IMG/VR virus record: IMGVR_UViG_3300042295_000443 | Location: 25,162-89,161 of that record | Source of the DNA: a virus | DNA length: 64,000 nt | Direction: 5' to 3' (one strand) | Shown: in pieces, positions 1 to 64,000 of the stretch | How the letters are laid out: every line of letters begins with the position of its first letter | Numbering within the stretch: the stretch's first letter is position 1 | Program-made: the position numbers and the translations under genes | Notes under the pieces: model-generated | Seen by the model: the letters and a program-made list of their open reading frames with translations, nothing else | The model's database searches: none | What the model was told of the DNA's origin: nothing

Positions 1-907
1 TACCTTGTGTTTTTTTATCAAGTTTAATTCCTCCTAAGTCACCTACTGAAAGTGTATTATATACATTATCAGTATATTTTTTTGCAGCATTCTGTTGCTT
101 TTCTTTTTTTGTTTCTTGTTCAGCTAGTTGTCTTGCAACAATTTCTTCTTGCATTCTATCTAACTTAGGTTTAAACTGATTAGCTTTTTGCTCCAGTCTT
201 CCCATATCTCCCCATTCTTCTATTTCTGTTTCAATCTCTTCAGCTGTTCCAAAATTAGTAGCCCAAAGATATTGTCTTGCAATTTCTGCTTGATCATGTT
301 CATCAGCTGGATCCAGTTGAATCATTTCTTCTACTTGAGCCAGTGTTCTGAAAAGACCTTTTAAATCTTGTCCTCCATCTGCAACATACTTTGCTGCAAT
401 TTGAAGTTCTTCTGGTAAAGCATTAAAAAATTCTTTTGGAGTATTCTCTCTAATTTTATTTTCTCTTTCTTGAAAATTTGCTTCAAATAATTCTCTAAAG
501 TCTTTAGTAGTATATTCTTCTAATGGTTTATCATCATCAAATCCAACTAAAGAACCTTCTTCAATCATTTTTTGTGCTAGGTCAGCAAGACCTGATTTAT
601 CTACTTTAGGTCTTCCTTTACCTCCAGCATCTTCAGCTTGACTGATTAATCCATCAAGTTCAGCTATTGCTTCTTTTACTTCTGCATCTTCTTCTTTCTT
701 TTCAGAAAAGGAAGATTTGTCAAGGAACGTAGTGTCTACACTCTCCTTAGAGAACATAGTCTTTGGTTTTTCTTCTTCTTTACCATCTGATGGAAGCATT
801 ACACTTTCAGCACCTGGTATTCCAAATAATTCATCAATGTTTACATCTGCTTGTCCTACCGTTGTAGAATCCTGTATTTGAGTTTCCTCAATTTTGTCTT
901 TTTCCAT
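1..907 (-). CDS. Acidic scaffold-like/structural protein downstream of portal (3' end outside window)
   Basis: ATG at 907-905 (MEKDKIEETQ...), frame open to window edge; acidic/coiled-coil; position matches the crAss-like gene between portal and major capsid protein. Confidence 0.65.
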   Translation of the reverse strand, partial: MEKDKIEETQIQDSTTVGQADVNIDELFGIPGAESVMLPSDGKEEEKPKTMFSKESVDTTFLDKSSFSEKKEEDAEVKEAIAELDGLISQAEDAGGKGRPKVDKSGLADLAQKMIEEGSLVGFDDDKPLEEYTTKDFRELFEANFQERENKIRENTPKEFFNALPEELQIAAKYVADGGQDLKGLFRTLAQVEEMIQLDPADEHDQAEIARQYLWATNFGTAEEIETEIEEWGDMGRLEQKANQFKPKLDRMQEEIVARQLAEQETKKEKQQNAAKKYTDNVYNTLSVGDLGGIKLDKKTQG

Positions 908-934
908 TACTTTGGTTTTTGTTGGTTGTTAATG

Positions 935-945
935 TAATATACTAA
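935..945 (-). promoter_or_regulatory. Late promoter motif TT(A/T)GTATATT(A/TG) (representative copy)
   Basis: Also at 8621, 11445, 12897, 14413, 17248, 34383; related CAAAT(A/G)TA at 15633, 17972, 35093; always just upstream of minus-strand starts; resembles Bacteroidota -7 box TAnnTTTG. Confidence 0.7.
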
Positions 946-1002
946 TTAAATTTTAAAAATTTAAAATAAAAAAACTTTTTTTAGCAGTATATGGCTAAAG
1001 GT

Positions 1003-3747
1003 CTATTTCTTTTTCTTAGAATCTTTAGAATCAAATTTATTTTTGTTTTCTCTAGCAATTTCTAACTGAGTTTGAGCAATATCTCTTTGAACACCTAGCT
1101 TCTCTCTTTCAATATCTATTTTCTGATTACTTCTTACATTTTCATTAGATTGTTTTTCTCTTGCTAAAGACATTTGTTCTTGATATTGTTCACTTTGTCT
1201 TATCTCTTTCATAGATTCTGAAAAGTCTGATTCTTCATTTTTATTAATATCAGCCATAGCTCCATAACCTGCTGCTTTAATTTCAGCAATAAGAACTTGA
1301 TTTTGTCTATCTTTTTCAGAATTTGATTCTTCATACTCTCTTCTCAATCTTTCTTCTTCTGCTTTTGCTTGAATCTGTTGTTCTTGCATTTGCTGTGCAG
1401 ACTGTTGTTCTTGTTGTTTCTGTTCACTTTGTTTAGCTTCAGAAGCTTTAAGAACAGTATTAAGTTGAGCAATAGAATCTGCTTGTACTATTTGTCCTAA
1501 ATCAAATATTGAAGCTCCTGTAGTGTTGTTATTCATAGCCATTCCTTTTAGTTGATCTAGGATAGCTCTATGATTAGCAGTAGTTGTACAAAATATATTA
1601 AGATCTCTCATTAATAAATCAGTTCCTTTTATTTCAAAATTTACTTTTTCATCTGCTCCTGTAATATAAGTTAATCTTGCAGATGGCTTAGTAGAGTTAT
1701 AAAATTGTGCAACATCAGTTCTCATCTGGTGTACTCTTGGCATTAAGTAATCACAATGCTGTATAAAGAATATTTCTGTTTGTGCATAAGATGCTGAAGC
1801 AGCTTGTTCAACTCCAGTAGCAGTTATCTGAGATAGTTGTTGTCCCATTCTTTGTGGATTAAGACCTATTACTTCAAAGGCTTGTTGCTTAAAGTGATTA
1901 GCTAAACTTATTCTAGACATTAATCTTTCTGTCTGAGATAGATCTAGTTTCTGGAAATGTTGGAAGTTAAGTGCATTCTCTGTATTAGTAATACTAGTAT
2001 CAAGAGGAAGCATCTGAAAATTCTTCATTGCCATGTATGCTTTAGCATAATTACCTTTACCCCAATCTTCTCCTAAAGAGTGCTTAGGAAGAGTGTTCTG
2101 ATCTAACATGATAATAGTACCTAACTCATCTACTAATATGTCAGCAATCTGGTTGTTTACTATGTTGTACCCAATCTGGTATGGCTTCATTAAATCAAGT
2201 AAAGCTGTAGACTTAGTATTTCTATCTGAGAATACTGCACCTTCTACAGGAAGTTTACATCCATAAAGAGTATTATCACCTTTAAATTGAAACTTAAGAG
2301 GACCCATTACATTTTTATCAATACCTATATACATAGGAGCAAATCCTCCAGGATTACTTGTTCCCCAATAAGATGGCATATTAGGTCCTATCTTTATACC
2401 ACCCCATACTTCATTAATCCATATCCAATCAATATGATCTCCAAAGATTACATTATCTTTAGTTTTATTTTTAAATAATCTAGTATCATAAATAGGTTTG
2501 TCAATTACTACATAATCTTCAGTTATTATTTCATTTATTACTTCACCATTATCTGCAACTTTAGTAAGATGACCTACTTTTCTTTGAGACTTCCAATACA
2601 TTGTAGAACATCTTAATAAATTAAGAAAACCTTCTCTAGTAAAATCTTCACCTTCAGAAAGAATTTGTTGTACTATATCTCCTTGTGTACCATTCATTAC
2701 AGCAGAAGTATACTGCCTCATTCCAAGAGAAGGCATATTTGTATTCCATTCATGTGATTTAGTTGCATCATAAAATGAACCATCATTTTGCATACCACCA
2801 ATATTGTAACCAGCTGATCTAATTGGAAAAATAGCTTCTAATGATAGTAACTGTTCTTCTGTCATTAAGTATCCATACTTATCTATAACATCTGAAGGAG
2901 TTAATAAATCTGTTTTACCAACCCAATTAGCTTGAGAAATATACCTTGCATCTGGAGATTTATGATAAAAACAAACTACAGGATTCCAAAGTTCTACTTC
3001 ATAATCATCCTCCATCATTCTCATATGCCAAAATTCTCTATCTGTAATTAAGGAATCTCTAAAAGCTCTCTCTTCTAATTCATCCATAGAAAATCTTTCT
3101 ACATCTACCTTATGTTGGTGAGTTGCCCACTCTTCTATCATAGATCTATAATCTTTTTTAAAGAATTGTTCTATTTCAGGAAGTGTTCTTAATTTTTCTG
3201 GATTTAATTCTTCTTGAGCTTCAGGTGATTCTGGATCTAAACCTTGTTCTAATAAAGCAGCAGAAATTTTTACTTGTGCATTAGACATTAAAACTTCTTC
3301 AACTGCAGCTCTTTTTTCCTCCATCATTTCATTATAAGAGTATTCATCTACTGCACGGTATGTAAGTTTAGTAGATCTCTTAGCAAATTCAGCTACTAGA
3401 ACATTAATAACATTTGGAATAATTGGATAAAACTTTAATTCTAAAGCAGCAGAATCATCATTTCTTGTAAGATAATCTACAATGTCACTGTTTTCATTAT
3501 TTTCTTCAACAATATAATCAGATCTATCTATAATACCTTTTGCAAGTTTATAGTTCTTCATTAACCTTCTAGCATTTCTACGGATCTGTCTTATACCTTG
3601 CCATTCTATCCAGTCAAGATTCCAAGCAGACCATTCTTCATTTTTATCTTTTTTAGAAATAAATTGTAATGGTTGAGTTAAACTCCCCATTCTATTTGTT
3701 TCTGATTTAGCTCCAGCTTTAAGCTGCATTGCATTATATACTTGCAT
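1003..3747 (-). CDS. Portal protein (crAss-like)
   Basis: 914 aa next to TerL; FYPIIPNVINVL, LDLMKPYQIGYNIVNNQI segments and Q-rich coiled C-terminus typical of crAss-like portals. Confidence 0.85.
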   Translation of the reverse strand: MQVYNAMQLKAGAKSETNRMGSLTQPLQFISKKDKNEEWSAWNLDWIEWQGIRQIRRNARRLMKNYKLAKGIIDRSDYIVEENNENSDIVDYLTRNDDSAALELKFYPIIPNVINVLVAEFAKRSTKLTYRAVDEYSYNEMMEEKRAAVEEVLMSNAQVKISAALLEQGLDPESPEAQEELNPEKLRTLPEIEQFFKKDYRSMIEEWATHQHKVDVERFSMDELEERAFRDSLITDREFWHMRMMEDDYEVELWNPVVCFYHKSPDARYISQANWVGKTDLLTPSDVIDKYGYLMTEEQLLSLEAIFPIRSAGYNIGGMQNDGSFYDATKSHEWNTNMPSLGMRQYTSAVMNGTQGDIVQQILSEGEDFTREGFLNLLRCSTMYWKSQRKVGHLTKVADNGEVINEIITEDYVVIDKPIYDTRLFKNKTKDNVIFGDHIDWIWINEVWGGIKIGPNMPSYWGTSNPGGFAPMYIGIDKNVMGPLKFQFKGDNTLYGCKLPVEGAVFSDRNTKSTALLDLMKPYQIGYNIVNNQIADILVDELGTIIMLDQNTLPKHSLGEDWGKGNYAKAYMAMKNFQMLPLDTSITNTENALNFQHFQKLDLSQTERLMSRISLANHFKQQAFEVIGLNPQRMGQQLSQITATGVEQAASASYAQTEIFFIQHCDYLMPRVHQMRTDVAQFYNSTKPSARLTYITGADEKVNFEIKGTDLLMRDLNIFCTTTANHRAILDQLKGMAMNNNTTGASIFDLGQIVQADSIAQLNTVLKASEAKQSEQKQQEQQSAQQMQEQQIQAKAEEERLRREYEESNSEKDRQNQVLIAEIKAAGYGAMADINKNEESDFSESMKEIRQSEQYQEQMSLAREKQSNENVRSNQKIDIEREKLGVQRDIAQTQLEIARENKNKFDSKDSKKKK

Positions 3748-3752
3748 ATCTA

Positions 3753-5960
3753 TTATTTAAAGTTCTTAAAAGCTGATCTTTTAATATATTGTCCATTAAC
3801 TTTAGCTCTGTTTCCTCCCATATGACGGAAAGGACTGCTATTTAATTTAAACAAATTTTCTGACTTTTGCAAGTTTTTACTTGCATCATCCATAATAACT
3901 CTTTTAGTATAACCTATATTTGCTTGTTGTATTCTCATAAATGCAACCATTGCAGAAAATGCAACTAGTCTATCCACGTTTAAACCATCTGTATAGGCAT
4001 GCATTTCTTTAAGCAACATTATATCTGGGATCCTTTCTATACCATAAGTTGTTCTTACTATAGTTCCATCAGGTTTAGTTACAGTATCTAGTTCTTCTTT
4101 ACAGTATTCTATGACATAACTTAATAAGTGATGTTTAAATAGTACTCCTGTATTTCTCCAACCATACTCCTGGAAGACGTTAGCATTTGCACCTAAGTCT
4201 TTTAAGAACATTATTTGGTTTTTAGGAACTAAATATCTTTGTCTTTTTCTAGATATCATGTATAAGATAAATAAAGAAATATTATTCTCAATTACAGTTT
4301 GAGCATTATACCACTCTATGATCATTTCTAATCTTTCATGTGTTTGCTTGATATCATCAAATCTTCCACACCATGCTGCTACTATTTTATCTTGTTCTAT
4401 ATATGTTTCTGTTTCATCTACTGTAACTTTAGTTACTTCTACAGGAGCTTTCATTACATAGATAGAACATAATGAGTCTGAAGTAGTTGTCTTTCCTTCT
4501 GCTACAGGGTCAATAGATGCATAGTACTGGCCATAAACGGGATCTTTAACTGGTCTTTCCCATACTACTAAACATCCAGTTTTATCTTCTGTCTTTTTAG
4601 ATAGTGGAAATTCAGATATTGGTAACTTATTACTATCTTTTACTTTAATCTTTCCTGTATCATCTCTAGATATATCTAGATATTCATAAGCATATTCTTT
4701 ATCTTCTATTCTTCTTATTTGAGCAGTAACAAGATGTGATGGAAACTTAGATACTTTTCTATGTTTAAATGCTTCTGCTATATTTCTAGGGTGCTGAGAT
4801 ATTTCTAACTGGTAATCTTCAGGGTCCATAGATTTTTTTATCTTCTCAAAATAATCATCTAATGCTTGTAATGCTTCTTCTACAAGTGAATTACCATAAT
4901 CATCTATGTAAGGAGGCATTGACCATTGTTCAGGAATAAATAAACCTGACTTACCTAAAGTACCTTGCTCATCTAACAAATCTGTCTCTACAGAATAGAT
5001 ATCATTAGCTTCTGGATCTAGAATCATTTTCTTTAATGGCTCACATTGATCTAAATCACCTACTGATCCTGCTGCTATAAATAATCCTGTAGTAATCATA
5101 CCTGATTTAAGAGCTGGTTTAATGTATCCAAATGTTGTATTCATTTTAGGAGCAATACCTGCCTCTTCATGAAAGAAATATTTAACTGGTCCACCTACTC
5201 CATTTGTTGGATCTTTATCAAAAGACATTCCTTGTAAAGTTCCTTTTAATCCTACCTCAGCTTTTCTATCTCCTTTTCTTACTTCAATCTTTTGTTGCCA
5301 CATCATTACTTTATCTGGAGACATTGGTCTATACCAAGCAGTGTGTTCATTTAAGAATGCAGCATATTCATTTAGAAATTTCCATGTTCCTTTCTCATTA
5401 ATGTAATCTTTAAGACTAGCTCCCATCTTAAGTGTAACTCCAGCCTCAAACCATAACTGATTAATTAGTTTACCTGCATGAAAATAACTAGATGCAATCT
5501 GTCTTTTCTTTAATATAGCAGCATGTAAATAGAATAGTTCTGCAAGTACCTCATATAATGCCATATGATATTGTGCATCCCTTATTTGAGCAAAGTCAAA
5601 CTTCTGTTGTTCCTTATCAAATATAGGTAAGAAGTTTAACCACATATAATAATCTCTGGTAAGATACCATGTTTTATTATCTGATTTAACTAATACTCCT
5701 AGTCTACATTTATTTTTCTGATCATCCCAGTAATTAACAAAGTCTCTAGATTTAAATGGTGCAGTACAGTATACTTTAGTTTCTCTAAACTTTCTAGACT
5801 CAGCAATAAATATTTCATTTGTTGCTTCATTAAACTCATATTTTCCAGGTTCTCTAAATATAGAAAATAAAAAGTCTCTCCATTCATCTCTTGATTCAAA
5901 AGATGTTGTTGTCCATGTACCATTATCCCATGTAGGAATATCTTTATATATGTCATCCAT
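3753..5960 (-). CDS. terL: Terminase large subunit
   Basis: LKKRQIASSY Walker-A-like, FFHEEAG Walker B, ASIDPV RNase-H-like nuclease motif, C-terminal NVDRLVA. Confidence 0.92.
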   Translation of the reverse strand: MDDIYKDIPTWDNGTWTTTSFESRDEWRDFLFSIFREPGKYEFNEATNEIFIAESRKFRETKVYCTAPFKSRDFVNYWDDQKNKCRLGVLVKSDNKTWYLTRDYYMWLNFLPIFDKEQQKFDFAQIRDAQYHMALYEVLAELFYLHAAILKKRQIASSYFHAGKLINQLWFEAGVTLKMGASLKDYINEKGTWKFLNEYAAFLNEHTAWYRPMSPDKVMMWQQKIEVRKGDRKAEVGLKGTLQGMSFDKDPTNGVGGPVKYFFHEEAGIAPKMNTTFGYIKPALKSGMITTGLFIAAGSVGDLDQCEPLKKMILDPEANDIYSVETDLLDEQGTLGKSGLFIPEQWSMPPYIDDYGNSLVEEALQALDDYFEKIKKSMDPEDYQLEISQHPRNIAEAFKHRKVSKFPSHLVTAQIRRIEDKEYAYEYLDISRDDTGKIKVKDSNKLPISEFPLSKKTEDKTGCLVVWERPVKDPVYGQYYASIDPVAEGKTTTSDSLCSIYVMKAPVEVTKVTVDETETYIEQDKIVAAWCGRFDDIKQTHERLEMIIEWYNAQTVIENNISLFILYMISRKRQRYLVPKNQIMFLKDLGANANVFQEYGWRNTGVLFKHHLLSYVIEYCKEELDTVTKPDGTIVRTTYGIERIPDIMLLKEMHAYTDGLNVDRLVAFSAMVAFMRIQQANIGYTKRVIMDDASKNLQKSENLFKLNSSPFRHMGGNRAKVNGQYIKRSAFKNFK

Positions 5961-5962
5961 AA

Positions 5963-6478
5963 TTAACTGTCATAGGCAAGACCTTGACCTCCTCTAACTT
6001 TACTAGATTGTTCTTCTTGTAAATCTTTATATACTCCTTTAAATGAAGCTCTAATCTGATCAAAGTTTTTTGCTGCAGCAACTATAGAATTTATATTACC
6101 ATCTCTTCCATCTGTAATAGGTGTATTCTCCATATATCTACCTAATCTATCTAACATAGATGCAATACCTTTGTATGCTCTAGATGTTGGTGTTTCATAC
6201 ATTCTCTGGCAAAACTGTAAAGCAGTATGGATATCATCATCCTCTAATGAAAAATCTCCATTTATTTCTTTCATAATTAAATACTCTTTGTCTATATCAG
6301 GTGCATAGAAAAAAGGATTCATATCTGGATTAGGACATGTCATGTAAAACAAATACAAGTAAATCTTAAGATGTTCTTCTGGATAGTTATCCATTATATC
6401 TTTTAAAGCTTTTAGTGTATAGCAATGTTCTGTTGGTACAACAATACCATTTTGTACATCAAATAGTCTTACTAACAT
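5963..6478 (-). CDS. Conserved crAss-like protein, candidate terminase small subunit
   Basis: 171 aa helical protein directly upstream of terL, ends KVRGGQGLAYDS; role inferred from position. Confidence 0.45.
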   Translation of the reverse strand: MLVRLFDVQNGIVVPTEHCYTLKALKDIMDNYPEEHLKIYLYLFYMTCPNPDMNPFFYAPDIDKEYLIMKEINGDFSLEDDDIHTALQFCQRMYETPTSRAYKGIASMLDRLGRYMENTPITDGRDGNINSIVAAAKNFDQIRASFKGVYKDLQEEQSSKVRGGQGLAYDS

Positions 6479-6479
6479 A

Positions 6480-7310
6480 TTATTTCTTTTTAATTGGGTT
6501 ATCTTTTATATAATTTATAATAGCAAGAACTTCATCATAAAGATAAGGTACTGCCATTAATGTAATATCATTTACTATAGGATCTCCATTATCTAAATAT
6601 TTAGTTATTGGATATCCAAACTCATCTTTACCTTCTTCTTCAAATGATATATGTTGTATAAACATTTTACCTGGAATAAGTTTAGGATTATGCTTTAATA
6701 TAATGTACATATAAATACTTAATTGTAGAGCATAATGATTAAAATTACAGTCATCTAATGAAGATATAGGAAAACTCATTTTATCTGATATACCTTCCCA
6801 ATTTTTAAATGATTCTTTTTTAATTTCTTTATTAGTTTTATAGTCTATAATGTTTACTTTATTATTTACTACTTCTACAAAATCTGATTGTCCACATATA
6901 CCTGCAGACTTGAGAAATACCATATGTTCAGGATATATACCTGAATCTAATTTTTGTGAAGGTGCTAATCTAATACCATTACTTTCTCCAGATGGAGGAA
7001 ATATAGGAACTACTATTCCTTCTCTTTCCATAGATGCTAATCCACATATGTCAGATTCTCTTTGATTATGATAAAAGGTACCTAATGTCATAGCTCTATC
7101 TGATTCAGCATTCCATATAGCTTCAATAGCAATAGGTTCAATTCCAAACCATTTAGATCTTTTACTTTTAGATACTTTAGCAGCTACTGCTTTAGAATCA
7201 AAAGGTTTTTTAAAATGAGATACTAGTGTAGTTACACTTATCCAATTAATTTTATCAGAATTATCTATACTTTTATAAGTATGATCTGATGCTTGAAATA
7301 CTATACTCAT
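6480..7310 (-). CDS. PD-(D/E)xK exonuclease
   Basis: SVTT, GTFYH, GQSD...IIDYKT, HYALQLSIY motifs. Confidence 0.85.
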   Translation of the reverse strand: MSIVFQASDHTYKSIDNSDKINWISVTTLVSHFKKPFDSKAVAAKVSKSKRSKWFGIEPIAIEAIWNAESDRAMTLGTFYHNQRESDICGLASMEREGIVVPIFPPSGESNGIRLAPSQKLDSGIYPEHMVFLKSAGICGQSDFVEVVNNKVNIIDYKTNKEIKKESFKNWEGISDKMSFPISSLDDCNFNHYALQLSIYMYIILKHNPKLIPGKMFIQHISFEEEGKDEFGYPITKYLDNGDPIVNDITLMAVPYLYDEVLAIINYIKDNPIKKK

Positions 7311-7609
7311 AATTCATCTAGTTTATCTTCTTCTTCTTCTGTAAGAATAGCTTTCCATTTGGGACCATTAGGATGAGGACATTCTGATGATAAAGCTCTA
7401 GTCTTAAATGCTAATGAACAACCACATTCATTACAACAAGGAGCAGTACCTCTTACTGCACATTTTTTTCCTTTTAATTCACAACTGTCACATACTTCAT
7501 GTCTAAGTTTTGCTACATCTTCTACAAATTCATCTCTAAGTACTGCATTCTTAATACCTTCCATGATTTGAGATTTATTCTTCCAGATTGTCTTTAGTAT
7601 ATTTGTCAT
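7307..7609 (-). CDS. Cys-rich zinc-binding protein
   Basis: CxxC, CCxxCGC, ECPHP...KW. Confidence 0.6.
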   Translation of the reverse strand: MTNILKTIWKNKSQIMEGIKNAVLRDEFVEDVAKLRHEVCDSCELKGKKCAVRGTAPCCNECGCSLAFKTRALSSECPHPNGPKWKAILTEEEEDKLDEL

Positions 7610-7964
7610 ATTTAGTTTGTTTAAATATTTCTTTTTTGTGTTCTATTTCAGTAAGTTTAATTTCTAAATTTATTAATGCATTTAATTTTGTTTCTGTATT
7701 CTTTTTATTAAAGTATTCAGCAAAAGTTTCAGTACTTTGTACTTCTAAAAATTTTTGATATTTAGGAATAGCTTTTCTAATTATAAAAGTTTTTGCTACA
7801 AAATGTCCTAAACCATCTACATTAATTCTAGGATGTAAAAGATCAGTTAGATTTTTTCTTATTTCTTTATAATAAAACTCAATAAAATCTTGAACTAAAT
7901 CTTCTGTTAAATTTAATTCTTCTGAAACTTCTTTATATAACTTGTTTGATTTTTTGGGATTCAT
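7575..7964 (-). CDS. IHF/HU-like DNA-binding protein
   Basis: Helical N-terminus then RINVDGLGHF, resembling the HU/IHF beta arm. Confidence 0.55.
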   Translation of the reverse strand: MNPKKSNKLYKEVSEELNLTEDLVQDFIEFYYKEIRKNLTDLLHPRINVDGLGHFVAKTFIIRKAIPKYQKFLEVQSTETFAEYFNKKNTETKLNALINLEIKLTEIEHKKEIFKQTKYDKYTKDNLEE

Positions 7965-8320
7965 TTTCCTAAAAATTTATAGTCAAGTAATATATCTCCT
8001 TTTGTTTGTATTTTCATATCAGGATTAATTAATATGAGTTTTTTATTATTAGAATCTTTTATAATTAAGTTATGTTTCTCACATTTATTTATAGAATTTC
8101 TTACAGTCTGAGAAGACTTAAATATATTATGTTCTTCTGAAGCATCATAACAAAAGTGTGTTAATTCTATTGGTTCTATTAAACTTAATAAAGTCAAACA
8201 CTCTATGTCAGAATTACTCACTGTTATTCTATTAAGATAACAGTGAGTTAGTATCTGAAATTTAATAATATCTTGAATAGACATTACAACACGTTTTTGT
8301 ACTTGGTTTACTAAAGCCAT
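7961..8320 (-). CDS. Hypothetical protein, possible winged helix
   Basis: ORF in tight operon; SSQTVRNSINKCEKHNLIIK wHTH-like end. Confidence 0.45.
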   Translation of the reverse strand: MALVNQVQKRVVMSIQDIIKFQILTHCYLNRITVSNSDIECLTLLSLIEPIELTHFCYDASEEHNIFKSSQTVRNSINKCEKHNLIIKDSNNKKLILINPDMKIQTKGDILLDYKFLGK

Positions 8321-8322
8321 TA

Positions 8323-8598
8323 TTACTCATTTTTAGATTTATCTTGATCAGACTTAGTTTCCTTGTCTATATCAAAATCAGCACCTGCGGGTTGTTCTTT
8401 CTGAGATTGTAACATCATAGCATACTGCATTTGAATACTACTTCTTTTAAATCTAGCTTCATCTATTTGTAGTAACAAAGTTTCATATTTAACTTGTGCC
8501 TCTAAATAAGGTAATGATTCTACATAAAAAGAAAGCATTTGTTCTTTTCTTTCAGCTAATTCTTCTTGAGTCAGCTCTTGTTCTTGTTGGTTTTCCAT
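8323..8598 (-). CDS. Hypothetical coiled-coil protein
   Basis: ORF with TATATTTG promoter motif upstream (8621-8628). Confidence 0.6.
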   Translation of the reverse strand: MENQQEQELTQEELAERKEQMLSFYVESLPYLEAQVKYETLLLQIDEARFKRSSIQMQYAMMLQSQKEQPAGADFDIDKETKSDQDKSKNE

Positions 8599-8660
8599 GA
8601 TTATATATTTAAAGTTTAAACAAATATACTAAATATGTTTAAATAAAAAATATTTAAATA

Positions 8661-8693
8661 AAAAAATCCAGATAATTTAAGTTACCTGGATTT
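8661..8693 (-). terminator. Intrinsic terminator
   Basis: AAATCCAG...CTGGATTT stem preceded by A-run (U-tract on minus strand). Confidence 0.6.
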
Positions 8694-8720
8694 CTATGCT
8701 TAGAGAGATATAATTAAAAA

Positions 8721-9137
8721 TTATCCTTTAGTTCTTGGCTTTACCATTTTTTTTACATTTCTTATTACTGTTTTTGCATTAGCAATCTTAGCTGCAATCT
8801 TAGGATTATTTTTTAAAAATTTACCATTTCCTATTGGTCCACCCATTTGTTTTTTAACTGAACCTCCAGTTTGTTCTTTTTTTAACATTTTTTTAAGACC
8901 AAGTCCTGCACCAATAGCAGCACCAGCACCTAAAATAGCACCTAATGCACGGCCACCACCACCACCTCCTCCAGAAGATGTTCTATATCTAGTTACTTTT
9001 CCACATCCACTTTTCTTTCTTCTCCTTCTTTTTTTACCAGAAGCATCCATATATTCTTCCATACAAGAATCATCCGTTGATCCTCCTACTTCATAACTTC
9101 TCATAGATCTAATGATCTGATTTTTGTCATCTATCAT
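8721..9137 (-). CDS. Basic Gly-rich protein with hydrophobic segment
   Basis: KKRRRRKK, poly-G, hydrophobic helix, repeated xxGG motifs. Confidence 0.55.
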   Translation of the reverse strand: MIDDKNQIIRSMRSYEVGGSTDDSCMEEYMDASGKKRRRRKKSGCGKVTRYRTSSGGGGGGGRALGAILGAGAAIGAGLGLKKMLKKEQTGGSVKKQMGGPIGNGKFLKNNPKIAAKIANAKTVIRNVKKMVKPRTKG

Positions 9138-9139
9138 GA

Positions 9140-9337
9140 TTACCTGTTTTTAATTGTTAAATTTAATATTGTTAGCATATAAAAGTCTCTAGAGATATCT
9201 ACTTCTAATGTAAAGAAGTCTATAATACCTACTCTAAGTCTTATAGCAAATTTATCCCATTGTTTTCTTGATGTGTTCCAGTTGTTTCTAAATTTCATAA
9301 TTATAAGTTTTTTAACATTTGTATTACTCTTGGACAA
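9140..9337 (-). CDS. Hypothetical protein (start probably the internal Met near 9298)
   Basis: Fills the gap between amidase and next gene. Confidence 0.5.
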   Translation of the reverse strand: MSKSNTNVKKLIIMKFRNNWNTSRKQWDKFAIRLRVGIIDFFTLEVDISRDFYMLTILNLTIKNR

Positions 9338-9948
9338 GGATACATATCTGACTTGTCTTTTCTTACAGAGTTGTGTGTAAAGATACCTTTATTTCCTTTT
9401 AGTGCATCTATATCTATATCCCATATAGATTCATTATAGTTTTTAGGTATATCATAAGTTTCACAAAGATATTCTACTAGTTGTCTTAATGATTCTATCT
9501 GAGCATCTGTATAGGTAAACCAATGCTTATGTCCTTTATAAGGCTTTTCTAAGGTTGTCACATTAGAAGCATTAACTTCTCCTCCTACATAATTGTAGTA
9601 CTTTCCATTTTTAAAAGACAGTGGTCCCCAGTTACATACTTCAATACCTATACTTATAGGATCTAAAGATATATATGGAACCTTACTAGCTTTAAAAATA
9701 CTTTCTTTTAATCCTAAATGATATGCCCAGTCTTTAGAACTAAAACATTGTACTATTGTACCATTTGCTCCTATAATAAAAGCTGTAGCAACTCTCTCAG
9801 GTTTAGTATCAAAATATTTAGCTACAGATACTGCATCAGGTCCACCCGCTGTGTGATGTAAGTATATCTGCTTCTTTTCATGTTTAACTTCCATGAACTG
9901 ACTAGGCTTTAACCTGTGTTGAACTATTTTAGTTATGTCCAATTTCAT
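9301..9948 (-). CDS. Endolysin, N-acetylmuramoyl-L-alanine amidase (Amidase_2)
   Basis: IYLHHTAG, AYHLG, SIGIEV, FTHNSV..DKSD zinc-amidase motifs. Confidence 0.9.
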   Translation of the reverse strand: MKLDITKIVQHRLKPSQFMEVKHEKKQIYLHHTAGGPDAVSVAKYFDTKPERVATAFIIGANGTIVQCFSSKDWAYHLGLKESIFKASKVPYISLDPISIGIEVCNWGPLSFKNGKYYNYVGGEVNASNVTTLEKPYKGHKHWFTYTDAQIESLRQLVEYLCETYDIPKNYNESIWDIDIDALKGNKGIFTHNSVRKDKSDMYPCPRVIQMLKNL

Positions 9949-10451
9949 AATACATCATCTTTGGTTTCTTTGTATGCACTTGTAACGGTTTTAACAGTCT
10001 TTCTTATTTTATTAAAACTATTTGAAACACTTGTAAGTATGTTATTTTTTGATATATCAAACCAATTTTCATTTATTGAAGATACTTCCATAAGACAAAG
10101 TATTGCTAATAAAACATTAGTACATATTGCAGGTGTTATAACTAAAGCCTGTAAATTAAAAACCTTTAACATTGCTGATATAAATGGTGTTAATGCATAA
10201 TAATCAATTGGAAATATAACAAGTACCATTATAAAATAACCAGCAGTTTTATATAAATAACCAAGTCTTAATATTTTAGATTTAAAAACATCTTTATATT
10301 TTCTTTTTGTTTCCTCAGCTATCTTTTTAAGTGATATTAATTTAACAATAGTATCTATTAAAATTACAAACATTAAAATTAATACAAGCATTTGTATAGG
10401 AGCAAAGAAAGAAATCATAGCACTAAAAAAGAAAATTATATTTGTTTTCAT
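9945..10451 (-). CDS. Holin
   Basis: Several TM segments, EVSSINEN motif, basic C-terminus, overlaps endolysin start. Confidence 0.75.
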   Translation of the reverse strand: MKTNIIFFFSAMISFFAPIQMLVLILMFVILIDTIVKLISLKKIAEETKRKYKDVFKSKILRLGYLYKTAGYFIMVLVIFPIDYYALTPFISAMLKVFNLQALVITPAICTNVLLAILCLMEVSSINENWFDISKNNILTSVSNSFNKIRKTVKTVTSAYKETKDDVL

Positions 10452-10945
10452 AACACTGGAATTTGTGCTTTTATTATTCTATACACTATATATAGGATTA
10501 TTAATATTAACCATATACCACCTAACCAAGCTAAAAAATTTATCCATCCAGGGATATATTTAATCTTTTGTGGTTTAAGTGTTTTGGTTACTACTTTGGT
10601 ATGATATATATCATTACCCTTGATTGTTTTATAGATTGTTTCAACTTTGGCTTTTGTGTAGTACACATTGTTTTGAAGTTTGGTTTGCAAACTTATTAAC
10701 TTACCATCCTTGTCTCTAAGGTCACCATTTAGTTTAGATATAACATTACCAAGAGAGTCACAATAAAGTGTGTCTAATAGCGTTATTGTTTCTCCAGGGA
10801 TAGTTATAGTTGTGTCCTTAACTTGTATTACTGTTATAGTACTATCTTTCTGAACACATAAAGGGCAGTACTTAGCAAGTCTCTTTTCAAGAGAACAAGA
10901 TGTAATAAATACTAAAAGTAAAGAAATTAAAAATAAGTTTTTCAT
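10448..10945 (-). CDS. Unimolecular spanin-like lipoprotein
   Basis: N-terminal lipobox (FITSC), beta-rich middle, C-terminal TM helix, inside lysis cassette. Confidence 0.7.
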   Translation of the reverse strand: MKNLFLISLLLVFITSCSLEKRLAKYCPLCVQKDSTITVIQVKDTTITIPGETITLLDTLYCDSLGNVISKLNGDLRDKDGKLISLQTKLQNNVYYTKAKVETIYKTIKGNDIYHTKVVTKTLKPQKIKYIPGWINFLAWLGGIWLILIILYIVYRIIKAQIPVL

Positions 10946-11442
10946 TATCTAAATATTTTTGCTATACATTTAGCCCAAGTACAAACATCTACTGGACTTC
11001 CATTTTCAATACTAAATATAAAATATAAATCATTGCTCATATCTATAAATGAATTTACTGCCTCTACGGCCGCAAGATCATCTTCATTTCCTACAGGTAA
11101 TGGATTCATATAAAATAAACTAGTTCCCTTTATTATTAATTCTCTATAAAATGATTCTAAATTATTTATACTATTTAAGTCAGAGGCTGTTGCAATTAAT
11201 GTAGCACCTATTAAAGTTGGAGCATTATTGTGATACATTCTTAATAAAGAACTAGATGCAGGAATACCAACAGACTTATGAATTTTAGCTCTGATAGATA
11301 TCATATCATCAGACAATAATGTATTTGCTGGTATTTGTATAATAGCACTTTCAGTTTCTGTAATAGTGCCAGTTACAGGTATTCCCGTTGTAACAAAAAC
11401 TTGTTGATTATTAATTCCACTTAATGTAATTAGTGTTCCCAT
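10945..11442 (-). CDS. Tail/virion fibre-associated protein
   Basis: Beta-rich; similar to the C-terminal domain of 13124-14110. Confidence 0.55.
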   Translation of the reverse strand: MGTLITLSGINNQQVFVTTGIPVTGTITETESAIIQIPANTLLSDDMISIRAKIHKSVGIPASSSLLRMYHNNAPTLIGATLIATASDLNSINNLESFYRELIIKGTSLFYMNPLPVGNEDDLAAVEAVNSFIDMSNDLYFIFSIENGSPVDVCTWAKCIAKIFR

Positions 11443-11457
11443 CTTAATATACTAATT

Positions 11458-12021
11458 TTAATACGTTTTGAATAATGTAAATAATTCAGAATAAATAGAA
11501 TTTCCTGCATTATTAGTATTCCATTGAGCAGTAATTACAAGTGTATTAACTAATGTGGTATCAAAAGTTGTATTATTTATTATGCTAAAATTTACACCTT
11601 CAAAGTTAAGTCCTGAATTTTTAGTATATGAAAATAATCCTCCTGATGCTATAGAAGCTACTGTTGCTGCTCCTAATTGCCTTATAGTAAAATTAACATC
11701 TAATTTCCAATGTTTATTAGTAGCAGCACTCATTGCCATTGCTCCTGTATCTGCTAGTAATATACCTGATGCAGTTTTAATTCTAACTTGTAAAGTAGCT
11801 GTACCTACACAAGATAAGTGACCTATTATTGACCCACTAAAACTATCTCCTACTTGAAATCCATTTGCAGGAATTGTAAGAGTTCCTAATCCTCCATCTA
11901 ATAAACTACCCTCAACTGCAGTAGCTGTTACAGGAGTACTAGAATTAGTCTGAGTATATAGTCTATTTATAAACCCTGAAGGATTTAAAGAGTACTTATC
12001 TATATTTATCTCAGTACTCAT
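11458..12021 (-). CDS. Virion structural/fibre protein
   Basis: T/G/S/N-rich beta protein in tail cluster. Confidence 0.55.
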   Translation of the reverse strand: MSTEINIDKYSLNPSGFINRLYTQTNSSTPVTATAVEGSLLDGGLGTLTIPANGFQVGDSFSGSIIGHLSCVGTATLQVRIKTASGILLADTGAMAMSAATNKHWKLDVNFTIRQLGAATVASIASGGLFSYTKNSGLNFEGVNFSIINNTTFDTTLVNTLVITAQWNTNNAGNSIYSELFTLFKTY

Positions 12022-12024
12022 TAC

Positions 12025-12372
12025 TTAAAGTATATAAGTAATTAAGAATGTAGTTCCTGTTGCATCATAAGATATACCTACTATAGTATTATTTACTCCT
12101 GGATCAAAATTAATTGTTACTCCTGCTGGTAATGGAAGTCCATTTACAGTTCCTGCTGCAGCTCCTACATTTGCTATAGAAAATCCATATGTATCATCAG
12201 GTATTGAATTTGGAGTAGTTTCATATCCAACTACAGGTATTCTTTGTTTTGGTGGACAACAAACTCCATGATTTAAAACATCAATAATACCTTGTAATCC
12301 TTGCAACATTTTTAATTGCCACGGGAAATTATTTCCTTTTTGACCGTCTGTTTTTAAATTTCCTACTGACAT
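12025..12372 (-). CDS. Virion structural protein
   Basis: Composition and context. Confidence 0.5.
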   Translation of the reverse strand: MSVGNLKTDGQKGNNFPWQLKMLQGLQGIIDVLNHGVCCPPKQRIPVVGYETTPNSIPDDTYGFSIANVGAAAGTVNGLPLPAGVTINFDPGVNNTIVGISYDATGTTFLITYIL

Positions 12373-12385
12373 AGTTTCTTATTTA

Positions 12386-12868
12386 TTATTGCGGATTAAC
12401 AATTAAAAAATTAATGTTTAATGGTTGATCTAATGCTCCACTTGCATCTGGGTTGCTAATAGTAATTCTAACTGATCCACCTAATGGATTTAGTTCTGAA
12501 AAAACAACTGGTGTACCAGCACCAAATGAAGGATAACCAACACTTAAAAATAATATTGAATTAGCTTTTAAATTTGTATTATTAAGTGTAAATGTATCTG
12601 GTGTACCAGGTATAGTAGTTGCACCTACTGTAACAATAGTTCCTACATGTGTATTTAATGTTACAGCAGTATTAATAGAAGTCAATTGAGTTACAGTACC
12701 TGTATCATACAAAGATTGTAAAGGTGCTGCATTTACTGCAAGTGCTAACCAACCATCATCTCTACTTGGATCTTTAGCTCCAATTGCTAATAGATTTTGT
12801 GTATCAGTTGGTAAAGTTGTTCTGTAGTTTCCGGCTTTAATCCAAGAAATAAAATTTAAAATATCCAT
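12386..12868 (-). CDS. Virion structural/decoration protein
   Basis: GTVTQLTSINTAVTLN beta-rich domain; late promoter upstream. Confidence 0.55.
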   Translation of the reverse strand: MDILNFISWIKAGNYRTTLPTDTQNLLAIGAKDPSRDDGWLALAVNAAPLQSLYDTGTVTQLTSINTAVTLNTHVGTIVTVGATTIPGTPDTFTLNNTNLKANSILFLSVGYPSFGAGTPVVFSELNPLGGSVRITISNPDASGALDQPLNINFLIVNPQ

Positions 12869-12910
12869 GATTGTTTTTTTTATAAGTTTATATGTATAAT
12901 ATACTAAAAA

Positions 12911-13114
12911 TTATTTAGATAACAAAACTATTATTAATTCATTTATAGTTTTATAACTAATATTGTTTACAGTAACAGTAATGTCTATAAAAATAGTTCC
13001 ATTATTAGTTGATATGTGGGCTTGTGTTTCATGAAGTATTTCAAATATACCATCTGTAATATATTCTAAATCACGCATTATAAACCCTCCCGGTATAGTT
13101 GTTAAATTAAGCAT
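12911..13114 (-). CDS. Small hypothetical protein downstream of fibre gene
   Basis: ORF track; context. Confidence 0.45.
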   Translation of the reverse strand: MLNLTTIPGGFIMRDLEYITDGIFEILHETQAHISTNNGTIFIDITVTVNNISYKTINELIIVLLSK

Positions 13115-13123
13115 ATCTTCCCA

Positions 13124-14110
13124 TTAGTAAATCATTAAGTTAAGCCTTGTTATTGTACCATCATCTAATAAAGTTGAGCATTGTATAGCTGCTATAAGGT
13201 AGTATGCATTAGCCATTGTATAAGTTATGTTAGTCATAGGTGCTGAGGATAGATCTGTAGAAATACCATTAGTAGGTACGTAGCATTGAATGCTGTTATT
13301 AGTGATATAGATATCTCTAGCCACTCTTTGCATAAGACCCGAGCCTGTCATATTTGCACCTTGAGCTATTTGAGTAGCACCCACTAAACTATTGGTAGTG
13401 TTAATATAAAAACGTACATTGACTGTACCTGAGCCTCCTATCTTTCTTACCTGTGCTCTTAGCTGTAGTACTTTAGTAGGTATTAGTGTACTACCAGGGA
13501 TAAGGATAGATGCACTGATAGTGTTAACTGTTAAGTTATTTACTAATATTCCTGTAGCATTGCCTACTGTAGTGTAAGGGCTTGAACCTGCAATAACAAT
13601 GTCACCACTTCCTAGCAATGATGTAGAGTTAATAGTCTTTATGTTAGTGCCTGATACTAGTATTGGTTGATAAGTTAAAGCTGCTGTAGATGCAGTAAGA
13701 TAAGGACCTAATGCAGAAGAAGTAATAAATCCAGAAGGATTAGCCGCGTCATATGGAGTAAATCCAAGAGCACTAGTAACCATTGGTCCTGTTATACCTG
13801 AGATAAATGCATTAGGATTTGTAAGAGGATAATAAGTTAATGCTGCAGTTGCTGCTGTTAAATAACCTGACAAAGCTGCATTTGTAATATATCCTGCTGG
13901 ATTTAAGCTTAACGGATAATAATTTAGATCATAAGTAGGTAAACCATTGTTCCATAATACAGAAGGATTAGGATAAGTACCAGATAAGTCTCCACCCGCA
14001 GGTCCTGTAGGAGATCCTCCTCCACCTCCTGAAGTTTTAGGTTTTCCATCAGGTCCATATACTTCTATACGGGAACCATATACAGTACCATCTTTTTCAG
14101 TTACTTGCAT
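13124..14110 (-). CDS. Tail fibre-like protein with internal repeats
   Basis: GPAGGDLSGTYPNP, NPxGFIT and YLTAxTAALTY repeats, LVSGTNIKTINSTSLLGSGDI fibre motif. Confidence 0.7.
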   Translation of the reverse strand: MQVTEKDGTVYGSRIEVYGPDGKPKTSGGGGGSPTGPAGGDLSGTYPNPSVLWNNGLPTYDLNYYPLSLNPAGYITNAALSGYLTAATAALTYYPLTNPNAFISGITGPMVTSALGFTPYDAANPSGFITSSALGPYLTASTAALTYQPILVSGTNIKTINSTSLLGSGDIVIAGSSPYTTVGNATGILVNNLTVNTISASILIPGSTLIPTKVLQLRAQVRKIGGSGTVNVRFYINTTNSLVGATQIAQGANMTGSGLMQRVARDIYITNNSIQCYVPTNGISTDLSSAPMTNITYTMANAYYLIAAIQCSTLLDDGTITRLNLMIY

Positions 14111-14408
14111 AATCTATACCGTATATATAATAAGTTGTACCTAAAATATTAGAGTAGGCAGTTAATGTATCTCCTGCATTTAAAACATAAACTAATGTAT
14201 CATTAATTGTATCACCTGCTGCTAAAGTTACTTCATATAAAACTATTGTAGAAGTAGTTAATGCATCATATTTTTCTAAAGTTAATATATAGGCTAAAGG
14301 ATTATTAAAACTTAAAGTAATAACTTTTGTTAAAGGCAAAGCAGATGAACCTGTAGCTAATACAGTACCTGCTATACTTAAATCCCCTTGTAATGAAAAT
14401 TCTGTCAT
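14097..14408 (-). CDS. Small virion structural protein
   Basis: VLNAGDTLTA beta-rich; late promoter at 14413-14424. Confidence 0.5.
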   Translation of the reverse strand: MTEFSLQGDLSIAGTVLATGSSALPLTKVITLSFNNPLAYILTLEKYDALTTSTIVLYEVTLAAGDTINDTLVYVLNAGDTLTAYSNILGTTYYIYGIDYASN

Positions 14409-14433
14409 ACTATAATATACAAAAAATTTATCA

Positions 14434-14466
14434 TAAAAAAAAGCCCTGCTGTTACCTAGGGCTTCT
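14434..14466 (-). terminator. Intrinsic terminator
   Basis: AAGCCCT...AGGGCTT stem with A-run. Confidence 0.6.
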
Positions 14467-14506
14467 CATTAACTTAAAAGTATAACTAACCAAAGTGACT
14501 TCTAAG

Positions 14507-14698
14507 TCAAATCCATAATCCTATAAGAAAGGATAATATTATTATTATAAACATACAATAGTTTGCAATTATATTCCCTGTACTATCATATTCAAAGTTT
14601 TTACTCATCTTATTAAAGATTGGTTTTGACATAGCATGTGCTATTAACCATAGCAATAATATAATTGCACAAAAAATTATAATAACAATTGTTTTCAT
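14507..14698 (-). CDS. Small two-TM membrane protein
   Basis: Two hydrophobic helices. Confidence 0.55.
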   Translation of the reverse strand: MKTIVIIIFCAIILLLWLIAHAMSKPIFNKMSKNFEYDSTGNIIANYCMFIIIILSFLIGLWI

Positions 14699-15072
14699 AA
14701 TGTATCTATTCTTCTCTGTAAATATACTAAAGCTTTTTCTAAATCTTCTTTTTTGTTAAAACTTTTTTTACCAGCTCTTGCTAAATACTTTAGAACATTA
14801 CCTAAATAAAAATCTTTATCTAGTTTCCATGCTTCTAATACACTAAATACTTCATAGGTTGAATCTTTTCCACCATAGTATTCCGGACGGGAATTAAAAG
14901 GAGGTATATTTTTTCTAAAGTCATGTACATCTTCTGCAAGAGTATTATACTTTAGATCCTTTACATTATAAGGAGTATAAGTTTTTATTCTCTCTTCAAT
15001 GTCTTTTGGAGACAGTTCTTTACCTTTCATAGTATTAGATGAGAAGTAATCATCATGTGAGATATTTACCAT
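14695..15072 (-). CDS. DUF3310 (SaV-like) protein
   Basis: PEYY...FYLGNVLKYLARAGKK...EDLEKALVYL. Confidence 0.85.
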   Translation of the reverse strand: MVNISHDDYFSSNTMKGKELSPKDIEERIKTYTPYNVKDLKYNTLAEDVHDFRKNIPPFNSRPEYYGGKDSTYEVFSVLEAWKLDKDFYLGNVLKYLARAGKKSFNKKEDLEKALVYLQRRIDTL

Positions 15073-15353
15073 ATGATTGCTATATCCATTTCATTCAACA
15101 TTAACTTGACACTCCCGTCAATGTCAACTTTTTCTGCATGTTCTAATTGACTAACTGCAATATATACTACATCTCCTACTACAACATCTTCTACTTTATC
15201 TCCTACAGCATAAATAGTAAGTCTATTCCATTGCTTCATTGCTTCATACATCAGTGCATCATCATCTTTAGTAGATAACTTAATTACTGATTCTTTCTTT
15301 ACAGGTACTTCTATTAAGATTCTTCTTCCTCTTAATGTTTTAAATTGGCTCAT
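15066..15353 (-). CDS. groES: GroES-like co-chaperonin
   Basis: LRGRRILIE, YAVGDKVEDVVVGDVV, LNEMDIAII. Confidence 0.75.
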   Translation of the reverse strand: MSQFKTLRGRRILIEVPVKKESVIKLSTKDDDALMYEAMKQWNRLTIYAVGDKVEDVVVGDVVYIAVSQLEHAEKVDIDGSVKLMLNEMDIAIIW

Positions 15354-15357
15354 ACTT

Positions 15358-15612
15358 TTATTTTAGGGTTATTACTTTGTTTATAGACATTTGAGCATTA
15401 ACTATTTGTCCTATTGCATGCTCAAATAAAATACTTCTAACTGGATTTCCTCCAGCTAATATGTATTCTTCTCTTAATAAATTAGTTACTTCTGCCATAA
15501 GCTTCTTAACTTTATAATCTGATGTATCTTCTGATAAATCAAAATCTATTTCCATTAAGGTTTCTCCAAAAGATACTATTTTAGTTTCTTTAAATGCTAG
15601 TTGTTCTTCCAT
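15358..15612 (-). CDS. Acb2/Tad1-like helical hairpin protein (candidate nucleotide-signal sponge)
   Basis: FGETL.IDF...VKKLMAE...LFEHAIGQIVNAQMSINKVIT resembles the A-I-T-x-x-x-x-A-Q-M-W-A-V-K pattern. Confidence 0.5.
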   Translation of the reverse strand: MEEQLAFKETKIVSFGETLMEIDFDLSEDTSDYKVKKLMAEVTNLLREEYILAGGNPVRSILFEHAIGQIVNAQMSINKVITLK

Positions 15613-15643
15613 GATTATACATTTGGTTTATGCAAATATATAA

Positions 15644-15784
15644 TTATTTTCCTTGACCTCTATATAATTTTTTATATTTTTTTGAAGACTTTAATTGAGA
15701 GCTTCCAGACTTAGCATGTATCCCTGGTCTAGAGATATTCTTTTTTACTTTTGTGGTCATACCACTATCTTTAATTTTTGCCAT
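15644..15784 (-). CDS. 46-aa highly basic protein (not in ORF track)
   Basis: MAKIKDSG...KKYKKLYRGQGK, hand translated. Confidence 0.65.
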   Translation of the reverse strand: MAKIKDSGMTTKVKKNISRPGIHAKSGSSQLKSSKKYKKLYRGQGK

Positions 15785-15796
15785 GATTATTATTTA

Positions 15797-16069
15797 TTAA
15801 CAGTTCCATTTTCTTAATGCAAGAGTCTTCCTTGTAGGTTCTCCATTTGGTTTTTTAGCAGGACCTGGCATACCAGACATTCTAGCGCAAAAACTCTTTC
15901 TTCTTTTAGCATCTTTACTTCCTGCTTTTAACTTAGATGGTTTAGTAGTAACAGCTGTCTGAAGTTTACTACCAGGATTAGCTGCTCTATAAGATGCTAC
16001 TCCTTTTGCATTCAATCCTCCTGCAGGATTCTTACCTTCTTTTCTAGTCCAAGCTGCTGTCTTTGCCAT
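15797..16069 (-). CDS. Basic phage protein (DUF6321-like)
   Basis: AWTRKEGKNPAGGLNAKG...RRKSFCARM...ALRKWNC. Confidence 0.7.
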   Translation of the reverse strand: MAKTAAWTRKEGKNPAGGLNAKGVASYRAANPGSKLQTAVTTKPSKLKAGSKDAKRRKSFCARMSGMPGPAKKPNGEPTRKTLALRKWNC

Positions 16070-16071
16070 GA

Positions 16072-16410
16072 TTATATTTTTTTAACTTTTCTACCCATAC
16101 CTACTCTAGACTTTTCTGCTTTCTTAGCAGTTAGTTTAGAAGGTGTTATTTCACTTTTTGTTTTAGGTGTTGCTTTAGATATTCTTTTGGTAGGTCTACA
16201 GTATTCATTCTTTCCTCCTGCACCACAAGCTTTTCCTGATTTAGTATCTTGCCATTTTTCTGCTTGCCATCTTTTAAGATCTGATCCTGCTTTAGTTTTT
16301 CTAACAGCACCAGAACCTTTTCTACATTTTGCAATAGCTTGAGAAGCCCTTGCCGAAGGGAACACAGCGTACTGTGCTTTTACTTTAGAATAACATGCAT
16401 CTTTTGGCAT
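16072..16410 (-). CDS. Basic Cys-containing phage protein (DUF5872-like)
   Basis: LKRWQAEKWQD...CG...YCRPTKRIS..TPKT. Confidence 0.6.
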   Translation of the reverse strand: MPKDACYSKVKAQYAVFPSARASQAIAKCRKGSGAVRKTKAGSDLKRWQAEKWQDTKSGKACGAGGKNEYCRPTKRISKATPKTKSEITPSKLTAKKAEKSRVGMGRKVKKI

Positions 16411-16416
16411 TGCTTT

Positions 16417-16863
16417 TTATTTTCTAGAGAAGAACCCTTTCTTAGGTGCTTCTATTTTAGTATTCTTTAGTTTTTCAATAATCTTGTTTGCTTCATATTC
16501 AGCATAAGTTATTACCTCTTCTTCTTTATCTTTTATATTCCAGTTGTTTAGTAAGATACTCATGTGCATAGTTTCATGCATAACAGCTGTGGCTTTTTCT
16601 GTAACATTATACTTTTTAAAAGTACCTAAGTTTAAAAATAAAAATGGTTTGTATGGATCTTTAGCAGTTAACTTTTTATCTGCCGGATCATAATTAGTTA
16701 ATCCATATATGTAAACTCCATTACCAACAGTCTTATCTACTTCTTCAGCCTGGGCATCTGCTCTATTTAACCCGTGCATCTCATCTACTTTATAGTAGTC
16801 AAAGATTTCAGTAGCATCATTACCTATAAGTAAGATATACTTACCCATATCAACTTTTTTCAC
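16417..16863 (-). CDS. Putative zincin metallopeptidase
   Basis: VMHETMH (HExxH) with downstream EE. Confidence 0.55.
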   Translation of the reverse strand: MKKVDMGKYILLIGNDATEIFDYYKVDEMHGLNRADAQAEEVDKTVGNGVYIYGLTNYDPADKKLTAKDPYKPFLFLNLGTFKKYNVTEKATAVMHETMHMSILLNNWNIKDKEEEVITYAEYEANKIIEKLKNTKIEAPKKGFFSRK

Positions 16864-16864
16864 A

Positions 16865-17221
16865 TTACTTCTTTTTAGATTTTACTATACCACCTACTTT
16901 TGATTTCTTAATAGGAAATCCATCTTTATCATAACCTGGTCTACCTTTATCAAGTTGTCTTAAAGCATCTTTTTGAGCTTTAAGACCTTTATCTAAATAA
17001 CTATTAAATTGTTTTCTTAGGTGAGGATAAGTACTTCTATCAGAAGCTTTTTGAAAATTAACTTTGGCTTTATAATTATAATAATCTGTACTATCTGCTG
17101 TAGGTTTTACAACTTTTGAGTTATAGTTAGTATAATCTGTACTATCTATTTTAGCTTTTGCTTTTTTAACTGCTGCAGTTGCAACTTTTTTAAGTGATCC
17201 TTTCTTTGGAGTTGGTGGCAT
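16865..17221 (-). CDS. Basic protein with DSTDY repeat
   Basis: Late promoter motif 17248-17259; DSTDYxNY twice. Confidence 0.55.
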   Translation of the reverse strand: MPPTPKKGSLKKVATAAVKKAKAKIDSTDYTNYNSKVVKPTADSTDYYNYKAKVNFQKASDRSTYPHLRKQFNSYLDKGLKAQKDALRQLDKGRPGYDKDGFPIKKSKVGGIVKSKKK

Positions 17222-17331
17222 ACTTTCTTAGTTTTAGGTTTATATTATAATATACTAAATATTATTTACTTATACAAATATCAGGATATAACCTGATGAT
17301 GGGGGCCCTTGAGTAAGGCTATAACCTTAAG

Positions 17332-17964
17332 TTATTCGTTATCATAAAACATTCTTTCTGAATCTTCTGTTTGCCACTTTTCAAATCCTTCGCAGTTATA
17401 CCATTCATTACATACTAAGTAATCTGGTTTCTCTGGGAAAGCTTTAGTTACAAATGAAGGTTCAGACCATTTAATTCTGTTGTTAGGTTGTAAAGCTATC
17501 TGACCATTCTCAAGTAAAATGATATGATGACTTTTATGTTCTTTAGGATCTTCAGCTAATGTAAGATCTGTGTTAAGATCATTTGATCCCCAGTTAATAG
17601 TTCCATGGTAATTACCTTTGTAAAATTTATGGTCTTTCATATATACTTCTACAGGAGTATCATAGAGGTAAGACAAACTCATAACAGTAAAGTTATAAGA
17701 GAAGCAATTCCATAACTGTAAAAAATGAAATGGTAGATCTGGATCTGGTGTCTCTGGTTCAGTCAATAAAGCATGACTTGGTAACTTATCTCTAAGAGCT
17801 CCATTCTCTAAAAGTACCTGGAATAATGCTGCTTGCCCCGGCATACATCTTACTGATACTATTATCCCTGGAGTAAACTCTCCTTGACCTTTAGTGTGTT
17901 GGTACATGTATTCATTTCTTACAAATACTTTAAGAGGAAAGAAGTTATGTTCTATGTGTGCCAT
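17332..17964 (-). CDS. Conserved phage hypothetical protein (track start 18015; likely start MAHIEHN)
   Basis: LQLWNCFSY, EHKSHHI, ALQPNNRI; TACATTTG promoter motif just upstream. Confidence 0.65.
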   Translation of the reverse strand: MAHIEHNFFPLKVFVRNEYMYQHTKGQGEFTPGIIVSVRCMPGQAALFQVLLENGALRDKLPSHALLTEPETPDPDLPFHFLQLWNCFSYNFTVMSLSYLYDTPVEVYMKDHKFYKGNYHGTINWGSNDLNTDLTLAEDPKEHKSHHIILLENGQIALQPNNRIKWSEPSFVTKAFPEKPDYLVCNEWYNCEGFEKWQTEDSERMFYDNE

Positions 17965-18076
17965 AATAAATAAGTTTGTCACAAATGTATAAATATTTAT
18001 AATACTATAAAGCATAATATAGTTTACAAAACTATACTATTTTGTAACTTATATGTTACATTATGCATGCATATTC

Positions 18077-18160
18077 TGGAAAAATTCATGCAGGTTATAT
18101 ACTTATAGTGGAAAATTCCCATCACTAAAACGGTTATAATCCTGTTATGGTGGAAAATTC
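18077..18160. repeat. Three TGGAAAA(A)TTC repeats in divergent intergenic region
   Basis: 18077-18087, 18109-18118, 18151-18160; last two preceded by GGTTATA...TTATRG. Confidence 0.6.
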
Positions 18161-18464
18161 TTACACAAAGTTATATGGTTTTTTAGTATGTGAGATGTAG
18201 AGGTTGGGTGCTATGATACAACCCCCCGCCAAATCCTGTGGAGGTGGTACCCCCCACCAACTTGAGGAGTGTGTCATAAATTCTAGGAAATATTTTAGAA
18301 AAAAATCCTGCTGGGAAAGAAACCTAGCTGCTACAACAGGAGAGGAGAGACAAGAGGTGACATGCTATGTCTACTACATGTACTATGCTAGTGATGTGCT
18401 AGCAAGAGGAGGGAGGCAGGGTGCTATATAATAGGGGTGTGTACTATATGTATAATATAGTATA

Positions 18465-18499
18465 GCCTTCGGCAGATTATATAACAGCTTATAACTACT
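18465..18499 (+). promoter_or_regulatory. Early repeat element 1 (candidate virion-RNAP promoter)
   Basis: GCCTTCGGCAG-N8-ACAGCTT-ATA-ACTACT. Confidence 0.7.
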
Positions 18500-18523
18500 A
18501 TGGAACCAACTAAACTTTGTATC

Positions 18524-18592
18524 ATGATTGTATATGCTGTAATAAACGGAGTAGTTACTGTTAAGGAATGGGTGTTAAATCCTAATGCTTAA
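18524..18592 (+). CDS. 22-aa peptide MIVYAVINGVVTVKEWVLNPNA
   Basis: Between repeat 1 and hairpin 18598-18620; AACCAACTAAACT leader like that of ORF 22104. Confidence 0.5.
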   Translation: MIVYAVINGVVTVKEWVLNPNA

Positions 18593-18632
18593 TGTTTGAG
18601 GGAGCTGTAATAGCTCTCTTAACTATGCTTAA

Positions 18633-18667
18633 GCCTTCGGCAGATGGTACTACAGCTTATAACTGCT
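18633..18667 (+). promoter_or_regulatory. Early repeat element 2
   Basis: GCCTTCGGCAG-N8-ACAGCTT-ATA-ACTGCT. Confidence 0.7.
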
Positions 18668-18708
18668 AAGGATATATTATATTTATTAACCATCTAAAAC
18701 TTAAAAAG

Positions 18709-18975
18709 ATGAGCAATGTTAAAGGATTCTTAATCAGTGTAAGTGACACTGTAAAAACAAACACTAATGGAACTGAATTCAGATCTTGCATAGTAGCCAT
18801 TGAGGGTGAAAACTATTTTGCAAAAATCTGGGAGAAATCTGTTTCCAAAGCTGTTGTTGGCAATGAGTACACTGTTGAAATGATTGTTGATGGTGAAAAC
18901 TTATGGTTAACATTGTTAACTGGTGTTACTGCAACTATTGCAACACCTAATATGCTTGCACACCTACTTAAATAA
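18709..18975 (+). CDS. Small beta-rich (OB-fold-like) early protein, paralogue A
   Basis: About 55/88 identical to 19806-20081 by hand alignment. Confidence 0.8.
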   Translation: MSNVKGFLISVSDTVKTNTNGTEFRSCIVAIEGENYFAKIWEKSVSKAVVGNEYTVEMIVDGENLWLTLLTGVTATIATPNMLAHLLK

Positions 18976-18982
18976 TAGGTAG

Positions 18983-19013
18983 AAGATGACACCCTTAATT
19001 GGGTGTTATCTTT
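18983..19013 (+). terminator. Intrinsic terminator
   Basis: AAGATGACACCC/GGGTGTTATCTT stem. Confidence 0.65.
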
Positions 19014-19021
19014 ATAGTTAA

Positions 19022-19056
19022 GCCTTCGGCAGGAAATGCTACAACTTAAAACTACT
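19022..19056 (+). promoter_or_regulatory. Early repeat element 3
   Basis: GCCTTCGGCAG-N8-ACAACTT-AAA-ACTACT. Confidence 0.7.
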
Positions 19057-19089
19057 CATAGTATTAATGTTAAATTTAAACTATATATC

Positions 19090-19293
19090 ATGGACACAAC
19101 AACTGTATTACAAATTATTGCTATGCTTGAAGGTGATGCAAAATCATACATTAAACACCTTGATAATACTAATGACCCTTTTGAAACAGGGTACATTAAA
19201 GGTTATCATGATGCTTTAACAAAGCATGCCCACATGCTGCAAGAGTATATTGAACTGCAAGTAAATTATGCAGAGAATGCATTAGGGGAGTAA
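19090..19293 (+). CDS. 67-aa early protein (start revised from 19036)
   Basis: The track ATG at 19036 lies within repeat 3; ATG 19090 has an A-rich leader. Confidence 0.65.
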   Translation: MDTTTVLQIIAMLEGDAKSYIKHLDNTNDPFETGYIKGYHDALTKHAHMLQEYIELQVNYAENALGE

Positions 19294-19304
19294 TCCCCTT
19301 TTTT
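19284..19304 (+). terminator. Terminator AGGGGA-GTAA-TCCCCT-T
   Basis: Stop codon sits in the loop; same hairpin at 20968-20986. Confidence 0.75.
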
Positions 19305-19330
19305 AAACTGTAATCCCTAAATTAAAATAT

Positions 19331-19435
19331 ATGTTAATAGTTATTGGAAATGTAATGTTTGTTGCTATAATAGTGTTTATTGCCCGTTGTGGCTACAAGC
19401 TAGAAAAGGCTGATGAAGAAAAGGAAAGGGCTTAG
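19331..19435 (+). CDS. 34-aa single-TM peptide
   Basis: MLIVIGNVMFVAIIVFIARCGYKLEKADEEKERA, followed by hairpin and U-tract. Confidence 0.55.
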   Translation: MLIVIGNVMFVAIIVFIARCGYKLEKADEEKERA

Positions 19436-19511
19436 GCTCTTTCTTTTTTTGCTCAATCATTCATTCTTATGGAGTGGCTTGCGCCACACCTTTTATGTCT
19501 TTCTTTCAATG

Positions 19512-19546
19512 GCCTTCGGCAGGAGTCTCTACAGCTTAGGACTTCT
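19512..19546 (+). promoter_or_regulatory. Early repeat element 4
   Basis: GCCTTCGGCAG-N8-ACAGCTT-AGG-ACTTCT. Confidence 0.7.
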
Positions 19547-19650
19547 GTGGAGTGTGCCTTTGCCTATGAGGATAAGATGTTACACACTTATAAAGTTCTC
19601 TCTGAAAAAGAACTTGGACAACTACATAGTAATATGTGGTTGTTTTTTTT
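19547..19650 (+). ncRNA. Candidate ~100-nt small RNA
   Basis: AGTGTG/CACACT and AAGTTCT/AGAACTT stems then terminator 19618-19650; no credible ORF inside. Confidence 0.45.
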
Positions 19651-19716
19651 GGTAGTTCAATGCTTGGCAGCTGCATAGTAAGTACTGTGTAGCAAAACTA
19701 ATTTATTCTAGATTGG

Positions 19717-19751
19717 GCCTCCGGCAGGTGCCTTTACAGCTTTCTACTGCT
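19717..19751 (+). promoter_or_regulatory. Early repeat element 5
   Basis: GCCTCCGGCAG-N8-ACAGCTT-TCT-ACTGCT. Confidence 0.7.
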
Positions 19752-19805
19752 GTGGATATAAGATTGTGAGAAAGCCTCACAACAAAACCAACCCCTATTT
19801 GCAAA

Positions 19806-20081
19806 ATGGAGAAAATGTTAAGAGGTACTCTTATCAGTTTTTCTAATGAGGCAAAAGCCAATGTGAATGGTACTCAGTACCGTTCTTGCATTGTCAATAT
19901 TGGAGGTGAAAATTACTTTGCAAAGCTTTGGGAGAAATCCTTGGCTAAGGCAGTAATTGGAACTGAGTACAATATTGAGGCTGTAGTAGATGGTGATAAC
20001 TTGTGGTTAACGTGCCTTACGGGCGTTAGTGCAACTATTGCTACTCCTGCTACATTCGCTGCTTTGTTAGCAGAATTGTAG
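19806..20081 (+). CDS. Small beta-rich (OB-fold-like) early protein, paralogue B
   Basis: Paralogue of 18709-18975. Confidence 0.8.
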   Translation: MEKMLRGTLISFSNEAKANVNGTQYRSCIVNIGGENYFAKLWEKSLAKAVIGTEYNIEAVVDGDNLWLTCLTGVSATIATPATFAALLAEL

Positions 20082-20145
20082 GAAGTATCCTAGACTGAGT
20101 AAGACTCGGAGTGTACCACTACTTGGCAACAGAAGTGGAAAATAT

Positions 20146-20185
20146 TAATGAACTACATAGAAATATGTGGTTCATTACTTTTTTT
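20146..20185 (+). terminator. Intrinsic terminator
   Basis: TAATGAACTACATA-GAAA-TATGTGGTTCATTA then T7. Confidence 0.8.
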
Positions 20186-20190
20186 AAACA

Positions 20191-20217
20191 GCCTTTGGCA
20201 GAAAGAGTATACAAAAT
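20191..20217 (+). promoter_or_regulatory. Degenerate early repeat element 6
   Basis: GCCTTTGGCAG-N9-ACAAAAT; downstream boxes decayed. Confidence 0.45.
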
Positions 20218-20289
20218 AAAAGATAATATTTGCCTTGGCAAGTACTAATAGGTACTGTGTAGCAAATAGTCTATATATATACTTAACCG

Positions 20290-20325
20290 GCCTCCGGCAG
20301 GTGGGGCGTACAGCTTTCAACTTCT
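20290..20325 (+). promoter_or_regulatory. Early repeat element 7
   Basis: GCCTCCGGCAG-N9-ACAGCTT-TCA-ACTTCT. Confidence 0.7.
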
Positions 20326-20680
20326 TTGAGTGTGGTTAGGCCACGGTCATCTAGACCTACTAACCACCTATGTAACTATTAAAACTAGATTATTATAACA
20401 AAGTCTCCAGCCTGTGCAACAATGTGACTTTGGTACTGATAATCAGGTAGTTATAAAATGAGATATGTGAGAAAAAGAGGAAGAATGAGATTAACTATTA
20501 ACCTATCCAAGAATTTATAGGCAGAAATAGTCAGCAGAAATGGTCTTAAAGCCTAATATTATATAGTATATAGCTAAAACAGACTTAGTATATACATTAA
20601 GAATAGTATTATCTCTTTCTATAGTTAGAGTAACATAATAACTTATTCCGGAATTAAATAAATTTAAAACTATATATACT

Positions 20681-20977
20681 ATGAAAGATTTCATTCACAC
20701 AGGTTGGTGGGGACCTACATTAACTACCACTGAAGATCCTGAATTAAAAGTTATTGAAAGAGATAATGGTCATTCTTGGACTATGAACTTTTATGTTGGT
20801 CATCATTTAATTGATTGCATAAATATGGAATGGTGCCGTGGTACTAAACTAGACAAAGATGTTCTTAGACTTCCTGTGTATAGTGATGAAGGTATCTACT
20901 TAGGTAGTCTTGCTAAAAGATTAGAAGATGCAATTAATGTTATGCATCCAGAACCTATGTTTCATACAGGGGAGTAA
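20681..20977 (+). CDS. Early hypothetical protein
   Basis: 98 aa, A-rich leader, stop inside terminator loop. Confidence 0.7.
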   Translation: MKDFIHTGWWGPTLTTTEDPELKVIERDNGHSWTMNFYVGHHLIDCINMEWCRGTKLDKDVLRLPVYSDEGIYLGSLAKRLEDAINVMHPEPMFHTGE

Positions 20978-20994
20978 TCCCCTTTTATTTAGTA

Positions 20995-21908
20995 TTGTTG
21001 CCTTTTCTTTAACCAGGCAAGTATCCAGTAAGTTGCTGGCGTGGGACTGTCCAGTATAGTTACAAGACAGTAGGGTTTGGTCTATTTCCCTTAAAGACCA
21101 TTAAGTACACAATGTTGTTACCCTCAGAGTTTAGATACTCATGGTGTGTGCGTTAAACCTATTATAACGGTTACTAAAACAACAGGTCAGCTCTCGTGAC
21201 CAAAGGATAAACCAGTAATGGTATAAAGTGATATGTTGGTAACATATTGCGCAGGAGTAATCCTGTCTACAGAAGAGTATTGTAACTACCTACATTTTGG
21301 TGTGCTTGTGGCCTAACGGTTGATGCATAGAGATGTAGACTTTCTAACAGGTAGGAAGTTGAGACAGAAATGTCAATAGAAAGTGCAATAGGTAACAATA
21401 GTACATCTCGCCAAGATGGAAGTTGTTATTAGTGAGATGTTCTTTATGCTACTAGAAATAGTGTGTATTTACATCAAACAGTGAGTAAGCTTGGCCGCTT
21501 AAAGCAATGTGAAGTTATAACTAAGGTACTCAAAAGGTATTATGTTATATAAAGTTGGAACTACTTCACATTATTTCCTGAACCGCATTTAAACTAAAAA
21601 CTTAAAAGCAAAGAATGTTCTAGCACTTATTAGTGAAAATGCTCTTATCCTACTGCAATATGTAGGTACAGAAGACCCGCAAGGTTTATGTAAAGGGACT
21701 GATTAATATCTTAACTAGCAGTAGACATACTGTGTATCCCGTAAGGAAGTTGGTATGAAAGGAAACTTATTGCACTAATATGTAAAAGTATGATGATACT
21801 ATAAATCATTGAGCATGTTGTTTACTTATAGAAATATAAGTGTGTATGAGGAGAAGAAATTTTCCAAAAATAGCAACATGAAAGGTCAATACTCATCCTT
21901 TCAATAGT
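20995..21908 (+). ncRNA. Large structured non-coding RNA region (one or more RNAs)
   Basis: No ORF; many stems, several with GAAA/GTAA/GCAA loops, an AGUA/GAA loop-E hairpin at 21391-21430, possible pseudoknots. Confidence 0.7.
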
Positions 21909-22076
21909 AATGCACCATTTCTACTTCACAAGGGTAGACAGTTGTAATGTATGAACGCAACACTACTAGATTTTATCACTAGAAAGATGTTACATAGGGT
22001 TTTAATTAAAGAAGACTGATAATCTTTTTTATAACCTGCCGGAAACTTACATTATAACTGAGTGCAGAGTGATATT
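21903..22076 (+). ncRNA. Twister ribozyme (variant, long P5 insertion), copy 1
   Basis: P1 AATA/TATT, G-T^AA, P2 TGCA/TGCA, P4 TCTAC/GTAGA, loop TTCACAAGG, pseudoknots TCAC/GTGA and CC/GG, conserved GA; predicted cut 21908/21909. Confidence 0.75.
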
Positions 22077-22103
22077 AAATAGTAACCAACTAAACTATAA
22101 TAT

Positions 22104-22256
22104 ATGATTTTTCAATTGATTGCTCAAATTATTAAAGATGCTGATAAAGTATCAAACAAGAAATTAGATAAAGCTGCTTATGCAGATTATCTCAATACTC
22201 TTTCTCTAGATGATCTACTATTCCTTAAGGATAGTTATAGTTCAGAGTTAGTATAG
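22104..22256 (+). CDS. 50-aa ORF between the two ribozymes (not in track)
   Basis: MIFQLIAQIIKDADKVSNKKLDKAAYADYLNTLSLDDLLFLKDSYSSELV, A-rich leader. Confidence 0.65.
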   Translation: MIFQLIAQIIKDADKVSNKKLDKAAYADYLNTLSLDDLLFLKDSYSSELV

Positions 22257-22289
22257 TACTTATTCCTGCAAGATTAATTTCTTGTGGGA

Positions 22290-22415
22290 TTAGTAATACA
22301 CCACTTCTCATTCCCAAGGTGAGACAGTTGTAATAGTAAGAGAGCAGGTTGCTTAGTCACACCTGCGGTAAATAATACTAAATCTTACACATTACAACTG
22401 AGTACAGAGGGATAA
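22290..22415 (+). ncRNA. Twister ribozyme (variant), copy 2
   Basis: P4 TCTCA/TGAGA, loop TTCCCAAGG, pseudoknot TCCC/GGGA covarying with copy 1; P2 TACA/TACA has two A.C mismatches; predicted cut 22294/22295. Confidence 0.65.
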
Positions 22416-22532
22416 CAAGGGTCATAACCTTGGGGCATAACTAAGAGCTAGTAAGAAGACATAGAGTTCATTTTATTATGAAAGATACAACTCTTATTAG
22501 AACAACTCTTAGTTAATGCTTTATAAATATGT

Positions 22533-22772
22533 ATGAAATATATACAATTTATAATTGAAAGTAATTCTAATAAGAAATTAGATGCTTTCACTAAAGAATG
22601 TATTAATGCCATCAGAAGATCTGGTGCTGTTAAAGCTGGTCCAATACCTTTTAAAGGTAAAAGATTATTTTATTGTTACAGTCCTAATGGAAAGACTATT
22701 GATAGACTTATGTCATTAAAATGTCCTAAAGGTGTGTTAGTAACAATAAATTCTTTGGAAAATCCTCAATAA
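22533..22772 (+). CDS. Ribosomal protein uS10/NusE homologue lacking the extended loop
   Basis: RRSGAVKAGPIP..KRLF...PNGKTIDRLMSLKCPKGVLVTI aligns to S10 KRTGAQVRGPIP...RLVDI..[22 protein letters not shown]. Confidence 0.8.
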   Translation: MKYIQFIIESNSNKKLDAFTKECINAIRRSGAVKAGPIPFKGKRLFYCYSPNGKTIDRLMSLKCPKGVLVTINSLENPQ

Positions 22773-22844
22773 AAGGGGTTAGTTAAAGCTGAAATAACTA
22801 CAAAGCTTTGTTTTTAACTTAAAATTAAACTTAAAAATATACTT

Positions 22845-23102
22845 ATGGATACTGTTTACTGGACTATGAAAAATGGTCAAAAGATAGATGTTGATACAAT
22901 GGATATTCAACATCTAAGAAATACTCTTAAAATGCTTATTAGAGCTAAGAGAGCACAATCTGTACCTAAATTTCAGGTACATGGAGAAATTGCTAGTGAA
23001 TTTGCTGATATGGCTATGCTATATAGTATTTCACCTGAATTAACTTGTCAATGTGATGAGGTACATGAATGTCAACAGTGTTATGAAGAATCTAAAAACT
23101 AA
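22845..23102 (+). CDS. Hypothetical protein with Cys-rich tail
   Basis: WTMKNGQKI.VDTM...HLRN; CxC...CxxC. Confidence 0.6.
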   Translation: MDTVYWTMKNGQKIDVDTMDIQHLRNTLKMLIRAKRAQSVPKFQVHGEIASEFADMAMLYSISPELTCQCDEVHECQQCYEESKN

Positions 23103-23106
23103 AATT

Positions 23107-23217
23107 ATGGAAAAGATTGAAGTAACAATGCAAGAGATTTGGAAGGCTACTAAGCCTATTATCTATAAGAATAAGAAGAAATATTCTAGAAAAGATAAGC
23201 ACAAAACTAGCAGGTGA
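23107..23217 (+). CDS. 36-aa basic peptide (ArfA-like tail)
   Basis: MEKIEVTMQEIWKATKPIIYKNKKKYSRKDKHKTSR; stop in terminator loop. Confidence 0.55.
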   Translation: MEKIEVTMQEIWKATKPIIYKNKKKYSRKDKHKTSR

Positions 23218-23230
23218 AAGTCCTGCTTTT

Positions 23231-23572
23231 ATGATTACTAACTTAAAAATTAAACTTATGAATAGAAATTATCCCTTTGGTTATGGTGTGTTAGCCGGTC
23301 TACACACTGTTAAAATAAATGTTAACTTATTAGTTGCTGATGCAAGTAAATTAGTAGACAAAAATGAACACTTAGCAATTTACTCTACAGGTAGAGGTGA
23401 CAGAATAAGAGTAGAAGGTTTTATAACAGGAGCAAATTTTTCAAATTTTATTAAAGATTTGGAAATATATAAACTTGATTATAAAATAAATAAACTAATA
23501 GAAAGAAAAGTTCTTATATTAGATACTTCTATATCTACTGCAATAGCAGATCTTAATGATTTACCTTTTTAA
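23231..23572 (+). CDS. Hypothetical protein ending DLPF
   Basis: ORF; SSB-like C-terminal tip. Confidence 0.55.
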   Translation: MITNLKIKLMNRNYPFGYGVLAGLHTVKINVNLLVADASKLVDKNEHLAIYSTGRGDRIRVEGFITGANFSNFIKDLEIYKLDYKINKLIERKVLILDTSISTAIADLNDLPF

Positions 23573-23599
23573 TTTAAACTTAAACTAAAACTTAAAATT

Positions 23600-24442
23600 A
23601 TGCAAAACTCAAATGAACTAAAAGTATTAATTTACAACTTAATGTTAAAAGAAGTCTTTAATGTTATCAGTGAAGACTGTAGAAAAGAAATAGAGAGACT
23701 TATTGATGAAAGATTAGAATACTACAAAACTATTGCTATGTCTAATTCTATGGACATAGAAGAAATAAGAGCAAAATATAGTATTTACAATGACTTAAAA
23801 AACTTATTATGATTATGGAAACTATGATTACAAAAATTAATAAAGTCTCTATGGCTTTATTAGTAGCAATTGGAATGCAATACTTTATGGTAGGAGCACT
23901 TACTATGAGATTTATGGATTTTTCAGGATTTTCAGTAATTAATTGGATATTAGAAATAATTTATCTATCTTTTACTATATCTCTTGCATTAAGAACTGAT
24001 ATATGAGAAATAAAAATGTTAGCTTAATCATTGCTAGTCTAGGATTAGCAATGATGGTTATCTGTATTTATGGATTATTTACAGCTACAACACAAAATGA
24101 CCTAATGTTAGCACTGATAGGGTTTAATCTATCTGGAGTGCTTGCAGGTATAGCAATATGGGATTATGATTATTTAACTAAAAAAACAAAAATATGAAAA
24201 CAATTAAAATTAATTTAATAGTAATTACATACTTTGTAATTATATCAATTGTAGCTATAATAGCTACATCTTGTGGATCATCACATACAACATGTGATGC
24301 TTATAGCAATGTTAAATGGGAAAACTCAATAAACAATTCTGAAAATGGAGAGTTTGTAACAGAAGTTGCATTTAACCTTGGGATTGAAAACAATCAAGTT
24401 ACTCAAGCTCAGTTTGATGAGCGGTATTCAGCAGGATACTAA
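23600..24442 (+). CDS. Four small overlapping ORFs (23600-23812, 23809-24006, 24003-24197, 24194-24442): two 2-TM proteins and a lipoprotein
   Basis: ATGA overlaps; hydrophobic helices; IATSC lipobox in the last ORF. Confidence 0.6.
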
Positions 24443-24490
24443 TATATGCCAGTGTAACAGCTGGCTTTTTTATTAATTAAAAACTGTAAT

Positions 24491-25156
24491 ATGATATTTA
24501 GAAAATTAAGTAAATTATATGAACTTAGAACAAGATTATATACACTTCTTGAAAGAGCTAAGAATTCAGGAGCTGATCCTGATGTAATAACAATAAGAGT
24601 TAATGATTTAGAATATGATATTGCTAAAGTAAATAGCAAAATAGAATTTGAAAAAGTATTAAGACCCTTTATTTATATAATATGGATATTCTTAGGTATT
24701 GCTTTATTTATGTTATTTAGTTTTATGTATACTCCTAGAGTAACAAAAATATATTATAAAACAAAAGTTTCATCTACAATAACTAATGATTCATTATTTA
24801 CTAAAGAAAAATTAATACTTTATGTTAACTCTTTAAACTTAAAATTTCCTCACATTATACTAGCACAAGCTCAATTAGAATCAGGTAATTTTACTTCACA
24901 TATATTTAAAAGTAATAATAACTTTTTTGGTATGAAACAAGCTAGAAGTAGACCAACAACTTGTATTAGATTACAACACGGTCATGCTTACTATAATAAT
25001 TGGAAAGATTGTGTAATTGATTATGCACTTTATCAAGCTGCATATTTAAAAAATATAAAAACTGAAGAACAATATTATAACTATATTGGACGTAATTATG
25101 CAGAGAATGCAAATTATGCTAAAATAGTAAAGAAAATTGCACAAAATTATAAATAG
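24491..25156 (+). CDS. Membrane-anchored glucosaminidase (GH73-like)
   Basis: ILAQAQLESG...NNFFGMK, YA...Y motifs after a TM helix. Confidence 0.8.
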   Translation: MIFRKLSKLYELRTRLYTLLERAKNSGADPDVITIRVNDLEYDIAKVNSKIEFEKVLRPFIYIIWIFLGIALFMLFSFMYTPRVTKIYYKTKVSSTITNDSLFTKEKLILYVNSLNLKFPHIILAQAQLESGNFTSHIFKSNNNFFGMKQARSRPTTCIRLQHGHAYYNNWKDCVIDYALYQAAYLKNIKTEEQYYNYIGRNYAENANYAKIVKKIAQNYK

Positions 25157-25300
25157 TATATTCTGAGAATATGCTTTTCCAAAATAACAGGGGAATATAA
25201 TGTTCCCCTTTTATTGTTTTAGCTATATACTGCAATATTTTATTTTCTACAAGCAATCATACATAAAATTATCACGTATTTTTACTACAGATATAAAAAC

Positions 25301-25567
25301 ATGCAATATCAGTTACCTAATGGAAAAGTAATTTATCTCTCTATAGAGCAATTTCTAGAGATGACTGACCAAGATATACAGTTTTTAATGAGCATAGATC
25401 ATGGAGTACATATTGTTGATCCATTTACAGGATCAGCAGTAGAAAATACTACATACAAAGAATTTGATTTCTCATATTTACCTAATGATGAGAATGAAGA
25501 GAATAATGCATTTGATGATATTTCATTAGATGACATTATTAATTTAGAGGATCCCACAGATATATAG
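25301..25567 (+). CDS. Acidic hypothetical protein
   Basis: YQLPNGKVI; acidic tail. Confidence 0.6.
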   Translation: MQYQLPNGKVIYLSIEQFLEMTDQDIQFLMSIDHGVHIVDPFTGSAVENTTYKEFDFSYLPNDENEENNAFDDISLDDIINLEDPTDI

Positions 25568-25672
25568 TATTCTTATTGCAATAGGAATATTTATTACTTA
25601 CTATTAGTTTGAGTAACTATAGTATAGTATTCCACTCACAAATCAATTTATTTATTATTTAACAACCAAGTT

Positions 25673-26149
25673 ATGAACTCAAATGTAACAGTAGTAGCTG
25701 ATGCTACAACAAATTCAGTAATTAATCAATCTACAAATAATCCAGAATATGGTTTTGTAAGATTACAACAAACAAGGACTCAAATTGATGAGAATGGATT
25801 TTTAAGAAGAAGGTCTTTTTCTTCTTTAATACATGGTCCTATAACTTTATTACAAGCTTCAAATTTTTATGCTGGTCAAATTTTACCAGGTAATATAATT
25901 GTTAAAGAAGCAATGACTCCATTTAATAAAAAAACTCCTGAAAGAGATTTGAAAATTGCAGGTGAAACAGGAATTGTTTGCCGTGTAGGTGGAGAACCTA
26001 TTTATAGGAAAACTTATTATTCAGCAAGTGCTAGTTCTGTTGATATTACAATTGAACATGATAATGTTGAGGAGTTAAAAATTGCATATGATTTACAAGC
26101 AAGCAAAGGTTTTGCAGTTAAACCTAATTCAGACTTTGATATTATTTAA
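25673..26149 (+). CDS. Conserved crAss-like hypothetical protein
   Basis: 158 aa, strong leader, terminator 26171-26198. Confidence 0.65.
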   Translation: MNSNVTVVADATTNSVINQSTNNPEYGFVRLQQTRTQIDENGFLRRRSFSSLIHGPITLLQASNFYAGQILPGNIIVKEAMTPFNKKTPERDLKIAGETGIVCRVGGEPIYRKTYYSASASSVDITIEHDNVEELKIAYDLQASKGFAVKPNSDFDII

Positions 26150-26217
26150 TATTAATTAAAGATTGCACAAAAATAAGGGTCAGAAATGGCCCTTATTTAT
26201 TATTTATTATTTTAAAA

Positions 26218-26706
26218 ATGTATATTATGGAAAAGTTAAAACAAAATATAAAAGAATATCAGCTTAATGCAGATAAAAATCATATAAAATATGAGCAAGA
26301 TGGATATAACCACTATCAAAACTATCTTTATAAAAGAGCTTTGTATGGTCTAAATTCATTAACAGAAGAAGAACTAGCTACTATGTGTGGAAAGAAAAAA
26401 CAAAGAATAATAAATGTATACAAGAGAGCTCAAGTTGTCTTAAATACTTTTAAGCAAACAGCTACTATTAGTTATACTAATTTTCTATTTAAAACTTTGT
26501 TTCCAAATAGTCCAATTACTCAGTTTTTATTATCTGAGACTAAAACTGATGATAAATTTAAAAATATTCTAACTTTTAAAGATTTAAATATCTCTAAAGA
26601 GCAGATTATTAGTATCTTTATGATAGAAGGTATCCTTCCTAAAAACTTTTTAAGTTTAGAGATACCTCAAAACCAATTACCAAGACTAAAGAATGATAAA
26701 GCTTAA
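26218..26706 (+). CDS. Hypothetical protein
   Basis: ORF track. Confidence 0.6.
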   Translation: MYIMEKLKQNIKEYQLNADKNHIKYEQDGYNHYQNYLYKRALYGLNSLTEEELATMCGKKKQRIINVYKRAQVVLNTFKQTATISYTNFLFKTLFPNSPITQFLLSETKTDDKFKNILTFKDLNISKEQIISIFMIEGILPKNFLSLEIPQNQLPRLKNDKA

Positions 26707-27100
26707 AGAGTGTGATGGTTGTCAGAAGATGACTGTTATATGGAAGAACCATGAGGGAAATAAATATTGTAAATATTGTTGGAGTTGCCAAAATCCCAAG
26801 AATAAAGATAATATACAGAAACCAACTGATTATAAAATCCCTCTGGTTTCTTCTAAAAGAAAAAAGAAAGATGCTGAGTATCTTAAATTAAGAGAAAGAT
26901 TTCTTTCTGATCACTCTATGTGTGAGCTTAATTATCCTTGCTGTAGTAATGGTGCATCAGATGTGCACCACACTTTTGCAGGAGCTAACAGAGATGCATT
27001 CTATTTAGTACAAAGTACATGGAAAGCAGCTTGTAGAGCTTGTCACAAACATTTACATGAACATCCTGCAGAGGCTAGAATACTAGGACACTTAAAATAA
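26693..27100 (+). CDS. HNH-like zinc nuclease
   Basis: Two CxxC, DVHH...CRACH. Confidence 0.7.
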   Translation: MIKLKECDGCQKMTVIWKNHEGNKYCKYCWSCQNPKNKDNIQKPTDYKIPLVSSKRKKKDAEYLKLRERFLSDHSMCELNYPCCSNGASDVHHTFAGANRDAFYLVQSTWKAACRACHKHLHEHPAEARILGHLK

Positions 27101-27114
27101 TATGATTTAAAAAT

Positions 27115-27876
27115 ATGATTATGAAAAATGAATTAAAAGATGCTTTAGCATTACTTAGAAAAATTAAATTTAGTAAAGATTATAGAAAGTTTGCTTTCTT
27201 AGAAATTAATAGAATAACTGATACTGAACACATCCAGAAGATGATTGCAAGTATCAGAAATATGGGTGTAATAAGACCTGTAATTTGTGTTAGAGTAACA
27301 TTTGTTGATGGTAAATCTCAATTATATGTTATTGATGGTCAACATTTATTTAAAAGTCTTATGTCTGAGGCTTTAGAAATACCTTATGTAGTAATTGATG
27401 TAGAAGATAAAATTGATATGGTTCAAAAAATGGCTATGTTAAACAATTCTTCTAAGTCTTGGACATTGCTTAATTATGTTAATGCATTTAAAATGCACCT
27501 TAAAGATTACTATGAATTAGATGATTTAAGAGTTATGTATAATATTGAACCATTAATGTTGGCTACAATATGTACTAATGGTGATCAATCTTCAATTTCA
27601 GGTTCAAGATTGATAAAGTCTGGTGATTTTAAAATTACTAATCCAAATGCTCAAGAAATGGCTAAAGCTTTTAATGATTTCTTTTTAAAGATTGGTAGAG
27701 CTGACAGATGGGTTAAACATCATTTCTTACAAGTATTTTTAAGAGCTTGGGGTACATATGATCATGAACAGTCTTTAGAAAATCTTAATAAACATATCAA
27801 CATTATTAAAGCCATGAGTGATACAGGAGCTGCAGAAGCTTTTATTAGCAAAAATATATTTAATTTAACAAAATGA
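27115..27876 (+). CDS. ParB/Srx-like domain protein
   Basis: INR, YVIDGQH, LNNSSKSW. Confidence 0.7.
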   Translation: MIMKNELKDALALLRKIKFSKDYRKFAFLEINRITDTEHIQKMIASIRNMGVIRPVICVRVTFVDGKSQLYVIDGQHLFKSLMSEALEIPYVVIDVEDKIDMVQKMAMLNNSSKSWTLLNYVNAFKMHLKDYYELDDLRVMYNIEPLMLATICTNGDQSSISGSRLIKSGDFKITNPNAQEMAKAFNDFFLKIGRADRWVKHHFLQVFLRAWGTYDHEQSLENLNKHINIIKAMSDTGAAEAFISKNIFNLTK

Positions 27877-28964
27877 ACAGAGAAGAAATACAAGCAGAAG
27901 CATTAAAAGCTACTGAAGGTAATCAAAAATGTTCTGTAGTATTAGGCACAGGGGTCGGTAAGACCCTTGTTGGCCTAAAACATATGGAACTTAATACTAC
28001 ACCTCTTATGAGGACATTAGTAGTTGCACCTAAAAAATCTATCTTCCAATCTTGGAAAGATGATGCAGAAACTTTTAACATGCAAGAACAATTAAGCAGG
28101 ATTACATTTACAACTTATTTAAGTTTAAATAAACATAACCCTGCTGACTTTGATGCTGTGTATTTAGATGAAGCTCATAGTTTATTAGATAGTCATAGAG
28201 GATTTTTGCAACTGTACAAAGGAAAGATACTTGGTCTTACTGGTACTCCACCAAAATATAAAGATTCTGAAAAAGGTAAACTAGTACAGGAGTTTTGTCC
28301 TGTAGTATATACTTTTAAAGCAGATGATGCTATAGAGAATGGAATACTTAATGATTACCAGATCATAGTACATGAATTAGAACTTAATACTGCAAAGAAT
28401 TATGCTGTAGATATGAAAACTAAAAGTTTTATTACCTCTGAACAATTAAATTATAATTATTGGAGTAATAGAATTGATATAGGTTCCGGTCCTGCACATA
28501 TTCTTAGAGTAATGAGAATGAAAGCCATGATGGAATATGCTAGCAAAGAAAAATATACTAAAATACTAATGAACAGTATTAATACTAAGTGTATTGTATT
28601 TGCTAATACTCAAGATCAAGCTGATAGATTGTGTACTCACAGTTATCACAGTAATAATCCTAAATCTGAAGAAAATCTGGAAATGTTTAAAGAAGGTACT
28701 ATTGATAAACTTTCTACTGTTATGCAGTTAAATGAAGGTGTTAATATATTTAATCTTAAACAAGGTATTATTATGCATGCATATGGTAATGAAAGAAAAG
28801 CTAGTCAGAGAATTGGAAGATTACTTAGGTTAAATCCAGATGATAAAGCTGTTGTACATATACTATGTTACATGGGGACAGTTGATGAGAAATGGTGTAA
28901 AGAAGCATTGGAAGGGTTTGACCAAAGCAAAATACTTTGGAAAAATTATAATATTAGCTTATAA
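27873..28964 (+). CDS. Superfamily 2 helicase
   Basis: GTGVGKT, DEAH, LTGT, QRIGRLLR. Confidence 0.92.
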   Translation: MNREEIQAEALKATEGNQKCSVVLGTGVGKTLVGLKHMELNTTPLMRTLVVAPKKSIFQSWKDDAETFNMQEQLSRITFTTYLSLNKHNPADFDAVYLDEAHSLLDSHRGFLQLYKGKILGLTGTPPKYKDSEKGKLVQEFCPVVYTFKADDAIENGILNDYQIIVHELELNTAKNYAVDMKTKSFITSEQLNYNYWSNRIDIGSGPAHILRVMRMKAMMEYASKEKYTKILMNSINTKCIVFANTQDQADRLCTHSYHSNNPKSEENLEMFKEGTIDKLSTVMQLNEGVNIFNLKQGIIMHAYGNERKASQRIGRLLRLNPDDKAVVHILCYMGTVDEKWCKEALEGFDQSKILWKNYNISL

Positions 28965-28980
28965 TTGATTATATTATATT

Positions 28981-29235
28981 ATGGAAATACCAGGACAATA
29001 TAAAGTAACTATGTATAATGATGATGTGCATGATTTCCCGTACATCATGGCTTGCTTAATGAGGTTTTGTACTTATGAACCTATACAAGCAGAACAATGT
29101 GCATTAATTGCACATACCACTGGTCAATGCAATATTAAAAGTGGAAATTGGGATGATATGTTTGAATTAACACAAACTTTAATATCTTTGGACATTAAAG
29201 CAATGATAGAATCTTATGAAGGCAGTGTGCATTGA
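28981..29235 (+). CDS. clpS: ClpS-like N-degron adaptor
   Basis: YKVTMYNDDVHDF..I...AEQCALIAHTTG. Confidence 0.8.
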   Translation: MEIPGQYKVTMYNDDVHDFPYIMACLMRFCTYEPIQAEQCALIAHTTGQCNIKSGNWDDMFELTQTLISLDIKAMIESYEGSVH

Positions 29236-32200
29236 TAGTTCAGATAAACCTTCTAAAATCCCTCAAAATGAGTGGATTACAGAAGGAGAAACATATACCA
29301 TTACTAGAATAGTTAGAATGGGTCTTGAAAAAAATAAATATGGAGTTCTTCTTAAAGAAGTACAACTCTCATCCCAATCCTTTCCTTATGAATTATATGA
29401 TGCTGCAAGATTTTTACCTTTAGATCTTTTAGCTAATATGAAAGAAGAAGAAGAAGTCACAGTTAGAGAAGCTGACTTAGAATTAATTTAAAAATTACTT
29501 CTTTTTATCATTTATTTAAAAATATACAATGTATACATCAAAAGATATTGAGGATGAATTAGTAAGTATATTACAACCTCACAGAAAAAGAAATTATTTA
29601 GATAAAAGAAATTATCTAATTGGTATATTATCACATAAGTATAACATGACCGAAGACCATATTGCATCTATTACTAATATAGATAGATGTACAGTACATG
29701 CTGCTAAAGATCAAGCATTACATTTAATTAAAATAAATAATGAAGGCTTTATAAGTGCAGCAGCAGATTATATAGAAAAGTTTCCATATACATTTACTGA
29801 GAAAACTAAAAGTGATAGACACAAAAGACTACATACAGTTGTAGTAACTTTAAGTGATCAGACATATAAAAAGCTCAGAAAATATACAACTGTAAAAGAA
29901 ATAGGTACTATTAATGTAGCTGGGAGAAATGTAATTGAAAAATATTTAAAGTTATGGGAAGAATGAAAGAGTTATATATAGAAATGTTGGAAAAAGATTT
30001 AGAAAATTTAAACCTTTCCCAATATATACAACTTAAAGAGTTAGAAAAACAATATGCAGAAGAACAGTTCTTAAAAGAACTAAAAGAAAAAGGTGATTCA
30101 GAAGAATAGGCCTAAGTATAAACCAAATAAAAATTAAAAATTATGAAAACTTTATTAATGACAATAGGATTAGCACTAAGCTATACAGCAAGTGCACAAT
30201 GGGTAAGCAAAACAATTAATAATGGCTTTGATGCTCCATATAAGATTGCATATACTGATGTTGCTAAAAATCAATGGTTAAAGCTTGAGAATTATAATAA
30301 TGAAATATCTTTCTATATTGGTGGTGTGTATATATGTGATGATAATGTTAGTGTAGATATGTCTTTTTTAATTAACGGGACTTATGAAAAATACAATCTA
30401 TTAGATTGCTATACTTCTGAAGATAATACAACAGTATTTTTTATAGATAACTTAGCAGCACATGAAATACTAACTAGCTTTAAAAGTGCTTCATCAATAA
30501 AAATAAGAATCAATGATACTACATGTGATTCAGAAATATATGAATTTAAAATGTCTGGAAGTACAGCTGCATATAATTATGTAGTTGCTCCTTGAAACAC
30601 TTTGTAAAATATCTATTGGTATGGGTAAGCCAAAACTTATCCATACCTTTTTGGATGGTTGGTCATATACATTTATCAATGAATGTATATGCTGATATCC
30701 ATGAGATATTAATGTCCTTTGGTATGAACATCATTGTAGCAATAGGATTTATTATAGATTATAAAGAACAAAGAAAAAATAAAATGTGACTAATATATTA
30801 GCTATTTATACCTTTTTGTCACAATTCTAGCTAATATATGTGACATTTTGATAAAGGATAAGTGGTAAAAGTTACCACATTAATTAAATAGAAATGATAT
30901 GAAAATAATAACTAAATCAGTAATTAAACTGTCTGATATTCCAGAGCATTTACAACAAAATGAAGTTCTACAAGGACACAAGGAGCATACATATGCAGAA
31001 TTTCATATTGATGGCTCAGAACAAGATGATTTAACCTTATGGCTATTGAGTAAGTACCCTACTTTAAAAAGGAAGATAAGTTTTTTAATTCATATTACTT
31101 AAATAAAAATGATAAAATTGAGTGCAAATTAAGTAAAATGAGCGCAAAGTATGGAAATTAAGTATTAATCACCACAATTAACTAAAAATAACATGAGTAT
31201 AATAGGAAGTAGTTGGAAAGAAGAATATCCATCAGATGATGAGATAATAAAATACAATGAAATTACAGGAGAAAATTTTTATGGCTCTAAAGATGAACTA
31301 CAAAAAAGAATAGAAAAAATAAGTGATTCTAATTTTACTTCACAAAAAGAGCGTAAAGACTTATTTAAGTTAAGTGAAGACTTAAATCAAAACAAAAATG
31401 AAAAATAATTAAATCAGAATAACATGAAAGAAACAGCAGTAGAATGGCTTGAAAAAATACGTCAAGGTCAGAAAGGACAACCATTTGATGATTATGAGTG
31501 GGAAATAGCATTTAATCATGCCAAAGAAATGGAGAAAGAGCAAATGGAAGAAATTAGAGAAATGCTTGTACAAGGTGCGTTAACTAATATGAGTTGTGCT
31601 TCTGCTGTTGTGGAATTTGATAGATTAACTAAACAACAAGAACAATGAGACAGATAGTATACAACTCAGTAAAATGCCTTGAGTGTAATAAGGTATTAGT
31701 AAGTAGACATAGGCATGACTATGTAACATGTGGTTGCCCAAATAATGCTATGGCAGATGGTGGTAATGAGTATGAAAGGTATGGTGCAGTAGATATGGAT
31801 AAGATTGAAACTTACTATGTATATGCAGATGATGACTATGAGTTAGTCCGGAAATATGCAGTAAGAGGAGGTAGAGGTAAAGGTGGAAGAGATCCATTAA
31901 CATGGATACCTATAGCTGATATGGATGATGACTACCTACTAGCAGTACTTGACTATGGTGGTGCAGATTGGCACCTTGACATTATTAGAAAAGAAATTAA
32001 ATATAGACAAGATGGGAAAAATAATACTGGAGTTTAACTCTGAAGAAGAAGGTAATGATGCTAGAATAGCATTAGATGGATACAAATGGAAACTAGCTAT
32101 GTGGGATCTTGACCAAAAGTTAAGGAGTGTTGCAAAGTATGGTGTTATTGATAATAAAGAAGCTACACCTGAAGAAAGTGAAATGGCTGATAAGGTTCGG

Positions 32201-33080
32201 GAATTTATTAGAGAAATTCTAAATGAATACAACTTAAACTTAGAAGAATGACAAAAGAAATGAAAGTTCTTGTAAAAGAAATTGTAGAAGAGCATTATAA
32301 TATTACTGAAGGAGCAGATGGTAACTTAAACTATCTCTGGTATATGTATCATAAAGGTACAAAAGAAGGAGACTGGAAACCATTTATATATATGGCTGAG
32401 CTACAGTTAGTTAAAAGATTTGATTATATTAATGATTCTGAAATTCAAAATTTAGTTAGTATGATGGAATCTGAAGATGAAGACAACATGAATATAGTAA
32501 CTCTAGCTATCACAAGTCTTAGAAATTTAAGAGTAAAAGAACATGGTATATATAATAAAGCTAAAAAAGAATATTCAAAACTAGCTGAAATATATCCTAC
32601 TGAAATATTAAATCATGATGTATTTACACAAACTATGAAAGCTAGATGATATGAGTAAAATTCAAAAAACTTTTATTACTAGTGTAATGGAACTTGAAAT
32701 GGAAAAATATATTAAACTATTTCCAGAAAGTGACTTTCCTAGATTACTAGCTCAGTATATTCAAAAAAGATTTAAATGTACAAAGCATATTGCAAAAGAA
32801 ACAACCAAAACTTTAATTAATGACAGAACAAGACTTAATTGACCTTGGTTTTAATAAAATCACAGTCACAGATGAAGAAAGCAACAATGGATATGATTAT
32901 TATTATTATTCTTTAGATTTAATGAAGGGATTAGCATTAGACTCTAATGACAGTGATCATACCACTACTCATGGTTGGGAAGTTCGTAATTATGAATGGC
33001 CAACAGTAAAAAGTATAAATAAAGAAAGTATTATTCTGTTGAAGCAGATGGCTCAAGATCTTCAGGATCAAAATCCTTAA
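29216..33080 (+). CDS. Run of small hypothetical ORFs (29216-29491, 29529-29966, 29954-30109, 30143-30595 secreted, 30592-30789 TM, 30899-31102, 31193-31408, 31424-31648, 31645-32037 Zn-binding, ~32012-32251, 32248-32649, 32651-32842, 32820-33080)
   Basis: Co-oriented, mostly abutting ORFs; 31645 has CxxC..RHDYVTCxC...DGG. Confidence 0.6.
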
Positions 33081-33336
33081 CAGATAAGATTTTAGCTTTT
33101 TCTGCTAAAATAGTAAACATAATCATTGATGCAGCTGATTTCCAGCATTCATCAATAGCTGTAGATAATATATCATATGGAACAGATGTGGTTAATACCT
33201 CACCTGTTCTCATATGAATTTTAGATCCTGCATCAGGATTCATTCTATTTATAAATGATGTTCTAGTAATGTGAGTAACATTAAGTTGCTCATAATATGA
33301 ACCATCTTTATCTTTAAATTCTACTGGTAGAAACAT
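33031..33336 (-). CDS. Hypothetical protein, antisense island
   Basis: Coupled to the phosphoesterase by TAATG overlap. Confidence 0.6.
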   Translation of the reverse strand: MFLPVEFKDKDGSYYEQLNVTHITRTSFINRMNPDAGSKIHMRTGEVLTTSVPYDILSTAIDECWKSAASMIMFTILAEKAKILSVKDFDPEDLEPSASTE

Positions 33337-34382
33337 TATAGTATGGTATTACCTTCTATTTTGTAATTATGTACTGAAACTTTATCTTTAATTCTTTTCA
33401 TTATAGCAAATCCATGGTTCCATTCATTGATTTCCATGTATTCAGGAGCAAGGTCACACATACATCCTAAACTATATGCTTTGATTGTAGTTGGTTCACC
33501 TACTCCATAAACTCTCTGTGAGCTTTCACTAGACTTATGGAAGTGATTTACTATAGAATTGGACTTAAGTCTCATTAGAAGTGTTCTAGCAGGTACTACA
33601 CCACCAGCACCAGGTATTTTATCTCCGTGCTCTATAGTGTAGTCACCAAATACTACTTTACTTCTAAAAGGAATGAACTCTATTTTGTATGCAGCTACTT
33701 GAAGAATAACATCTAGTCTGAACTCATCCATGTCTAATAGCTCTGATGCCTTAATTCTAAGGTATCTTTCAAATCTATTCTCATGGTTTCCTGTAATGTA
33801 ATAGATGGGAATATCAGGGAACCTATCTCTAATGTAAGCCAGGAATTCTTTTCCTGCCTCTATCTCATCTTTAAAATGTATTACTCTTGGATCTTTCTCA
33901 TGGAATGATAGCTGATAGAAGTCTAATAAGTCTCCATTAATAAATATAGAGTCTACATTTTCTTCTTCAAACTTAGTAAACATAGTTTCTAAGGCTGTAT
34001 TATCATGAAATGGTATATGGACATCTCCAAACACACCTAATCTCATACATCCTGAAGGAAAAGTAAACTGATTACGTGTTTTTGTATGTGATTCTGGTAA
34101 AGTAAGCGTAACATGCATAACTTTGGTTTTTAGTTCTTTTATGAATTTATTATTTACACCAATCTTTAATTTGTCTCTTAATTTTTTACCTAATTGTCCT
34201 CTGTAATATCTTACTCTAGAATATGCCCCATCATAAGAATCAAAGAATGCAGTATTTTCTGCATAAATCTTTCTAGCTAAGGTTTTAGATGGAGCATTTG
34301 GGAACTTTTCTAAGTACTCAAACACAATTTCTGTGTTCTTTTTGGGAATACTTCTTTTATTTATGGCTTTTGTCATATACAT
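33336..34382 (-). CDS. Calcineurin-like metallophosphoesterase
   Basis: GDVH, NGDLLD, GNHE, HGD, HFH motifs. Confidence 0.88.
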   Translation of the reverse strand: MYMTKAINKRSIPKKNTEIVFEYLEKFPNAPSKTLARKIYAENTAFFDSYDGAYSRVRYYRGQLGKKLRDKLKIGVNNKFIKELKTKVMHVTLTLPESHTKTRNQFTFPSGCMRLGVFGDVHIPFHDNTALETMFTKFEEENVDSIFINGDLLDFYQLSFHEKDPRVIHFKDEIEAGKEFLAYIRDRFPDIPIYYITGNHENRFERYLRIKASELLDMDEFRLDVILQVAAYKIEFIPFRSKVVFGDYTIEHGDKIPGAGGVVPARTLLMRLKSNSIVNHFHKSSESSQRVYGVGEPTTIKAYSLGCMCDLAPEYMEINEWNHGFAIMKRIKDKVSVHNYKIEGNTIL

Positions 34383-34403
34383 TAATATACAAAAATAATC
34401 AAT

Positions 34404-34778
34404 ATGTTTACAGTAAAATTAGTTAAACAGGGTGGAAAGTTAGTTTATCCTAATGATAAATCAAAATTAAATTATAAATTGTTTCTAGATAAACTTCCAG
34501 AAGGTCAGGAAGTAGAGATGTTTATAGGGCTTACTTCTAGTGATAAAAGTGTAGCACAACTAGCAAAAATACATGCCTGTATTAGAGAATTGGCTCTTGA
34601 ATCAGGATATACTTTTGATGAAATGAAAGTATTAGTTAAACAAAAATCTGGTTTAGCTTATGATGGTGGTGGAGCAATATTTTTTAAATCTTTTGCAGAT
34701 TGTAGTAAAGATGAACTATTACTAGCTATTCAAGCTTGTATAGCAATAGGAGAATTATATAATATTAATCTTGGGTAG
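34404..34778 (+). CDS. NinB-like hypothetical protein
   Basis: QLAKIHACIRELA..SGYTFDEMK...KSFADCSKDEL. Confidence 0.5.
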   Translation: MFTVKLVKQGGKLVYPNDKSKLNYKLFLDKLPEGQEVEMFIGLTSSDKSVAQLAKIHACIRELALESGYTFDEMKVLVKQKSGLAYDGGGAIFFKSFADCSKDELLLAIQACIAIGELYNINLG

Positions 34779-35076
34779 AAGGTGTATAACCTTCATCTCC
34801 TTCTTGTAATATTACTTTATCAGTATAAGAATTAGTTTCTTTTGCTTGTTTTTCAATTTCTGCAAGCAATAATGTTAAAGTATAAAAAGATCTTTGCCAT
34901 TCATTAAGATCTTCATATTTTTTTTCAGTAACTTCTTTTAATAAAAGTTCTTTATCACCTTCTGGAATATGATTAAATAAATAAAAAGCAGTTGCTTTAA
35001 CCATAAAATAGTATGATTTATTTACTTTTATTTCTAAAAGTGCATCATCCTTCATTTCTGTAACTGTAAGAGCCAT
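34765..35076 (-). CDS. Hypothetical protein, antisense island
   Basis: TATATTTG promoter motif at 35093-35100 on minus strand. Confidence 0.6.
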   Translation of the reverse strand: MALTVTEMKDDALLEIKVNKSYYFMVKATAFYLFNHIPEGDKELLLKEVTEKKYEDLNEWQRSFYTLTLLLAEIEKQAKETNSYTDKVILQEGDEGYTPSTQD

Positions 35077-35099
35077 AACATTTAAATTTTAACAAATAT

Positions 35100-35813
35100 A
35101 TGAAAGAAAAATTAAACATAGAAGAAATTAAACAAAAAATGTTTGATAAACTTGAACCATCAGGTTGGGGACAAAAACTTAAACCATTTATATTTAGTGG
35201 AGACTTTGATAAAGTACTTAATCAATTGTATGAATTATCTAGTCAAGATAAAAATTTTACTCCACCTTTAAAACAGGTATTTAGAGCATTTGAAGAATGC
35301 CCCTTAGATAAATTAAACATAGTAATAATAGGACAAGATCCTTATCCTCAATTAGGAGTAGCTGATGGAATATCATTTAGCTGTAGTAATACTAATGCTT
35401 TACAACCTAGTTTAAGATATGTTTTAGGAGAAGTAAATAGAACTGTTTATGGAGATAATCTTGTTTCCACTGATGTAGATCTAAAAAGATGGTCAAACCA
35501 AGGTATTTTAATGCTTAATACATCTCTAACAGTTGAAGTAGGTAAAATTGGTAGTCATTATGATATTTGGAAAGATTTTACAGCATATTTACTTGATTAT
35601 TTAACACATAATAAAGAAAATATTGTGTATATTTACATGGGTAAAAAAGCTCAGGAATGGGCAGATCTTACCGGAGATAATAATCACAAACTTTTTGTAA
35701 GTCATCCTGCTAGTGCAGCTTATACAAAACAAAAACATTGGGACTCTAATAATGTATTTTTAAAAACACAATTATTAGTAAAGCAATATCACAATATTGA
35801 TATAATTTGGTAA
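35100..35813 (+). CDS. ung: Uracil-DNA glycosylase family 1
   Basis: GQDPY, LMLN, HP motifs. Confidence 0.93.
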   Translation: MKEKLNIEEIKQKMFDKLEPSGWGQKLKPFIFSGDFDKVLNQLYELSSQDKNFTPPLKQVFRAFEECPLDKLNIVIIGQDPYPQLGVADGISFSCSNTNALQPSLRYVLGEVNRTVYGDNLVSTDVDLKRWSNQGILMLNTSLTVEVGKIGSHYDIWKDFTAYLLDYLTHNKENIVYIYMGKKAQEWADLTGDNNHKLFVSHPASAAYTKQKHWDSNNVFLKTQLLVKQYHNIDIIW

Positions 35814-36403
35814 ACATGGAAGAAATATTTAATAAACTTATAGAAAAAGAATTAACACCTAATAGTTTCTATGTTTTATATTCTATATATAATAATGTAA
35901 AACCAAATAAATATGTTAATAGTAGTTTAGAAGTAACAAAATTAAAACAAGAAGGTTGGTTGGAAGAAAATTTGCAATTAACAAGTAAAAGTATTATATT
36001 TACAGTTGAAATAGATGGTTATTTTAAAAAAGCCAAAAAGAAAACAACTAAAGATTTACTGGGTGACAACTTTACTAACAACATAAAAACTTATGTTGAG
36101 ATATTTCCTAATAGAAAATTATCTAGTGGAAAATATGCAAGAGTAAATCCTAAAAACCTAGAAAATTCTTTTAGATGGTTCTTTGAAAACTATGAATATG
36201 ATTGGGATATGATTTTTAAAGCAACAAAAAAATATATATATGATTACAGCTTAAAGAACTATGAATACATGAGAACTTCTCAGTATTTCATAAGGAAACA
36301 AAATATTGATAAAACATGTGATTCTGAGCTAGCTGATTACTGTAATATGATTGATAATGTATTAGATGATGAAGTAGTATTTATTAAAGAGAGAAGGTTA
36401 TGA
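35807..36403 (+). CDS. Hypothetical protein upstream of helicase (possible initiator/loader)
   Basis: wHTH-like N-terminus; position. Confidence 0.45.
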   Translation: MVNMEEIFNKLIEKELTPNSFYVLYSIYNNVKPNKYVNSSLEVTKLKQEGWLEENLQLTSKSIIFTVEIDGYFKKAKKKTTKDLLGDNFTNNIKTYVEIFPNRKLSSGKYARVNPKNLENSFRWFFENYEYDWDMIFKATKKYIYDYSLKNYEYMRTSQYFIRKQNIDKTCDSELADYCNMIDNVLDDEVVFIKERRL

Positions 36404-36588
36404 ATTGGAAGTCAAGGGGGGTTTTACTACTCATTGCAGTTTTTAGTAGTTTGTTTGCATATGTGGTTATCCACAAATTTATATTCCCAATATCAGTTTG
36501 GGAATACTTAGTAATTGAAGGTATGATCACCATACTTCATTTCCTATATAATATTTCAAAAGAAAAAACAATAGACATTTTTAATTAA
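36400..36588 (+). CDS. Small TM protein
   Basis: Two hydrophobic segments. Confidence 0.5.
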   Translation: MNWKSRGVLLLIAVFSSLFAYVVIHKFIFPISVWEYLVIEGMITILHFLYNISKEKTIDIFN

Positions 36589-36593
36589 TTGTT

Positions 36594-37610
36594 ATGGAAA
36601 ATCTGTATAATGGAGCTAGGGCATATAAGCCTGTTAGTGAAAGAGACTCTTTAAGAAAAGCTATTCTAAAAATCAAAGCTAGAAGACAAGGAGATTTAAA
36701 ATCCTTAAAAACTTCTTGGACTAGATTTAATGATGCTTTTTGTGATGGTCTTGAATGGAAAACTATTACTGTAGTTGGAGCTAGACCAGGAGTTGGTAAA
36801 ACTTTATTTATGGAGCAATTGGTTAATGATGTTATAACAGAAAACACAGACCAAACCTTCAGAGTATTAAAGTTTCAATTTGAAATGGTTGATGAAACCA
36901 ATGGTATTAGAAAACTATCTATGAATACAGGATCTGATTACAATACTTTAATGAGTAAAGGAAAATTAGTTGACAAAACTATTTTTCAAAAATGTGTAGA
37001 AGTATATGAAAAAACAGAACATACAGATGTGATTGATGTAATATATGATCCTTGTACTGTAGATGAAATGTGTGCAACTATACATGCTTATATGGAACAA
37101 CATAAAGTTCAAAAAGGTATTGACCAAAATGATAATCCAACATATGATTACCTAAATACTTTAATTACTATAGATCACTCATCTTTATTTAGAGTTGCAA
37201 AACAAGAAAAAGATAAGTTTGAAATGCTTTATGCATTAGGAGAAGCTCTTACAAAGATGAAAAAGAAATATCCTATAGCTTTTATAGTTCTTAGTCAGCT
37301 CAATAGAAATATTGATCATCCTGACAGAGCTAAAGATGGCCAGTATGGTAATTATGTTTTAGATTCTGATTTATTTGGTGCTGATGCTTTACTTCAACAT
37401 GCAGATGTTGTAATAGGTATTAACAAACCATTTTCAAGAAAAATAAGATTTTATGGTCCTGAAAGATATATAGTAAATGATGAAGAGCTTTTAGCTTTTC
37501 ACTTTCTTAAATCTAGAAATGGCTTAACAGGTTTATTCTTTTGTAAGCTTGATAGATCTACCATAAGAATAGTGGAGATAGATTTTCCACCACAAAGCAT
37601 AAACAATTAA
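36594..37610 (+). CDS. dnaB: DnaB-like replicative helicase (ATPase domain)
   Basis: GARPGVGKT, FEM, LSQLNR, QHADVV, KSRNG. Confidence 0.9.
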   Translation: MENLYNGARAYKPVSERDSLRKAILKIKARRQGDLKSLKTSWTRFNDAFCDGLEWKTITVVGARPGVGKTLFMEQLVNDVITENTDQTFRVLKFQFEMVDETNGIRKLSMNTGSDYNTLMSKGKLVDKTIFQKCVEVYEKTEHTDVIDVIYDPCTVDEMCATIHAYMEQHKVQKGIDQNDNPTYDYLNTLITIDHSSLFRVAKQEKDKFEMLYALGEALTKMKKKYPIAFIVLSQLNRNIDHPDRAKDGQYGNYVLDSDLFGADALLQHADVVIGINKPFSRKIRFYGPERYIVNDEELLAFHFLKSRNGLTGLFFCKLDRSTIRIVEIDFPPQSINN

Positions 37611-37619
37611 TATAAATAT

Positions 37620-38213
37620 ATGAACAGAAAAGAAAAAGAAAATGAATTTTATGCTTTCCATATGGAAAGGTTTAAACAACTAAAACTAGCAGATCCAGCA
37701 TTTGTTATTAAAACAGCTTTCTTTCAAAAAGGAAAATTTGGTAAACAAGTACAACTTTTTGAAGGAGAATTAAATAAAGGTGTAGACATCTTTATTGAAA
37801 TGATTGATATTGTAAGAGATAATGATAATAAGGAAATAGATATGGTTCCTGCTAATGCAGATAGACAATTATTTAAATATACTTATAATCCTTATTTTGC
37901 AGAAGAATATGAAACTAAAGAAGGATTAGGTAAATCAGGAACAGGTTATGTTGCTTATATTATTCCAGCATCAGAATTAGTTGCAATTTTAAAAGATGGT
38001 TCTCAAATTACTTATAATTTATGGGAAAAGAGAAAACTTGATGCAGAAATTACTGCAGAATTAGCACCTAAAGAACAAAATACCTTATCTATATTTCCTG
38101 ATTTTGAAGATGTATTCTTAAAGAAAGAAACTGAATTAACTTCAGAAACAGCTTCAGACATTCTTTTAAGAATAGCTGCAGATTTTCAAAAACTAGCACA
38201 AATACTTAAATAA
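37620..38213 (+). CDS. Hypothetical protein
   Basis: ORF track. Confidence 0.6.
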   Translation: MNRKEKENEFYAFHMERFKQLKLADPAFVIKTAFFQKGKFGKQVQLFEGELNKGVDIFIEMIDIVRDNDNKEIDMVPANADRQLFKYTYNPYFAEEYETKEGLGKSGTGYVAYIIPASELVAILKDGSQITYNLWEKRKLDAEITAELAPKEQNTLSIFPDFEDVFLKKETELTSETASDILLRIAADFQKLAQILK

Positions 38214-38214
38214 G

Positions 38215-38937
38215 ATGGCTATAGTACTTCCAACAAAAAAGATCAAGGCTGATAGAGTTAATCCTAAAAGATTAATTATTTATTCAAAACCTAAAACTGG
38301 TAAAACTTCAGCATTTGCAGGACTAGAAAATAATCTTATTTTAGATTTAGAAAATGGTGCTGATTATGTAGATGCTTTAAAAGTAAAAATTAGTTCTTTA
38401 CAAGAATTATTAGATGCAGGTAAAGCTATCAAAGAAGCAGGTAAACCTTATACTTATGTTACTATAGATACAGTAACTGCATTAGAAGATATGGTTATGC
38501 CTTTGGCTATTAAGCTATACAAACAAACATCTATGGGTAAAAACTATGATGGAGATAATGTATTGTCTTTACCAAATGGTGCTGGATATTTATATTTAAG
38601 GCAAGCTTTCTTTCAAGTTTTAGATTTTATTGATACTTTAGCACCCCATATTATTTTATCAGGTCATATTAAGGACAAACAGGTAGATGATAAGGGTGAA
38701 ATGGTAATGGCTGCTAATATAGATTTAACAGGCAAAATAAAGTCTTTGATTTGTGCAAATGCTGATGCAATAGGTTATATGTTTAGAAAAGGTAATCAAA
38801 CTATTCTAAGTTTTAAGACTATTGGAGAAGTGACTTGTGGAGCAAGACCTGAACACTTAAGAAATGAAGAGATAGTAATTTCTGAAATGAATGATAAAGG
38901 TGAATTAATAATTCATTGGGATAAAGTATATAAATAA
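38215..38937 (+). CDS. AAA_24/Sak4-like ATPase
   Basis: YSKPKTGKT, LDLENG, VTIDTVT. Confidence 0.8.
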   Translation: MAIVLPTKKIKADRVNPKRLIIYSKPKTGKTSAFAGLENNLILDLENGADYVDALKVKISSLQELLDAGKAIKEAGKPYTYVTIDTVTALEDMVMPLAIKLYKQTSMGKNYDGDNVLSLPNGAGYLYLRQAFFQVLDFIDTLAPHIILSGHIKDKQVDDKGEMVMAANIDLTGKIKSLICANADAIGYMFRKGNQTILSFKTIGEVTCGARPEHLRNEEIVISEMNDKGELIIHWDKVYK

Positions 38938-38960
38938 TAATAATTAAAAACAAAAACAAA

Positions 38961-39635
38961 ATGGGATTAAGTACAACAGATTTAGGAACTGGAACAGGTT
39001 CAGGGATGCCAAAAACAATTGGCCCAGGAAATCACACATTAACTATTAACAGTATGCATTTGGAAGACTTTCAATTTATTGATGGTGCAAAGCATTTAAT
39101 ACTAAATGTAGAAACAGAACCTATTGAAGGTTTTGAAGGATTTATGATTGATAAAGATGATGAAAGTAAAGGTCATCACAAAGGTCAAATTGGTAGGGTT
39201 AAGGCTAGCCAATATGCTTTTGCAGATGGAGAAACTAAATCAGGTATTAAAATTCAAAGAGACAGATCTATTATGATCTTCTTAAGCAACATGTCTAAAA
39301 ATTTAGAATTTTATGAATGGTTTGTAGAACAAGATAATAAGTTCAATACTATTGAAGATTTTGTAAAAAACTTTAATGATAATGCTCCTTACAAAGGTAT
39401 ACCAATAGAATTTTGTATTGCAGGTAAAGAGTATATGAATAAGTCTGGTTATATAAATTATGATATGTGGTTACCAAAAGCAGAAAATAAAACATATGCT
39501 TATGGAGAAAATGTTATGGTTTATAATGAAGCAAAACATCTTAAAAAGATGGAAGTTAAGGAAGTAAAAGGATTTGGTGATGATGATGACTTCACAGCTC
39601 CAACTAAAGGTTCTTCTGACTTTAGCTTAGATTAA
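38961..39635 (+). CDS. Putative single-stranded DNA-binding protein
   Basis: Follows Sak4-like ATPase; beta-rich; acidic tail ending DFSLD. Confidence 0.55.
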   Translation: MGLSTTDLGTGTGSGMPKTIGPGNHTLTINSMHLEDFQFIDGAKHLILNVETEPIEGFEGFMIDKDDESKGHHKGQIGRVKASQYAFADGETKSGIKIQRDRSIMIFLSNMSKNLEFYEWFVEQDNKFNTIEDFVKNFNDNAPYKGIPIEFCIAGKEYMNKSGYINYDMWLPKAENKTYAYGENVMVYNEAKHLKKMEVKEVKGFGDDDDFTAPTKGSSDFSLD

Positions 39636-39644
39636 CATCCCTTG

Positions 39645-39678
39645 TATAAGGGAGTTATTCTGACTCCCTTATATTTTT
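39645..39678 (+). terminator. Intrinsic terminator
   Basis: TATAAGGGAGT/ACTCCCTTATA stem plus T-run. Confidence 0.75.
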
Positions 39679-39685
39679 AAATTAA

Positions 39686-40675
39686 ATGATTATGATTTCA
39701 ACAAAGAATTTAATTTATGATTTGGCAGATGTGCCAAGAGAGTGGATATTTGAACACTATCTTAATTTAACAGAAAAACTTACAGGTCAAGACCTTAAGA
39801 TAAAATCTGTGTTTAATTTACGTGAGAAAACTCCTTCTATGTGTATCTACATGGATAAAAATAATATCTATAAGTTTAAAGACTTTTCTTCCGGTAATGG
39901 AGGTGATACTTTAAGTCTTGTACAAAATCTTTTTAATCTATCTACTAGAGGACATGCATCTTTTAAGATAATAGAAGATTATAACCAATATGTTTTAAAT
40001 AATGGTTTTAATCCTATAAAATCTTATAAACAACAAAGCAGATATAAAGTTACTGACTTTGAAATTAGGCACTGGAATACTCTTGATCAAACCTATTGGA
40101 TGGGATATAAGATTGGTTCTAAGTTATTAGAGAAATATAATGTTAGTCCATTAGAATATTATATTATGCAAAAGACAGATGATAATGAAGTTTTGTCTAG
40201 TATAACTATCAAAGGTAATTATATCTATGGTTACTTTAAAGAAGATGGTTCTCTTTATAAAATATACCAACCTAAAGTAAAAGACAGTAAATTTATTAAA
40301 GTAAGAGATTACATTCAAGGTTCTGAACAGCTTACATATGATAAACCATATCTTGTTATTACTTCATCTCTTAAAGATTTAATGGCATATAATAAGTTAA
40401 AGTTTATTAATTCTGAAGCTATTGCACCAGACAGTGAGAACACTATGATTCCAGAAAATATTATGAGTTCTATAAGTTCTAAATATAAACAGATTTGTTT
40501 ACTTTTTGACAATGATGAGCCTGGAATTAAAGCTGCTGAAAGATATAAATCTAAATATGGTTTTAATTATGTAGTTTTAAACATGGAAAAGGATTTATCT
40601 GATGCTGTTAAAGTTTATGGAATTGAAACTGTAAAAAAAGAATTACTACCTTTATTAAGAAATGTACTACAATGA
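39686..40675 (+). CDS. DNA primase (DnaG/TOPRIM, crAss type)
   Basis: EKTPS..FKDF, ITSSLKD, LFDNDEPG, KDLSD. Confidence 0.85.
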   Translation: MIMISTKNLIYDLADVPREWIFEHYLNLTEKLTGQDLKIKSVFNLREKTPSMCIYMDKNNIYKFKDFSSGNGGDTLSLVQNLFNLSTRGHASFKIIEDYNQYVLNNGFNPIKSYKQQSRYKVTDFEIRHWNTLDQTYWMGYKIGSKLLEKYNVSPLEYYIMQKTDDNEVLSSITIKGNYIYGYFKEDGSLYKIYQPKVKDSKFIKVRDYIQGSEQLTYDKPYLVITSSLKDLMAYNKLKFINSEAIAPDSENTMIPENIMSSISSKYKQICLLFDNDEPGIKAAERYKSKYGFNYVVLNMEKDLSDAVKVYGIETVKKELLPLLRNVLQ

Positions 40676-41106
40676 GTTGGTTATATCAAGGAGAAAAGTT
40701 TAATAATTCAATGATACCTGAAAATGCAGAAGGGTTTGTATATGAGATGCAAGCTACTATTGATGGTAAACTTGTTAAGTATATTGGAAAGAAAAACTTT
40801 TATTCTACTGTAAAGAAGAGATTTGGTAAAAGAGCTTTGGCTCAAGTAACTGATAAAAGAACCAAAAAATATACTGTTGTTAAAAAAGAAAGCTATGAGA
40901 ACTACTATAGCAGTAATAAAACTTTACAAGAAGCTCACAAAGCTGGAATTGAAATAAGAAGATATATGGTCCGTATATGTTTCTCTAAAACAGAACTTAC
41001 TTATTTTGAAGTTAAGTTTCAGTTTACCAGAGAAGTATTAGAAAGGGATGATTTCTTAAATGGTAATATCTTGGGCCGTTTCTATGGTCCATTTAAAAAA
41101 CAATAA
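40672..41106 (+). CDS. GIY-YIG-like nuclease
   Basis: GFVY...YIGKK, YYSS, LNGNI. Confidence 0.7.
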   Translation: MSWLYQGEKFNNSMIPENAEGFVYEMQATIDGKLVKYIGKKNFYSTVKKRFGKRALAQVTDKRTKKYTVVKKESYENYYSSNKTLQEAHKAGIEIRRYMVRICFSKTELTYFEVKFQFTREVLERDDFLNGNILGRFYGPFKKQ

Positions 41107-41108
41107 TT

Positions 41109-41513
41109 ATGACAGAAAATGATATGACAGGCCTTCTATTACAGTTGGCTGACCTTGGTGTGACAGGAATTAAAGTAATCTACTCAGGTGGAGGAGATTC
41201 AGGTGCAGTTGATGAAATTATATATACAACAGAAAAAGTAACAAGTCTTGAAGATTTAGAGAACTTAGATCAGTATAGTGAAAATGTTCTTAATTTAAGA
41301 GATCTTAGCACATCTTTCTATTCAGATATAGAAGACTTTGCTACTTCACAACTCTTAGATAATATAGAAGATTGGTGGAATAATGAAGGTGGTTATGGAA
41401 CAGTACTTATTAGTATTCCTTCTGGTAACTATACAATTAATAATAATATTTATTTTACTGAAACTGAAACATATAATCATAATGGTAATTTAATTAATAA
41501 AAGCTTAAACTAA
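41109..41513 (+). CDS. DUF6878-like protein
   Basis: YSGGGDSG, DWWNNEGGYG. Confidence 0.65.
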   Translation: MTENDMTGLLLQLADLGVTGIKVIYSGGGDSGAVDEIIYTTEKVTSLEDLENLDQYSENVLNLRDLSTSFYSDIEDFATSQLLDNIEDWWNNEGGYGTVLISIPSGNYTINNNIYFTETETYNHNGNLINKSLN

Positions 41514-41854
41514 TGGCACATCCAATGCAACATTGCAAATCATCAGTTAAAAAATGGGGTGGTCAGTTATCTGATTACCAACCTATTCATGATTGGTTTG
41601 ATGAAACCAAAGCTTGGATAGGACACAGTAAGCATAGAATGTTTAGACACCATAGTGAAGGTATATTTGAATGTGAAAAAGTATTTGGTAACTCATTTAT
41701 AAATTCAGATGGTAAAACAGTATATACAAGATATGTTGGTGAACAACATGTAAAAGAAGACTGCAATGGATATATTCCAAGTGCAAAAGAATGGGTGGAC
41801 AATATAAACAAGCCCACAGAATGGATGTTAAAAACACTAAAAATTGAAGACTAA
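41513..41854 (+). CDS. DUF6915-like His-rich protein
   Basis: HP..H..SS.KKWGG, IHDWFD, HRMFRHH, GEQHVKED. Confidence 0.7.
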   Translation: MAHPMQHCKSSVKKWGGQLSDYQPIHDWFDETKAWIGHSKHRMFRHHSEGIFECEKVFGNSFINSDGKTVYTRYVGEQHVKEDCNGYIPSAKEWVDNINKPTEWMLKTLKIED

Positions 41855-42252
41855 TGAATTTTAACAAAGAAGAAACAAGGAATATATTAAACATGTTACT
41901 CTCTAAAGATAAAGAAAATTCTATAATAGCTTTTTCATGTCTTAATAACTTTAGTAAGAAAGAACATTTAGGTGAGCTATTGGTATTATATCAATTTGGT
42001 AGAACACCAGCACAAGTATGGAAAGAAAATTGTAAAAAAGGTTTTAAATATATAAAAAATGTTTTACCTTTTAAAAGTTCAGACTATAGACTACCTTCCT
42101 CTAAAGTATTTAATGAGTTAGTAAACAATAAATGTAGTAAAGAATCAGTAGAACTATATCTAGAGTTATTTACTAATGATTTTTCTAATCATTTGTATGG
42201 AATGGGGTATCCAACAGATAAACTTGATATACAAATTAAAATAAAAGAATAA
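41854..42252 (+). CDS. Hypothetical protein
   Basis: ORF track. Confidence 0.55.
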   Translation: MNFNKEETRNILNMLLSKDKENSIIAFSCLNNFSKKEHLGELLVLYQFGRTPAQVWKENCKKGFKYIKNVLPFKSSDYRLPSSKVFNELVNNKCSKESVELYLELFTNDFSNHLYGMGYPTDKLDIQIKIKE

Positions 42253-43430
42253 TGGATAAAGTACAAAGTCTTAGCAAAATAGCAAAAGAATTGATGTTAA
42301 TAGAGCCCTATTATGGGTTCTTTCTAATTATGTTGAACAAAACATGGAGACAAGATTTACCCACAGCAGGTGTAAGTAAGAATGGTATTAATTATCAGTT
42401 AGCAATAAATGAAGAGTTTTGGACAAGTCTAAGTGAAGAACATCAACTTGGATTGTTAAAACATGAGCTCTTACATATAGCTTTTGGTCACCTAACAAGT
42501 TTTGGTTCATTTAGTGATAAAAAACTAGCTAATGTGGCTATGGATATGGAAATCAATCAATATATTGATACTGATTGGTTACCTAAAGGTGGTATCATGA
42601 TAGAAGATTATGAAGATCTTGATCTTGATGAAAAAGCAGGTTGTAGATACTATTATAAGAAACTACAAGAGCTTAAACAAGAAAAGGATAAGAATGGTAC
42701 TTGTGGTAATGAACCTATGGATAAGTTACTAGATGATATAGAAAATGGGAATGTCCCTGATCATGGTACCTGGGAAGAGTTTGATGATCTTAGTGAAGCT
42801 GAGAAAAAGCTAATTGATAAACAAATACAAAAAGTTTTATCAGATGCTAAAGAACAAACAGTAAAGAAGAGAGGAAGAATACCAGGAGAAATAGAAGGAG
42901 TTATTACTATTGAAGAAATAGTTGCACCTAAGTTTGATTGGAGAGGTTATATGAGAAGGTTTACTGGAATTAGTACAAAGGTATTTACTAAGAAAATAAG
43001 AAGAAAGGAGAATAGAAAGTTTCCTGAAAGTCCTGGTCTTAAACTTAAGATGAAACAACATATGTTGTTAGGTGTAGATACTTCAGGTTCTGTAAGTGAT
43101 TCTGAACTACAAGAGTTTATGAGTGAAATAAATCATATTTATAAAGCAGGAGTAGATGTTACTATAATTCAATGTGATACTTCTATTAGATCTATTGAAT
43201 CTTACAATGGTAAATTTGAATTAAATGTATTAGGAAGAGGAGGAACAGAATTTGATCCTGTCTTAGAATATTATAATGAAAACCAAAAGAAATATACTAG
43301 TCTAGTATATTTTACTGATGGAGAGTGCTATACACGTGTAAAACCAAAAGGACATGTTCTTTGGGTTTTGTCAGAAAGATCAGAAATGAATGATGAGTTA
43401 CCAGGAAAGGTAATTAAGTTAGAACTATAA
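42252..43430 (+). CDS. Metallopeptidase-vWA protein (DUF2201-like)
   Basis: HELLH, DTSGS MIDAS, GRGGT, FTDG. Confidence 0.88.
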   Translation: MDKVQSLSKIAKELMLIEPYYGFFLIMLNKTWRQDLPTAGVSKNGINYQLAINEEFWTSLSEEHQLGLLKHELLHIAFGHLTSFGSFSDKKLANVAMDMEINQYIDTDWLPKGGIMIEDYEDLDLDEKAGCRYYYKKLQELKQEKDKNGTCGNEPMDKLLDDIENGNVPDHGTWEEFDDLSEAEKKLIDKQIQKVLSDAKEQTVKKRGRIPGEIEGVITIEEIVAPKFDWRGYMRRFTGISTKVFTKKIRRKENRKFPESPGLKLKMKQHMLLGVDTSGSVSDSELQEFMSEINHIYKAGVDVTIIQCDTSIRSIESYNGKFELNVLGRGGTEFDPVLEYYNENQKKYTSLVYFTDGECYTRVKPKGHVLWVLSERSEMNDELPGKVIKLEL

Positions 43431-43441
43431 AAATAAAAAGT

Positions 43442-44611
43442 ATGAATCAAGTACAATTAAATGTAGAAGAATTAAAAAGTTTTATAAAGCATATGGTTGG
43501 TAATAACCAACATATTCAAGCTGAAGGTAAAGTTCCTGTAGCAATTAATATTGAGGGTGATGCTGGTCTTGGTAAAACTTCTGCTATTATGCAGTTAGGA
43601 AAAGAAATGCATATGCAAGTTGTAAAGCTTAATTTATCTCAGTTAGAAGAATTAGGTGATCTAGTAGGTTTTCCTGTAAAAGAATTTGAAATAACTAATG
43701 CTGAAGGTAATTCTACATGGATTAATGAATTTCAGATAGATGCAGCTATGAAGAAAGGATACAAAGTTGGAGCTAAGAGAATGTCTCATGCTGCACCTGA
43801 ATGGATTCAAGGTAAAGGTGAGGGTGGATTCTTAGTATTAGATGACTACACTAGAGCTGATCACAGATTTATGCAAGCAACTATGGAGATCTTAGATAGA
43901 CAAGAATATGTTTCTTGGAAATTACCTAAGAACTGGCATGTTATTCTAACTACTAATCCAGATAATGGAGACTATAATGTAACTTCTTTGGATATTGCTC
44001 AGAAGACTAGATTTATCTCTGTTGAGTTGAAGTATGATGTTAATGTATGGTCTAAGTGGGCTGAGACTGCAAGGATAGATGGTAGATGTATTAACTTTAT
44101 GTTGATGAATCCTGAACTTGTGACTCAAAAGGTTAATCCAAGAGCTATTACTACTTTCTTCAATGCTATTAGTTCCATAGAAAAGTTTGAGGCTGACCTG
44201 CCTCTAATTCAAATGATTGGTGAAGGTTCTGTAGGAGCAGATTTTAGTTCTATGTTTACTATGTTTATTAATAATAAACTAGACAGAATAATTTCTCCGC
44301 AAGACATCTTAACTAAAGATGAAGTATATGTAATGGGAGCTTTGACAAGTGCAGTTGGTAAAGATGATGACTTTAGAGCAGATATATCTAGCGTAATTGC
44401 AACAAGATTAATAAACTATTCATTGCTTATTTCTGAAAAAGGACCAGTTCCAGCAGATATTACTGATAGATTAGCCAAACTTACTACTGAATGTGATGCA
44501 TTTACTAATGATCTTAGATATTACATGATTAAAGAAATAGTAAATGGAAACAAAGTTAAATTTGCTAAACTAATGCAGAATACCAAGGTGGTGAAGATGG
44601 CTATCAGCTAA
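43442..44611 (+). CDS. MoxR-like AAA+ ATPase
   Basis: GDAGLGKT, LVLDD, TTNP, AQKTRF, NPRA. Confidence 0.85.
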   Translation: MNQVQLNVEELKSFIKHMVGNNQHIQAEGKVPVAINIEGDAGLGKTSAIMQLGKEMHMQVVKLNLSQLEELGDLVGFPVKEFEITNAEGNSTWINEFQIDAAMKKGYKVGAKRMSHAAPEWIQGKGEGGFLVLDDYTRADHRFMQATMEILDRQEYVSWKLPKNWHVILTTNPDNGDYNVTSLDIAQKTRFISVELKYDVNVWSKWAETARIDGRCINFMLMNPELVTQKVNPRAITTFFNAISSIEKFEADLPLIQMIGEGSVGADFSSMFTMFINNKLDRIISPQDILTKDEVYVMGALTSAVGKDDDFRADISSVIATRLINYSLLISEKGPVPADITDRLAKLTTECDAFTNDLRYYMIKEIVNGNKVKFAKLMQNTKVVKMAIS

Positions 44612-44699
44612 AACAAGCATAAAACAGTTACCCCTTTAAAAAACACTAAACTAATTAAAACTAAGGTAGGAGGACGTAATACTCCTTCTACCTTTATAT

Positions 44700-45968
44700 T
44701 TGAACATTATGAAACAATTTATAAATATAAAACTTGACAACTCTGCAGATGATACATCAATTAGTTCTTTTGAACTAGAACTTCTAGAAGGTGCAGATGA
44801 TCTTAATACAATTGTAAATTCACAAGGATATGTTCCTGTAAAAGGAGACATGATATACTTATTACCTGGAGTTAATATTCCTAGAGTTAAGTTAAAAGAT
44901 TTAGCATTAAGTTTAGGAATTAGAGTAGTAAGAGATCCTGCTAAAGCAAATATAATTTTTGCAGGTAGAAACTCTATTGCAAAAATTACTAGTTCTAGAT
45001 GGACATATAAAGTTAATTCTACTTATGCATTAGAAAGAATTAAAGAATTATGTAATGATGACTTTTATATACAGAATTTAGAAACTGCTATTGCTAGCAC
45101 GGGAGAAACTGATATTTTTGGTGATTATAATGACATATATAATATATTAGCTAAGGGTTCTAGAAATGATTATACTAGTTCTTATATCTATACTATAGAC
45201 CCTGATTATAGTGAAATGTACAATACAGTTAAGGATAAAATTATTTACAGTGAAGCAGAATTATTAAATAACATTAATGGTGATGATTCTACAACAATAG
45301 ATGAAGAAGTTTTCCAGCAACTTAAAAGTATGTTTGACAGTTCAGATACTGATAATCATGTACTTGCTATGGAAATAATGGCAAACTCTAAGTATGAAGA
45401 TAGTGTATTATATTTGTTGATGTTAATATCTGAAAATGCATATAAGATAAACAATAGCAATACAAGGAATCATGTGAATTTTAAGTCTATGCTCAGTTAT
45501 TTTAATTGGCAACCAAGAGATGTCAATCATATAAATACTGATGATATTGTTCAAATAATAGACAAGAAGAAAGGTTTATTAACTGTAGATATGATTAAGA
45601 GATTATATCAGGAATATAGTGATGATATTATTAGAAATATACATTATGATGAAGTATTTGAAGTTAAAGAAGTAACTATTAAGCAAGAGTATCTTGACAA
45701 ATTAAACATAACATCTATTAATTTAATAAATCCTGCTGAAGTTAGTGTTGTTGCACGACCGGATCCTATAGAAATTGAAGAGGAAGTTTTAGAAGATGAA
45801 CTCATAGAAGCTGCATTTACTAATATTGAGAGAAAAGAACTCAAGTCAGAGTTAATAGCTCTTGAAGAAGAAGAAGAATTAGCTGAAAAAGATTTGGCCA
45901 CTTATAAACAAGAAGAATCAAATAACCATCAAACAACCACAAATGATACAGACATTGATTGGTTCTGA
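44700..45968 (+). CDS. Hypothetical protein with possible BRCT-like N-terminal segment and acidic tail
   Basis: YLLPGVNIPRVKLK...VVRDPAKANII. Confidence 0.5.
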   Translation: MNIMKQFINIKLDNSADDTSISSFELELLEGADDLNTIVNSQGYVPVKGDMIYLLPGVNIPRVKLKDLALSLGIRVVRDPAKANIIFAGRNSIAKITSSRWTYKVNSTYALERIKELCNDDFYIQNLETAIASTGETDIFGDYNDIYNILAKGSRNDYTSSYIYTIDPDYSEMYNTVKDKIIYSEAELLNNINGDDSTTIDEEVFQQLKSMFDSSDTDNHVLAMEIMANSKYEDSVLYLLMLISENAYKINNSNTRNHVNFKSMLSYFNWQPRDVNHINTDDIVQIIDKKKGLLTVDMIKRLYQEYSDDIIRNIHYDEVFEVKEVTIKQEYLDKLNITSINLINPAEVSVVARPDPIEIEEEVLEDELIEAAFTNIERKELKSELIALEEEEELAEKDLATYKQEESNNHQTTTNDTDIDWF

Positions 45969-46959
45969 AGAACTAAACCAATTTTACAAGAATAAATTTT
46001 ACTTCAGCTATAGTAGCATTAATAAGCTACTATTTTCACCTAGAAGTTTTTATTCACACTATGTTTTAAATCAGAGAGAAGACAGTATAGACCCTCACCT
46101 TGTAGGAGGTAGGGTCTTACACTGTTTACTTTTAGAGCCTGAGAACTTTGAAAAGGAATTTATATTAATGCCTGATAAGTTTCCTACAGATAGTAATAGA
46201 ATATTAATTGATAATATTTTTAAAAATTACTTGTTAATTGAAAATAATACACTACTTTTGGAGGAATTCCAAAAGGAAATACTCACAGATCTCTTAAACA
46301 GCAACTTATACCAAACCTTAAAGACTGATCAACAAAGACTTGATAAAATTCTTACTGATCAAAACAAAAATTATTTTGAGTTTCTCAAAACTAAACAGAA
46401 TAAAGCCTTAGTTGATCCTATAATTTATGCTAACTGTATAGAAACAGTAGCAATGCTTAAGAGCAATCCGGATGTAAGAGCTTTACTATATTTAGATAAA
46501 GAAATTTTAGATGACCACATTACATTGTTTAATGAGTTGCCACTTAAACATAATATAAATAACTTACCATTTGGATATAAAGGAATCTTAGACAATGTAG
46601 TTATAGATACAGACTCAAAAACCATATTTATTAATGACTTAAAAACAACAGGAAAAGGTTTATTAGACTTTCCAGAAACAGTTAAGTATTACAAGTATTG
46701 GATTCAAGCTTCCATGTATTACCACTTAGTCTATGAAGAGTATATTAAACCAATGAAAGATGCTAAAGATTGGAATATAGTGATAACATTTATTGTGGTT
46801 GATAAGTATAATCAGATTTACCCTTTCCAAGTGTCACAAGAAAGTCTAGAAGTATGGCTTAAAGACTTTGATAAAATAATAGATATTGTTAAATATCATT
46901 ATGAGAACAAAGACTTTACTCTACCATATGAACTAGCAATTGGTAATGTAAAATTGTAG
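45943..46959 (+). CDS. PD-(D/E)xK exonuclease (RecE/ExoVIII-like)
   Basis: SYSS, GRVLH, KGILD..INDLKT, YWIQASMY. Confidence 0.82.
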   Translation: MIQTLIGSEELNQFYKNKFYFSYSSINKLLFSPRSFYSHYVLNQREDSIDPHLVGGRVLHCLLLEPENFEKEFILMPDKFPTDSNRILIDNIFKNYLLIENNTLLLEEFQKEILTDLLNSNLYQTLKTDQQRLDKILTDQNKNYFEFLKTKQNKALVDPIIYANCIETVAMLKSNPDVRALLYLDKEILDDHITLFNELPLKHNINNLPFGYKGILDNVVIDTDSKTIFINDLKTTGKGLLDFPETVKYYKYWIQASMYYHLVYEEYIKPMKDAKDWNIVITFIVVDKYNQIYPFQVSQESLEVWLKDFDKIIDIVKYHYENKDFTLPYELAIGNVKL

Positions 46960-46963
46960 AATT

Positions 46964-47530
46964 ATGGCAATAGTTAGCATTTATAGGAAATATTTCCAAA
47001 AGTCTAAGATATTCTTATACCCGCTCTTAGATATTAAAAGAGGTACTGTTATTATTCCTACTGACACTTATGTTAGTTGGAATACTGGTTATAGTCCCGA
47101 GGATATGAAATTAATTTGCATTTATCATAAAACAAATGATAATGAGTATTTAATTTTTGAAAAAAACATATTATTAAAGCATACAAGATTACATGATTAT
47201 ATTAAAGTAGATAATACAACTAGTGTTTATACTTTTGATTTTTCTGATTTAAAAAATGATTGGGAATATTTTATTAATGGACAATATAGTAAGATGAGTA
47301 GTGCAACTAAAAATAAAATTTTAAATTATTTTGATAGAGTTAGTGCAAATTATGTCTATGTAGAAAGTTATTTATTTCCAAAACCTCACTTTAAAACTTA
47401 TGCTAATTTATTAGATGTTTCTATTGAATTAATAGAAAAGGTAGGTGAATTATGCAGTAAACCTGATTTAGAAAAAGAAAAATTAAGAATTACAGTGGAA
47501 AATTTAGAAAATATATCAGTTCTAGATTAA
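46964..47530 (+). CDS. Conserved hypothetical protein
   Basis: FLYPLL, FINGQYSKMS. Confidence 0.6.
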   Translation: MAIVSIYRKYFQKSKIFLYPLLDIKRGTVIIPTDTYVSWNTGYSPEDMKLICIYHKTNDNEYLIFEKNILLKHTRLHDYIKVDNTTSVYTFDFSDLKNDWEYFINGQYSKMSSATKNKILNYFDRVSANYVYVESYLFPKPHFKTYANLLDVSIELIEKVGELCSKPDLEKEKLRITVENLENISVLD

Positions 47531-47562
47531 TTTTATTAACTTTATAAAAAAACCAATATAAT

Positions 47563-47958
47563 ATGAGCCAAAATTCAATGATTATTGTCCAGTCAACCTG
47601 GCAAGACAGCCAAACATTTAGACTAATTCCAGTTACTCTTGAATGTCCTTATGTAGAATGTATTTTAGATCCTGCTACAAAAGTATTTGTAGTTATTTCT
47701 AAAATTAATAAAACATCTTTACATATGATTCCAAGATTAGATGATAATGGAGATCCTCTTCTTGTAAAAGGTGCAAGACCTAATGGTAGAACTGTTAGAG
47801 AAGAAAGAAAAACAATAGATACTTTTCAAGAGTTTTATATTGAAGATAAAAAAGCTATGGAAGATATAATTAATCTTATGGCTATCAATGCAAAAACTTT
47901 TAAGTATAAAAAATTCTTAGAAGAAACTCCAACAGAGGTCACTGTAACAGGTATTTAA
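47563..47958 (+). CDS. Conserved crAss-like hypothetical protein
   Basis: ORF followed by terminator 47964-47987. Confidence 0.6.
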   Translation: MSQNSMIIVQSTWQDSQTFRLIPVTLECPYVECILDPATKVFVVISKINKTSLHMIPRLDDNGDPLLVKGARPNGRTVREERKTIDTFQEFYIEDKKAMEDIINLMAINAKTFKYKKFLEETPTEVTVTGI

Positions 47959-48025
47959 ATTATAAGGGCCTTTAGGGGCCCTTTTTTATTAACTAATTGG
48001 GGGAACAGCTTAACTGAACTAATCT

Positions 48026-49924
48026 ATGAAGACAAACTATGTCATGGATTATGAAACTCTTGCTAATTGTTTCATAGCCTGTTTTGAAGATACAAAATCT
48101 GAAGACCAAGAAGTATTTGTTGTACATGAAAGTAAAAATGATATTCTAGAACTGGTAACTTTTCTAGAAAAGAATATTGCTTATGGTGAATGGCATGTAA
48201 GTTTCAATGGTTTAAGCTTTGATAGCCAAATTACTGAACACATACTAAGAAATAAGGAACAACTTTTAGAACAAGATGGTGATACTATTGCCAAGTTCCT
48301 GTATAATAAATCACAAGATATTATTAATAGACAAAACCAAGGTGAATTCTCTGAGTTTTCTCCACGGGATTTACATATTAGACAACTAGATGTATTTAAA
48401 TTAAACCATTGGGATAATCCAGCTAAGAGAAGTTCATTAAAATGGATTCAGTATACTATGGATTGGCATAACATAATGGATATGCCTATTCATCATACTA
48501 CTGAAGTTACTGCAGATCAAATACCAGAAATTATTACATACTGTTGGAATGATGTTAAGTCTACTAAACAGATCATGATGCTTAGTAAAAGCAATATTGA
48601 TTTGAGAAGAACACTTACAGAGGAATATGGTATAGATTTATATTCTGCTTCTGAGCCAAGGATTTCTAAAGAATTGTTTTTACATTTCTTATGTGAAAAA
48701 ACAGGTATAAAGAAATATGATCTCAGACAGATGAGAACTAAGAGAGATAAGATTGTAGTTAAAGATATCATACTACCTTATATAGAATTTAAAACAGCTC
48801 CATTTCAGAATCTTCTAAAGAAGTTTCAAGAAGTAGTAATCTTTACAGGAGAAACTAAAGGAGGTTTTAAGTATTCTGTAAGATATAAGAGTCTTCAAAC
48901 TGATTATGGTCTAGGTGGTATCCATGGAGCACGGGCTAGTAAAGTTTATACAGCTGAAGATGATATGGTTATTATGACCTCAGATGTTACAAGCTTCTAT
49001 CCTAATCTTGCTATTAGAAATAAATGGGCACCTGCTCATCTACCACAGAAAGCATTTTATGATTTGTATGAATGGTTCTTTGAAGAAAGAAAGAAGATTC
49101 CTAAAGCAGATCCTAAGAACTATGTATATAAGATTATACTAAACTCTACTTACGGTCTAAGTAATGATGCTAATAGCTTCCTATATGATCCAGAGTTTAC
49201 TATGAAGATTACCATTAATGGTCAGTTAAGTCTTACTATGTTGTATGAGATGATTTGTGAAGAGATTCCAGGTTCTATTCCTTTAATGCAGAATACTGAT
49301 GGTCTTGAAACTATTATTCCAAGAGAATATGTAGACAAGTACATGGAAATCTGCAAAAGATGGGAAGATATTACAAACTTACAACTTGAACATGACACCT
49401 ATTCTAAGATTATTCTTGGTGATGTAAATAATTACATTGCTATTACTGAGAAAGGTAAAACTAAATGTAAAGGTAGATTTGAGTTTGCTGATTTAGCTCT
49501 TCATAAAAATAAAAGCTTTTCAGTTATTGCTCAAGGAGTTTATAATTACTTTGTAAATGGGATTAAACCTGAAAAGTTTATAAAAGAAAATTTAAACATA
49601 TTTGATTTTTGTGGAGGAGTTAAGATTAAAGGAGATTGGTCTTTTCATAAACATGAAGTTGTAGACCAAGAATATAATACAGAAAAATTACAGCAAACAA
49701 TTAGGTATTTTATATCTAATACAGGAGTTAAGGTAATTAAAAAGAATAATACTGATAATAGAGAGATACAGATAGAAGCAGGAAAGTGGCTTCAGACTCT
49801 GTTAATTAACTATGAGGAAAAACCTTTTAGTGACTATGATATAAACTATGATTACTATTTAGCTAAGATCAATAAGGAAATACTTGATCTTGAGCCTATT
49901 ATTACACAACTAAAATTATTTTAA
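48026..49924 (+). CDS. polB: DNA polymerase family B
   Basis: DYE exonuclease I, DVTSFYP, KIILNSTYG, NTDG. Confidence 0.93.
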   Translation: MKTNYVMDYETLANCFIACFEDTKSEDQEVFVVHESKNDILELVTFLEKNIAYGEWHVSFNGLSFDSQITEHILRNKEQLLEQDGDTIAKFLYNKSQDIINRQNQGEFSEFSPRDLHIRQLDVFKLNHWDNPAKRSSLKWIQYTMDWHNIMDMPIHHTTEVTADQIPEIITYCWNDVKSTKQIMMLSKSNIDLRRTLTEEYGIDLYSASEPRISKELFLHFLCEKTGIKKYDLRQMRTKRDKIVVKDIILPYIEFKTAPFQNLLKKFQEVVIFTGETKGGFKYSVRYKSLQTDYGLGGIHGARASKVYTAEDDMVIMTSDVTSFYPNLAIRNKWAPAHLPQKAFYDLYEWFFEERKKIPKADPKNYVYKIILNSTYGLSNDANSFLYDPEFTMKITINGQLSLTMLYEMICEEIPGSIPLMQNTDGLETIIPREYVDKYMEICKRWEDITNLQLEHDTYSKIILGDVNNYIAITEKGKTKCKGRFEFADLALHKNKSFSVIAQGVYNYFVNGIKPEKFIKENLNIFDFCGGVKIKGDWSFHKHEVVDQEYNTEKLQQTIRYFISNTGVKVIKKNNTDNREIQIEAGKWLQTLLINYEEKPFSDYDINYDYYLAKINKEILDLEPIITQLKLF

Positions 49925-49926
49925 TT

Positions 49927-51249
49927 ATGCCAAAGAAAATTGCCGAATGTACCAAAGCCCACTTAGTAAGTGTGGCTTTACCAAATCATGCTGCTACTTA
50001 CACTGTAATTAGCCACCAATCTGTAATAGATTATGTATATGCTGAACTTGCTACGGCAGGTTTCAGTATTGTTGATGAAGAATTTAGATCTACTGCTGAT
50101 GGGCAGATTGCTCAAGGAATTCATAAACTAAGTTTTAATTCTGATCCTGAATTATCTATGATGTTTGTATGGACAAACAGTTATAATAAACAAGTAAGGT
50201 TTAAATGTGGTGTAGGAGCTTATATTAATCTTACAGGAACTACAATGGTTTGTGGAGATATGGGAAACTGGGCCAGAAAACACACGGGAACAGCTGATGA
50301 AGAAACTATTAAAACCATACAAGAGCAAATAGCTAATGCTCATATGTATTATAATCAGTTAGCTGCAGATAAAGAAATAATGAAAGGGATAACTCTTAAT
50401 AAAAGAAGACAAGCTCAAATGTTAGGTATCTTGTTTGCAGAATATCAGATTCTTACTACTGAACAAGCTAGTATGATTAGAAGTCAAATGGATAGACCTA
50501 GTCATGTCTTTGCAGATTCTAATAGTCTATGGGCTTTTTATAATTATGTAACTATTGCTTTACAGCATTCACATCCTAAAACTTGGATGGAAGATCAAAG
50601 AGTTCTACATTATTTTATGTCTAGTATAAATAACTTTCAGCAGTGCAGTGTTCCTGCACAGATAGTTCCAGTAACTCCTGAAGTTATAGAAGCTGAGATA
50701 GAGTTTGTTGATCCTAATCAAACTAATTTACTAGATCAGATTGCTGCAGCTGAAGCGGATCAAGAAGCAGATCTAATGGATGAAGATCTTAGATATAAAC
50801 ATGCTGAAGTAGTTGAAGTTTTAGATTTACTAATTAATGCAGATGAAGCTGAAGAAGTATCAGTTCTTTATACTGATCCTATGGGAAATACATTTGAAAC
50901 TATTGATTTTCATAATTCAGTAACTGCAGATCCAGGAGATGATGATGATGATGATGATATCTGGACAGAAGAACACATTGTTGAAAAAGATAACATACCA
51001 TTTGAAATTGATGACAATCAAGAATGGACAGGTGAGAATGCTAGTACTATGTCATTAGAACCAACACCAGAAGATCATGAATTATTTGAAAAAGAAATGA
51101 TAATTATTAAACAAGAAGAAGAGTTAAATTTAGAAGATGCATTAAGGGCTGAACCAATCCCCCGTGCATTTGATGATTTTACATTAGAAGATACTGATAG
51201 TGATGGTCAGGATACTGAAAAAGAGGACTTAAGTCCAGACTTTTTCTAA
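49927..51249 (+). CDS. DUF932-like protein with long acidic tail
   Basis: YTVISH, NSYNKQ, RKHTG, SLWAFYNYVT; C-terminal ~180 aa D/E-rich. Confidence 0.65.
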   Translation: MPKKIAECTKAHLVSVALPNHAATYTVISHQSVIDYVYAELATAGFSIVDEEFRSTADGQIAQGIHKLSFNSDPELSMMFVWTNSYNKQVRFKCGVGAYINLTGTTMVCGDMGNWARKHTGTADEETIKTIQEQIANAHMYYNQLAADKEIMKGITLNKRRQAQMLGILFAEYQILTTEQASMIRSQMDRPSHVFADSNSLWAFYNYVTIALQHSHPKTWMEDQRVLHYFMSSINNFQQCSVPAQIVPVTPEVIEAEIEFVDPNQTNLLDQIAAAEADQEADLMDEDLRYKHAEVVEVLDLLINADEAEEVSVLYTDPMGNTFETIDFHNSVTADPGDDDDDDDIWTEEHIVEKDNIPFEIDDNQEWTGENASTMSLEPTPEDHELFEKEMIIIKQEEELNLEDALRAEPIPRAFDDFTLEDTDSDGQDTEKEDLSPDFF

Positions 51250-51285
51250 AGAAGCTCTAGTTTAGGGTGGTTTAATATATCAATC

Positions 51286-51324
51286 AAGGGAGATTAGCAG
51301 AAATGCTTTTCTCCCTTTTTTTTT
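51286..51324 (+). terminator. Terminator at convergence of replication and virion modules
   Basis: AAGGGAGA..AGCA-GAAA-TGCT..TCTCCCTT plus T-run. Confidence 0.8.
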
Positions 51325-54300
51325 ACATCAACGCCTCAGAAATTTCTTTCTTCTTAATTGCCCAATAAGGTGCAGCATTCTTACCAGATAAACCAATTAA
51401 GGCACCAAGATGATTATATATTTTATAATTACCTTCTTCTTGCCAAGAATATGGACCAACATCTTGTTTATAAAGTGCTTTATCACTTCCTGTTGCCATA
51501 TAACCTAGATCTATTAAAATTTTACCATATACTCCTAATGTTGGACTTACTACAATAGTACTTGTTTCAGAAAACTTTGTCCATTCATTTAATCCTACAA
51601 AAGGTAATGGTATAAAAGTTTGATTTTCTCTTTTAACCATCATTAATTGATACAGTAAATGATTAGCCATCCATCCTGCTCTGCCATATTTTTCTTCCCT
51701 TTCTTTTATTTTTTTAAATCTATCTTCATCACCTACACTATATCCAAAAATATAAGTTATTATTACACCTAATAAGACTAATAACATACCTTCTGTAAAT
51801 ACTTTTTTCATAACAGATTTTTCTTCAGCTGTCATTAAAGGAGCATATGTATTATATTTTGTAATTAATTTCCAAGAAGATTGAAGAAATTGTATATAAC
51901 TACCTCTCTTACTTTCATCTAAATCCCAATCCCATGTATCTCCACCAAAGTTTTCTTTAGATGTATCCATTTGAAATCTTTCTAAAAACATACCTGTAGC
52001 ATATTTTCTAGAAAAACTAAATAAGTTATAAAGTAAATATTTTTCAGCAGCAGGTGAATCAAGATCATTTGTAGTACCATTTAATCTTTTATTAGAGGCT
52101 GCCATTACTCTTTTTATTTTATTTAATTCAGTACTTCTTGCAATTACTAAGCTATCTCCTATTTCAATATTTTCAAGACTAGTTATTTTATTTTTTAACT
52201 TAAGTTCTTCTACAGTTATATTATACTGTTTAGCAATTGAATCTAGGGTATCTCCTTTAACTAAAGTATGATCTACAGGAGCAGTTCCCCATTCAGGATT
52301 TATTCCATCTTTTAATTTTATTGAACCATCTTTAGCAGTTTCAAAAGCATTTGCATATCTTATCTGTAAAACAGAACCATCAGGTTGTATTTGATCAACC
52401 ATTTGTTTTTCAAGAATACTAAAACCTATTTCAAAAGCACCTTGTTTTTCTAATAGTCTTCTATCTGAATACATCCAACTACCTTCTATTAAATCTTTAA
52501 CTCCTGTTCTTGTAGTTGATTTACCAAAGTCTTTTTCTGCTTTACCTGGATCCATACCAAATAATTCAACCATCTGCATATTTAAACTTTTCATTCCTCT
52601 TGCATAAGCTCCTTGACCAGCATATTCAAATATAGCTTTAGTAGCTGTAATTTGACCTCTTGCCATAGATGGAAAATCAATATACTTTCCTCCAGCTGCA
52701 AAGACTAGTTTCTGATAATTCATTCCCCATTTATTCTTAACAGATGATACAGGATTTAAAGCATAAAAAGCTCTACTTGCTTGAGCCATTAAGCCTCTTG
52801 CAACTTTTGTAATCTTAACATTATCAGATTGAAATTCAGCAGTAACTTGACCATAGAAAGTTCTGTCCATAAAATCATTAAATAACTGTAGTCTTTTATT
52901 AGTAGATCTTTTTAAGAACACGGCAGATTTATCATTAATTTTTGATAATGTTTTACTTGCTCTATCTAACTTATCTAATGCGTTATCAGGATCTGCATAA
53001 ACAGATTGTATAGCTTTTGCTATTGATTCATTTTCTATTAATGTATTTTGTTTATCTAAAGAATACATATAGTTCCATTGAGATCTAAGAACATCTGTAG
53101 AAACTGCATTAATATCAAGTTTAAACAAACCTCTTACAGGAACTCTAGTAATTGGATTTCCTTGTAGATCAGTAGGTACAAATAATAGATCATTATCAAA
53201 ATTAAATCTATTTTCTGGATCATCAGAAGCAGCTTTTACTGAATCTTTTATATTTATAGCAATACTACTTGATTTTTCTTTTATGTCCTCTTTTAATTTA
53301 CCTTTTTGAAGATATTCTAAATTATCTTTTATTCTAAATCTTGCAAAATCTAAATACATTTTAGATGGATATTGTTTACCCTCTTGCATCTTTAAATAAT
53401 TTTCTTTTAGTTTTTCTAAAAGTAAAAACTGAGCATTATTTTTTTGTTTAAGTTCATAATACTCTTTATTCATGTACTTATCATTAGCATGACCTATTGC
53501 ATATTCAATAGGCAACATATTATTTCTATTATCTACATGAACTCCAACCTTTAATTCAACTTTTTTAGTTTTAGGATTGTATCCTGTAAAAAATTCATCT
53601 TTAATTTTTGTTACTGAATACTTAGCTATTGGAACTCCTTCAAAAGGTATTTGTTCTTTTGTTATAGGGTCTAATAATATTGTATGCTTATAATAACCTT
53701 CATCTGCAGGCTTACTAATATTCCAAGCTTTTAATCTAAAATATTTTAAAATAGATTCTCCTGTTTCTACATCATATCCTGTTCTTGTATAATGATTTTT
53801 ATCAAACCATTCAGCAAATTCAGGACTAGCTGCTCTTGCAGCTGCAACATCAGCAGATTTAAGCCAATTATCTGCCGTGTCTACAGTAAGTGGGGAAAGA
53901 TCTAAATTACCTAAAGCATTATTAAATGCTGTAACATAGTGATCTGTACATTCTACATTAGTTAACTCAGCTAATTTTTTATATTCTTTTCTTAACTGAG
54001 TTGTTTCTATAGAAGTTAAACCAAATATAGTTTTTTCAGAAGCTAATTTTTTATACTCAGCTTGTTCTTCTGCACTCATTTCAGACATTAAACCAAGACC
54101 AATAAGATCTTCATAATATCTAAACTTAGCAGCATCATCTTTGGATAATCCAGATTTTCTATCAAAGCTTTCTTGTGCTTCAACTATTTCTTCTTCAATA
54201 GCTTTAAGTCTATTAATTTGATCAGGAGCTAATCTTAAACCATTAGGTTCTCCATCCTTATCAGTTACCCTATTTACTAAATTATATCTTTGTTCATATA

Positions 54301-57199
54301 AATTAGCAAGTTGTTTTGATACTGCAGTGTCTTTACTTTTTTCATTAAGTTTTTTAATCCGTTCAAGAGTATTACTTCTTTCTTGATAATATGCATCACT
54401 ATAAGCAACTTTAAAGTTCTTATCTCTAAACTTTATAATTTCTGCTTGATATCTAGCAGGATCTGATTCTTTTGTAACACCAATTGCACCAAGTGTAACA
54501 GTAACAAAGTGATCAAAATCTCTTTGTACTTTATCTAAATTAGGTGTTGTTTCACTAAATTTTCTTGATTGCTCTCTATATGCTCTTCTTATTAAAACTT
54601 TTTCTAGTTCTATACCTTGTTTATATTGACCATTAAGATTAAACATGTTATATAATTCATCATATTTAATCTTAGCAGCTTTAGATGGAGTGAATTCATT
54701 AAGGTCATCTAATTCTGTAAATACAGAATTATTAAATGTACTCATATCTTCAAGAGCAGCTCTTCTTTCCATATAGGCATCTAAAGAAACTTGTGCAGAA
54801 ACAACTATATCTTTTTTTGTTGCTGGATTAAAAACTACATTGTCTTGTCTCCACATTTTCTTTACTGCATATACAGCATCAACATGTTGTTTTTGCATAT
54901 ACTTTTCTTCCCATTCCCATCTAGCATTTAAAGCAGCTTTTATTTCATCTTTGTCACCTTTTTCTTTTGCTTTTATAATATTATCTTCTAGTTTAGCTTT
55001 ATCAAATCTCCAAGTTTTAAACTTATCAAGATATGCATAAATTTCTGTTTCAATAAGATTTCCATCTTTATCTCTATCAGGAACTATATCTTTAAATAAA
55101 ACAATATCTGCTATAGCACTAGTATCATTATGACTAATTCCTGTAGCAGCAAGATAAGGTTGTAATTCTTCTGCCATTTTATATTGAGCCTGAAGACTTT
55201 TCATTTCTTGCTCTGATAATTTGTCTTTCATAAAATTTACAAAAGAACCTAACATGTCATTTACATTTCCCATAGGAGTAAGCATACCCGCCATTCCTAC
55301 ATCTTTTACATGTCCTCTTAAATAATTATCAACACTTTCTTCTGTAATTTTATTAGCATTATAATTAAAAATTTCTTTTAATAATAAAGGTGCACTTTTT
55401 AAAGGTCTTGGTAATAAAAAATCTTTAGTTGCAATTGATCTGATATTTTGTACATCAAGCTTATAAAATAAATCATCTTTAAAAGCTTGTATTTCTTCTT
55501 CTGTAAATTTTTCTACAGATAATGCTTTGTCAATATAGTTTTCAAACTTTTCCTTTACATTTTTTTGCATTGGTAAACTGTTTTCTATAAAGAAACCTTT
55601 AACAAAATCAAATGTCATGTCTTTTGCTTCATCAATATTATCTTGTACTGTAGCTTTAAGTGATAATATTTTTTTTACTATTTGATCTGAAGGATTTAAA
55701 CCTAATGCTTTTCTAACATTTTCTAGAAATTTAAGCTCTCTTTCCATGAATTGCTTAAAGTATTGTATTTTAGCATTACCATCATGAGTCATAAATTTAT
55801 TAGTATCTTTCATTTCTGCCATAATACTTTGAACTCTATTTGCAAAAACTTCTAATTCAGTTAAACTATTAATAAATGATAAAGATCTTTTTCTTAAATC
55901 ATCTTGTTCAATTTCTAAAGTTCTAAATAATTCTTCAAGTTCTTCTTCTGTAATATCTTCTCCTACTGTTTTGTATGCTTTAACATAATCTCTTATGTTT
56001 CTTAAAACATCCATTCCTTCTTTTCCTTTTAGATCTTCTTTAAGTTTCTGTGGAGAATTTCTAAGAACTCCAAGTTGAAAAGCCATTTCAGTATGGAATT
56101 GATTGATTACATCTATAAGTTTTTGAGGAGTAGCTTTTTTTAATTCATTTAAATAATCTTCTGTGTCTTTTTTAAATTCTGCAAATAAAGATAACTGTAG
56201 ATTTAAATCTTCAATAAAGAAATCTTTATTTAACATCATGTCTACTAACTCTTCTCTTGTAGTTGATGTAGATAGATTTTTTAAATTTACTTTTCCAACT
56301 AAAGCTTTTAATACTTGTTTAATAGCAAATAATAAATTTTGTATAAACTTAGCAAAGGCACTATCATTATTAATAATTCCTGCAAGTTCTCTATCAGCAT
56401 CAAACTGCATAGCAGTAACAATAGCTTCTTCTTTAAATCTTGGTGTGTCTTCTTTTAATTCAGGATATTTATTTCTTACATGCTTTATAGCTTCTAATCC
56501 TGTTGCAGATTGAGTTAACTGATTAAATAAATTATTAAATAATTTAGGATTTTGAATAGCAATTCCTTTAACTAAAGGGTGTGCAAACTCATGTATAACA
56601 GAACTTGCACTAAACTTTCCTTTTATAAAATATACTTTATTATTATAATAAAAAGCAGATACATCATTAGTATATGGAGTTGGACTTTCAGAAAGTAAAA
56701 TAGCAGCATCTGCAGGAGTTATTATATCATAACCAATTCCAAAAGCTTTAGCATATTTTTCACCTAATTTTTCAGCAATTTCTAAATCTCTATGTTCTAA
56801 AACTTTATCTGTAAAATAATTTTCTATAGTTCTTTGATTAGATCTTTCATCTGATTCTTTTTTAAAGACTTCATCTTCTAAAACATTATCAATTAGTCCT
56901 GCTCTAATAGAATCTTGGCGTTGAAGTTCTTCTGCTTGTCTTTCTATTTCTTTTAACTCAGCTATTTCTTTTTCAAGTTCACTAGCATAATAAGTATCTA
57001 TTAAAGACTGTGGTATAGTTATATTTCTTTCTAATTCATCTTCTGTATATTTTGTAAAAGAAATAACTTTTGCACCATATATAGCATTTATTTCAGCAGC
57101 TAATTTATTAGCATTAGCCAAATTCATTAAAAGACCTGGTTGGCCTTTATCATAAACTTGTTGAGTTAAATTTGCTTTTATTTGAATTGGACAAGGCAT
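51323..57199 (-). CDS. Giant virion (ejected) protein with zincin motif and LysM domain
   Basis: HEFAH at ~56579-56593; LysM HTLVKGDTLDSIAKQYNITVEELKLKN at ~52142-52273; hydrophobic segment near C-terminus. Confidence 0.75.
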   Translation of the reverse strand: MPCPIQIKANLTQQVYDKGQPGLLMNLANANKLAAEINAIYGAKVISFTKYTEDELERNITIPQSLIDTYYASELEKEIAELKEIERQAEELQRQDSIRAGLIDNVLEDEVFKKESDERSNQRTIENYFTDKVLEHRDLEIAEKLGEKYAKAFGIGYDIITPADAAILLSESPTPYTNDVSAFYYNNKVYFIKGKFSASSVIHEFAHPLVKGIAIQNPKLFNNLFNQLTQSATGLEAIKHVRNKYPELKEDTPRFKEEAIVTAMQFDADRELAGIINNDSAFAKFIQNLLFAIKQVLKALVGKVNLKNLSTSTTREELVDMMLNKDFFIEDLNLQLSLFAEFKKDTEDYLNELKKATPQKLIDVINQFHTEMAFQLGVLRNSPQKLKEDLKGKEGMDVLRNIRDYVKAYKTVGEDITEEELEELFRTLEIEQDDLRKRSLSFINSLTELEVFANRVQSIMAEMKDTNKFMTHDGNAKIQYFKQFMERELKFLENVRKALGLNPSDQIVKKILSLKATVQDNIDEAKDMTFDFVKGFFIENSLPMQKNVKEKFENYIDKALSVEKFTEEEIQAFKDDLFYKLDVQNIRSIATKDFLLPRPLKSAPLLLKEIFNYNANKITEESVDNYLRGHVKDVGMAGMLTPMGNVNDMLGSFVNFMKDKLSEQEMKSLQAQYKMAEELQPYLAATGISHNDTSAIADIVLFKDIVPDRDKDGNLIETEIYAYLDKFKTWRFDKAKLEDNIIKAKEKGDKDEIKAALNARWEWEEKYMQKQHVDAVYAVKKMWRQDNVVFNPATKKDIVVSAQVSLDAYMERRAALEDMSTFNNSVFTELDDLNEFTPSKAAKIKYDELYNMFNLNGQYKQGIELEKVLIRRAYREQSRKFSETTPNLDKVQRDFDHFVTVTLGAIGVTKESDPARYQAEIIKFRDKNFKVAYSDAYYQERSNTLERIKKLNEKSKDTAVSKQLANLYEQRYNLVNRVTDKDGEPNGLRLAPDQINRLKAIEEEIVEAQESFDRKSGLSKDDAAKFRYYEDLIGLGLMSEMSAEEQAEYKKLASEKTIFGLTSIETTQLRKEYKKLAELTNVECTDHYVTAFNNALGNLDLSPLTVDTADNWLKSADVAAARAASPEFAEWFDKNHYTRTGYDVETGESILKYFRLKAWNISKPADEGYYKHTILLDPITKEQIPFEGVPIAKYSVTKIKDEFFTGYNPKTKKVELKVGVHVDNRNNMLPIEYAIGHANDKYMNKEYYELKQKNNAQFLLLEKLKENYLKMQEGKQYPSKMYLDFARFRIKDNLEYLQKGKLKEDIKEKSSSIAINIKDSVKAASDDPENRFNFDNDLLFVPTDLQGNPITRVPVRGLFKLDINAVSTDVLRSQWNYMYSLDKQNTLIENESIAKAIQSVYADPDNALDKLDRASKTLSKINDKSAVFLKRSTNKRLQLFNDFMDRTFYGQVTAEFQSDNVKITKVARGLMAQASRAFYALNPVSSVKNKWGMNYQKLVFAAGGKYIDFPSMARGQITATKAIFEYAGQGAYARGMKSLNMQMVELFGMDPGKAEKDFGKSTTRTGVKDLIEGSWMYSDRRLLEKQGAFEIGFSILEKQMVDQIQPDGSVLQIRYANAFETAKDGSIKLKDGINPEWGTAPVDHTLVKGDTLDSIAKQYNITVEELKLKNKITSLENIEIGDSLVIARSTELNKIKRVMAASNKRLNGTTNDLDSPAAEKYLLYNLFSFSRKYATGMFLERFQMDTSKENFGGDTWDWDLDESKRGSYIQFLQSSWKLITKYNTYAPLMTAEEKSVMKKVFTEGMLLVLLGVIITYIFGYSVGDEDRFKKIKEREEKYGRAGWMANHLLYQLMMVKRENQTFIPLPFVGLNEWTKFSETSTIVVSPTLGVYGKILIDLGYMATGSDKALYKQDVGPYSWQEEGNYKIYNHLGALIGLSGKNAAPYWAIKKKEISEALM

Positions 57200-57228
57200 A
57201 ATATATTTTTATATAAATTTAATATTTT

Positions 57229-60200
57229 TTACTGACAATCAAGTGATGTTCTTTCTATTCCTGGTAAACCTTCTGGAGAATTAAGATTATTTTCAGCTTC
57301 ATATTGTTCTCTATCACGCATTGCTTCAGATAAATCTTCAAAAGATGCTGACTCATTATAAGCTCTTATACTCTCTTGTTGTTCACTTTCTTCTTGAAGT
57401 ATATTACTTGCTATTGCAAATGCTTGATTATATGCTGAACTACCTTTATTTAAGCCAAGAGCATTTAATATAGCATCTATTATTTCTTCAAATAAGTTCT
57501 TATAATTTTTAACATCAGCAGGTGCTAATTCTTTAAGTTGAGTAATAAATTTAGCATCTGTAAACAAAGCTACAAAAAATTCATCAATTGTATAATTAGC
57601 ATAAGGTCCAGTTAAGTCTTTTGTATTAAATTTTCCTAGCTGATTAATGCTATGATCATATAATTTTTGAAAGTCTTTATTAAATTCATTATTTTTTCTT
57701 AGTGCTTTATAAGATAGAGCATGTAAAATTTCATGAAGTAATAAAGTCTCACTTTGACCATTTCTTACATTTGCAAATTCTGCAATAGAAATATTATTAT
57801 TATAATTATCATAAAACCCTCTACTTAAAAAGTTAGGATTATTATTAAAACCAACTTGTTCTTTTAATAAAACATCTACATCATTTATATTAGCAAATGA
57901 TTTTAAATGTTTAGCTAATGTATTTAGTGGATGATTTGATTCACCTATAGCATTTAATAATACTGATACCTTTACTATCTCTGAATCTTTAAAATACTTT
58001 TCTCTTATGTTTACATCAGGCTTATTACCAGATATAACATTTTCTTGAATACTAGATGGTAATTGAGTAACAACTTTAGCTGGTGTTTTAGGCATTCCAG
58101 GTTCTAAATTTTTAACTCTTCTTAAAGTAATAGATATTCTATAACTTCCTTTTTCATAATTTTTTCCATCTATTTCTGTAGTTATTGCAGGTAAAAATCC
58201 ATCTTGCTTTGATGGAAAAGTTCTATGCATTACTTTTCTATTTTGTCCATTTAAACCAAAAATATATGAATCTCCAGCATTAAGAGGAGTTGGTTCATAT
58301 TTACCAGTTTGTTGAACACTAAAATTACCACTACCACCTATATTAAGAACAAGAACAGGATAACCAATAGCATCAGCAGCTTCATCTACATCATTATGAG
58401 CACTTATAAAAGTTTCATCCTTATAAAGATTTATTATAGCTCCATCATAATCAGTAGCATCTATACCAGTAGCTTTAGACATTAATGTTTTAATTCTAGG
58501 ATTAATAGGACCTAATGGTTGACCATTAATAGATACTTCATAATAACCATACTTAGCACTACTTCCAGGTACAATAATATTTTTTATTTCAATAGCTTTA
58601 TAATTAGGATTATTTGATTTATAATCCCATCTTAAACCTAATCCAATCATTACATTTGCACTAGTAGCTTTATTAGTTGTAGCTCCTTGTTTTTCAATAT
58701 AAGGTTTAAGAATATTAAATAACTCAAGTTGTTCTTCTTTAGTTATAACATTTCTTTTAATTTCAACACCTGGAATTACCACTTCTGTTTCAACACTAGT
58801 AGATGGTTGAGTAATAGATTTACTAATCAATCCTGTTTTATTAGCATTTAGCTCTGTAACTAATCCATATCTACTTAACAATTCATTTTGTAACCATTCT
58901 GCAAATCTTGTTGGTATTTTAGCTAAATCAGAGGCAAATCCTTGAGGAAATATTTTAGTTTCATACTTATCTATTTTAGCAAATTGTTCTAAATTTACTT
59001 TTTTAAATAACTCAAAATCAGCTTCTGTATCTTGAAAATCTTGATTCCACCCCCCAGTTATTTTTGAAGTAGCTCTATCTTCTTCATATACATAATACTT
59101 TTTAGTTACTATACCTATTGCATTTGGATTATTTCTAATAACTGCACTTCCTCCACCAACTCTTGAAGAGCCTATAGAATTTATATTTTCAGTAAATATG
59201 TAAGCAGTGTTAGGATTTTCTTTTGGCGAATCTTTAGTCCAATTGTTTTTAACTATTGAAGATTTACTATTAACACTAGTAGATGGTTGAATAGGTTTAT
59301 TAACTAAATTTTTCTTTAATAAAGCTAACACAGATGAATCAAGATCTTCAACATTAACTACAGGTACTTCTGGTGTTTCAACAACTGGGGCTTTTTTAAA
59401 CTCTGTTGCTTTAGGAGCTACATAATTCTTAATTTTTTTATTAAGAGGATTTGTAAGTAAATTAAAAATTGTATTTAAAGTATTCACATCTAGTACCTTT
59501 TCCTCAAATATTACAGATGCTGTTTGCATAACATTGAGATAATCATCATAAGGTAATGCTTCATTAAATCCTAAAGCACTGTATCCTATACCATGTTGAT
59601 AGATCATCATTAGAGGTAGTTGAGCAAATAACTTACTAATCCTTGCATTATCTTCAGTATTTGAAGATTTCTTAATAGTGCTATCTGCTAGGTCAAGTAA
59701 ATTTTGATAATATATTTCTGCAAGTTGCCCGTCCTTAAGCATTTTAACATCATTTAATGTTAATACAAAATTTTGAACAATTTCAACTTTAGGAGCACCA
59801 AATGCTTCTTCTCCAGTTTTAGCAAAAACTTTTGTTATTGTTAAAGGTTTACTAAATTGAGAAATAATTGGATATTTATTTTTTAGTTGTGGAAACTCTT
59901 GTATGATATTCATAACCATATCTGTATATGAATTATTTTCAATACCACTTATAGCTTGTCCATTATATGCATTAAGAAGAGCTTGCTGATTTGTATATTC
60001 CTCATATGCTAATTTAGATACCTGATTTTCAGGAACTCCTTCATTACTTAAAATACTTTTTATTTTTAAATAATCTTTATTAGTTTTTAAAGAATCAATA
60101 GGGAATGCATTTCTCTGATATTCTCTTTCAAATACATATCTTACATAAGAAGATTCATTAGGGAACATATTGTCCTCAGTATCAAATCCTTTTAAACCTG

Positions 60201-63200
60201 TATTATTATAGGCACTTGTTGTTGTATTAGTATTTAAATAAACTTTATCAGCATAATCTTTTTTTAATTTTGCTTCATCAACAAATATAGTATCACCAAC
60301 TACTTGTGCACCTCTTATAACTTTATCTTTTTGTTTAACTTTTAAATTGTTAAACTCAGATGGCATATTTGTTAACTCACCATTCTCATCTATAAAGTGA
60401 GACATGTAGTTTTGAAATATGTAATTAGGAATTGCATTTTTAAATTGTGTAATAAATTGACTTACACCATCTTGTCCTTTTCCAAATCTATCAGTTATAA
60501 GATTAGGATGTGTTTCTATTTTTTGAAGAATATAATTAGTCACCCTATCATTATTTCTTAATTGAAATAAAGGAATTATTAGATCTTTAATTAATTGGTT
60601 ATCAAAAAAGCTACCTAATATAGAATCTTGCATAGCTTCAACTAAACCATCATCTAATTTTGAAAGTTCTTTAGCATCTTCTAGTGATACATTTCTTCTA
60701 ACTATTTCTTGAATAGTTTTAGAAGTTTTAGTATCTGGATTACTTAATGATTTAAGAGTACTAAATCCTTTAGAAGATTTTTCAAGTTCTAGAACATGTA
60801 AGAAAACTGCAAGAGCTTTAGGAGAAGTTGAATCACCAGTCATGACAATATCTTCTAATTCTTTTAAACTAAATTCTTTTATACCTTTAGTAGCTGCTTT
60901 TGCTGTATAATAAAAATTTGCATTAGATACAGCAAATTCACCAATTTGTATAAAGACTCCAGTAGCTGGTAGTTTTCCTTGTTTAGGATAATTTACAGAA
61001 TAAAGTTGTTTTATATCAATAGTACCTTTAGAAAGATCATTAAGTAGCTTTTGCTTTGTAGTTGGTACTTTTTCTAAATCAAATACTTCTATAGCCTTAC
61101 CATTTCTATCAGTTCCTGGTTTAGTTCCTATAATAATATTTATCTCAATATCTTCTCCATAAGGAGTTTTTTTATTTAAAGCATCTTTAAGTTTTAAAAG
61201 ATTAGCTTCAGGCATAATCTTCTCTAAATTTTGTTTAATACTAGATTGATATAGACTTGATTCAAAAATAGATTTATAATTTAGTACATTATTTGCTGCA
61301 GTATATTTTGCAAATGCAATATTATAATCTTTATCAATTAATCCAGTAACTGGAGCATAAGCACTTTTTATAAATCTTTGTTGTTCAGCATATGCTCTTA
61401 CTAATGGTTGTGATACCATCATTATAGCTTCCATTCTAGGAACACCTGCTTTAAATAAGAAAAGTAACATTGGAACAAGTTCTAAATTTCCTTGTATAAA
61501 AAATATCCAAGCATCTTTTTCAGCATCTAGGGCACCATTTAAACTTTGAGAAAATAATTCTGAAATTTCATCCATTCCATCTGCACTATAAATACTTGAT
61601 AAAGATATTTTACCATCTTTAGTTTTATTGTGTGGAACTAATAGTCTTACATCATAATCAATATCTCCTTCAATTAATTTTCCAGCTTTATTATAACTTG
61701 ATTCTTTATAAGTTAAAGGCATTGTTGCACCAACTGAATTAAATATTGGATTTAATGCATTCTCTAGAGCTATAATACCTAATACTTTTTTAGCAACCAT
61801 GTTTTCATCATGCTTGGCCATATTGTATTCTACTTCTAATGTATTTGTTGGACTAATGCCTTGACTAGTAGCTCCTGTAAATTGTTTCTTTAAATTATCA
61901 GCAATTTCTTTTAATAAATATGTATCATTAGGTCTTATTAGGCTTACAAAATTATCTTCTAGTTCTAGAATACCTCTTATTGTAGTAATTAAATTATTTT
62001 CAGAAGCAGCTTTTTGTGATTTAATTAAATTAAAGACATCTTTTTTTCCATCTTTTGTTTTATTTAATCTAGCTACTTCAGCTTCTAAAGCTTCAGTAGA
62101 TATTCCTCCTTTAACAAAATTGCCATCTTTATCAATATGTGGTAAAAATGTAGTTAATTTATCAATGTCAAAGTCAGCTCCTGATTTAGCAACTATTTCT
62201 GTTGGAAGAATTATAATACCTCCAGCAGAAGGATCTAAAAACTCATATACTTCCATGAATTCCATAGAGTTAACTCCTTGTACTGGTATTCTAACACCAG
62301 TAAGAGTTACTGCTTTTCTGTTATCATCTTTATTTAACCATTCTTCATCTTTAATAAGTTCATTAAGTCTTTGTCTTGTTCCTATAGGTTCTCCATTTGT
62401 ATCTTTTAATTTTAAAAGATTTAAAAAGTCTCCTTGTAAAGAAATAGCAACTTTCATTGCAGATGTATTACTAACTAATTTTACTTTTGGTTTTTTACCA
62501 GCAAGTACAGCTTCTAAATAATCAGTTTCAACTCTTAAGTTGTATCTATTTCTAGCAGTATAGTAGTTTGCTTGATCTACTAGTATACCTTTATTTATTT
62601 TAAGTAATTCAGCAAGTTTTTCTTTAGTGTAGTCTTTATATTTAACATCAAGATCTGTAGACTCTTCACTAAAGAAAGGTAAATTATTTGTACCAATGTA
62701 TTTTTTTTGGTCTGCTAAAGTAGCATTTCTGAATCTTGTTTGTGAATCCCAAATTCCATTAGTCATAGAACTTGCTACTTGAACAAAAGCTTCACCTTTT
62801 ATATTTTGTTTAATTAATCTTTTTTCTACAAGAGAAACAAGAATCTTTTCTATCTCATCTGCTTTTAAGTGTAATGATAAATCAGTCTTAAGTGACTTGT
62901 CTCTATTGAGACCAACCATTTGAATTAGATGTTCTGGTAACTCTCTTTTTTCAAGTTCATCTTGAACAACATTTAAAAACTGATTAATGTTACCTGTATA
63001 CTTTTTAGTTTTAGGATCATATGTATATCCTATTTCATTAAGTAATTCAAGTTTAAGTACAGCACTGTGATGATCTACAGCAAGTTCATATGCTCTAATA
63101 GCTTCTCCATTCTTCTCTTCATTAATTATTTTGCCATTCTCATACATACCGTTAAGAATTAACTTTCTTAACTGAGTAGGAAATATTGTTTTATTTTTAA

Positions 63201-64000
63201 ATTTAGTTGGGACAGCTGTAACATTTTTTAAATACTCTACATAAATAACATTAGGTGTAAATTTAATGTCTGCCTTTAAAGTTTTATTATCAGTATTTTT
63301 TTCATAGATTTCATCTGCTACTGCTTCACCTTTTTCATTTACTTCAGATGTAACACTACCTACTTTAGAACCAGATTGAAAAGTAACATACTGAATATTC
63401 TTATTCATCATTTGCTCATGCAAAGATTGAAGATCAGAATTTTGAATCATACTTGGTATAAGAGGCATAAGTGAAAACTTATGCATTGCATTTACAGGTA
63501 ATCCTGTACCAGATAAGTGACCAAAATTTTGTAATTTATATGCTGGAAAGAACTCTGTTATATCTGCAACAGATACTTCAGTACCATTTATTATTTTTTG
63601 AAATAAAACTTCTTGAGCATTAGACCAATTATTTTCATTTGTTTTTAATAACCTATAGCCATCTAGTGTGATCCATCCTTGACCATCACCTTCTTCCATA
63701 TCTATATACTTGGAAACTTCTTGGTCTACTCTAGTTTTTACAGCAGCAGCAACTTGACCTTTAGGTAAAACTTTATTAAATCTTTTAGTATAATCTTTTG
63801 TTAAAGCATTTTCTATTTCTTCAAGATATAAGGATGTTCTCTTTACTTCTTGTATAATAGCTGTATTAAGTTTTCCATCATAATTAATAGTAGGGAAACC
63901 ATTCTTTGTTGCAGCATAAGATGTATTTGCTAAATATCCATTACTAAAATTTTGAGCAGCAATATCTGTTCTTATTGATCTACCTCCAGATGTTAATCCT
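57229..64000 (-). CDS. Virion RNA polymerase polyprotein (5' end outside window) with macro-like, AlkB and zincin domains
   Basis: Frame stays open from 63699 to 64000; RIP..G motif, GADFDIDK at 62161-62175 (DFDID as in phi14:2 gp66); HND/H/RxxxxxR; HEILH. Confidence 0.88.
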   Translation of the reverse strand, partial: GLTSGGRSIRTDIAAQNFSNGYLANTSYAATKNGFPTINYDGKLNTAIIQEVKRTSLYLEEIENALTKDYTKRFNKVLPKGQVAAAVKTRVDQEVSKYIDMEEGDGQGWITLDGYRLLKTNENNWSNAQEVLFQKIINGTEVSVADITEFFPAYKLQNFGHLSGTGLPVNAMHKFSLMPLIPSMIQNSDLQSLHEQMMNKNIQYVTFQSGSKVGSVTSEVNEKGEAVADEIYEKNTDNKTLKADIKFTPNVIYVEYLKNVTAVPTKFKNKTIFPTQLRKLILNGMYENGKIINEEKNGEAIRAYELAVDHHSAVLKLELLNEIGYTYDPKTKKYTGNINQFLNVVQDELEKRELPEHLIQMVGLNRDKSLKTDLSLHLKADEIEKILVSLVEKRLIKQNIKGEAFVQVASSMTNGIWDSQTRFRNATLADQKKYIGTNNLPFFSEESTDLDVKYKDYTKEKLAELLKINKGILVDQANYYTARNRYNLRVETDYLEAVLAGKKPKVKLVSNTSAMKVAISLQGDFLNLLKLKDTNGEPIGTRQRLNELIKDEEWLNKDDNRKAVTLTGVRIPVQGVNSMEFMEVYEFLDPSAGGIIILPTEIVAKSGADFDIDKLTTFLPHIDKDGNFVKGGISTEALEAEVARLNKTKDGKKDVFNLIKSQKAASENNLITTIRGILELEDNFVSLIRPNDTYLLKEIADNLKKQFTGATSQGISPTNTLEVEYNMAKHDENMVAKKVLGIIALENALNPIFNSVGATMPLTYKESSYNKAGKLIEGDIDYDVRLLVPHNKTKDGKISLSSIYSADGMDEISELFSQSLNGALDAEKDAWIFFIQGNLELVPMLLFLFKAGVPRMEAIMMVSQPLVRAYAEQQRFIKSAYAPVTGLIDKDYNIAFAKYTAANNVLNYKSIFESSLYQSSIKQNLEKIMPEANLLKLKDALNKKTPYGEDIEINIIIGTKPGTDRNGKAIEVFDLEKVPTTKQKLLNDLSKGTIDIKQLYSVNYPKQGKLPATGVFIQIGEFAVSNANFYYTAKAATKGIKEFSLKELEDIVMTGDSTSPKALAVFLHVLELEKSSKGFSTLKSLSNPDTKTSKTIQEIVRRNVSLEDAKELSKLDDGLVEAMQDSILGSFFDNQLIKDLIIPLFQLRNNDRVTNYILQKIETHPNLITDRFGKGQDGVSQFITQFKNAIPNYIFQNYMSHFIDENGELTNMPSEFNNLKVKQKDKVIRGAQVVGDTIFVDEAKLKKDYADKVYLNTNTTTSAYNNTGLKGFDTEDNMFPNESSYVRYVFEREYQRNAFPIDSLKTNKDYLKIKSILSNEGVPENQVSKLAYEEYTNQQALLNAYNGQAISGIENNSYTDMVMNIIQEFPQLKNKYPIISQFSKPLTITKVFAKTGEEAFGAPKVEIVQNFVLTLNDVKMLKDGQLAEIYYQNLLDLADSTIKKSSNTEDNARISKLFAQLPLMMIYQHGIGYSALGFNEALPYDDYLNVMQTASVIFEEKVLDVNTLNTIFNLLTNPLNKKIKNYVAPKATEFKKAPVVETPEVPVVNVEDLDSSVLALLKKNLVNKPIQPSTSVNSKSSIVKNNWTKDSPKENPNTAYIFTENINSIGSSRVGGGSAVIRNNPNAIGIVTKKYYVYEEDRATSKITGGWNQDFQDTEADFELFKKVNLEQFAKIDKYETKIFPQGFASDLAKIPTRFAEWLQNELLSRYGLVTELNANKTGLISKSITQPSTSVETEVVIPGVEIKRNVITKEEQLELFNILKPYIEKQGATTNKATSANVMIGLGLRWDYKSNNPNYKAIEIKNIIVPGSSAKYGYYEVSINGQPLGPINPRIKTLMSKATGIDATDYDGAIINLYKDETFISAHNDVDEAADAIGYPVLVLNIGGSGNFSVQQTGKYEPTPLNAGDSYIFGLNGQNRKVMHRTFPSKQDGFLPAITTEIDGKNYEKGSYRISITLRRVKNLEPGMPKTPAKVVTQLPSSIQENVISGNKPDVNIREKYFKDSEIVKVSVLLNAIGESNHPLNTLAKHLKSFANINDVDVLLKEQVGFNNNPNFLSRGFYDNYNNNISIAEFANVRNGQSETLLLHEILHALSYKALRKNNEFNKDFQKLYDHSINQLGKFNTKDLTGPYANYTIDEFFVALFTDAKFITQLKELAPADVKNYKNLFEEIIDAILNALGLNKGSSAYNQAFAIASNILQEESEQQESIRAYNESASFEDLSEAMRDREQYEAENNLNSPEGLPGIERTSLDCQ
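58792..59290. repeat. Perfect 19-bp direct repeat AACACTAGTAGATGGTTGA (QPSTSV linker)
   Basis: Copies at 58792-58810 and 59272-59290; degenerate third copy ~58048-58068 (TQLPSSI). Confidence 0.85.

Follow-up and report, generated by a model that had tools for sequence, protein, structure and literature searches.

At the opening of the plus-strand replication-gene arm, an uncultured lake-water crAss-like phage carries six copies of a composite repeat. The overall explanation that we favor, at a probability of roughly 0.5, is that these elements are early promoters defined by a conserved core, read by the virion RNA polymerase and equipped with a DNA mini-hairpin as an accessory. The parts of this explanation differ in strength. 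The repeats very probably function as promoters; if they do, the injected two-barrel virion RNA polymerase is their probable reader. For the hairpin forming on the template strand and taking part in initiation, we put the chances at about even. The analysis was centered on a stretch of 64,000 nt (the window), positions 25,162 to 89,161 of IMG/VR record IMGVR_UViG_3300042295_000443; coordinates below are those of the window. The first-pass annotation of this DNA had proposed hairpin promoters for the virion polymerase. The promoter behavior and the probable reading by that enzyme stand, whereas the hairpin as an N4-style determinant does not.

The repeat array and its cassettes

We searched for GCCTYCGGCAG allowing at most one mismatch and obtained seven matches in the window, all on the plus strand. 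Six are exact copies (at 18465, 18633, 19022, 19512, 19717 and 20290), and the seventh, GCCTTTGGCAG at 20191, is a decayed one. Shuffled sequences gave an expectation of 0.04 matches, and seven were reached in none of 100 shuffles. Extra copies are absent from the whole 89,161-bp contig (completeness about 75%), so that the series originally noticed comprises the sole copies in the genome. The second part of the element, ACARCTT-N3-ACTNCT, starts 8 nt past the exact copy in five cases and 9 nt past the one at 20290. Elsewhere in the genome it has only two matches (at most one mismatch), both on the minus strand and distant from the array. The parts had thus been recognized as they are, but the element had been described too short: the full core is T-ACAGCTT-N3-ACT-N2-T (18 nt), often with (A/G)TGGA next to it. 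On the template strand GCCTTCGGC and GCCTCCGGC read, as reverse complements, GCCGAAGGC and GCCGGAGGC, in agreement with the GCC-GAA-GGC and GCC-GGA-GGC given previously. The copy with an AAA loop had been said to have lost the downstream boxes as well, and indeed both are missing at 20191; two close relatives (L001 and L008) show the identical decay.

The gene arms diverge at the array, and the GC skew flips its sign there. The plus-strand arm opened by the array ends with a DNA polymerase (48026-49924). The elements, their cassettes and the candidate reader are as follows.

18465..18504, plus strand: P1, the first element of the plus-strand arm; GCC-TTC-GGC (18465-18473), AG, 8-nt spacer, ACAGCTT (18484-18490), ATA, ACTACT (18494-18499), ATGGA
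18633..18672, plus strand: P2; GCC-TTC-GGC, spacer of 8, ACAGCTT (18652-18658), ACTGCT; heads an 88-aa ORF (18709-18975)
19022..19061, plus strand: P3; GCC-TTC-GGC, spacer of 8, ACAACTT (19041-19047), ACTACT; its unit has a small ORF (probable start 19091, stop 19293) and a terminator (19284-19299)
19512..19551, plus strand: P4; GCC-TTC-GGC, spacer of 8, ACAGCTT (19531-19537), ACTTCT; its unit, of about 100 nt, has no gene
19546..19652, plus strand: candidate small RNA of P4; three hairpins, of which the third is the terminator (19616-19645) with a T run
19717..19756, plus strand: P5; GCC-TCC-GGC, spacer of 8, ACAGCTT (19736-19742), ACTGCT, GTGGA; its unit has a 91-aa ORF (19806-20081), a paralogue of the P2 gene (repeat D1, 71% identity), and a terminator (20146-20177)
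20191..20226, plus strand: decayed copy; GCC-TTT-GGC, template loop AAA, downstream boxes gone
20290..20330, plus strand: P6; GCC-TCC-GGC, spacer of 9, ACAGCTT (20310-20316), ACTTCT; its unit has an ORF-free leader of about 350 nt, a 98-aa ORF (20681-20977) and a terminator (20968-20983)
57232..63999, minus strand: giant ORF with DFDID, open at the contig end; homologue of crAss-type virion RNA polymerases and candidate reader

The elements are separated by gaps of 168-573 bp. Nearly all of them had been placed just after a terminator, which holds in part. The terminator scan places one before P4 (19474-19487), P5 (19616-19645, 72 nt upstream) and P6 (20146-20177, 113 nt upstream); the weaker hairpins upstream of P2 and P3 were recognized by eye, and P1 has no plus-strand gene upstream. 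The promoter-like behavior suggested earlier is borne out by a single orientation, a position at the head of terminator-ended cassettes and confinement to the start of the replication arm. The layout is that of PeSL arrays, an early promoter-like signal and a terminator around small, swappable genes, although the signal is not of their sigma-70-like type.

The region downstream of P4 is a candidate small RNA. Its predicted RNA fold (19546..19652) has an energy of -29.7 kcal/mol (z = -3.2), equaled by none of 200 shuffles. This small-RNA unit and a GOLLD-like RNA are located within or behind the array; Rfam at gathering thresholds and a tRNA scan returned nothing. An S10/NusE-like ORF (PF00338, 25.6 bits) lies just downstream of the array. 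As assembled contigs, 21 freshwater, lake or sediment metatranscriptome runs cover 5-20% of the region. Contigs from four RNA libraries comprise pieces within cassettes and others that span P5 and P6. The P4 cassette is skipped in contigs of two RNA libraries, X2 (19421->19645, with 16 other letters substituted) and X4 (19443->19644).

The core in related phages and its candidate reader

A DNA similarity search against deposited phages gave zero matches, and relatives sought through the 88-aa early protein amounted to one near-identical locus only. The ACAGCTT box is a family-wide core in related lake phages, with 4-15 copies per genome on a single strand within about 2.5 kb. Family cores mostly follow terminators (in many cases 8-20 nt upstream) and stand 22-26 nt ahead of small ORFs; for the cores without a hairpin that have a following ORF, the ATG is 22-26 nt past ACT in 32 of 50. 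In four related records (84-115 kb), ACAGCTYNNNACT is present in 6, 10, 5 and 2 copies on one strand, spanning about 2.5 kb, with two additional stray matches on the opposite strand elsewhere. Its reversed control has 0 matches in the related records, and the fifth record (G005, 121 kb) is without an exact match, showing just the variant ACAGCTTTTRATT, twice in L052. Besides ACAGCTT-N3-ACT there are thus clade-specific core variants, ACAGCTCAWAACT and ACAGCTTTTRATT. When IMG/VR was scanned with the core alone, the matches listed were mostly single chance ones, and several per contig occurred among them only in this clade. Neither the core nor the mini-hairpin is present in the early region of phi14:2 or at the early end of crAss001, and we therefore rejected generality across Crassvirales. 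With its compact (18 nt), invariant makeup the core is closer to the promoters of phage polymerases than to those of sigma-70 or Bacteroidota sigma-A.

The giant minus-strand ORF had been taken for the phage RNA polymerase. Its homology to the virion RNA polymerase of phi14:2 is genuine: a profile of the ORF region and four relatives matches PDB 6VR4 (phi14:2 gp66) with an E-value of 9.7e-22, GADFDVDK being aligned to GSDFDIDK. The DFDID motif is at residue 608 of the open frame, and tblastn of the ORF gives weak matches to Crassvirales. Homologues of 2,700-4,740 aa are encoded in all five related records. Sigma70_r2 was found neither in the window genome nor in the five relatives, and Sigma70_r4_2 was not found in the window genome. 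A search of the six genomes for a T7-like polymerase (PF00940), run without a positive control, gave no match.

It is unlikely, in our view, that the elements are instead promoters recognized by the RNA polymerase of the host, be it with the main sigma factor or with an alternative one, arranged as a PeSL-like array with the hairpin box at the -35/UP position. If transcription started just past the core, the hairpin center would indeed fall at about -33. The T4-type PeSL arrays combine the same cassette logic and module shuffling with sigma-70-like promoters (PMC2839356), and the skipping of the P4 cassette in the X2 and X4 contigs fits such shuffling. The S10/NusE-like ORF would suit antitermination by a host-type polymerase. 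However, the core looks like neither of the consensuses assumed for the host, TTGACA/TATAAT or TTTG/TAnnTTTG. A scan for TTGACA-N17-TATAAT gave 60 sigma-70-like sites, and not one of them coincides with or overlaps a copy; the Bacteroidota pattern TTTG-N18-21-TAnnTTTG is unenriched, with one occurrence in the genome versus 3.1 in shuffles. The resemblance of GGCA...GC to sigma-54 promoters was rejected by inspection (GG-to-GC spacing of 15-16 nt, not 11). An invariant core of 18 nt is more like a phage-polymerase signal, and a -35 element would not be expected to have the covarying stems and strand-specific loop described below. Moreover, a better candidate for a host promoter exists in the same genomes: TTAGTATATT, a separate -10-like motif, lies scattered along the opposite (late) strand of each of the five genomes tested, which suggests two promoter specificities divided by module.

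The mini-hairpin

The hairpin is present at all six promoters of this phage and at all four of one relative (G004). It is missing from 71 of 100 non-redundant ACAGCTT cores of the relatives (about 70%) and therefore cannot be necessary for recognition. We also rejected the idea that every core uses some upstream hairpin, since about 29 of the 71 hairpin-less cores are without any perfect hairpin of at least 5 bp in the 80 nt upstream. Nor does the hairpin class mark non-coding units, as an ORF of at least 40 aa follows 71% of the hairpin-class and 74% of the other cores. The hairpin-to-core distance is 15-16 nt here and 13-18 nt, once 22, across the family. With such variable spacing and so many cores devoid of it, the hairpin does not hold up as a defining part of the signal.

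Where the hairpin does occur, its architecture is conserved. The window copies have stems of 3 bp, and those of the relatives measure 2-4 bp, with one of 6 bp; the variants are GCC/GGC, GTGC/GCAC, ACC/GGT, GC/GC, GCATGC/GCATGC and GCT/AGC, and one relative (L056) combines GTGC/GCAC and GCC/GGC stems in a single genome. The template strand of another (L034) reads exactly GCGAAGC. All six window copies have a template loop GNA closed by C-G. The 25 boxes of the GCC-NNN-GGC type have the loops TTC (13), TGC (5), TCC (3), TAC (3) and TAT (1), so that 24 of them carry T-N-C on the coding strand (template G-N-A) with a free middle base. The first-pass annotation had proposed to look in related genomes for such GNA conservation and for restriction of the motif; the loop is conserved to this extent, and the hairpin box is found nowhere outside the array regions of the related genomes. 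Upstream of the 100 non-redundant cores there are 45 GC-containing triloop hairpins; read on the coding strand, 28 are C(TNC)G and C(GNA)G is absent, while the downstream control region has four triloops of mixed kinds.

Changes of the stem tolerated without covariation had been named as evidence against a functional hairpin, and compensating changes were found. The third stem pair is intact in 27 of 28 sequences, with four double changes; its covariation score is 0.32 versus 0.07 in shuffles, a value matched by none of 500 shuffles, and slid controls stay at or below 0.09. The hairpin set was picked by a rule demanding two pairs and a T-N-C loop, with the third pair left unused, so that this pair and the strand asymmetry are the sole features free of selection bias. 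Generic nearest-neighbor DNA folding, in a model without a GNA term, gives a marginal -1.3 to -1.6 kcal/mol, equal on both strands, and a thermodynamic preference for the template strand was rejected on account of this equality. A vestigial terminator was rejected for the window copies, which have no T run, are accompanied by separate terminators before P4-P6 and, at P1, lack an upstream gene. We rejected an RNA UNCG tetraloop for GCC-UNC-GGC as well: it would contain a C-C mismatch and cannot form in GTGC-TTC-GCAC, GC-TTC-GC or ACC-TTC-GGT, all of which pair as triloops. Overall, the hairpin looks like a conserved structure, its stem changing by compensating substitutions around a T-N-C loop.

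A strict N4-style scheme, in which the template hairpin is the determinant and fixes the start site, with ACAGCTT as a conserved initial transcribed sequence, appears still less likely than host promoters. It would explain why every promoter here and in G004 has a hairpin, and it draws on the GNA loop, the covarying stems and the preference of gp66 for single-stranded DNA. The loop center, 15-16 nt before ACAGCTT in this phage, is near the 11-12 nt of N4, and one RNA-library piece extends to 19747, inside the ACTGCT of P5. This scheme conflicts with the 71 hairpin-less cores, which keep the same core and the same distance to ATG (about 29 of them with no nearby substitute stem), and with a hairpin-to-core distance ranging over 13-22 nt. 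In addition, the stems fall below the 5-7 bp of N4, and the polymerase belongs to a fold family different from that of the T7-like N4 enzyme. Least probable of all is a role other than that of promoters (early-regulator operators, single-strand priming signals of an origin at the strand switch, or RNA processing/stability elements): the array does lie at the arm divergence where the GC skew changes sign, RSF1010 and G4-type origin priming signals do contain CCGAAGG-type mini-hairpins and the GCC-N3-GGC box is palindromic in an operator-like way, but elements 168-573 bp apart, each between a terminator and a gene, are not iteron-like clusters, different stems coexist in L056, a symmetric dimer needs no strand-asymmetric loop, a 3-bp triloop is weak as RNA and its UNCG register misfits the variants on inspection, and the core keeps a fixed distance to start codons.

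Returning to core-defined promoters of the virion polymerase, each element would head a self-contained cassette made of the signal, a short leader, a small gene or small RNA and a terminator. The defining part of the promoter would be the 18-nt core common to the related phages, recognized by the injected two-barrel enzyme, and the GC mini-hairpin would be an optional accessory module upstream of it. The closing C-G pair, the T-N-C loop and the covarying stem agree with extrusion of a C(GNA)G mini-hairpin from the template strand; such a structure could assist an enzyme preferring single-stranded templates in opening or finding the promoter; extrusion of such a small cruciform from duplex DNA is an assumed step. 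As a tentative mechanism, the polymerase may find its first genes through the core, to which some lineages would add the supercoil-extruded hairpin as an opening or landing aid.

Relation to known systems

If the virion polymerase reads it, the core is a candidate for the first promoter consensus of Crassvirales virion polymerases. Of early-gene selection by an injected crAss-like polymerase, phi14:2 is the only studied case, and it offers ssDNA-dependent activity and no promoter motif. The lake crAss-like clade supplies a candidate signal that is sharply defined, short, repeated and testable, together with natural variants: hairpins present or absent, four loop bases, several stem versions and clade-specific cores. 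The same signal delimits swappable early cassettes, a help in annotating small RNAs and early genes of uncultured Crassvirales.

The background cited by the first-pass annotation (GNA mini-hairpin stability, GGA/GAA loops in N4, activity of gp66 on ssDNA) agrees with the literature (PMC13037366, PMC4496689, bioRxiv 10.1101/2020.03.07.982082). Like the GNA mini-hairpins (GCGNAGC; Hirao/Yoshizawa, reviewed in PMC13037366), the template GCC-GNA-GGC is fixed only at loop positions 1 and 3; the likeness is one of sequence. PeSL of T4-type phages have sigma-70-like promoters read by the host polymerase and a stem-loop that is a terminator, and they mediate module shuffling (PMC2839356, PMC4122927). 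The present array likewise consists of small cassettes, each with a conserved probable promoter at one end and a terminator at the other, that are gained or lost as a whole; here it is the P4 cassette that contigs of two RNA libraries lack. It differs in a signal that is not sigma-70-like and in having a GNA mini-hairpin besides the terminator.

The virion polymerase of phi14:2 transcribes the early rightward replication arm; gp66 transcribes ssDNA and requires single-stranded DNA in vitro, and a common motif upstream of the early transcripts was not detectable (bioRxiv 10.1101/2020.03.07.982082). Our phage has a homologous giant DFDID polymerase and, likewise, a rightward early replication arm with small ORFs and long non-coding RNAs at its head. 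Unlike our array, the early region of phi14:2 is without core or mini-hairpin, as is the early end of crAss001. As described in the part of the Thermus phage P23-45 study considered here, which mentions no hairpin element, AT-rich pre-early promoters are read by a tape-measure-fused two-barrel virion polymerase (bioRxiv 10.1101/2022.12.01.518664). To that extent P23-45 is a precedent for such a polymerase with a strongly conserved, phage-specific motif upstream of the first expressed genes. P23-45 differs in phage group, motif and host, and the assignment there came from TSS mapping and ChIP-seq.

Promoters of the N4 virion RNAP have GGA/GAA loops, and only G-N-A triloops give stable mini-hairpins (PMC13037366, PMC4496689). 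In N4 the stems are 5-7 bp long and the hairpin is essential and centered at -11/-12; here stems of 2-4 bp stand 13-18 nt ahead of a separate conserved core and are missing from most promoters of the family. The N4 enzyme is a T7-like single-subunit polymerase, in contrast to the two-barrel crAss-type enzyme. As with N4 P1-P3, the early region of a phage with an injected polymerase of its own begins with a few tandem promoters, probable ones in our case (PMC4496689, PMC13037366). The small GC hairpin with a GNA template loop is shared too (loops GGA/GAA in N4 and GAA/GGA in our phage, with each of the four middle bases occurring among the relatives), and in both systems the stem bases are free provided that pairing persists. 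Should the signal indeed be read by the virion polymerase, its GNA mini-hairpin would provide a second, independent instance of such an enzyme making use of a template-strand DNA hairpin, and a convergence with the unrelated enzyme of N4.

An array of promoter-like elements and its conserved core

The window contains six exact copies of GCCTYCGGCAG (P1 to P6, at 18465, 18633, 19022, 19512, 19717 and 20290) and a one-mismatch copy at 20191, all on the plus strand, where 0.04 hits are expected by chance; no further copy occurs anywhere in the whole contig. Each exact copy is followed by ACARCTT-N3-ACTNCT after a spacer of 8 nt (9 nt at 20290) whose sequence is not conserved. At 20191, the template loop reads AAA and the downstream boxes are lost. 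The seven tripartite repeats reported in the first-pass annotation, including the joint decay of loop and boxes in one copy, thus stand with small corrections. The copies head a series of cassettes.

Cassettes and terminators of the array
Plus strand: two cassettes, one with an 88-aa ORF headed by P2, the other with a 91-aa paralogue headed by P5 (repeat D1)
Plus strand: cassette with a small ORF ending at 19293, headed by a copy
Plus strand: gene-less unit of about 100 nt (P4) that folds well (z = -3.2) and has a terminator at its end
Plus strand: cassette with a long leader and then a 98-aa ORF, headed by a copy
19284, 19474, 19616, 20146 and 20968, plus strand: terminators (terminator scanner)

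The whole P4 cassette (promoter, small RNA and terminator) is absent from assembled contigs of two RNA libraries: the X2 contig skips from 19421 to 19645, with 16 other letters instead, and the X4 contig from 19443 to 19644.

Directly before P1 lies a G+C-richer, ORF-poor stretch (18200-18460, plus strand) with GGTGGTACCCCCC, which several relatives also carry directly upstream of their first core. The stretch is covered by contigs from three RNA libraries, ending at 18428, 18436 and 18468; a structured RNA or proximity to a genome end could explain it. Immediately upstream of P1 (18440-18464, plus strand), TATAATATAGTATA resembles the late-strand TAGTATA motif but is on the plus strand, and a host-type promoter may also fire into the early array.

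Many related lake phages were collected by scanning IMG/VR with a composite pattern and by fetching loci through a neighbouring ferredoxin-like gene. The element that recurs in them is the core T-ACAGCTT-N3-ACT-N2-T. Four related records of 84-115 kb contain 6, 10, 5 and 2 cores, clustered on a single strand in a stretch of about 2.5 kb, with two stray opposite-strand matches elsewhere. A fifth record (121 kb) has no exact core and carries the variant ACAGCTTTTRATT twice; a reversed control pattern gave zero matches. Most cores directly follow an ordinary terminator, whose stem ends 8-20 nt upstream, and 32 of the 50 hairpin-less cores having an ORF downstream show an ATG 22-26 nt past ACT. 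This terminator-core-ATG layout is the signature of a promoter plus leader module, and the six elements probably work as phage-specific early promoters.

The GC mini-hairpin, initially regarded as the defining promoter part, is present at only 29 of 100 non-redundant cores, and about 29 of the 71 hairpin-less ones have no perfect hairpin of at least 5 bp within 80 nt. The core is therefore autonomous and the hairpin an add-on. Its use varies with lineage: it accompanies all six promoters in the window phage and four of four in one related record (G004), while another (G002) has two hairpin-bearing promoters (one GCC-type box, one GTGC/GCAC variant) among about twelve cores.

The virion polymerase as candidate reader

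The source contig, of which the window is bases 25162-89161, is a single viral sequence of 89,161 bp (30% G+C, completeness rating about 75%) encoding a portal, a large terminase and a family-B DNA polymerase.

Features bearing on transcription
57232-63999, minus strand: giant ORF containing DFDID, open at the contig end
17257, 12906, 11454, 8631, 944 and the rest of the genome, minus strand: TTAGTATATT, intergenic, on the structural-gene strand

A profile of the giant-ORF region and four relatives matched phi14:2 gp66 (PDB 6VR4; E 9.7e-22) in collinear stretches, with GADFDVDK aligned to GSDFDIDK, in agreement with the original assignment of the ORF as a crAss-type virion RNA polymerase. Since tblastn gave only weak matches to Crassvirales and blastn no match to deposited phages, the phage is a distant, uncultured crAss-like one. 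Parts of the region occur in metatranscriptome runs from fresh water, lakes or sediment.

Behind the polymerase core, the C-terminal part of the ORF (58120-59253, minus strand) contains DUF7831 (E 2.6e-9) and a domain of the 2OG-Fe(II) oxygenase type (PF13532, E 7e-12); the fusion would place an AlkB-like enzyme in the virion polymerase polyprotein. The adjoining 1,958-aa protein (51323-57199, minus strand), with a LysM/transglycosylase-like segment at residues 1640-1726, is probably another ejected virion protein. An ORF is open at either end of the contig: a 1,056-aa minus-strand one at the start (genome positions 1-3169) and the polymerase ORF at the other end (82393-89161). Should the contig represent a permuted circle, the two may be parts of a single gene some 3,300 aa long, in agreement with the relatives' homologues of 2,700-4,740 aa; the frames of the two ORFs differ by 2 nt across the junction.

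There are several arguments for the injected virion polymerase as reader of the core. The core resembles neither sigma-70 nor Bacteroidota sigma-A promoters, and no sigma-70-like site overlaps any copy. It is compact and nearly invariant, and it occurs only within the first 2 kb of the replication arm. Sigma70_r2 was absent from the window genome and five relatives, and Sigma70_r4_2 from the window genome; a search for a T7-like polymerase, run without a positive control, was negative. A giant gp66 homologue is encoded in all five relatives searched, and the virion two-barrel polymerase of phage P23-45 likewise works with a conserved motif (bioRxiv 10.1101/2022.12.01.518664).

Another motif, TTAGTATATT, which includes a -10-like TATATT, is scattered with a strong bias to the opposite, structural-gene strand in five of five genomes tested (8 reverse versus 1 forward in the window phage; opposite to the early array in four relatives) and is a candidate host-type middle/late promoter. 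The strand split mirrors phi14:2, where early transcription of the rightward arm falls to the virion enzyme, and -35/-10-like middle and late promoters are read by the host enzyme (bioRxiv 10.1101/2020.03.07.982082).

Other observations count against the virion enzyme as reader. Early transcripts of phi14:2 share no motif (bioRxiv 10.1101/2020.03.07.982082), and both core and mini-hairpin are absent from the phi14:2 and crAss001 early regions. Very similar cassette arrays, the PeSLs (promoter-early stem-loops) of T4-type phages, are host sigma-70 promoters (PMC2839356). Just downstream of the array, a 79-aa ORF (22533-22772, plus strand) matches Ribosomal_S10 (PF00338; 25.6 bits versus a cut-off of 21.2, profile positions 4-43 only); it encodes a short S10/NusE-like protein of the early arm that could bear on antitermination, which would fit a host-type system.

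Start site and mini-hairpin

Conservation continues past the core as ACT-N2-T-A-T and then GGAT (hairpin class) or TAAT (other class), and the first helix of the predicted P4 small RNA starts 4 nt beyond the ACTTCT box. Both point to initiation immediately downstream of the core, with the hairpin centre near -33. Alternatively, an N4-like start may lie at ACAGCTT, which would put the hairpin at -15. Of the RNA-library contigs, one piece extends to 19747, within the P5 ACTGCT box, but others cross the entire promoter.

The mini-hairpin looks like a real structure. Pairing is kept across the stem variants GCC/GGC, TGCC/GGCA, GTGC/GCAC, ACC/GGT, GC/GC, GCATGC/GCATGC and GCT/AGC. The third stem pair, not forced by the box selection rule, is paired in 27 of 28 distinct aligned boxes with four double changes; its covariation score is 0.32 versus 0.07 in shuffles (0 of 500 reach 0.32) and at most 0.09 in slid controls. 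When GC-containing triloop hairpins upstream of the cores were counted without bias, 28 of 45 were C(TNC)G and none had a coding-strand GNA loop; a control region downstream holds just four triloops, which are of mixed kinds. Loops of GCC-type boxes are TTC (13), TGC (5), TCC (3), TAC (3) and TAT (1), so positions 1 and 3 are fixed (one TAT in 25) and the middle base is free. Both the loop conservation and the stem covariation expected by the first-pass annotation are thus seen in the relatives.

Read on the template strand, the loop pattern matches exactly the G-N-A rule of extraordinarily stable DNA mini-hairpins, and the classic GCGAAGC itself is present in one relative. Published work bears out this background: GNA alone among 64 triloops forms such mini-hairpins, and N4 virion-polymerase promoters have GGA/GAA loops (PMC13037366, PMC4496689). 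With generic DNA energy parameters the hairpin reaches only about -1.5 kcal/mol, whichever strand is folded, so the template-strand argument rests on the loop rule, not on energies. An RNA UNCG-tetraloop fails on register, and a symmetric operator leaves the loop asymmetry and the differing stems within one genome unexplained.

Downstream RNA elements and comparison with known systems

Within the ORF-free 20978-22103, positions 21507-21899 (plus strand) match Rfam GOLLD (RF02032) over its full length (model 1-416; E 1.4e-22; 88 bits, under the 150-bit gathering score), so that a GOLLD-like giant RNA follows closely on the early promoter array in this crAss-like lake phage. Our literature search found no paper naming GOLLD and crAss together. 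Two 44-nt repeats, 84% identical (21905-21948 and 22291-22334, plus strand), bracket a 50-aa ORF. A permissive Rfam search of 17900-22700 (E <= 1) gave no twister match.

Our literature search also found no paper defining a promoter for a Crassvirales virion polymerase; on that point the elements provide ready-made templates. In cassette architecture and turnover they are similar to PeSL arrays, in which entire cassettes are known to be gained and lost, as with the missing P4 cassette, but they differ in promoter type. With N4 promoters they share the template-strand GNA hairpin and its covariation; however, they differ in stem length, in whether the hairpin is essential, in its position and in polymerase family, which places them outside the N4 class.

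Follow-up and report, generated by a model that had tools for sequence, protein, structure and literature searches.

Predicted twister-type ribozymes at module boundaries of a phage RNA island, one of them directly following a GOLLD-like RNA

Background

Cleavage by twister ribozymes leaves a 5'-OH and a 2',3'-cyclic phosphate, the ends that are used by RtcB. Pistol and Hatchet ribozymes were reportedly found in phage-associated regions by Weinberg et al. in 2015, and the GOLLD RNA is said to have been described by Weinberg et al. in 2009. GOLLD forms a 14-mer cage in cryo-EM (PMC12286853). The twister definitions used here were taken from PMC5408937, PMC6154101, and PMC5113685. The guanine that serves as the general base of twister (G45 in Osa-1-4, G48 in env22) is followed by an A and lies 3' of P2. 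Cleavage takes place just 5' of P2, after what is usually a U and before a highly conserved A. L4, the loop of P4, carries conserved nucleotides and forms two pseudoknots, T1 with the internal loop L1 beside the catalytic G and T2 with a conserved GC dinucleotide in L2. The P1 helix is dispensable for activity in vitro (PMC5408937), and what twister ribozymes do in bacteria and phages is described as still being largely a matter of speculation (PMC5408937, PMC6765202).

Here, we describe two copies of a predicted twister-type ribozyme in the window, by which we mean the whole 64-kb stretch of viral DNA that was analysed. A preliminary description of this sequence had proposed that the two copies bracket a 50-aa open reading frame (ORF50) and act as a pair that excises a circularisable RNA. 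The twister-type architecture is borne out by covariation across more than 100 relatives, whereas the paired excision device is not supported by related contigs, as described below.

Two ribozyme copies in the window

Both copies are found where they had been proposed, with the U-A-A motif of the predicted cleavage sites at 21908/21909 and 22294/22295. Their parts are as follows.

21903..22076, + strand: copy 1 ribozyme, twister type with intact core (83 bits)
U21908^A21909: predicted cleavage site of copy 1
21911-21915/22062-22066: P2 of copy 1
21920-21924/21934-21938: P4 of copy 1
21925-21933: L4 of copy 1, UUCACAAGG
21939-21948/22051-22060: P5 stem of copy 1
21949..22050, + strand: P5 insert of copy 1, about 100 nt, conserved as an accessory domain
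G22067-A22068: conserved G-A of copy 1, followed by GUG at 22069-22071
21903-21906 with 22073-22076: possible weak P1 of copy 1
22289..22416, + strand: copy 2 ribozyme, twister type (86 bits)
U22294^A22295: predicted cleavage site of copy 2
22297-22301/22402-22406: P2 of copy 2
22306-22310/22320-22324: P4 of copy 2
22311-22319: L4 of copy 2, UUCCCAAGG
22325-22334/22391-22400: P5 stem of copy 2
22335..22390, + strand: P5 insert of copy 2, a conserved accessory domain other than that of copy 1
G22407-A22408: conserved G-A of copy 2, followed by GGG at 22409-22411

The compensatory differences that had been pointed out between the copies are real: P4 is TCTAC/GTAGA in copy 1 and TCTCA/TGAGA in copy 2, and the L4-L1 pseudoknot is CAC/GUG, the rarer form in the family, in copy 1 and CCC/GGG in copy 2. 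The unusual traits already listed for them (9-nt L4, candidate CC/GG contact, and long, unrelated P5 inserts) hold as well. In a search of the 64 kb with a covariance model derived from relatives, the copies reach 83 and 86 bits (E about 1e-20) and the third-best match 13.5 bits, placing both copies far above chance. The P5 insert of copy 1 is shared with the related contigs L038 and L123 (92% identity) and L061 and L062 (87%), always within a ribozyme of this family, and that of copy 2 recurs in L065 (100% identity over 55 nt) and L013 (91%). The P5 region of copy 2 has a minimum free energy of -23.8 kcal/mol (z -4.1).

Size and covariation of the ribozyme family

The core sequence pattern, which fixed 17 bases including TAAT, ACC, and CAAGG, matches at least 119 IMG/VR viral (phage) contigs, with at least 120 instances (107 unique among the 120), and a matching 3' half is present in all of them. 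Family members also occur in a few freshwater Bacteroidota MAG contigs. Cellular genomes (596 Gb) gave 40 pattern matches, about the chance expectation for 17 fixed bases across a collection of that size, and 6 are real by the covariance model.

In a 60-sequence alignment, 92% of the cells are paired, compared to 28-57% in slid controls, and none of 500 shuffles attains such values. Covariation is seen in P2, P4, the P5 base, and the L4-L1 pseudoknot. It includes all five pairs of P4, with 99.3% of cells paired; the changes in P2 are from C-G to U-A; and the pseudoknot helix is 97.5% paired and changes from C-G to A-U, being CCC/GGG in 103 and CAC/GUG in 4 of the unique members, with zero mixed forms. 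At the pseudoknot pair that comes next, L012 (UCC/GGA) contributes a U-A change. G.U pairs are seen solely when the sequence is read on the + strand, indicating that the structure is one of RNA, transcribed in the direction of the genes.

L4 has the 9-nt form UUC(C/A)CAAGG in the family. The U-A-A at the predicted cleavage site is invariant in 60/60 aligned members and present in both window copies, an invariance that is partly imposed by the search pattern, which required TAAT. Besides the A directly after the cleavage site, the G-A that follows the 3' strand of P2 (alignment columns 184-185), the AA of L4, and the C-G equivalent to C14-G30 show no variation; the residues matching the twister catalytic A and G are among them, and the invariant positions match those that are catalytic or essential in twister (PMC5408937, PMC5113685). 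At the base of P5, sequence conservation exceeds what pairing needs. In the variants L013 and L067, P4, L4, and P5 are kept and the 3' half is a perfect complement of the 5' strand; such variants would be noncatalytic. They lack the G-A and the pseudoknot strand.

A preferential tie of the ribozyme to its upstream over its downstream neighbour was considered and rejected, with 55 pairs linked upstream only, 48 downstream only, and 20 on both sides in a flank comparison.

Comparison with catalogued twister ribozymes

The proposed check with Infernal and the Rfam twister models gave no match: the ribozyme models, RF03160, RF02684, and RF03154 included, have none in the window at the gathering score, the twister and all other ribozyme models have none at E<=10 in a 1.3-kb excerpt and a compact 84-nt member, and family-specific Rfam searches returned zero candidates.

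The family shares with twister type P1 the order of its elements (U^A, whose A is invariant, then P2, a short L2, and a P4 hairpin with CCC-AA-G in the loop) and the pseudoknot of L4 with a strand just 3' of P2, after the invariant G-A. P5 occupies the optional P5 position of twister between P4 and the 3' strand of P2, and two long-range contacts are possible. The differences from known twisters lie in P2 (five covarying pairs compared to four), L4 (9 nt compared to 8), the L2 dinucleotide (CC, which would pair with GG, compared to a conserved GC), and P3, which is absent in the family and present in 78% of known twisters. P5 is found in 1% of known twisters, whereas it is always present in the family, with a conserved stem base and interchangeable inserts of 20-250 nt. 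P1 is unsupported here, in contrast to its phylogenetic conservation in known twisters: with several registers tried, the best flank helix has a mean of 3.54 bp compared to 3.31 bp for shuffled partners, and a fixed register is 56% paired in the 60-sequence alignment.

The fifth P2 pair, formed by the equivalents of Osa-1-4 G13 and A40, covaries (C-G 119, U-A 5), which extends P2 to 5 bp. In Osa-1-4, the corresponding extension of P2 has been proposed to be detrimental: the A40C change brought activity down to 0.09, attributed by the authors to loss of T2 (PMC5113685). The T2 residues CC and GG of the family are rightly placed and invariant, both having been fixed by the search pattern; divergent covariance-model matches also keep ACC and CAAGG invariant. 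C17 covaries with G179, and C18-G34 (equivalent to C14-G30) is the sole pair that can be assumed for T2.

We use the term new twister-type variant because the Rfam models fail, P2 has 5 bp, P1 is unsupported, P3 is absent, and P5 is constant. As read from the sequences, the subclass is of type P1 (termini in P1), lacks P3, and combines a constant P5 with the 5-bp P2 and the 9-nt L4. It is probably a new, uncatalogued, phage-borne subclass of twister type, for which self-cleavage is predicted.

GOLLD-like RNA upstream of copy 1

Three features precede copy 1.

20968..20993, + strand: hairpin and T run resembling a terminator, where ORF 20681-20977 stops
20985..21100, + strand: noncoding conserved "module A," just 5' of the GOLLD-like RNA (nhmmer)
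21105..21908, + strand: GOLLD-like large RNA, 5' limit approximate, predicted 3' end U21908 with a 2',3'-cyclic phosphate

The Rfam model RF02032, which represents the conserved 3' domain of GOLLD, aligns to 21507-21899 over model positions 1-416 of 416, with 88 bits and an E value of 3.7e-23. The score is below the gathering score of 150, yet the E value and the alignment of the full model lead us to take this RNA as a divergent GOLLD relative. Like GOLLD, it is a large (around 800 nt), phage-encoded RNA free of ORFs (no + strand ORF of >=40 aa between 21059 and 22104) and abundant in metatranscriptome contigs, which have depths of 142-318 in three runs (X19-X21, from at least two studies) and cover 21123/21170 to 21845/21889. 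These contigs end at 21845, 21847, and 21889 rather than at a single place, and polymorphic positions lie beside their ends. The 3' end of the RNA is not mapped by them, and assembled contigs cannot show RNA ends. GOLLD has been described near tRNA islands, whereas the 64-kb window has zero tRNA genes, and single tRNA genes occur in related contigs at distances of 1-2 kb or more. An Rfam E-value scan of 18000-21550 gave nothing useful, and blastn of 20900-22500 against a phage GenBank collection gave no match.

Homologues of the GOLLD-like RNA of about 900 nt, ending at the ribozyme, were found with nhmmer in L061, L062, L070, L038, and L045, and the ribozyme lies directly 3' of a GOLLD-like RNA in eight contigs (L038, L045, L061, L062, L065, L070, L123, and L125), among which the genes downstream of the two elements differ. 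The earlier proposal that copy 1 forms the 3' boundary of a large upstream RNA is supported, with the RNA being GOLLD-like and the same arrangement recurring in relatives. The GOLLD papers that were consulted make no mention of a ribozyme abutting the 3' end.

Module A is matched in L009, L095, L117, L055, and L087, where the nhmmer matches end at the ribozyme. In other phages, module A directly precedes a family ribozyme, which is not the case in the window. Terminator-like sites number 3 compared to 0.6 expected, and the upstream transcription unit may end at the hairpin at 20968-20993.

ORF50 and the elements around it

Between the two copies lie the following features.

22077..22103, + strand: short ORF50 leader, UAGUAACCAACUAAACU...
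22104..22256, + strand: ORF50, a real small protein gene of 50 aa
22264..22289, + strand: conserved hairpin of 10 bp that separates the ORF50 stop from copy 2

ORF50 has a homologue in L004 with 71% amino acid identity, the homology beginning at the ATG, and the two genes differ by 12 synonymous and 14 mostly conservative nonsynonymous codons; ORF50 has no PHROG match. Its leader also follows the L070 ribozyme, ahead of an unrelated gene. The piece that was expected to be released, 21909-22294, is indeed 386 nt long and contains the ORF at 22104-22256, but the pair as an excision device is not borne out by related contigs. In L004, ORF50, the hairpin, and the ribozyme directly follow a homologue of window positions 20184-20666 without an upstream ribozyme, the GOLLD-ribozyme cassette being inserted in the window relative to L004, and in L061 and L045, GOLLD and the ribozyme are followed by an unrelated first gene and no second ribozyme. 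Since the bracket is not conserved in these three contigs, copies 1 and 2 look, by sequence comparison, like two independent modules side by side rather than a matched pair.

The L070 contig has a Pistol ribozyme at 1434-1498 (42.1 bits, cut-off 34.5), directly after a small ORF that follows GOLLD and the ribozyme and about 390 nt past the first ribozyme. This position is that of copy 2 in the window, and the small gene there differs from ORF50. An RNA island of this kind in L009 contains a Hatchet ribozyme (6387-6553). Pistol (RF02679) and Hatchet (RF02678) (PMC4604425) share RNA islands of related phages with the family; their folds and cleavage sites are unrelated to it, and neither is present in the window.

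The damage to P2 that had been ascribed to copy 2 is present as two central mismatches, A22298.C22405 and C22299.A22404, and no other sequence among the 128 family members has two mismatches in P2. Its junction carries the rare C22304, and P2 is intact in the orthologous or related ribozymes of L004 and L065. The two adjacent mismatches probably weaken copy 2 in this phage, making it slow or inactive. The hairpin at 22264-22289 has a minimum free energy of -17.8 kcal/mol (z -4.6), and 36/38 positions of 22257-22294 are the same in L004. The preliminary description had named a competing hairpin, which does exist; its core, however, lies outside the ribozyme, and only four weak outer pairs (22257-22260/22292-22295), which would sequester the cleavage site of copy 2, touch that site. 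The hairpin likely either protects the 3' end of the RNA released upstream or is a P0-like element.

Proposed mechanism and alternative explanations

Most likely, the two ribozymes cut a long transcript into separate pieces. Rightward transcription would produce one long RNA with module A, the GOLLD-like RNA, ribozyme 1, ORF50, the hairpin, ribozyme 2, and the downstream genes. Self-cleavage of ribozyme 1 between U21908 and A21909 would leave the GOLLD-like RNA with a defined 3' end carrying a 2',3'-cyclic phosphate, and the ORF50 message would start with a 5'-OH, with the folded ribozyme covering its 5' end like a cap. Cleavage of ribozyme 2 between U22294 and A22295 would let the ORF50 message end in the stable hairpin, and each ribozyme would form a boundary between independently shuffled modules. 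A twister-type subclass that cuts transcripts at module boundaries is, as a whole, a probable explanation and the best one that we have. The family, its covarying fold, the synteny with GOLLD, and the coding status of ORF50 are observed here, and the self-cleavage, its sites, and any effect on RNA stability are predicted.

The motif could instead be a conserved, folded, noncatalytic RNA with no more than a resemblance to twister, which would serve at module boundaries in docking proteins or RNAs or in stability. The failure of the Rfam models, the unsupported P1, the conservation at the P5 base, and the variants that hold P4, L4, and P5 without the G-A and the pseudoknot strand would all suit such an element, as would a 5-bp P2 that includes the pair deleterious in Osa-1-4 (PMC5113685). 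We regard it as rather unlikely, since all positions described in the papers as catalytic or intolerant in twister are present, invariant, and correctly ordered, the L4-L1 pseudoknot covaries, and genuine ribozymes occur in the same surroundings, with Pistol at the equivalent position in L070 and Hatchet in the same island type in L009. A different reading places the main action in the DNA, where 40-50 nt of near-identical boundary sequence would promote homologous recombination and module shuffling, with the RNA fold being secondary or additional. It would explain why the ribozyme is linked about equally to either neighbour, the P5 inserts are swapped between cores, and the GOLLD-ribozyme cassette is an insertion relative to L004. 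A purely DNA role, however, would not keep compensatory changes, strand-specific G.U pairs, and a covarying pseudoknot; because the compensatory changes and the pseudoknot covariation are maintained, it is an added effect at most, and as the main role it is very improbable.

Engineered circular RNAs of the "Tornado" type are flanked by twister ribozymes, with a permuted 5' ribozyme and an end-joining stem. The window is similar to these designs in that two twister-type ribozymes flank an RNA with predicted 5'-OH and 2',3'-cyclic phosphate ends. In the excision reading, the paired ribozymes would free the 386-nt RNA (21909-22294) for circularisation by a host RtcB-type ligase into a circular ORF50 message. 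A real small gene does lie between two ribozymes of the same orientation, the small gene of L070 is likewise bracketed by a family ribozyme and Pistol, and twister chemistry would, by analogy, yield RtcB-type ends. Unlike the "Tornado" designs, both ribozymes are of type P1, the arrangement is not conserved, and no helix joins the two ends of the RNA; both would cut at their own 5' ends, so that ribozyme 1 would remain in full at the start of the released RNA, and P2 of copy 2 is damaged. The depth of metatranscriptome contigs over 21909-22294 is <=4 compared to 142-318 in the GOLLD part, a gap that in assembled contigs is not evidence, and no such contig joins 22294 to 21909, an absence that for the same reason is not evidence either. 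We consider the circular message a long shot; if true, it would be a natural circular translatable RNA from a bacteriophage, with the Pistol-bounded gene of L070 as a second example. The separation of one long transcript into pieces remains our preferred explanation.

Significance

The family appears to be a large twister-type subclass at the module boundaries of lake-phage RNA islands, notably exactly where GOLLD-type RNAs end. This placement suggests two roles, namely, providing 3' ends for large structured RNAs and detaching these RNAs from downstream messages. The 5-bp P2, the altered candidate L2/L4 contact, and a P5 to which interchangeable domains are docked are features that the Rfam twister models miss. 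Copy 2 of the window and its intact relatives in L004 and L065 are natural test cases. The predicted cut site would also be the predicted natural 3' end of a GOLLD relative, which matters for structural work because GOLLD builds a 14-mer cage (PMC12286853).

The predicted ribozyme locus and its two copies

The window derives from an 89-kb IMG/VR phage contig. Genes in the window code for a portal protein, the large terminase, DNA polymerase, and helicase, and two of its ORFs are each about 2,000 aa long. The ribozyme locus is located at the switch from leftward structural genes to rightward genes, and the sign of the GC skew flips near 18 kb in the window. The features of the locus are as follows:

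20681-20977, ORF
20985-21100 (+), module A, a conserved non-coding stretch
21105-21908 (+), GOLLD-like RNA, 5' limit approximate
21903-22076 (+), copy 1, twister-type element (ribozyme 1)
22104-22256 (+), ORF50, 50 aa
22264-22289, 10-bp hairpin
22289-22416 (+), copy 2, twister-type element (ribozyme 2)

A reading of 21600-22700 and an alignment of the copies with each other reproduced base for base the twister-like layout claimed in the preliminary description. The copies have their 5' and 3' halves in common, while their P5 interiors are unrelated. The interval between the predicted U^AA cleavage positions, 21908/9 in copy 1 and 22294/5 in copy 2, is indeed 386 nt long and includes ORF50.

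The region upstream (18200-20680) has few ORFs and a G+C content of 0.35-0.36, compared with about 0.28 elsewhere, and portions of this region show DNA-level conservation in six related contigs (L065, L004, L054, L033, L006, and L117). Additional non-coding RNA modules may be present there; Rfam gave no match in it. Elsewhere in the window, a lone hairpin at 29836-29892 carries the conserved P5 base sequence (CAGUUGUA...UACAACUG) without the ribozyme core, in surroundings that look protein-coding.

A phage family with a covarying fold

The search for family members with a degenerate 5'-half pattern yielded matches on at least 119 viral contigs; in all complete matches listed (120 instances, 107 unique), the matching 3' half is present too. 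In A2, an alignment of 60 family sequences, pairing under the proposed structure is 92%; the observed values were not attained in any of 500 shuffles, and slid controls were 28-57% paired. Covariation is seen at all five P4 pairs and at the base of P5. Among the matches listed, P2 occurs in two main forms, UGCAC/GUGCA (73) and UGUAC/GUACA (29), and the pseudoknot between L4 and the 3' strand is CCC/GGG in 103, CAC/GUG in 4, and mixed in none.

The covariance model built from A2 finds only copies 2 and 1 in the window (86.3 and 83 bits, respectively; next best hit, 13.5 bits). On the fetched loci, it also recovered divergent copies with additional compensatory changes, with P2 being UGUGU/ACACA in L077 and UGCAU/AUGCA in L012, L017, L044, and L115, and the L012 pseudoknot being UCC/GGA. 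G.U pairs are found only in the + strand reading, indicating that the element is an RNA structure made in gene direction.

The window DNA is found in many lake-water metagenomes. In the cellular genome collection, 6 of 40 pattern matches are real, located on contigs of freshwater Chitinophagaceae, Sediminibacterium, and Bacteroidia metagenome-assembled genomes (MAGs) and on small unassigned contigs. Three MAG contigs with true family members (L130, L131, and L156, from Chitinophagaceae, Sediminibacterium, and Bacteroidia) hint at Bacteroidota hosts, or they may be prophages or mis-binned phage contigs.

Relation to known twister ribozymes

Twisters are described as having the stems P1, P2, and P4 with optional P0, P3, and P5, a T1 pseudoknot between L4 and L1, a T2 pseudoknot joining L4 to a GC dinucleotide in L2, cleavage at a U-A site whose A is conserved, and a conserved G acting in catalysis (PMC5408937, PMC6154101). 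In the reference twister Osa-1-4, the mutationally intolerant positions are G13, G30, A46, and G48, and pseudoknot pairs can be exchanged for other Watson-Crick pairs (PMC5113685). The phage family has the identical order of elements, which makes the case for the label "twister-type": U^A-A, P2, a two-nucleotide L2 (CC), P4 with an L4 carrying CCC-AA-GG, P5, the P2 3' strand, an invariant G-A, and the T1 GGG strand.

Five observations call for caution. The Infernal check proposed in the preliminary description gave no match at E<=10 to the Rfam twister models or to any other ribozyme model, even on a compact 84-nt member. Pairing in P1 is no better than chance. P2, at 5 bp, exceeds that of known twisters by one pair, and the added pair (C-G in 119, U-A in 5) takes the nucleotide expected in the outer T2 pair; in Osa-1-4, the A40C change creating an analogous pair reduces activity to 0.09 (PMC5113685). 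P3 is absent and P5 always present, whereas annotated twisters have P3 in 78% and P5 in 1% (PMC6154101). Lastly, relatives at L013:1984-2165 (-) and L067:9485-9596 (-) retain the 5' strand along with P4, L4, and P5, but have as their 3' half a sequence perfectly complementary to UAAUGCACC, without the G-A and the T1 strand. These represent inactive derivatives or, alternatively, a sister motif using the L4 hairpin otherwise. Weighing the shared order and covariation against these points, we file the family as a previously uncatalogued variant of the twister kind and infer its catalysis.

Complement-type relatives are also located in L031 and L035, just 3' of a normal ribozyme. In four decayed copies, L084:5983-6107 (-), L095:6014-6160 (-), L029:8438-8576 (+), and L048:1555-1676 (+), P5 and the 3' half are retained throughout; the L4 loop has been lost from two, and in two the 5' strand with the cleavage site is missing.

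Two Rfam-recognized ribozymes from the same kind of non-coding island in related phage contigs lend indirect support to catalysis, namely, a Hatchet at L009:6387-6553 (+), scoring 79 bits against a cut-off of 51, and a Pistol at L070:1434-1498 (+), scoring 42.1 bits against 34.5. L070 is arranged as a GOLLD-like RNA, a twister-type element, the leader also seen in the window, a 78-aa ORF, and the Pistol, which immediately follows the stop codon of this first small gene past GOLLD and ribozyme. The Pistol starts 387 nt past the first ribozyme's cleavage site, compared with 386 nt between the two sites in the window. A proven ribozyme of a different class at the equivalent place argues, by analogy, that the position of copy 2 requires cutting.

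ORF50 and copy 2

ORF50 is a genuine gene. Its product has a 71% identical homologue in L004, with homology beginning at the ATG; between the two genes, 12 codons differ synonymously and 14 non-synonymously, most of the latter conservatively. The 38 nt past the stop codon are conserved above the gene itself (36/38 identical in L004) and include the hairpin at 22264-22289 (minimum free energy -17.8 kcal/mol, z -4.6), which would become the 3' end of the ORF50 message upon cutting at 22294/5. The competing hairpin of the preliminary description exists, but it is not a strong competitor of copy 2, since its overlap with the cleavage site is limited to four weak outer pairs.

The mismatched P2 of copy 2 was borne out, with none of the other members among 128 having two mismatches in this stem, and copy 2 also has a rare junction base. 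P2 is intact in the L004 orthologue and in an L065 ribozyme with an identical P5 insert. As single helix mismatches in Osa-1-4 are often tolerated at a 2-h end point (PMC5113685), we call copy 2 probably weakened rather than dead. A 156-nt metatranscriptome contig (run X19, depth 82, 9 differences) lies over 22336-22485, spanning the 3' part of copy 2 P5 and the next 70 nt.

The 3' end of the GOLLD-like RNA

The upstream large RNA is evidently a divergent GOLLD relative, matching the Rfam GOLLD model end to end at 21507-21899 with 88 bits (E 3.7e-23), a score short of the gathering cut-off of 150. Its conserved 3' domain stops 9 nt short of the predicted cut, and the same RNA of about 900 nt ends at a family ribozyme in eight contigs (L038, L045, L061, L062, L070, L065, L123, and L125), in agreement with the proposal that copy 1 bounds the large RNA. 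Four of these (L038, L065, L123, and L125) have a 5'-side ribozyme as well, which is absent in the window. The genes 3' of GOLLD and ribozyme differ from contig to contig, so that within this lineage the ribozyme moves together with GOLLD. It is not universal at GOLLD 3' ends, since in L124 no ribozyme follows GOLLD, and the 3' end (L124:10861-10937) gives way to T-rich sequence and a gene leader.

Metatranscriptome contigs of depth 142-318 (runs X19-X21, at least two studies) extend from 21123/21170 to 21845/21889, so a close relative of this RNA is abundant in lake RNA, with assembled contigs being unable to place the RNA ends. A role of copy 1 in setting the GOLLD 3' end is plausible and testable. 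In the literature searched, no paper connected GOLLD with a self-cleaving ribozyme or described twisters in crAss-like phages.

Module A is directly followed by a ribozyme of the family in L009, L095, L117, L055, and L087; in the window, the GOLLD-like RNA takes this place.

Origin of the bracket

The two ribozymes had been proposed to act as a pair releasing a 386-nt RNA for circularization, which is unlikely and has no support in these results. Both are predicted to cut at their own 5' ends. The released RNA would begin with the whole of ribozyme 1, and no element brings its ends together. Nor is the bracket conserved: in L061 and L045, the first gene is not followed by a second ribozyme, and in L004, the unit of ORF50, hairpin, and ribozyme is directly 3' of sequence homologous to 20184-20666 of the window. 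Compared with L004, the window carries an insertion of about 1.4 kb that consists of ORF 20681-20977, a terminator-like hairpin, module A, the GOLLD-like RNA, and ribozyme 1, suggesting that the bracket is a chance meeting of two units, each ending in a ribozyme. Across the family, ribozymes are linked to the upstream or the downstream neighbour about equally often, and P5 inserts are swapped between cores. This pattern fits the family ribozyme being a boundary element in a mosaic region.

Follow-up and report, generated by a model that had tools for sequence, protein, structure and literature searches.

A divergent GOLLD-family RNA in a lake-phage lineage related to crAss-like phages

What kind of RNA, if any, is made from the ORF-free stretch that follows a small gene in this freshwater phage? 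An earlier note, made from the letters alone, placed a large, ornate, plus-strand non-coding RNA with GNRA loops at 20995-21590 and called it comparable to ROOL and GOLLD, family unknown. Our analysis indicates that this segment is very probably the 5′ domain plus the first 3′-domain hairpin of one GOLLD-family RNA of ~915 nt, encoded on the + strand of a freshwater tailed phage. The general description was borne out by structure and covariation; the RNA is, however, not merely comparable to GOLLD but GOLLD itself, given its match to Rfam model RF02032 and its collinear 5′ modules. It is a divergent GOLLD in a lake-phage lineage, not a novel RNA class.

The window, by which we mean the whole 64,000-nt stretch that was analysed, lies within an 89-kb IMG/VR virus record and carries genes for the portal protein, large terminase subunit, DNA polymerase, primase and helicases. 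Its terminase has its nearest matches in Flavobacterium and Bacteroides crAss-like phages and is ~24% identical to those of crAss-like phages (Flavobacterium, Cellulophaga, Bacteroides). The carrier is a freshwater phage and a distant relative of crAss-like phages, and the terminase kinship makes a Bacteroidota host likely. The stretch was present in 18 lake-water DNA runs. No ORF of at least 60 aa was found between the stop of the upstream 98-aa gene (20977) and a 50-aa ORF at 22104, and within 20989-21923 no stop-to-stop frame exceeds 52 codons on either strand, which agrees with the claim that the region is ORF-free. A terminator-like hairpin with a T-run ends the 98-aa gene (20968-20990, hairpin 20968-20983, + strand) and stands directly before the RNA. 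Between this hairpin and 20991 no convincing promoter was seen, consensus scans giving 13 hits where 13.1 were expected. PHROG and Pfam searches assigned no function to the immediate neighbour genes, and ARAGORN detected no tRNA gene in any part of the 64 kb.

The family assignment begins with Rfam. A cmscan search, the check proposed in the earlier note, gave no match at gathering thresholds in the entire 64-kb window; GOLLD emerged in E-value mode. The RF02032 match spans 21507-21899 (+) with 88 bits and an E-value of 6.5e-23, covers model positions 1-416 of 416, and was repeated on the phage's own genome. The gathering score of RF02032 is 150 bits, of which the window's 3′ domain falls short, and this explains why the family seemed unknown. 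The relatives behave alike: the 3′ domains of the clade members tested scored 83-115 bits, all at full length and all below 150, and the L007 copy reached 85 bits by cmscan. An RF02032 search of 11 related virus records that used a first-look filter had come back empty, but as the L007 copy shows, this filter passes over the clade and its negative carries no weight. The cut-off was set on a narrower seed, and the statistical match to the family is not in doubt. A blastn search of 20978-22104 against 50,697 GenBank phage records gave no match. RF02032 models just the conserved 3′ half of GOLLD, so that 20995-21590 sits where a GOLLD 5′ domain is expected.

Based on these matches and on the alignment of relatives, in which family conservation sets in at AGTATTGTTGCC (position 20991), we place the putative ends of the whole + strand RNA at ~20991 and ~21905, with the 3′ end within 21900-21908. 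Covarying structure takes up roughly 515 nt ahead of the 3′ domain in this total of ~915 nt. The 5′ domain (20991-21505, +) is defined by covariation and by a helical module that was recovered in bona fide GOLLDs, and the conserved 3′ domain (21507-21899, +) by the RF02032 match and its covarying helices. The extent of 20995-21590 given earlier was only partial, since the RNA starts at 20991 and has a second domain reaching ~21900-21908.

Homologues were sought among viral loci with several patterns. One built from positions common to the window and the RF02032 consensus found 118 loci, a 5′-domain motif pattern found 23, and a second 5′-domain pattern, TCAGAGTT-N(1-9)-ATACTCAYGGTGT, found 25. 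By nhmmer the family is graded, with at least 20 homologues that have both domains and range from 92% down to ~45% identity; in every homologue the 5′ domain is accompanied by the 3′ domain. A clade-specific pattern, run on bacterial genomes, hit a single 4.6-kb contig from a lake MAG bin (L168), which is unusable as host evidence. By synteny, the close lineage consists of L006/L007 only, with 94-95% identity over 21018-21948 and 70-88% in the flanking genes. Synteny of the upstream 98-aa protein was found at 10 loci, with the RNA in this one lineage only; that of the downstream 79-aa protein was found at a single locus, which lacks the RNA. As other phages have the 98-aa gene without the RNA, the latter can be regarded as an accessory cassette. 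A tRNA lies within a few kb of the RNA in some relatives of the clade.

Folding of 20985-21910 gave -239 kcal/mol on the + strand, with a z-score of -3.8 against dinucleotide shuffles, versus -1.7 for the - strand. We then examined covariation on a MAFFT alignment (A3) of 16 family members, the window and 15 related viral contigs, at 57-92% identity. A structure was curated from runs of covarying stacked pairs found on A3 and then counted on it: its 138 pairs are paired in 93.4% of cells, compared with 33-45% when partners were slid by 1-3 columns. Covariation among homologues was found, with compensatory change on both sides in 66 of the 138 pairs. The covariation score was 0.441 versus 0.171 ± 0.007 for shuffles, none of 500 shuffles scored as high, and the slid controls reached at most 0.124. 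Many invariant G-U pairs (such as alignment columns 534/552, 535/551, 383/415 and 269/363), which would be A-C if reversed, fix the + strand. This and the better folding of that strand uphold the polarity proposed earlier.

The 5′-most 110 nt comprise four covarying hairpins with conserved loops, at 20998-21002/21016-21020, 21025-28/21036-39 (loop UAAGUUG), 21046-51/21066-71 and 21079-83/21095-99, all on the + strand; examples of their pairings are ACUGUC/GACAGU, UUGGUC/GACCAA, CUCAC/GUGAG and AUAGGAA/UUCCUAU. An element GUAGGCUGAUAUACC...GUAUAUCC, present in L155, L152, L151 and L144, is absent from the window's 5′ domain, which is shortened at its start. The core that follows, also on the + strand, opens with helix 21105-11/21145-51, which is crossed by helix 21114-19/21178-83, and with helices 21127-30/21137-40 and 21156-59/21169-72.

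All stems quoted in the earlier note are present at the places it gave, and nearly all are backed by compensatory changes across the 15 related viral contigs. GGTCA/TGACC (21185-21201, helix 21185-89/21197-201) is invariant in the 16 sequences and becomes GGCU/GGUC in farther relatives. ACCA-GTAA-TGGT (21211-21222, helix 21211-14/21219-22) shows an A-U to U-A change and reads GUGG/CCAC in L144. It is followed by helix 21230-37/21241-48 and by CAGGA-GTAA-TCCTG (21252-21265, helix 21252-56/21261-65), which is likewise supported by covariation. Next comes a multi-helix junction, closed by 21279-83/21385-89 with 21285-87/21382-84, that holds helices 21290-98/21330-38 and 21340-45/21353-58 and the stem GACA-GAAA-TGTC (21363-21374, helix 21363-66/21371-74), in which all four pairs covary. 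Beyond the junction lie the hairpin GGTAACAAT-AGTA-CATCT...AGATG-GAA-GTTGTTATT (21391-21430), in whose helices 21391-99/21422-30 and 21404-08/21414-18 five of nine and four of five pairs covary, and helix 21436-40/21471-75. ACTA-GAAA-TAGT (21451-21462) caps an extended hairpin, 21445-49/21463-67 with 21451-54/21459-62, in which six of nine pairs covary. The last 5′-domain hairpin is 21487-90/21497-500, and AATGTGAAGT/ACTTCACATT (21506-21515/21563-21572), which also covaries, is the first helix of the RF02032 match. All of these lie on the + strand.

The possible pseudoknot ACTTTCTA/TAGAAAGT did not fare as well: it pairs in seven near-identical sequences only and is broken in divergent ones. 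Its strands are claimed instead by two covarying helices, CUUUCU/AGGAAG (21340-45/21353-58), which changes to CACCA/UGGUG or CUCC/GGAG in relatives, and ACU/AGU (21285-87/21382-84), part of the junction-closing helix. RNAalifold predictions from five near-identical sequences and from the 16-sequence alignment contained long-range pairings that link the two domains, as well as a UAAGU/AGCUU closing helix. Both were rejected, because the 3′ partner varies uncompensated while the local hairpin 21487-90/21497-500 covaries.

A different pseudoknot was found in the 5′ domain, between GCUCU (21190-94, + strand), in the loop of hairpin 21185-21201, and AGAGU (21274-78). It is 100% paired on A3, with three of its five pairs changed on both sides, and occurs as GCCUU/AAGGU, GUCUU/AAGAU and GCUUAU/GUAAGC. 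A second tertiary pairing, a candidate kissing loop, would join two complementary hairpin loops, CGCCAA (21409-14) and UUGGCC (21491-96), on the + strand. Their GCCAA/UUGGC core is invariant within the family, and L144 has ACCA/UGGU at the equivalent position. As for the loop-E motif proposed earlier, AGUA (21400-03) stands opposite GAA (21419-21) in a loop-E-like internal loop of the bulged-G type on the + strand. The two flanking helices covary and all 16 sequences share the 5′ strand, UAGUA; the 3′ strand differs, reading GAAG in one half of the family, the nearer, and GGAU in the other, so that the motif is conserved by half. From the sequence comparison, a loop-E assignment at 21400-21421 is plausible.

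The question of whether this 5′ domain is that of a GOLLD was addressed with sequences whose membership is clear: L079, L104, L131 and L134 reach 295-302 bits against RF02032, and 202-223 bits were obtained for L021, L045 and L031. Iterated nhmmer searches that started with the 5′ domain failed to reach the canonical GOLLDs, to which they gave short local similarity only; a covariance model was required. This model, R1, has 105 positions and 22 pairs and was built from 19 clade sequences over 21183-21284 only (the H5-H8 module). It gave full-length matches in L079, L045, L104, L131/133/138/141, L145, L137, L126, L128 and L134, with 22.6-30.1 bits and E-values of 0.001-0.08 (0.3-1.0 Mb of GOLLD loci, both strands); these E-values are modest, so the case for the 5′ domain leans on position as well as score. 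The distance from the R1 start to the RF02032 start is 325 nt in L079, 326 in L104, 325 in L131 and 332 in L134, compared with 324 in the window. Judged by R1 score and exact position together, homology between the 5′ domains of the clade and of canonical GOLLDs is the only reasonable reading.

The two groups also share the order of their 5′ modules: a hairpin with its pseudoknot, a GAUAA motif, two hairpins, a GUUGAG motif and the complementary loops. In canonical GOLLDs a hairpin loop GUUUAG is complementary to CUAAAC after the third hairpin, with the topology of the window pseudoknot. The GAUAA-[GNRA hairpin]-AYUAAAG motif of canonical GOLLDs corresponds to GGAUAA-ACCA-GUAA-UGGU-AUAAAG in the window. 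GUUGAG-[GNRA hairpin]-CAAUAGGAA (CAAUAG) lies 240-267 nt before AAAGCAA, and 248 nt before it in the window; the hairpin inside the motif covaries (GACA/UGUC, GAUA/UAUC, GAUG/CAUC, GUCA/UGGC, GUGA/UCAC). Of the complementary loops, one belongs to the hairpin that follows the GUUGAG motif and the other to the final hairpin ahead of the first 3′-domain helix; loops at equivalent positions read CUGUCA/UGACAG (L079, L131, L134) and CUGCAA/UUGCAG (L104). Both the pseudoknot and the loop-loop pairing therefore covary between the divergent clade and canonical GOLLDs.

These comparisons bear on the reading that the window holds a separate family merely resembling GOLLD, in which a novel 5′ RNA is fused to or adjoins a GOLLD-like 3′ module and the 600 nt flagged earlier form a new class. 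Such a family would account for the scores below the RF02032 gathering score in every clade member, for the shortness of the nhmmer similarity between the 5′ domain and canonical GOLLDs, and for the absence of a tRNA neighbourhood. However, in bona fide GOLLDs the H5-H8 module was detected by R1 with the same spacing to the 3′ domain. Both groups have two signature motifs and two tertiary pairings in common, which covary, and GOLLD 5′ domains are known to differ among subsets (PMC12286853, PMC12990946). We therefore consider a separate family improbable, and assignment to GOLLD is retained. The 3′ domains nearest to the clade from outside it (nhmmer E-values of 1e-8 to 1e-14) belong to GOLLD-like RNAs (L029, L099, L060, L034, L053, L102) that are likewise below the RF02032 gathering score. 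In contrast to the window's RNA, these lie between two tRNA genes, and by nhmmer their 5′ parts have no detectable similarity to the window.

Within the 3′ domain, covarying helices include 21628-33/21775-80 (six of six pairs), 21718-22/21729-33 (five of five) and 21817-22/21872-77 (four of six). Hairpin 21506-21572, whose stem was the last in the earlier list, is the first of this domain. It is followed by an A-rich linker between the domains (21573-21616, +), which varies in length and sequence among the relatives on A3 and is closed by helix 21554-61/21617-24, seven of whose eight pairs covary. In L045 a tRNA lies within the linker. The linker of the window corresponds to that of the solved GOLLD, which is variable and disordered, with occasional tRNA insertions (PMC12286853).

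The stretch was also present in six freshwater metatranscriptome runs. RNA contigs from four lake studies were placed on 20000-23400, and 21123-21903 was covered at a word depth of 142-683 versus 0-10 on the neighbouring genes; these depths come from assembled contigs that define neither strand nor ends, and they are sums over related strains. The 741-nt contig of run X19 covers 21170-21889 at depth 142 (flanking contigs ~3), the three contigs of X21 cover 21123-21845 at 293-333 (flanks 2-3), X22 covers 21123-21670 at 510-683 (flanks 10-22), and X24 includes 21203-21903 at 478. No high-depth RNA contig covers 20991-21122. These 5′-most ~130 nt are uncovered because the contigs run into unlike sequence, the variable 5′ hairpins of related strains, and this has no bearing on the true 5′ end. 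The results show that the GOLLD-type RNA is expressed.

It could be argued that two independent RNAs, from 20991 to ~21575 and from ~21615 to 21905, are split by the A-rich linker, since the linker is poorly conserved and the domains of the solved GOLLD fold separately (PMC12286853). Nevertheless, single contigs bridge the linker (X19, 21170-21889; X24, 21203-21903), which argues for one RNA, and the 8-bp helix 21554-61/21617-24 with its seven covarying pairs joins the two sides. As every homologue has both domains and known GOLLDs are single RNAs, two separate transcripts are highly improbable. Lastly, the idea that the region is non-functional, a decayed gene or spacer whose short hairpins arose by chance as they easily do in AT-rich sequence (GC 0.33-0.39), is already contradicted by the 94-95% identity to L007 against 70-88% in flanking genes, the pervasive compensatory changes, the high RNA-library depth and the absence of a conserved reading frame, and it merits practically no credence.

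A single GOLLD-family RNA is therefore the reading that we compare with known systems. The first descriptions of GOLLD came from lake metagenomes and from prophages of Lactobacillales, the group to which its name refers, so a lake phage is an expected carrier. Adjacency to tRNAs is typical of the family and not obligatory. Like GOLLD (RF02032; Weinberg et al. 2009), the window's RNA exceeds 800 nt, consists of two domains with an A-rich linker, gives a full-length 3′-domain match, is phage-borne, of lake origin and abundant in RNA libraries, and has 5′ modules of the same order and spacing with complementary loops at the P10/P12 positions. Unlike GOLLD, it scores 88 bits rather than at least 150, lacks tRNA genes in the 64-kb window and is followed by a twister-like element, and its 5′ domain starts shortened relative to its farther relatives. 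Its carrier is a crAss-like lake phage, in contrast to the Caulobacter, Roseobacter, Vibrio and Mycobacterium phages of the GOLLD alignment in PMC12286853. That supplementary alignment holds 3′ domains only (~420-490 nt) and is thus unusable for numbering 5′ helices; from helix order, we infer that the complementary loops 21409-14/21491-96 occupy the P10 and P12 positions. Like ROOL, the RNA is large, ornate and phage-associated, and ROOL, like the solved GOLLDs, forms RNA-only cages. ROOL is Rfam family RF03087 and assembles as an 8-mer cage. It had no match in the window at gathering or E-value thresholds. With ~580 nt, its halves are intertwined rather than forming two separable domains (PMC12286853).

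The solved GOLLDs are closed homo-oligomeric cages, a 14-mer for env-38 (PMC12286853) and a 12-mer for S. agalactiae (PMC12990946), with caps formed by the 5′ domains and the linker facing inward (PMC12286853, PMC12990946). By analogy, we predict that the window's RNA is made during infection, that it would fold as two domains on a flexible linker, and that it may self-assemble into a closed RNA-only cage. In the S. agalactiae GOLLD an intermolecular kissing loop, L10-L12′, is one cap contact (PMC12990946), and the window's 5′ domains could similarly form caps held in part by loops 21409-14 and 21491-96. GOLLD 5′ domains differ between subsets (PMC12286853, PMC12990946), and differences in 5′ helices alter stoichiometry among the solved cages (PMC12990946). 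As the window's 5′ domain lacks an element of its farther relatives, the stoichiometry of its predicted cage may differ.

The 3′ end of this RNA would probably be freed by the element that follows it. A candidate twister-like element with a long insert lies at 21905-22077 (+), outside the GOLLD RNA proper, and its blocks UAAUGCACC...CAAGGG...GUGCAGAGUG are common to the window and its relatives. Most clade members have UAAUGCACC ... CAAGGG ... GUGCAGAG(U/G)G no more than 7-10 nt from the last helix of the GOLLD. In the same slot of L152, twister-P1 was matched at 56.8 bits (E 4e-10), short of its gathering score of 67.2. L165, with 98% identity to L152 over the GOLLD, has the variant element between the same GUAC/GUAC flanks. 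No twister was matched by Rfam in 20300-22600 up to an E-value of 10, and likewise none in L149, L165 or L070. Comparison of the L152/L165 slot makes a twister-type cut at U21908/A21909 plausible, and the element is the probable maker of the RNA's 3′ end. A single candidate element of this kind follows the RNA in the window, and L007, L149 and L162 would have one on each side of it. Typical GOLLDs are embedded among tRNAs and are presumably excised by tRNA-processing enzymes. It is possible, if somewhat short of an even bet, that the crAss-like-phage clade has a distinct GOLLD biogenesis, in which variant twister ribozymes on its flanks would cut the RNA out of a longer early transcript. Among the papers searched, nothing relevant was found that links GOLLD to twister or to crAss.

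In conclusion, what is new is a sub-threshold GOLLD clade of crAss-like phages that has ribozyme-like elements, and no tRNAs, as neighbours. The Rfam GOLLD threshold misses this lake-phage clade of at least 20 distinct IMG/VR sequences, and score-based surveys thus undercount the GOLLD family and its host range, which here reaches relatives of crAss-like phages whose hosts are probably Bacteroidota. The graded alignment and the two covarying tertiary pairings provide what Rfam does not have, a comparative model of the 5′ domain, and the conserved complementary loops with a trimmed 5′ domain offer a natural variant for probing 5′ architecture against cage stoichiometry. If twister release is true, the RNA would have a defined 3′ end with a 2′,3′-cyclic phosphate, and the variant, with its long insert, would represent a ribozyme subtype that is new and escapes the Rfam models. 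The shared requirement for cage assembly would then be end definition, not tRNA linkage.

Downstream of the window's GOLLD RNA, a twister-like element occurs twice, at 21905-22077 with an insert of about 95 nt and again at 22291-22414; a 50-aa ORF (22104-22256) is enclosed between the copies. Neither copy was matched by the Rfam twister models, and the equivalent slot in the related viral contig locus L152 gave a twister-P1 match close to threshold. Unlike the arrangement in the window, the twister-like copies of three other relatives (L007, L149 and L162) flank the GOLLD RNA on both sides. A 1,199-nt RNA contig (depth 478) from the freshwater metatranscriptome run X24 joins window position 21903 directly to 22080 with 10 other nucleotides between them, and a second junction in the same contig connects 22289 to 22829 with 13 other nucleotides between. 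These junctions indicate a related strain that lacks both twister-like elements as well as a 79-aa ORF (22533-22772). The cassettes are exchanged as whole units.

Related phages that possess the 98-aa gene located upstream of the GOLLD RNA in the window, but are themselves GOLLD-free, carry other self-cleaving ribozymes close to the same locus. These are a hatchet ribozyme (L009:3146-3287; 66.3 bits, gathering score 51) and two pistol ribozymes, one of 42.8 bits (L011:6351-6419; gathering score 34.5) and the other weaker, at 31.5 bits (L012:3548-3613). The early region at the 98-aa gene looks like a hotspot of ribozyme cassettes. Additional RNAs were found on GOLLD-carrying viral contigs. Three of these contigs, two of them in the window's clade, have a phage-encoded tmRNA gene a few kb from the GOLLD RNA (L144:5449-5859, 85.6 bits; L157:2753-3226, 84.1 bits; L031:5274-5356, 51.8 bits; gathering score 47), and on another a GOLLD RNA of the divergent clade occurs alongside a freshwater-1 RNA (RF02979; L165:12522-12584, 75.4 bits, gathering score 72).

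Elsewhere in the window, a minus-strand gene (17332-18015) encodes a 227-aa protein that matches phrog_3704 (E 1e-65), a family of phage auxiliary genes labelled 'ferredoxin', and it is located where the minus-strand gene block gives way to the plus-strand block. Two giant minus-strand ORFs of 1,958 and 2,156 aa (51323-57199 and 57229-63699), one with a LysM domain and the other with 2OG-Fe(II) oxygenase and DUF7831 domains, may encode crAss-type virion proteins.

GOLLD RNAs typically reside in a tRNA-rich context, whereas the window is tRNA-free. In L045, for example, a bona fide GOLLD RNA (6034-6499, 206 bits) holds a tRNA (6102-6166) within its linker and lies inside a tRNA gene array of about 30 members. 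A genome-wide profile search with RF02032 returned no match in L007's record, yet cmscan of the L007 locus detected GOLLD at 85 bits; negatives from the genome-wide route are therefore unreliable for the window's clade. By nhmmer, the 3′ domains nearest to those of this clade belong to a separate group of GOLLD-like RNAs (L029, L099, L060, L034, L053 and L102) that score under the Rfam gathering score, each flanked by two tRNA genes approximately 900 nt apart. This tRNA-flanked group suggests that there is more GOLLD diversity that is currently unannotated.

Follow-up and report, generated by a model that had tools for sequence, protein, structure and literature searches.

Probable short-homology recombination at an in-frame linker in the C-terminal cassette array of a crAss-like phage RNA polymerase

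Why should the giant RNA polymerase of a phage end in a row of disparate enzyme domains set apart by the same short linker, and is it the peptide or the DNA of that linker that is held constant? The question arises from a 64,000-nucleotide stretch of a virus record (IMG/VR IMGVR_UViG_3300042295_000443, positions 25,162 to 89,161; the whole stretch is called the window below). The phage is crAss-like and comes from lake water, and its genome is AT-rich (30% GC). The features of the polymerase gene and its neighbor are as follows.

57229 to beyond 63999, minus strand: crAss-type two-barrel RNA polymerase gene, running off the window and the contig end
59320-63999, minus strand: window-borne part of the RNA polymerase core (N-terminus beyond the contig end)
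62161-62175, minus strand: catalytic DFDID of the core, at residue 609 of the window-borne part
59272-59290, minus strand: joint 1, IQPSTSVN, a copy of an exact 19-bp repeat at the border of core and tail
58813-59271, minus strand: cassette 1, DUF7831 domain, 153 aa (Pfam PF25176, 4.2e-10)
58792-58810, minus strand: joint 2, TQPSTSVE, second copy of the 19-bp repeat
58069-58791, minus strand: cassette 2, AlkB-like 2OG-Fe(II) dioxygenase, predicted (Pfam PF13532, 1.9e-12)
58384-58401, 58219-58233, and 58117-58143, minus strand: predicted AlkB motifs HxD, second His, and RxxxxxR, read directly
58045-58068, minus strand: joint 3, TQLPSSIQ, decayed (residues 1978-1985)
57277-58044, minus strand: cassette 3, zincin-like putative metallopeptidase domain (HEILH at 57721-57735)
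57232-57276, minus strand: conserved C-terminal cap PEGLPGIERTSLDCQ with a near-terminal Cys, defined by comparison with relatives
51323-57199, minus strand: downstream giant gene, 1,958 aa, presumed by position to be the counterpart of phi14:2 gp65

A profile of the core region (A3) matched PDB entry 6VR4 (phi14:2 gp66) with an E value of 2.1e-18, SGADFDIDK being aligned with gp66. The DFDxD motif thus lies in a gp66-homologous region, which is the criterion for a crAss-type two-barrel virion RNA polymerase. The entry was reached by profile only, and a single-sequence phmmer search of the core against the PDB gave no match. We found 80 related loci for the polymerase core in IMG/VR. A PHROGs search with the tail and core returned no family, megablast against GenBank phages returned no match, and tblastn matched distant gut crAss-like sequences only. 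Because the source record is a linear fragment (estimated to be 75% complete), the gene lacks part of its N-terminal third. Circular closure of the contig ends was rejected, as it did not restore the reading frame of the polymerase gene. The product of the downstream giant gene starts with MPCP; HEFAH lies around residue 205, and a LysM domain follows around residue 1644.

The first-pass annotation had proposed that two discrete domains, separated by IQPSTSVN, TQPSTSVE, and a degenerate TQLPSSIQ, follow the core, that the first two linkers form a perfect 19-bp repeat, synonymous positions included, and that a HExxH domain comes after the last linker. All three points held: both domains match Pfam families above the cut-off, the repeat is exact at the two positions listed above, and HEILH occupies residues 2089-2093. 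The span given in that annotation started at 58048, which falls within the degenerate third linker. DUF7831 scored 39.9 bits against a gathering cut-off of 27 and recurs as a cassette in four relatives (L113, L122, L117, and L095). Its structure model had a pLDDT of 81, and Foldseek returned no row at an E value of ≤0.001. A macrodomain fold was considered for it and set aside, since scattered VIA-wide rows at Z scores of 3.1 to 3.5 (best Z overall, 3.8) were too weak. The second domain scored 48.3 bits against a cut-off of 31.2 and covered profile positions 2 to 194 of 194 (2OG-FeII_Oxy_2). AHNDVD, VMHRT, and YRISITLRR at residues 1867, 1923, and 1953 supply the iron triad and the 2-oxoglutarate motif. 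With this full-length match and these motifs, cassette 2 is a predicted AlkB-like dioxygenase; a single-sequence phmmer search of it against the PDB found no relative.

Cassette 3 had no match in a Pfam search. It has 245 relatives, mostly within giant proteins, and H104, E105, H108, and E155 of the domain are invariant in 18 sequences; the candidate third zinc ligand is the Glu in IDEFF (57574-57588). The best Foldseek rows for its model (pLDDT, 81) were the anthrax lethal factor protease domain, with probabilities of 0.94 to 0.96 but E values of 0.02 to 0.05. Sequence and model together suggest a zincin-like domain and a putative metallopeptidase. Compared with the sequence around HEFAH in the downstream giant gene, this domain showed no demonstrable relationship apart from the motif itself (BLASTP E value, 1.2; hhalign probability, 1.8%). 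The cap that ends the protein also closes L027, L028, L059, and others, regardless of the preceding cassette, with a nucleotide identity of 83 to 85% for L027 and L059. A Cys falls within the last 8 residues in 53 of 56 distinct C-termini.

QPSTSV occupies residues 1571-1576 and 1731-1736 of the window-borne polymerase part. The underlying repeat, AACACTAGTAGATGGTTGA, has no further copies in the window with up to three mismatches allowed, and two matches arose in 0 of 100 shuffled sequences. The decayed joint TQLPSSIQ corresponds in position to TQPSTSE in L001 and TQPSTSV in L027. The DNA shared among joints is (A)CT CAA CCA TCT ACT AGT GTT, with a conserved stretch of about 19 to 22 bp. Read directly, the joint contains an ACTAGT palindrome.

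Outside the window, an 18-mer of the joint (CAACCATCTACTAGTGTT) occurs in 44 IMG/VR contigs, and every exact copy reads QPSTSV in frame within long giant ORFs. The joint always lies on the sense strand, in a single frame, and between domains. The same joint is common to phages whose cores share 26 to 60% identity, and it was the most dispersed nonsimple 14-mer in 1.7 Mb of loci picked by the polymerase core alone. In 596 Gb of prokaryote genomes, the 18-mer had only 2 matches, both chance-like and rejected as true joints (a 158-aa ORF in a Bacilli metagenome-assembled genome and an archaeal surface-like protein). The AT-rich genome narrows codon choice, which would favor chance or codon bias as an origin of the pattern. 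Codon usage, however, predicts only about 0.7% per instance for this nearly invariant codon combination, the peptide was matched 26 times in the 80 polyprotein ORFs against 0.5 times in shuffles, and the shuffled windows never held two copies. An assembly artifact would have to recur in 44 independent IMG/VR assemblies and also produce the natural junction described below, which needs spanning reads. We therefore give chance, codon bias, or artifact next to no credence.

The joint was found in 80 distinct flanking contexts and was exact in 49. The others carried 3 synonymous and 30 nonsynonymous codon changes, although the latter count may be inflated by CCA to TCA (P to S; 16 contexts), which may be one spreading allele. 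Since synonymous positions are fixed and the variants are mostly nonsynonymous, the conserved entity is the DNA, not the peptide. This bears on the reading of the linker as mainly a protease site, in which either the neighboring zincin or the HExxH domain encoded by the downstream gene would cut TQPSTSV, releasing cassettes in the capsid or the host; the motif would be conserved for that reason, and recombination would be incidental. The motif does sit exactly between folded domains, and the zincin retains HExxH and Glu. Zincins are a hub of polyvalent proteins and their proposed processors (PMC5512222), and fused crAss polyproteins have been suggested to be cleaved (10.1101/2020.03.07.982082). 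Selection on a peptide predicts free synonymous change, however, and the ratio of 3 to 30 implies that peptide recognition is not what holds the motif constant. QSSTSV, QPATSV, QPSTNV, and QPSTSE all exist as well, and motif-free relatives have only generic Ser/Thr/Pro-rich borders. A protease site as the main role is thus improbable, while the linker may be cut as a secondary role.

The first-pass annotation had also inferred a modular tail whose accessory domains are gained and lost at the repeat, and it had named fixed domain content among relatives, or borders away from the motif, as findings that would speak against this. Neither is what we observed. Domain content varies among the related polymerase genes: 34 cassette families occur downstream of the joint, and one cassette was seen after many different upstream partners. 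Joint-to-joint segments are mostly 120 to 160 aa long, and arrays have up to seven joints. Relatives carry ART-PolyVal, NADAR, zeta-toxin-like P-loop kinase, and cpYpsA SLOG domains, along with further AlkB and DUF7831 copies. The AlkB cassette is 94.4% identical at the nucleotide level to that of L001 and 92.6% to that of L027, against 68 to 76% for the cores, and the block of high identity starts and stops at joints. This pattern points to a recent, joint-to-joint exchange of the AlkB cassette. More generally, where isolated blocks of high identity end, the endpoint lies ≤10 nt from a joint in 119 of 349 cases (34%), compared to 0.7% for random positions. About 60 of the 80 loci lack the motif, yet tail content varies there too; the motif is therefore not required for variation.

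A repeat-mediated deletion, which the same annotation had suggested seeking in sequencing reads, was found in public data. In run X21, another public lake or freshwater metagenome, a contig joins 58791 to 59272, so that exactly 480 nt (160 codons) are gone, corresponding to the DUF7831 cassette. The 19 shared letters stand at the junction, and on either side the contig matches the window at about 99% identity. Logan contigs are assembled with k = 31; this exceeds the 19-bp repeat, and the X21 joint therefore needs reads spanning the junction. The variant is represented by one contig in one run at low depth (4.5). Gaps in the X21 contig coverage across 58879-59208 were not used as evidence, which consists of the bridging contig only. 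The full form with the DUF7831 cassette is present in run X12, and 22 of the 24 runs listed contain the stretch at least in part. The DUF7831 cassette is thus present in some members of natural populations and absent from others.

Together, these observations make it likely that the gene carries a C-terminal cassette array of a "polyvalent" crAss-like RNA polymerase, shuffled by short-homology recombination at the in-frame linker. The linker would serve as a short homology patch of about 19 to 22 bp. A crossover between two copies within the same genome would delete a cassette in frame, and one between copies in coinfecting genomes would insert or replace a cassette with the reading frame kept. 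We propose that joint DNA stays constant because only cassettes with intact joints stay mobile; once a joint has decayed, as TQLPSSIQ has ahead of the older zincin cassette, its cassette would be frozen in place. The recombination is presumably driven by homology and not by a dedicated enzyme. Homology of 19 to 22 bp is about as short as known recombination systems can use efficiently, and for this reason a dedicated enzyme keeps some probability.

A site-specific recombinase or homing-type endonuclease could target an element of about 22 nt, making the array an in-frame, integron-like platform. The conserved stretch is indeed discrete, with sharp edges and uninformative flanks, it persists across phages with core identities of only 26 to 30%, and it includes the ACTAGT palindrome. 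A search for recombinases of the RecT, ERF, and RecA families in the 75%-complete sequence had no match and gave no candidate enzyme for such a role. It did turn up a Sak4-like AAA_24 protein (38263-38817 of the window), a candidate annealing recombinase. The X21 junction, moreover, is a simple repeat-to-repeat deletion, as homology alone predicts, and we regard a dedicated enzyme as unlikely. The boldest form of the idea takes the joint of about 22 nt as a specialized recombination site and the array as an in-frame "integron" in an injected protein of a freshwater crAss-like guild. Unrelated phages would then take effector domains that are ready to inject from a shared stock; exchange would run through excised cassette circles or a dedicated enzyme, and the joint DNA would itself be under selection. 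We consider this unlikely. The fixed codons could also serve RNA or translation, as a pause for cotranslational folding or an RNA processing site, and the constant strand, frame, and position between domains would suit such a role. The flanks have no information content, however, so that a conserved flanking structure is impossible, and the codons are common ones apart from AGT (27%). Breaks in homology blocks at the motif and the deletion variant would also be left unexplained, and we consider such a role very unlikely.

Under recombination at the linker, the position of the joint inside the reading frame means that whole enzyme domains are exchanged and the protein is left unbroken. From its homology to phi14:2 gp66 and the concept of polyvalent proteins, we infer that the polymerase is packaged and injected; the cassettes would therefore act before any phage genes are expressed, probably in repair and counterdefense. 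No fewer than 34 families of small domains make up the shared pool; most are unannotated, and the domains are probably delivered with the phage DNA. The pool offers a list of candidate early counterdefense and repair activities, among them AlkB, NADAR, ADP-ribosyltransferase, and kinase domains. For engineering, the joints also offer natural sites at which cargo can be added to a virion protein without breaking the frame, and thanks to the presence/absence variant in lake metagenomes, the process can be measured directly in nature.

Polyvalent proteins are giant proteins of phages and conjugative elements in which virion RNA polymerase, zincins, and disparate enzymes (ART and kinases) occur together; they have been proposed to enter the cell with DNA, and their mosaic, fast-evolving architectures have been noted (PMC5512222). 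With RNA polymerase, DUF7831, AlkB-like, and zincin domains, the present protein falls within the 2 to 15 disparate domains that define the group, and with the ART-PolyVal Pfam family as a cassette in relatives, the cassette set matches the published repertoire (PMC5512222). The polymerases described there are of the N4 type (T7-like), whereas ours is of the two-barrel crAss type, and the text contains no "linker," "AlkB," or "crAss" and no conserved or DNA-fixed junction sequence (PMC5512222). For phi14:2, gp66 is virion packaged, and polyprotein fusion in some phages and possible cleavage have been noted (10.1101/2020.03.07.982082). Our locus resembles gp65-gp66-gp67 in having a two-barrel polymerase with DFDID and a neighboring giant gene with a zincin motif. 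The 6VR4 chain (2,194 residues) ends about 830 residues past DFDID by profile alignment and would therefore have no space for a comparable tail; C-terminal cassettes and a linker are not mentioned in the searched text of Drobysheva et al. (10.1101/2020.03.07.982082). A literature search for the QPSTSV joint, AlkB or DUF7831 in crAss phages, or a crAss polyprotein cleavage site returned nothing relevant.

Other systems share single elements of this arrangement. AlkB domains sit in the replicase polyproteins of plant RNA viruses, presumably for early repair or demethylation of viral nucleic acid. The placement of AlkB in a polymerase polyprotein is similar, but those are eukaryotic RNA viruses, and we know of no cassette system or virion delivery there. 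In polymorphic toxins, the VENN motif of CdiA and PxxxxDPxGL of Rhs are in-frame motifs that border exchangeable C-terminal domains, with coding sequence providing the homology for swaps. These toxins also have a junction motif, but with one terminal toxin, an immunity gene, and orphan modules; here, the arrays are serial, immunity genes are absent, and orphan cassettes do not occur beyond the ORF. Our array works alike via its junction motif and is not a polymorphic toxin, the downstream gene encoding a conserved giant, presumed virion protein. For the CdiA and Rhs motifs, synonymous sites that stay fixed from family to family have, to our knowledge, not been described. A phage parallel is in T-even tail fibers, where His boxes and glycine-rich motifs are crossover points flanking interchangeable segments, and Botstein is said to have put forward a "linker" model of modular phage evolution. 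A conserved linker as the crossover point between modules has long been proposed but rarely seen in phages, and the present locus is a clear sequence-level case. In T-even phages, however, the exchanged segments determine host range and belong to a single structural protein, whereas the joints described here delimit whole, unrelated enzyme domains.

The polymerase polyprotein and its surroundings were read from the following features.

51323-57199, minus strand: giant gene downstream of the polyprotein, 1,958 aa, carrying HEFAH around residue 205 and a LysM domain (residues 1644-1686)
57229 to beyond the window end, minus strand: polymerase polyprotein gene (ORF call), its N-terminal part cut off by the record end
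Residues 1570-1577 of the polyprotein, minus strand: joint 1, IQPSTSVN, read in translation
Residues 1730-1737, minus strand: joint 2, TQPSTSVE, read in translation
Residues 1978-1985, minus strand: joint 3, the decayed TQLPSSIQ, read in translation

The window is the final 64 kb of its source record (89,161 bp, 30% GC), and the N-terminal part of the polyprotein gene is missing because that record is linear and, by estimate, 75% complete. The window carries 2,256 residues; in relatives, the stop-to-stop ORF spans 3,000 to 4,900 aa, and about 1,770 residues precede the window's first residue. DFDID lies at residue 609, and a profile of this region matched the virion RNA polymerase of Cellulophaga phage phi14:2 (gp66, solved as PDB 6VR4; E = 2.1e-18) across the catalytic motif, which together identify the polyprotein, by sequence, as a crAss-type two-barrel RNA polymerase. 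At one point (residues 443-509, window about 62470-62670), the core has about 61 extra residues compared with all eight close relatives aligning there. An open frame of 1,056 aa lying outside the window (positions 2-3169 of the whole record L127, minus strand) runs off the contig start and probably encodes the N-terminal portion of this polyprotein. The frame opens with a SET-domain match (PF00856, 8.3e-5), which may be a cargo protein methyltransferase.

The first tail unit matches DUF7831 (PF25176, 4.2e-10), and the second is an AlkB-like 2OG-Fe(II) oxygenase (PF13532, 1.9e-12) with legible HxD...H and RxxxxxR motifs. The first-pass annotation had placed a HExxH zincin domain after the linkers, and the third unit, a 271-aa domain carrying HEILH, agrees with this. 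All relatives aligned (18 sequences; 245 relatives were found, nearly all within giant proteins) keep HExxH and a downstream Glu, and the structure nearest to the predicted model (pLDDT 81) is the zincin protease domain of anthrax lethal factor (probability, 0.94 to 0.96, with a weak E of about 0.02). A structural link to lethal factor has already been published for polyvalent-protein metallopeptidases (PMC5512222). In several relatives, the polyprotein ends in the same C-terminal cap, PEGLPGIxRTSxDCQ (57232-57276), regardless of the preceding cassette (83 to 85% nucleotide identity in loci L027 and L059). The cap may anchor the cassette array on its right-hand side or be a signal for packaging.

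Cysteine makes up only 0.05% of these polyproteins and is found in the last 8 residues of 53 of the 56 distinct C-termini (loci L001 to L080). The next giant gene lies 0 to 36 nt downstream and nearly always starts with M-x-C or M-x-x-C. In the window, the border reads ...DCQ and stop (57232-57255), followed by MPCP (57191-57199). This Cys pair straddles the border of two otherwise Cys-free, predicted virion proteins and could form a disulfide, metal, or thioester link. The downstream gene is presumed by position to be the counterpart of phi14:2 gp65; its HExxH region had no demonstrable relation to the zincin cassette at the polyprotein C-terminus.

As first annotated, the tail domains are separated by QPSTSV linkers, and the DNA of joints 1 and 2 forms an exact 19-bp repeat (59272-59290 and 58792-58810). 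The window holds no further copy with up to three mismatches allowed, and two copies arose in 0 of 100 shuffles. Among 80 related loci retrieved via the polymerase core alone, a loose QPSTSV peptide pattern had 26 matches (0.5 in shuffles), and the motif ranked first in dispersion among non-simple 14-mers in an unbiased k-mer census of these loci. Nearly all instances use the codons CAA CCA TCT ACT AGT GTT, a combination that the codon usage of these genes predicts in about 0.7% of cases. The exact 18-mer is present in 44 IMG/VR contigs, always as in-frame QPSTSV within a very long ORF, and occurs twice in 596 Gb of prokaryote genomes, both times in chance-like contexts. Shuffles, peptide counts, codon identity, and the 44 contigs exclude chance or artifact as the origin of the motif.

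Over 80 distinct contexts, the conserved core covers about 22 nt, (A)CT ACT CAA CCA TCT ACT AGT GTT, and its flanks have essentially zero information content. The motif is exact in 49 of the 80 contexts; the remainder show 3 synonymous versus 30 nonsynonymous codon changes (16 of them CCA to TCA). Conservation of the peptide alone is unlikely, since peptide selection would give the opposite, synonymous-rich pattern; judged by its codons, the joint is a DNA element beyond the peptide alone. The same pattern makes it improbable that the joint is conserved mainly as a protease site, which may nevertheless be its second function. A second joint allele, QSSTSV (CAA TCA TCT ACT AGT GTT), occurs in 16 distinct contexts (L009, L015, L019, L032, L036, and others) and is likewise fixed at the DNA level.

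Tail content varies among relatives, as in these loci.

L001: a differing 88-aa unit, then the AlkB cassette, without zincin
L027: AlkB, then an unknown domain
L028: an ART-like unit, then zincin
L009: seven consecutive joints
L067: four joints, in the N-terminal region

Segments from motif to motif are mostly 120 to 160 aa, the size of single domains. We found 34 cassette families behind the motif, with the same cassette behind many differing upstream partners. Pfam names AlkB-like oxygenase, DUF7831, NADAR, ART-PolyVal, AAA_33/zeta-toxin-like kinase, and cpYpsA SLOG domain cassettes; about half of the cassettes have no Pfam match. The proposal that domains are gained and lost by recombination at the repeat is supported by this variety and by the breakpoints: of the 349 ends of isolated blocks (identity of at least 85%; all loci), 119 are no more than 10 nt from a joint, compared with 0.7% for random positions. 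The AlkB cassette has recently been exchanged laterally: its nucleotide identity is 94.4% with L001 and 92.6% with L027 versus 68 to 76% for the polymerase cores, and joints 2 and 3 bound the high-identity block (residues 1729 to 1983-1986). Behind the decayed joint, the zincin cassette and its L028 counterpart share only 73.7% identity, approximately the core divergence, and this difference fits intact joints as marks of cassettes that moved recently. For DUF7831, the nearest relative (P0003, 92% identity) follows a TKPSTSV joint, and its upstream sequence does not resemble that of the window.

At least 22 metagenome runs (lake or freshwater) contain the stretch, at least in part, and contigs of four were aligned to it. 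The search for repeat-mediated deletion was positive: in run X21, one 811-nt contig (depth, 4.5), the only support for the deletion, joins 58791 straight to 59272 with 19 letters common to both sides; the missing segment, of exactly 480 nt (160 codons), is the DUF7831 cassette. The flanks of this contig and the window disagree at 9 of 811 positions. The 19-bp repeat is shorter than the assembler k of 31, and the joint must therefore have been spanned by reads. A 4.6-kb contig of run X12 carries the full form. Another contig of this 2017 freshwater run (record 11; window 58792-58814 and 59264-59303) has the same two joints around about 448 nt of unrelated DNA, a differing cassette either in the same slot or in another phage. 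That the joint is an RNA or translation signal is very improbable, as such a signal accounts for neither the breakpoints nor the deletion.

We propose that the joint acts as a short homology patch. Recombination within a genome, or replication slippage, between direct copies would delete a cassette, and recombination between coinfecting genomes would insert or replace one; as the patch has a single reading phase, every such event would preserve the frame. Joints would stay unchanged since cassettes would go on spreading only while their joints are intact, and decay of a joint would fix its cassette in place. Recognition of the 22-mer by a dedicated nuclease or recombinase seems doubtful, with no candidate among four families searched in the incomplete genome (75% by estimate). 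For the homology patch, one gene product is a candidate single-strand annealing recombinase by its profile match and, speculatively, could anneal short homologies at joints.

38263-38817, plus strand: Sak4-like AAA_24 protein (PF13479, 2.7e-27)

Given the homology to gp66 and the published polyvalent-protein concept, the cassettes probably enter the cell together with the DNA and would act ahead of phage gene expression. AlkB would repair or demethylate nucleic acid, and NADAR and ART would act in ADP-ribose conflicts.

By its architecture, the protein belongs to the polyvalent proteins (Iyer et al. 2017, PMC5512222); the polymerases covered there are of the N4 type, and linkers, AlkB, and crAss phages are absent from the paper's text. 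The gp66 paper (10.1101/2020.03.07.982082) describes fusion into polyproteins, a gp65 zincin, and cleavage as a possibility, with no tail cassettes in the text searched. Literature searches on the motif and related terms found nothing. The nearest mechanistic analogues are polymorphic-toxin junction motifs, His-box recombination in T-even fiber genes, and Botstein's linker model. The QPSTSV system differs from all three in its serial arrays of unrelated enzyme domains, in lacking immunity genes and orphan modules, and in a joint fixed at synonymous sites across phages with cores only 26 to 60% identical. The comparison supports, as the new element, a polyvalent protein (virion by homology) with a DNA-fixed, frame-keeping recombination joint.
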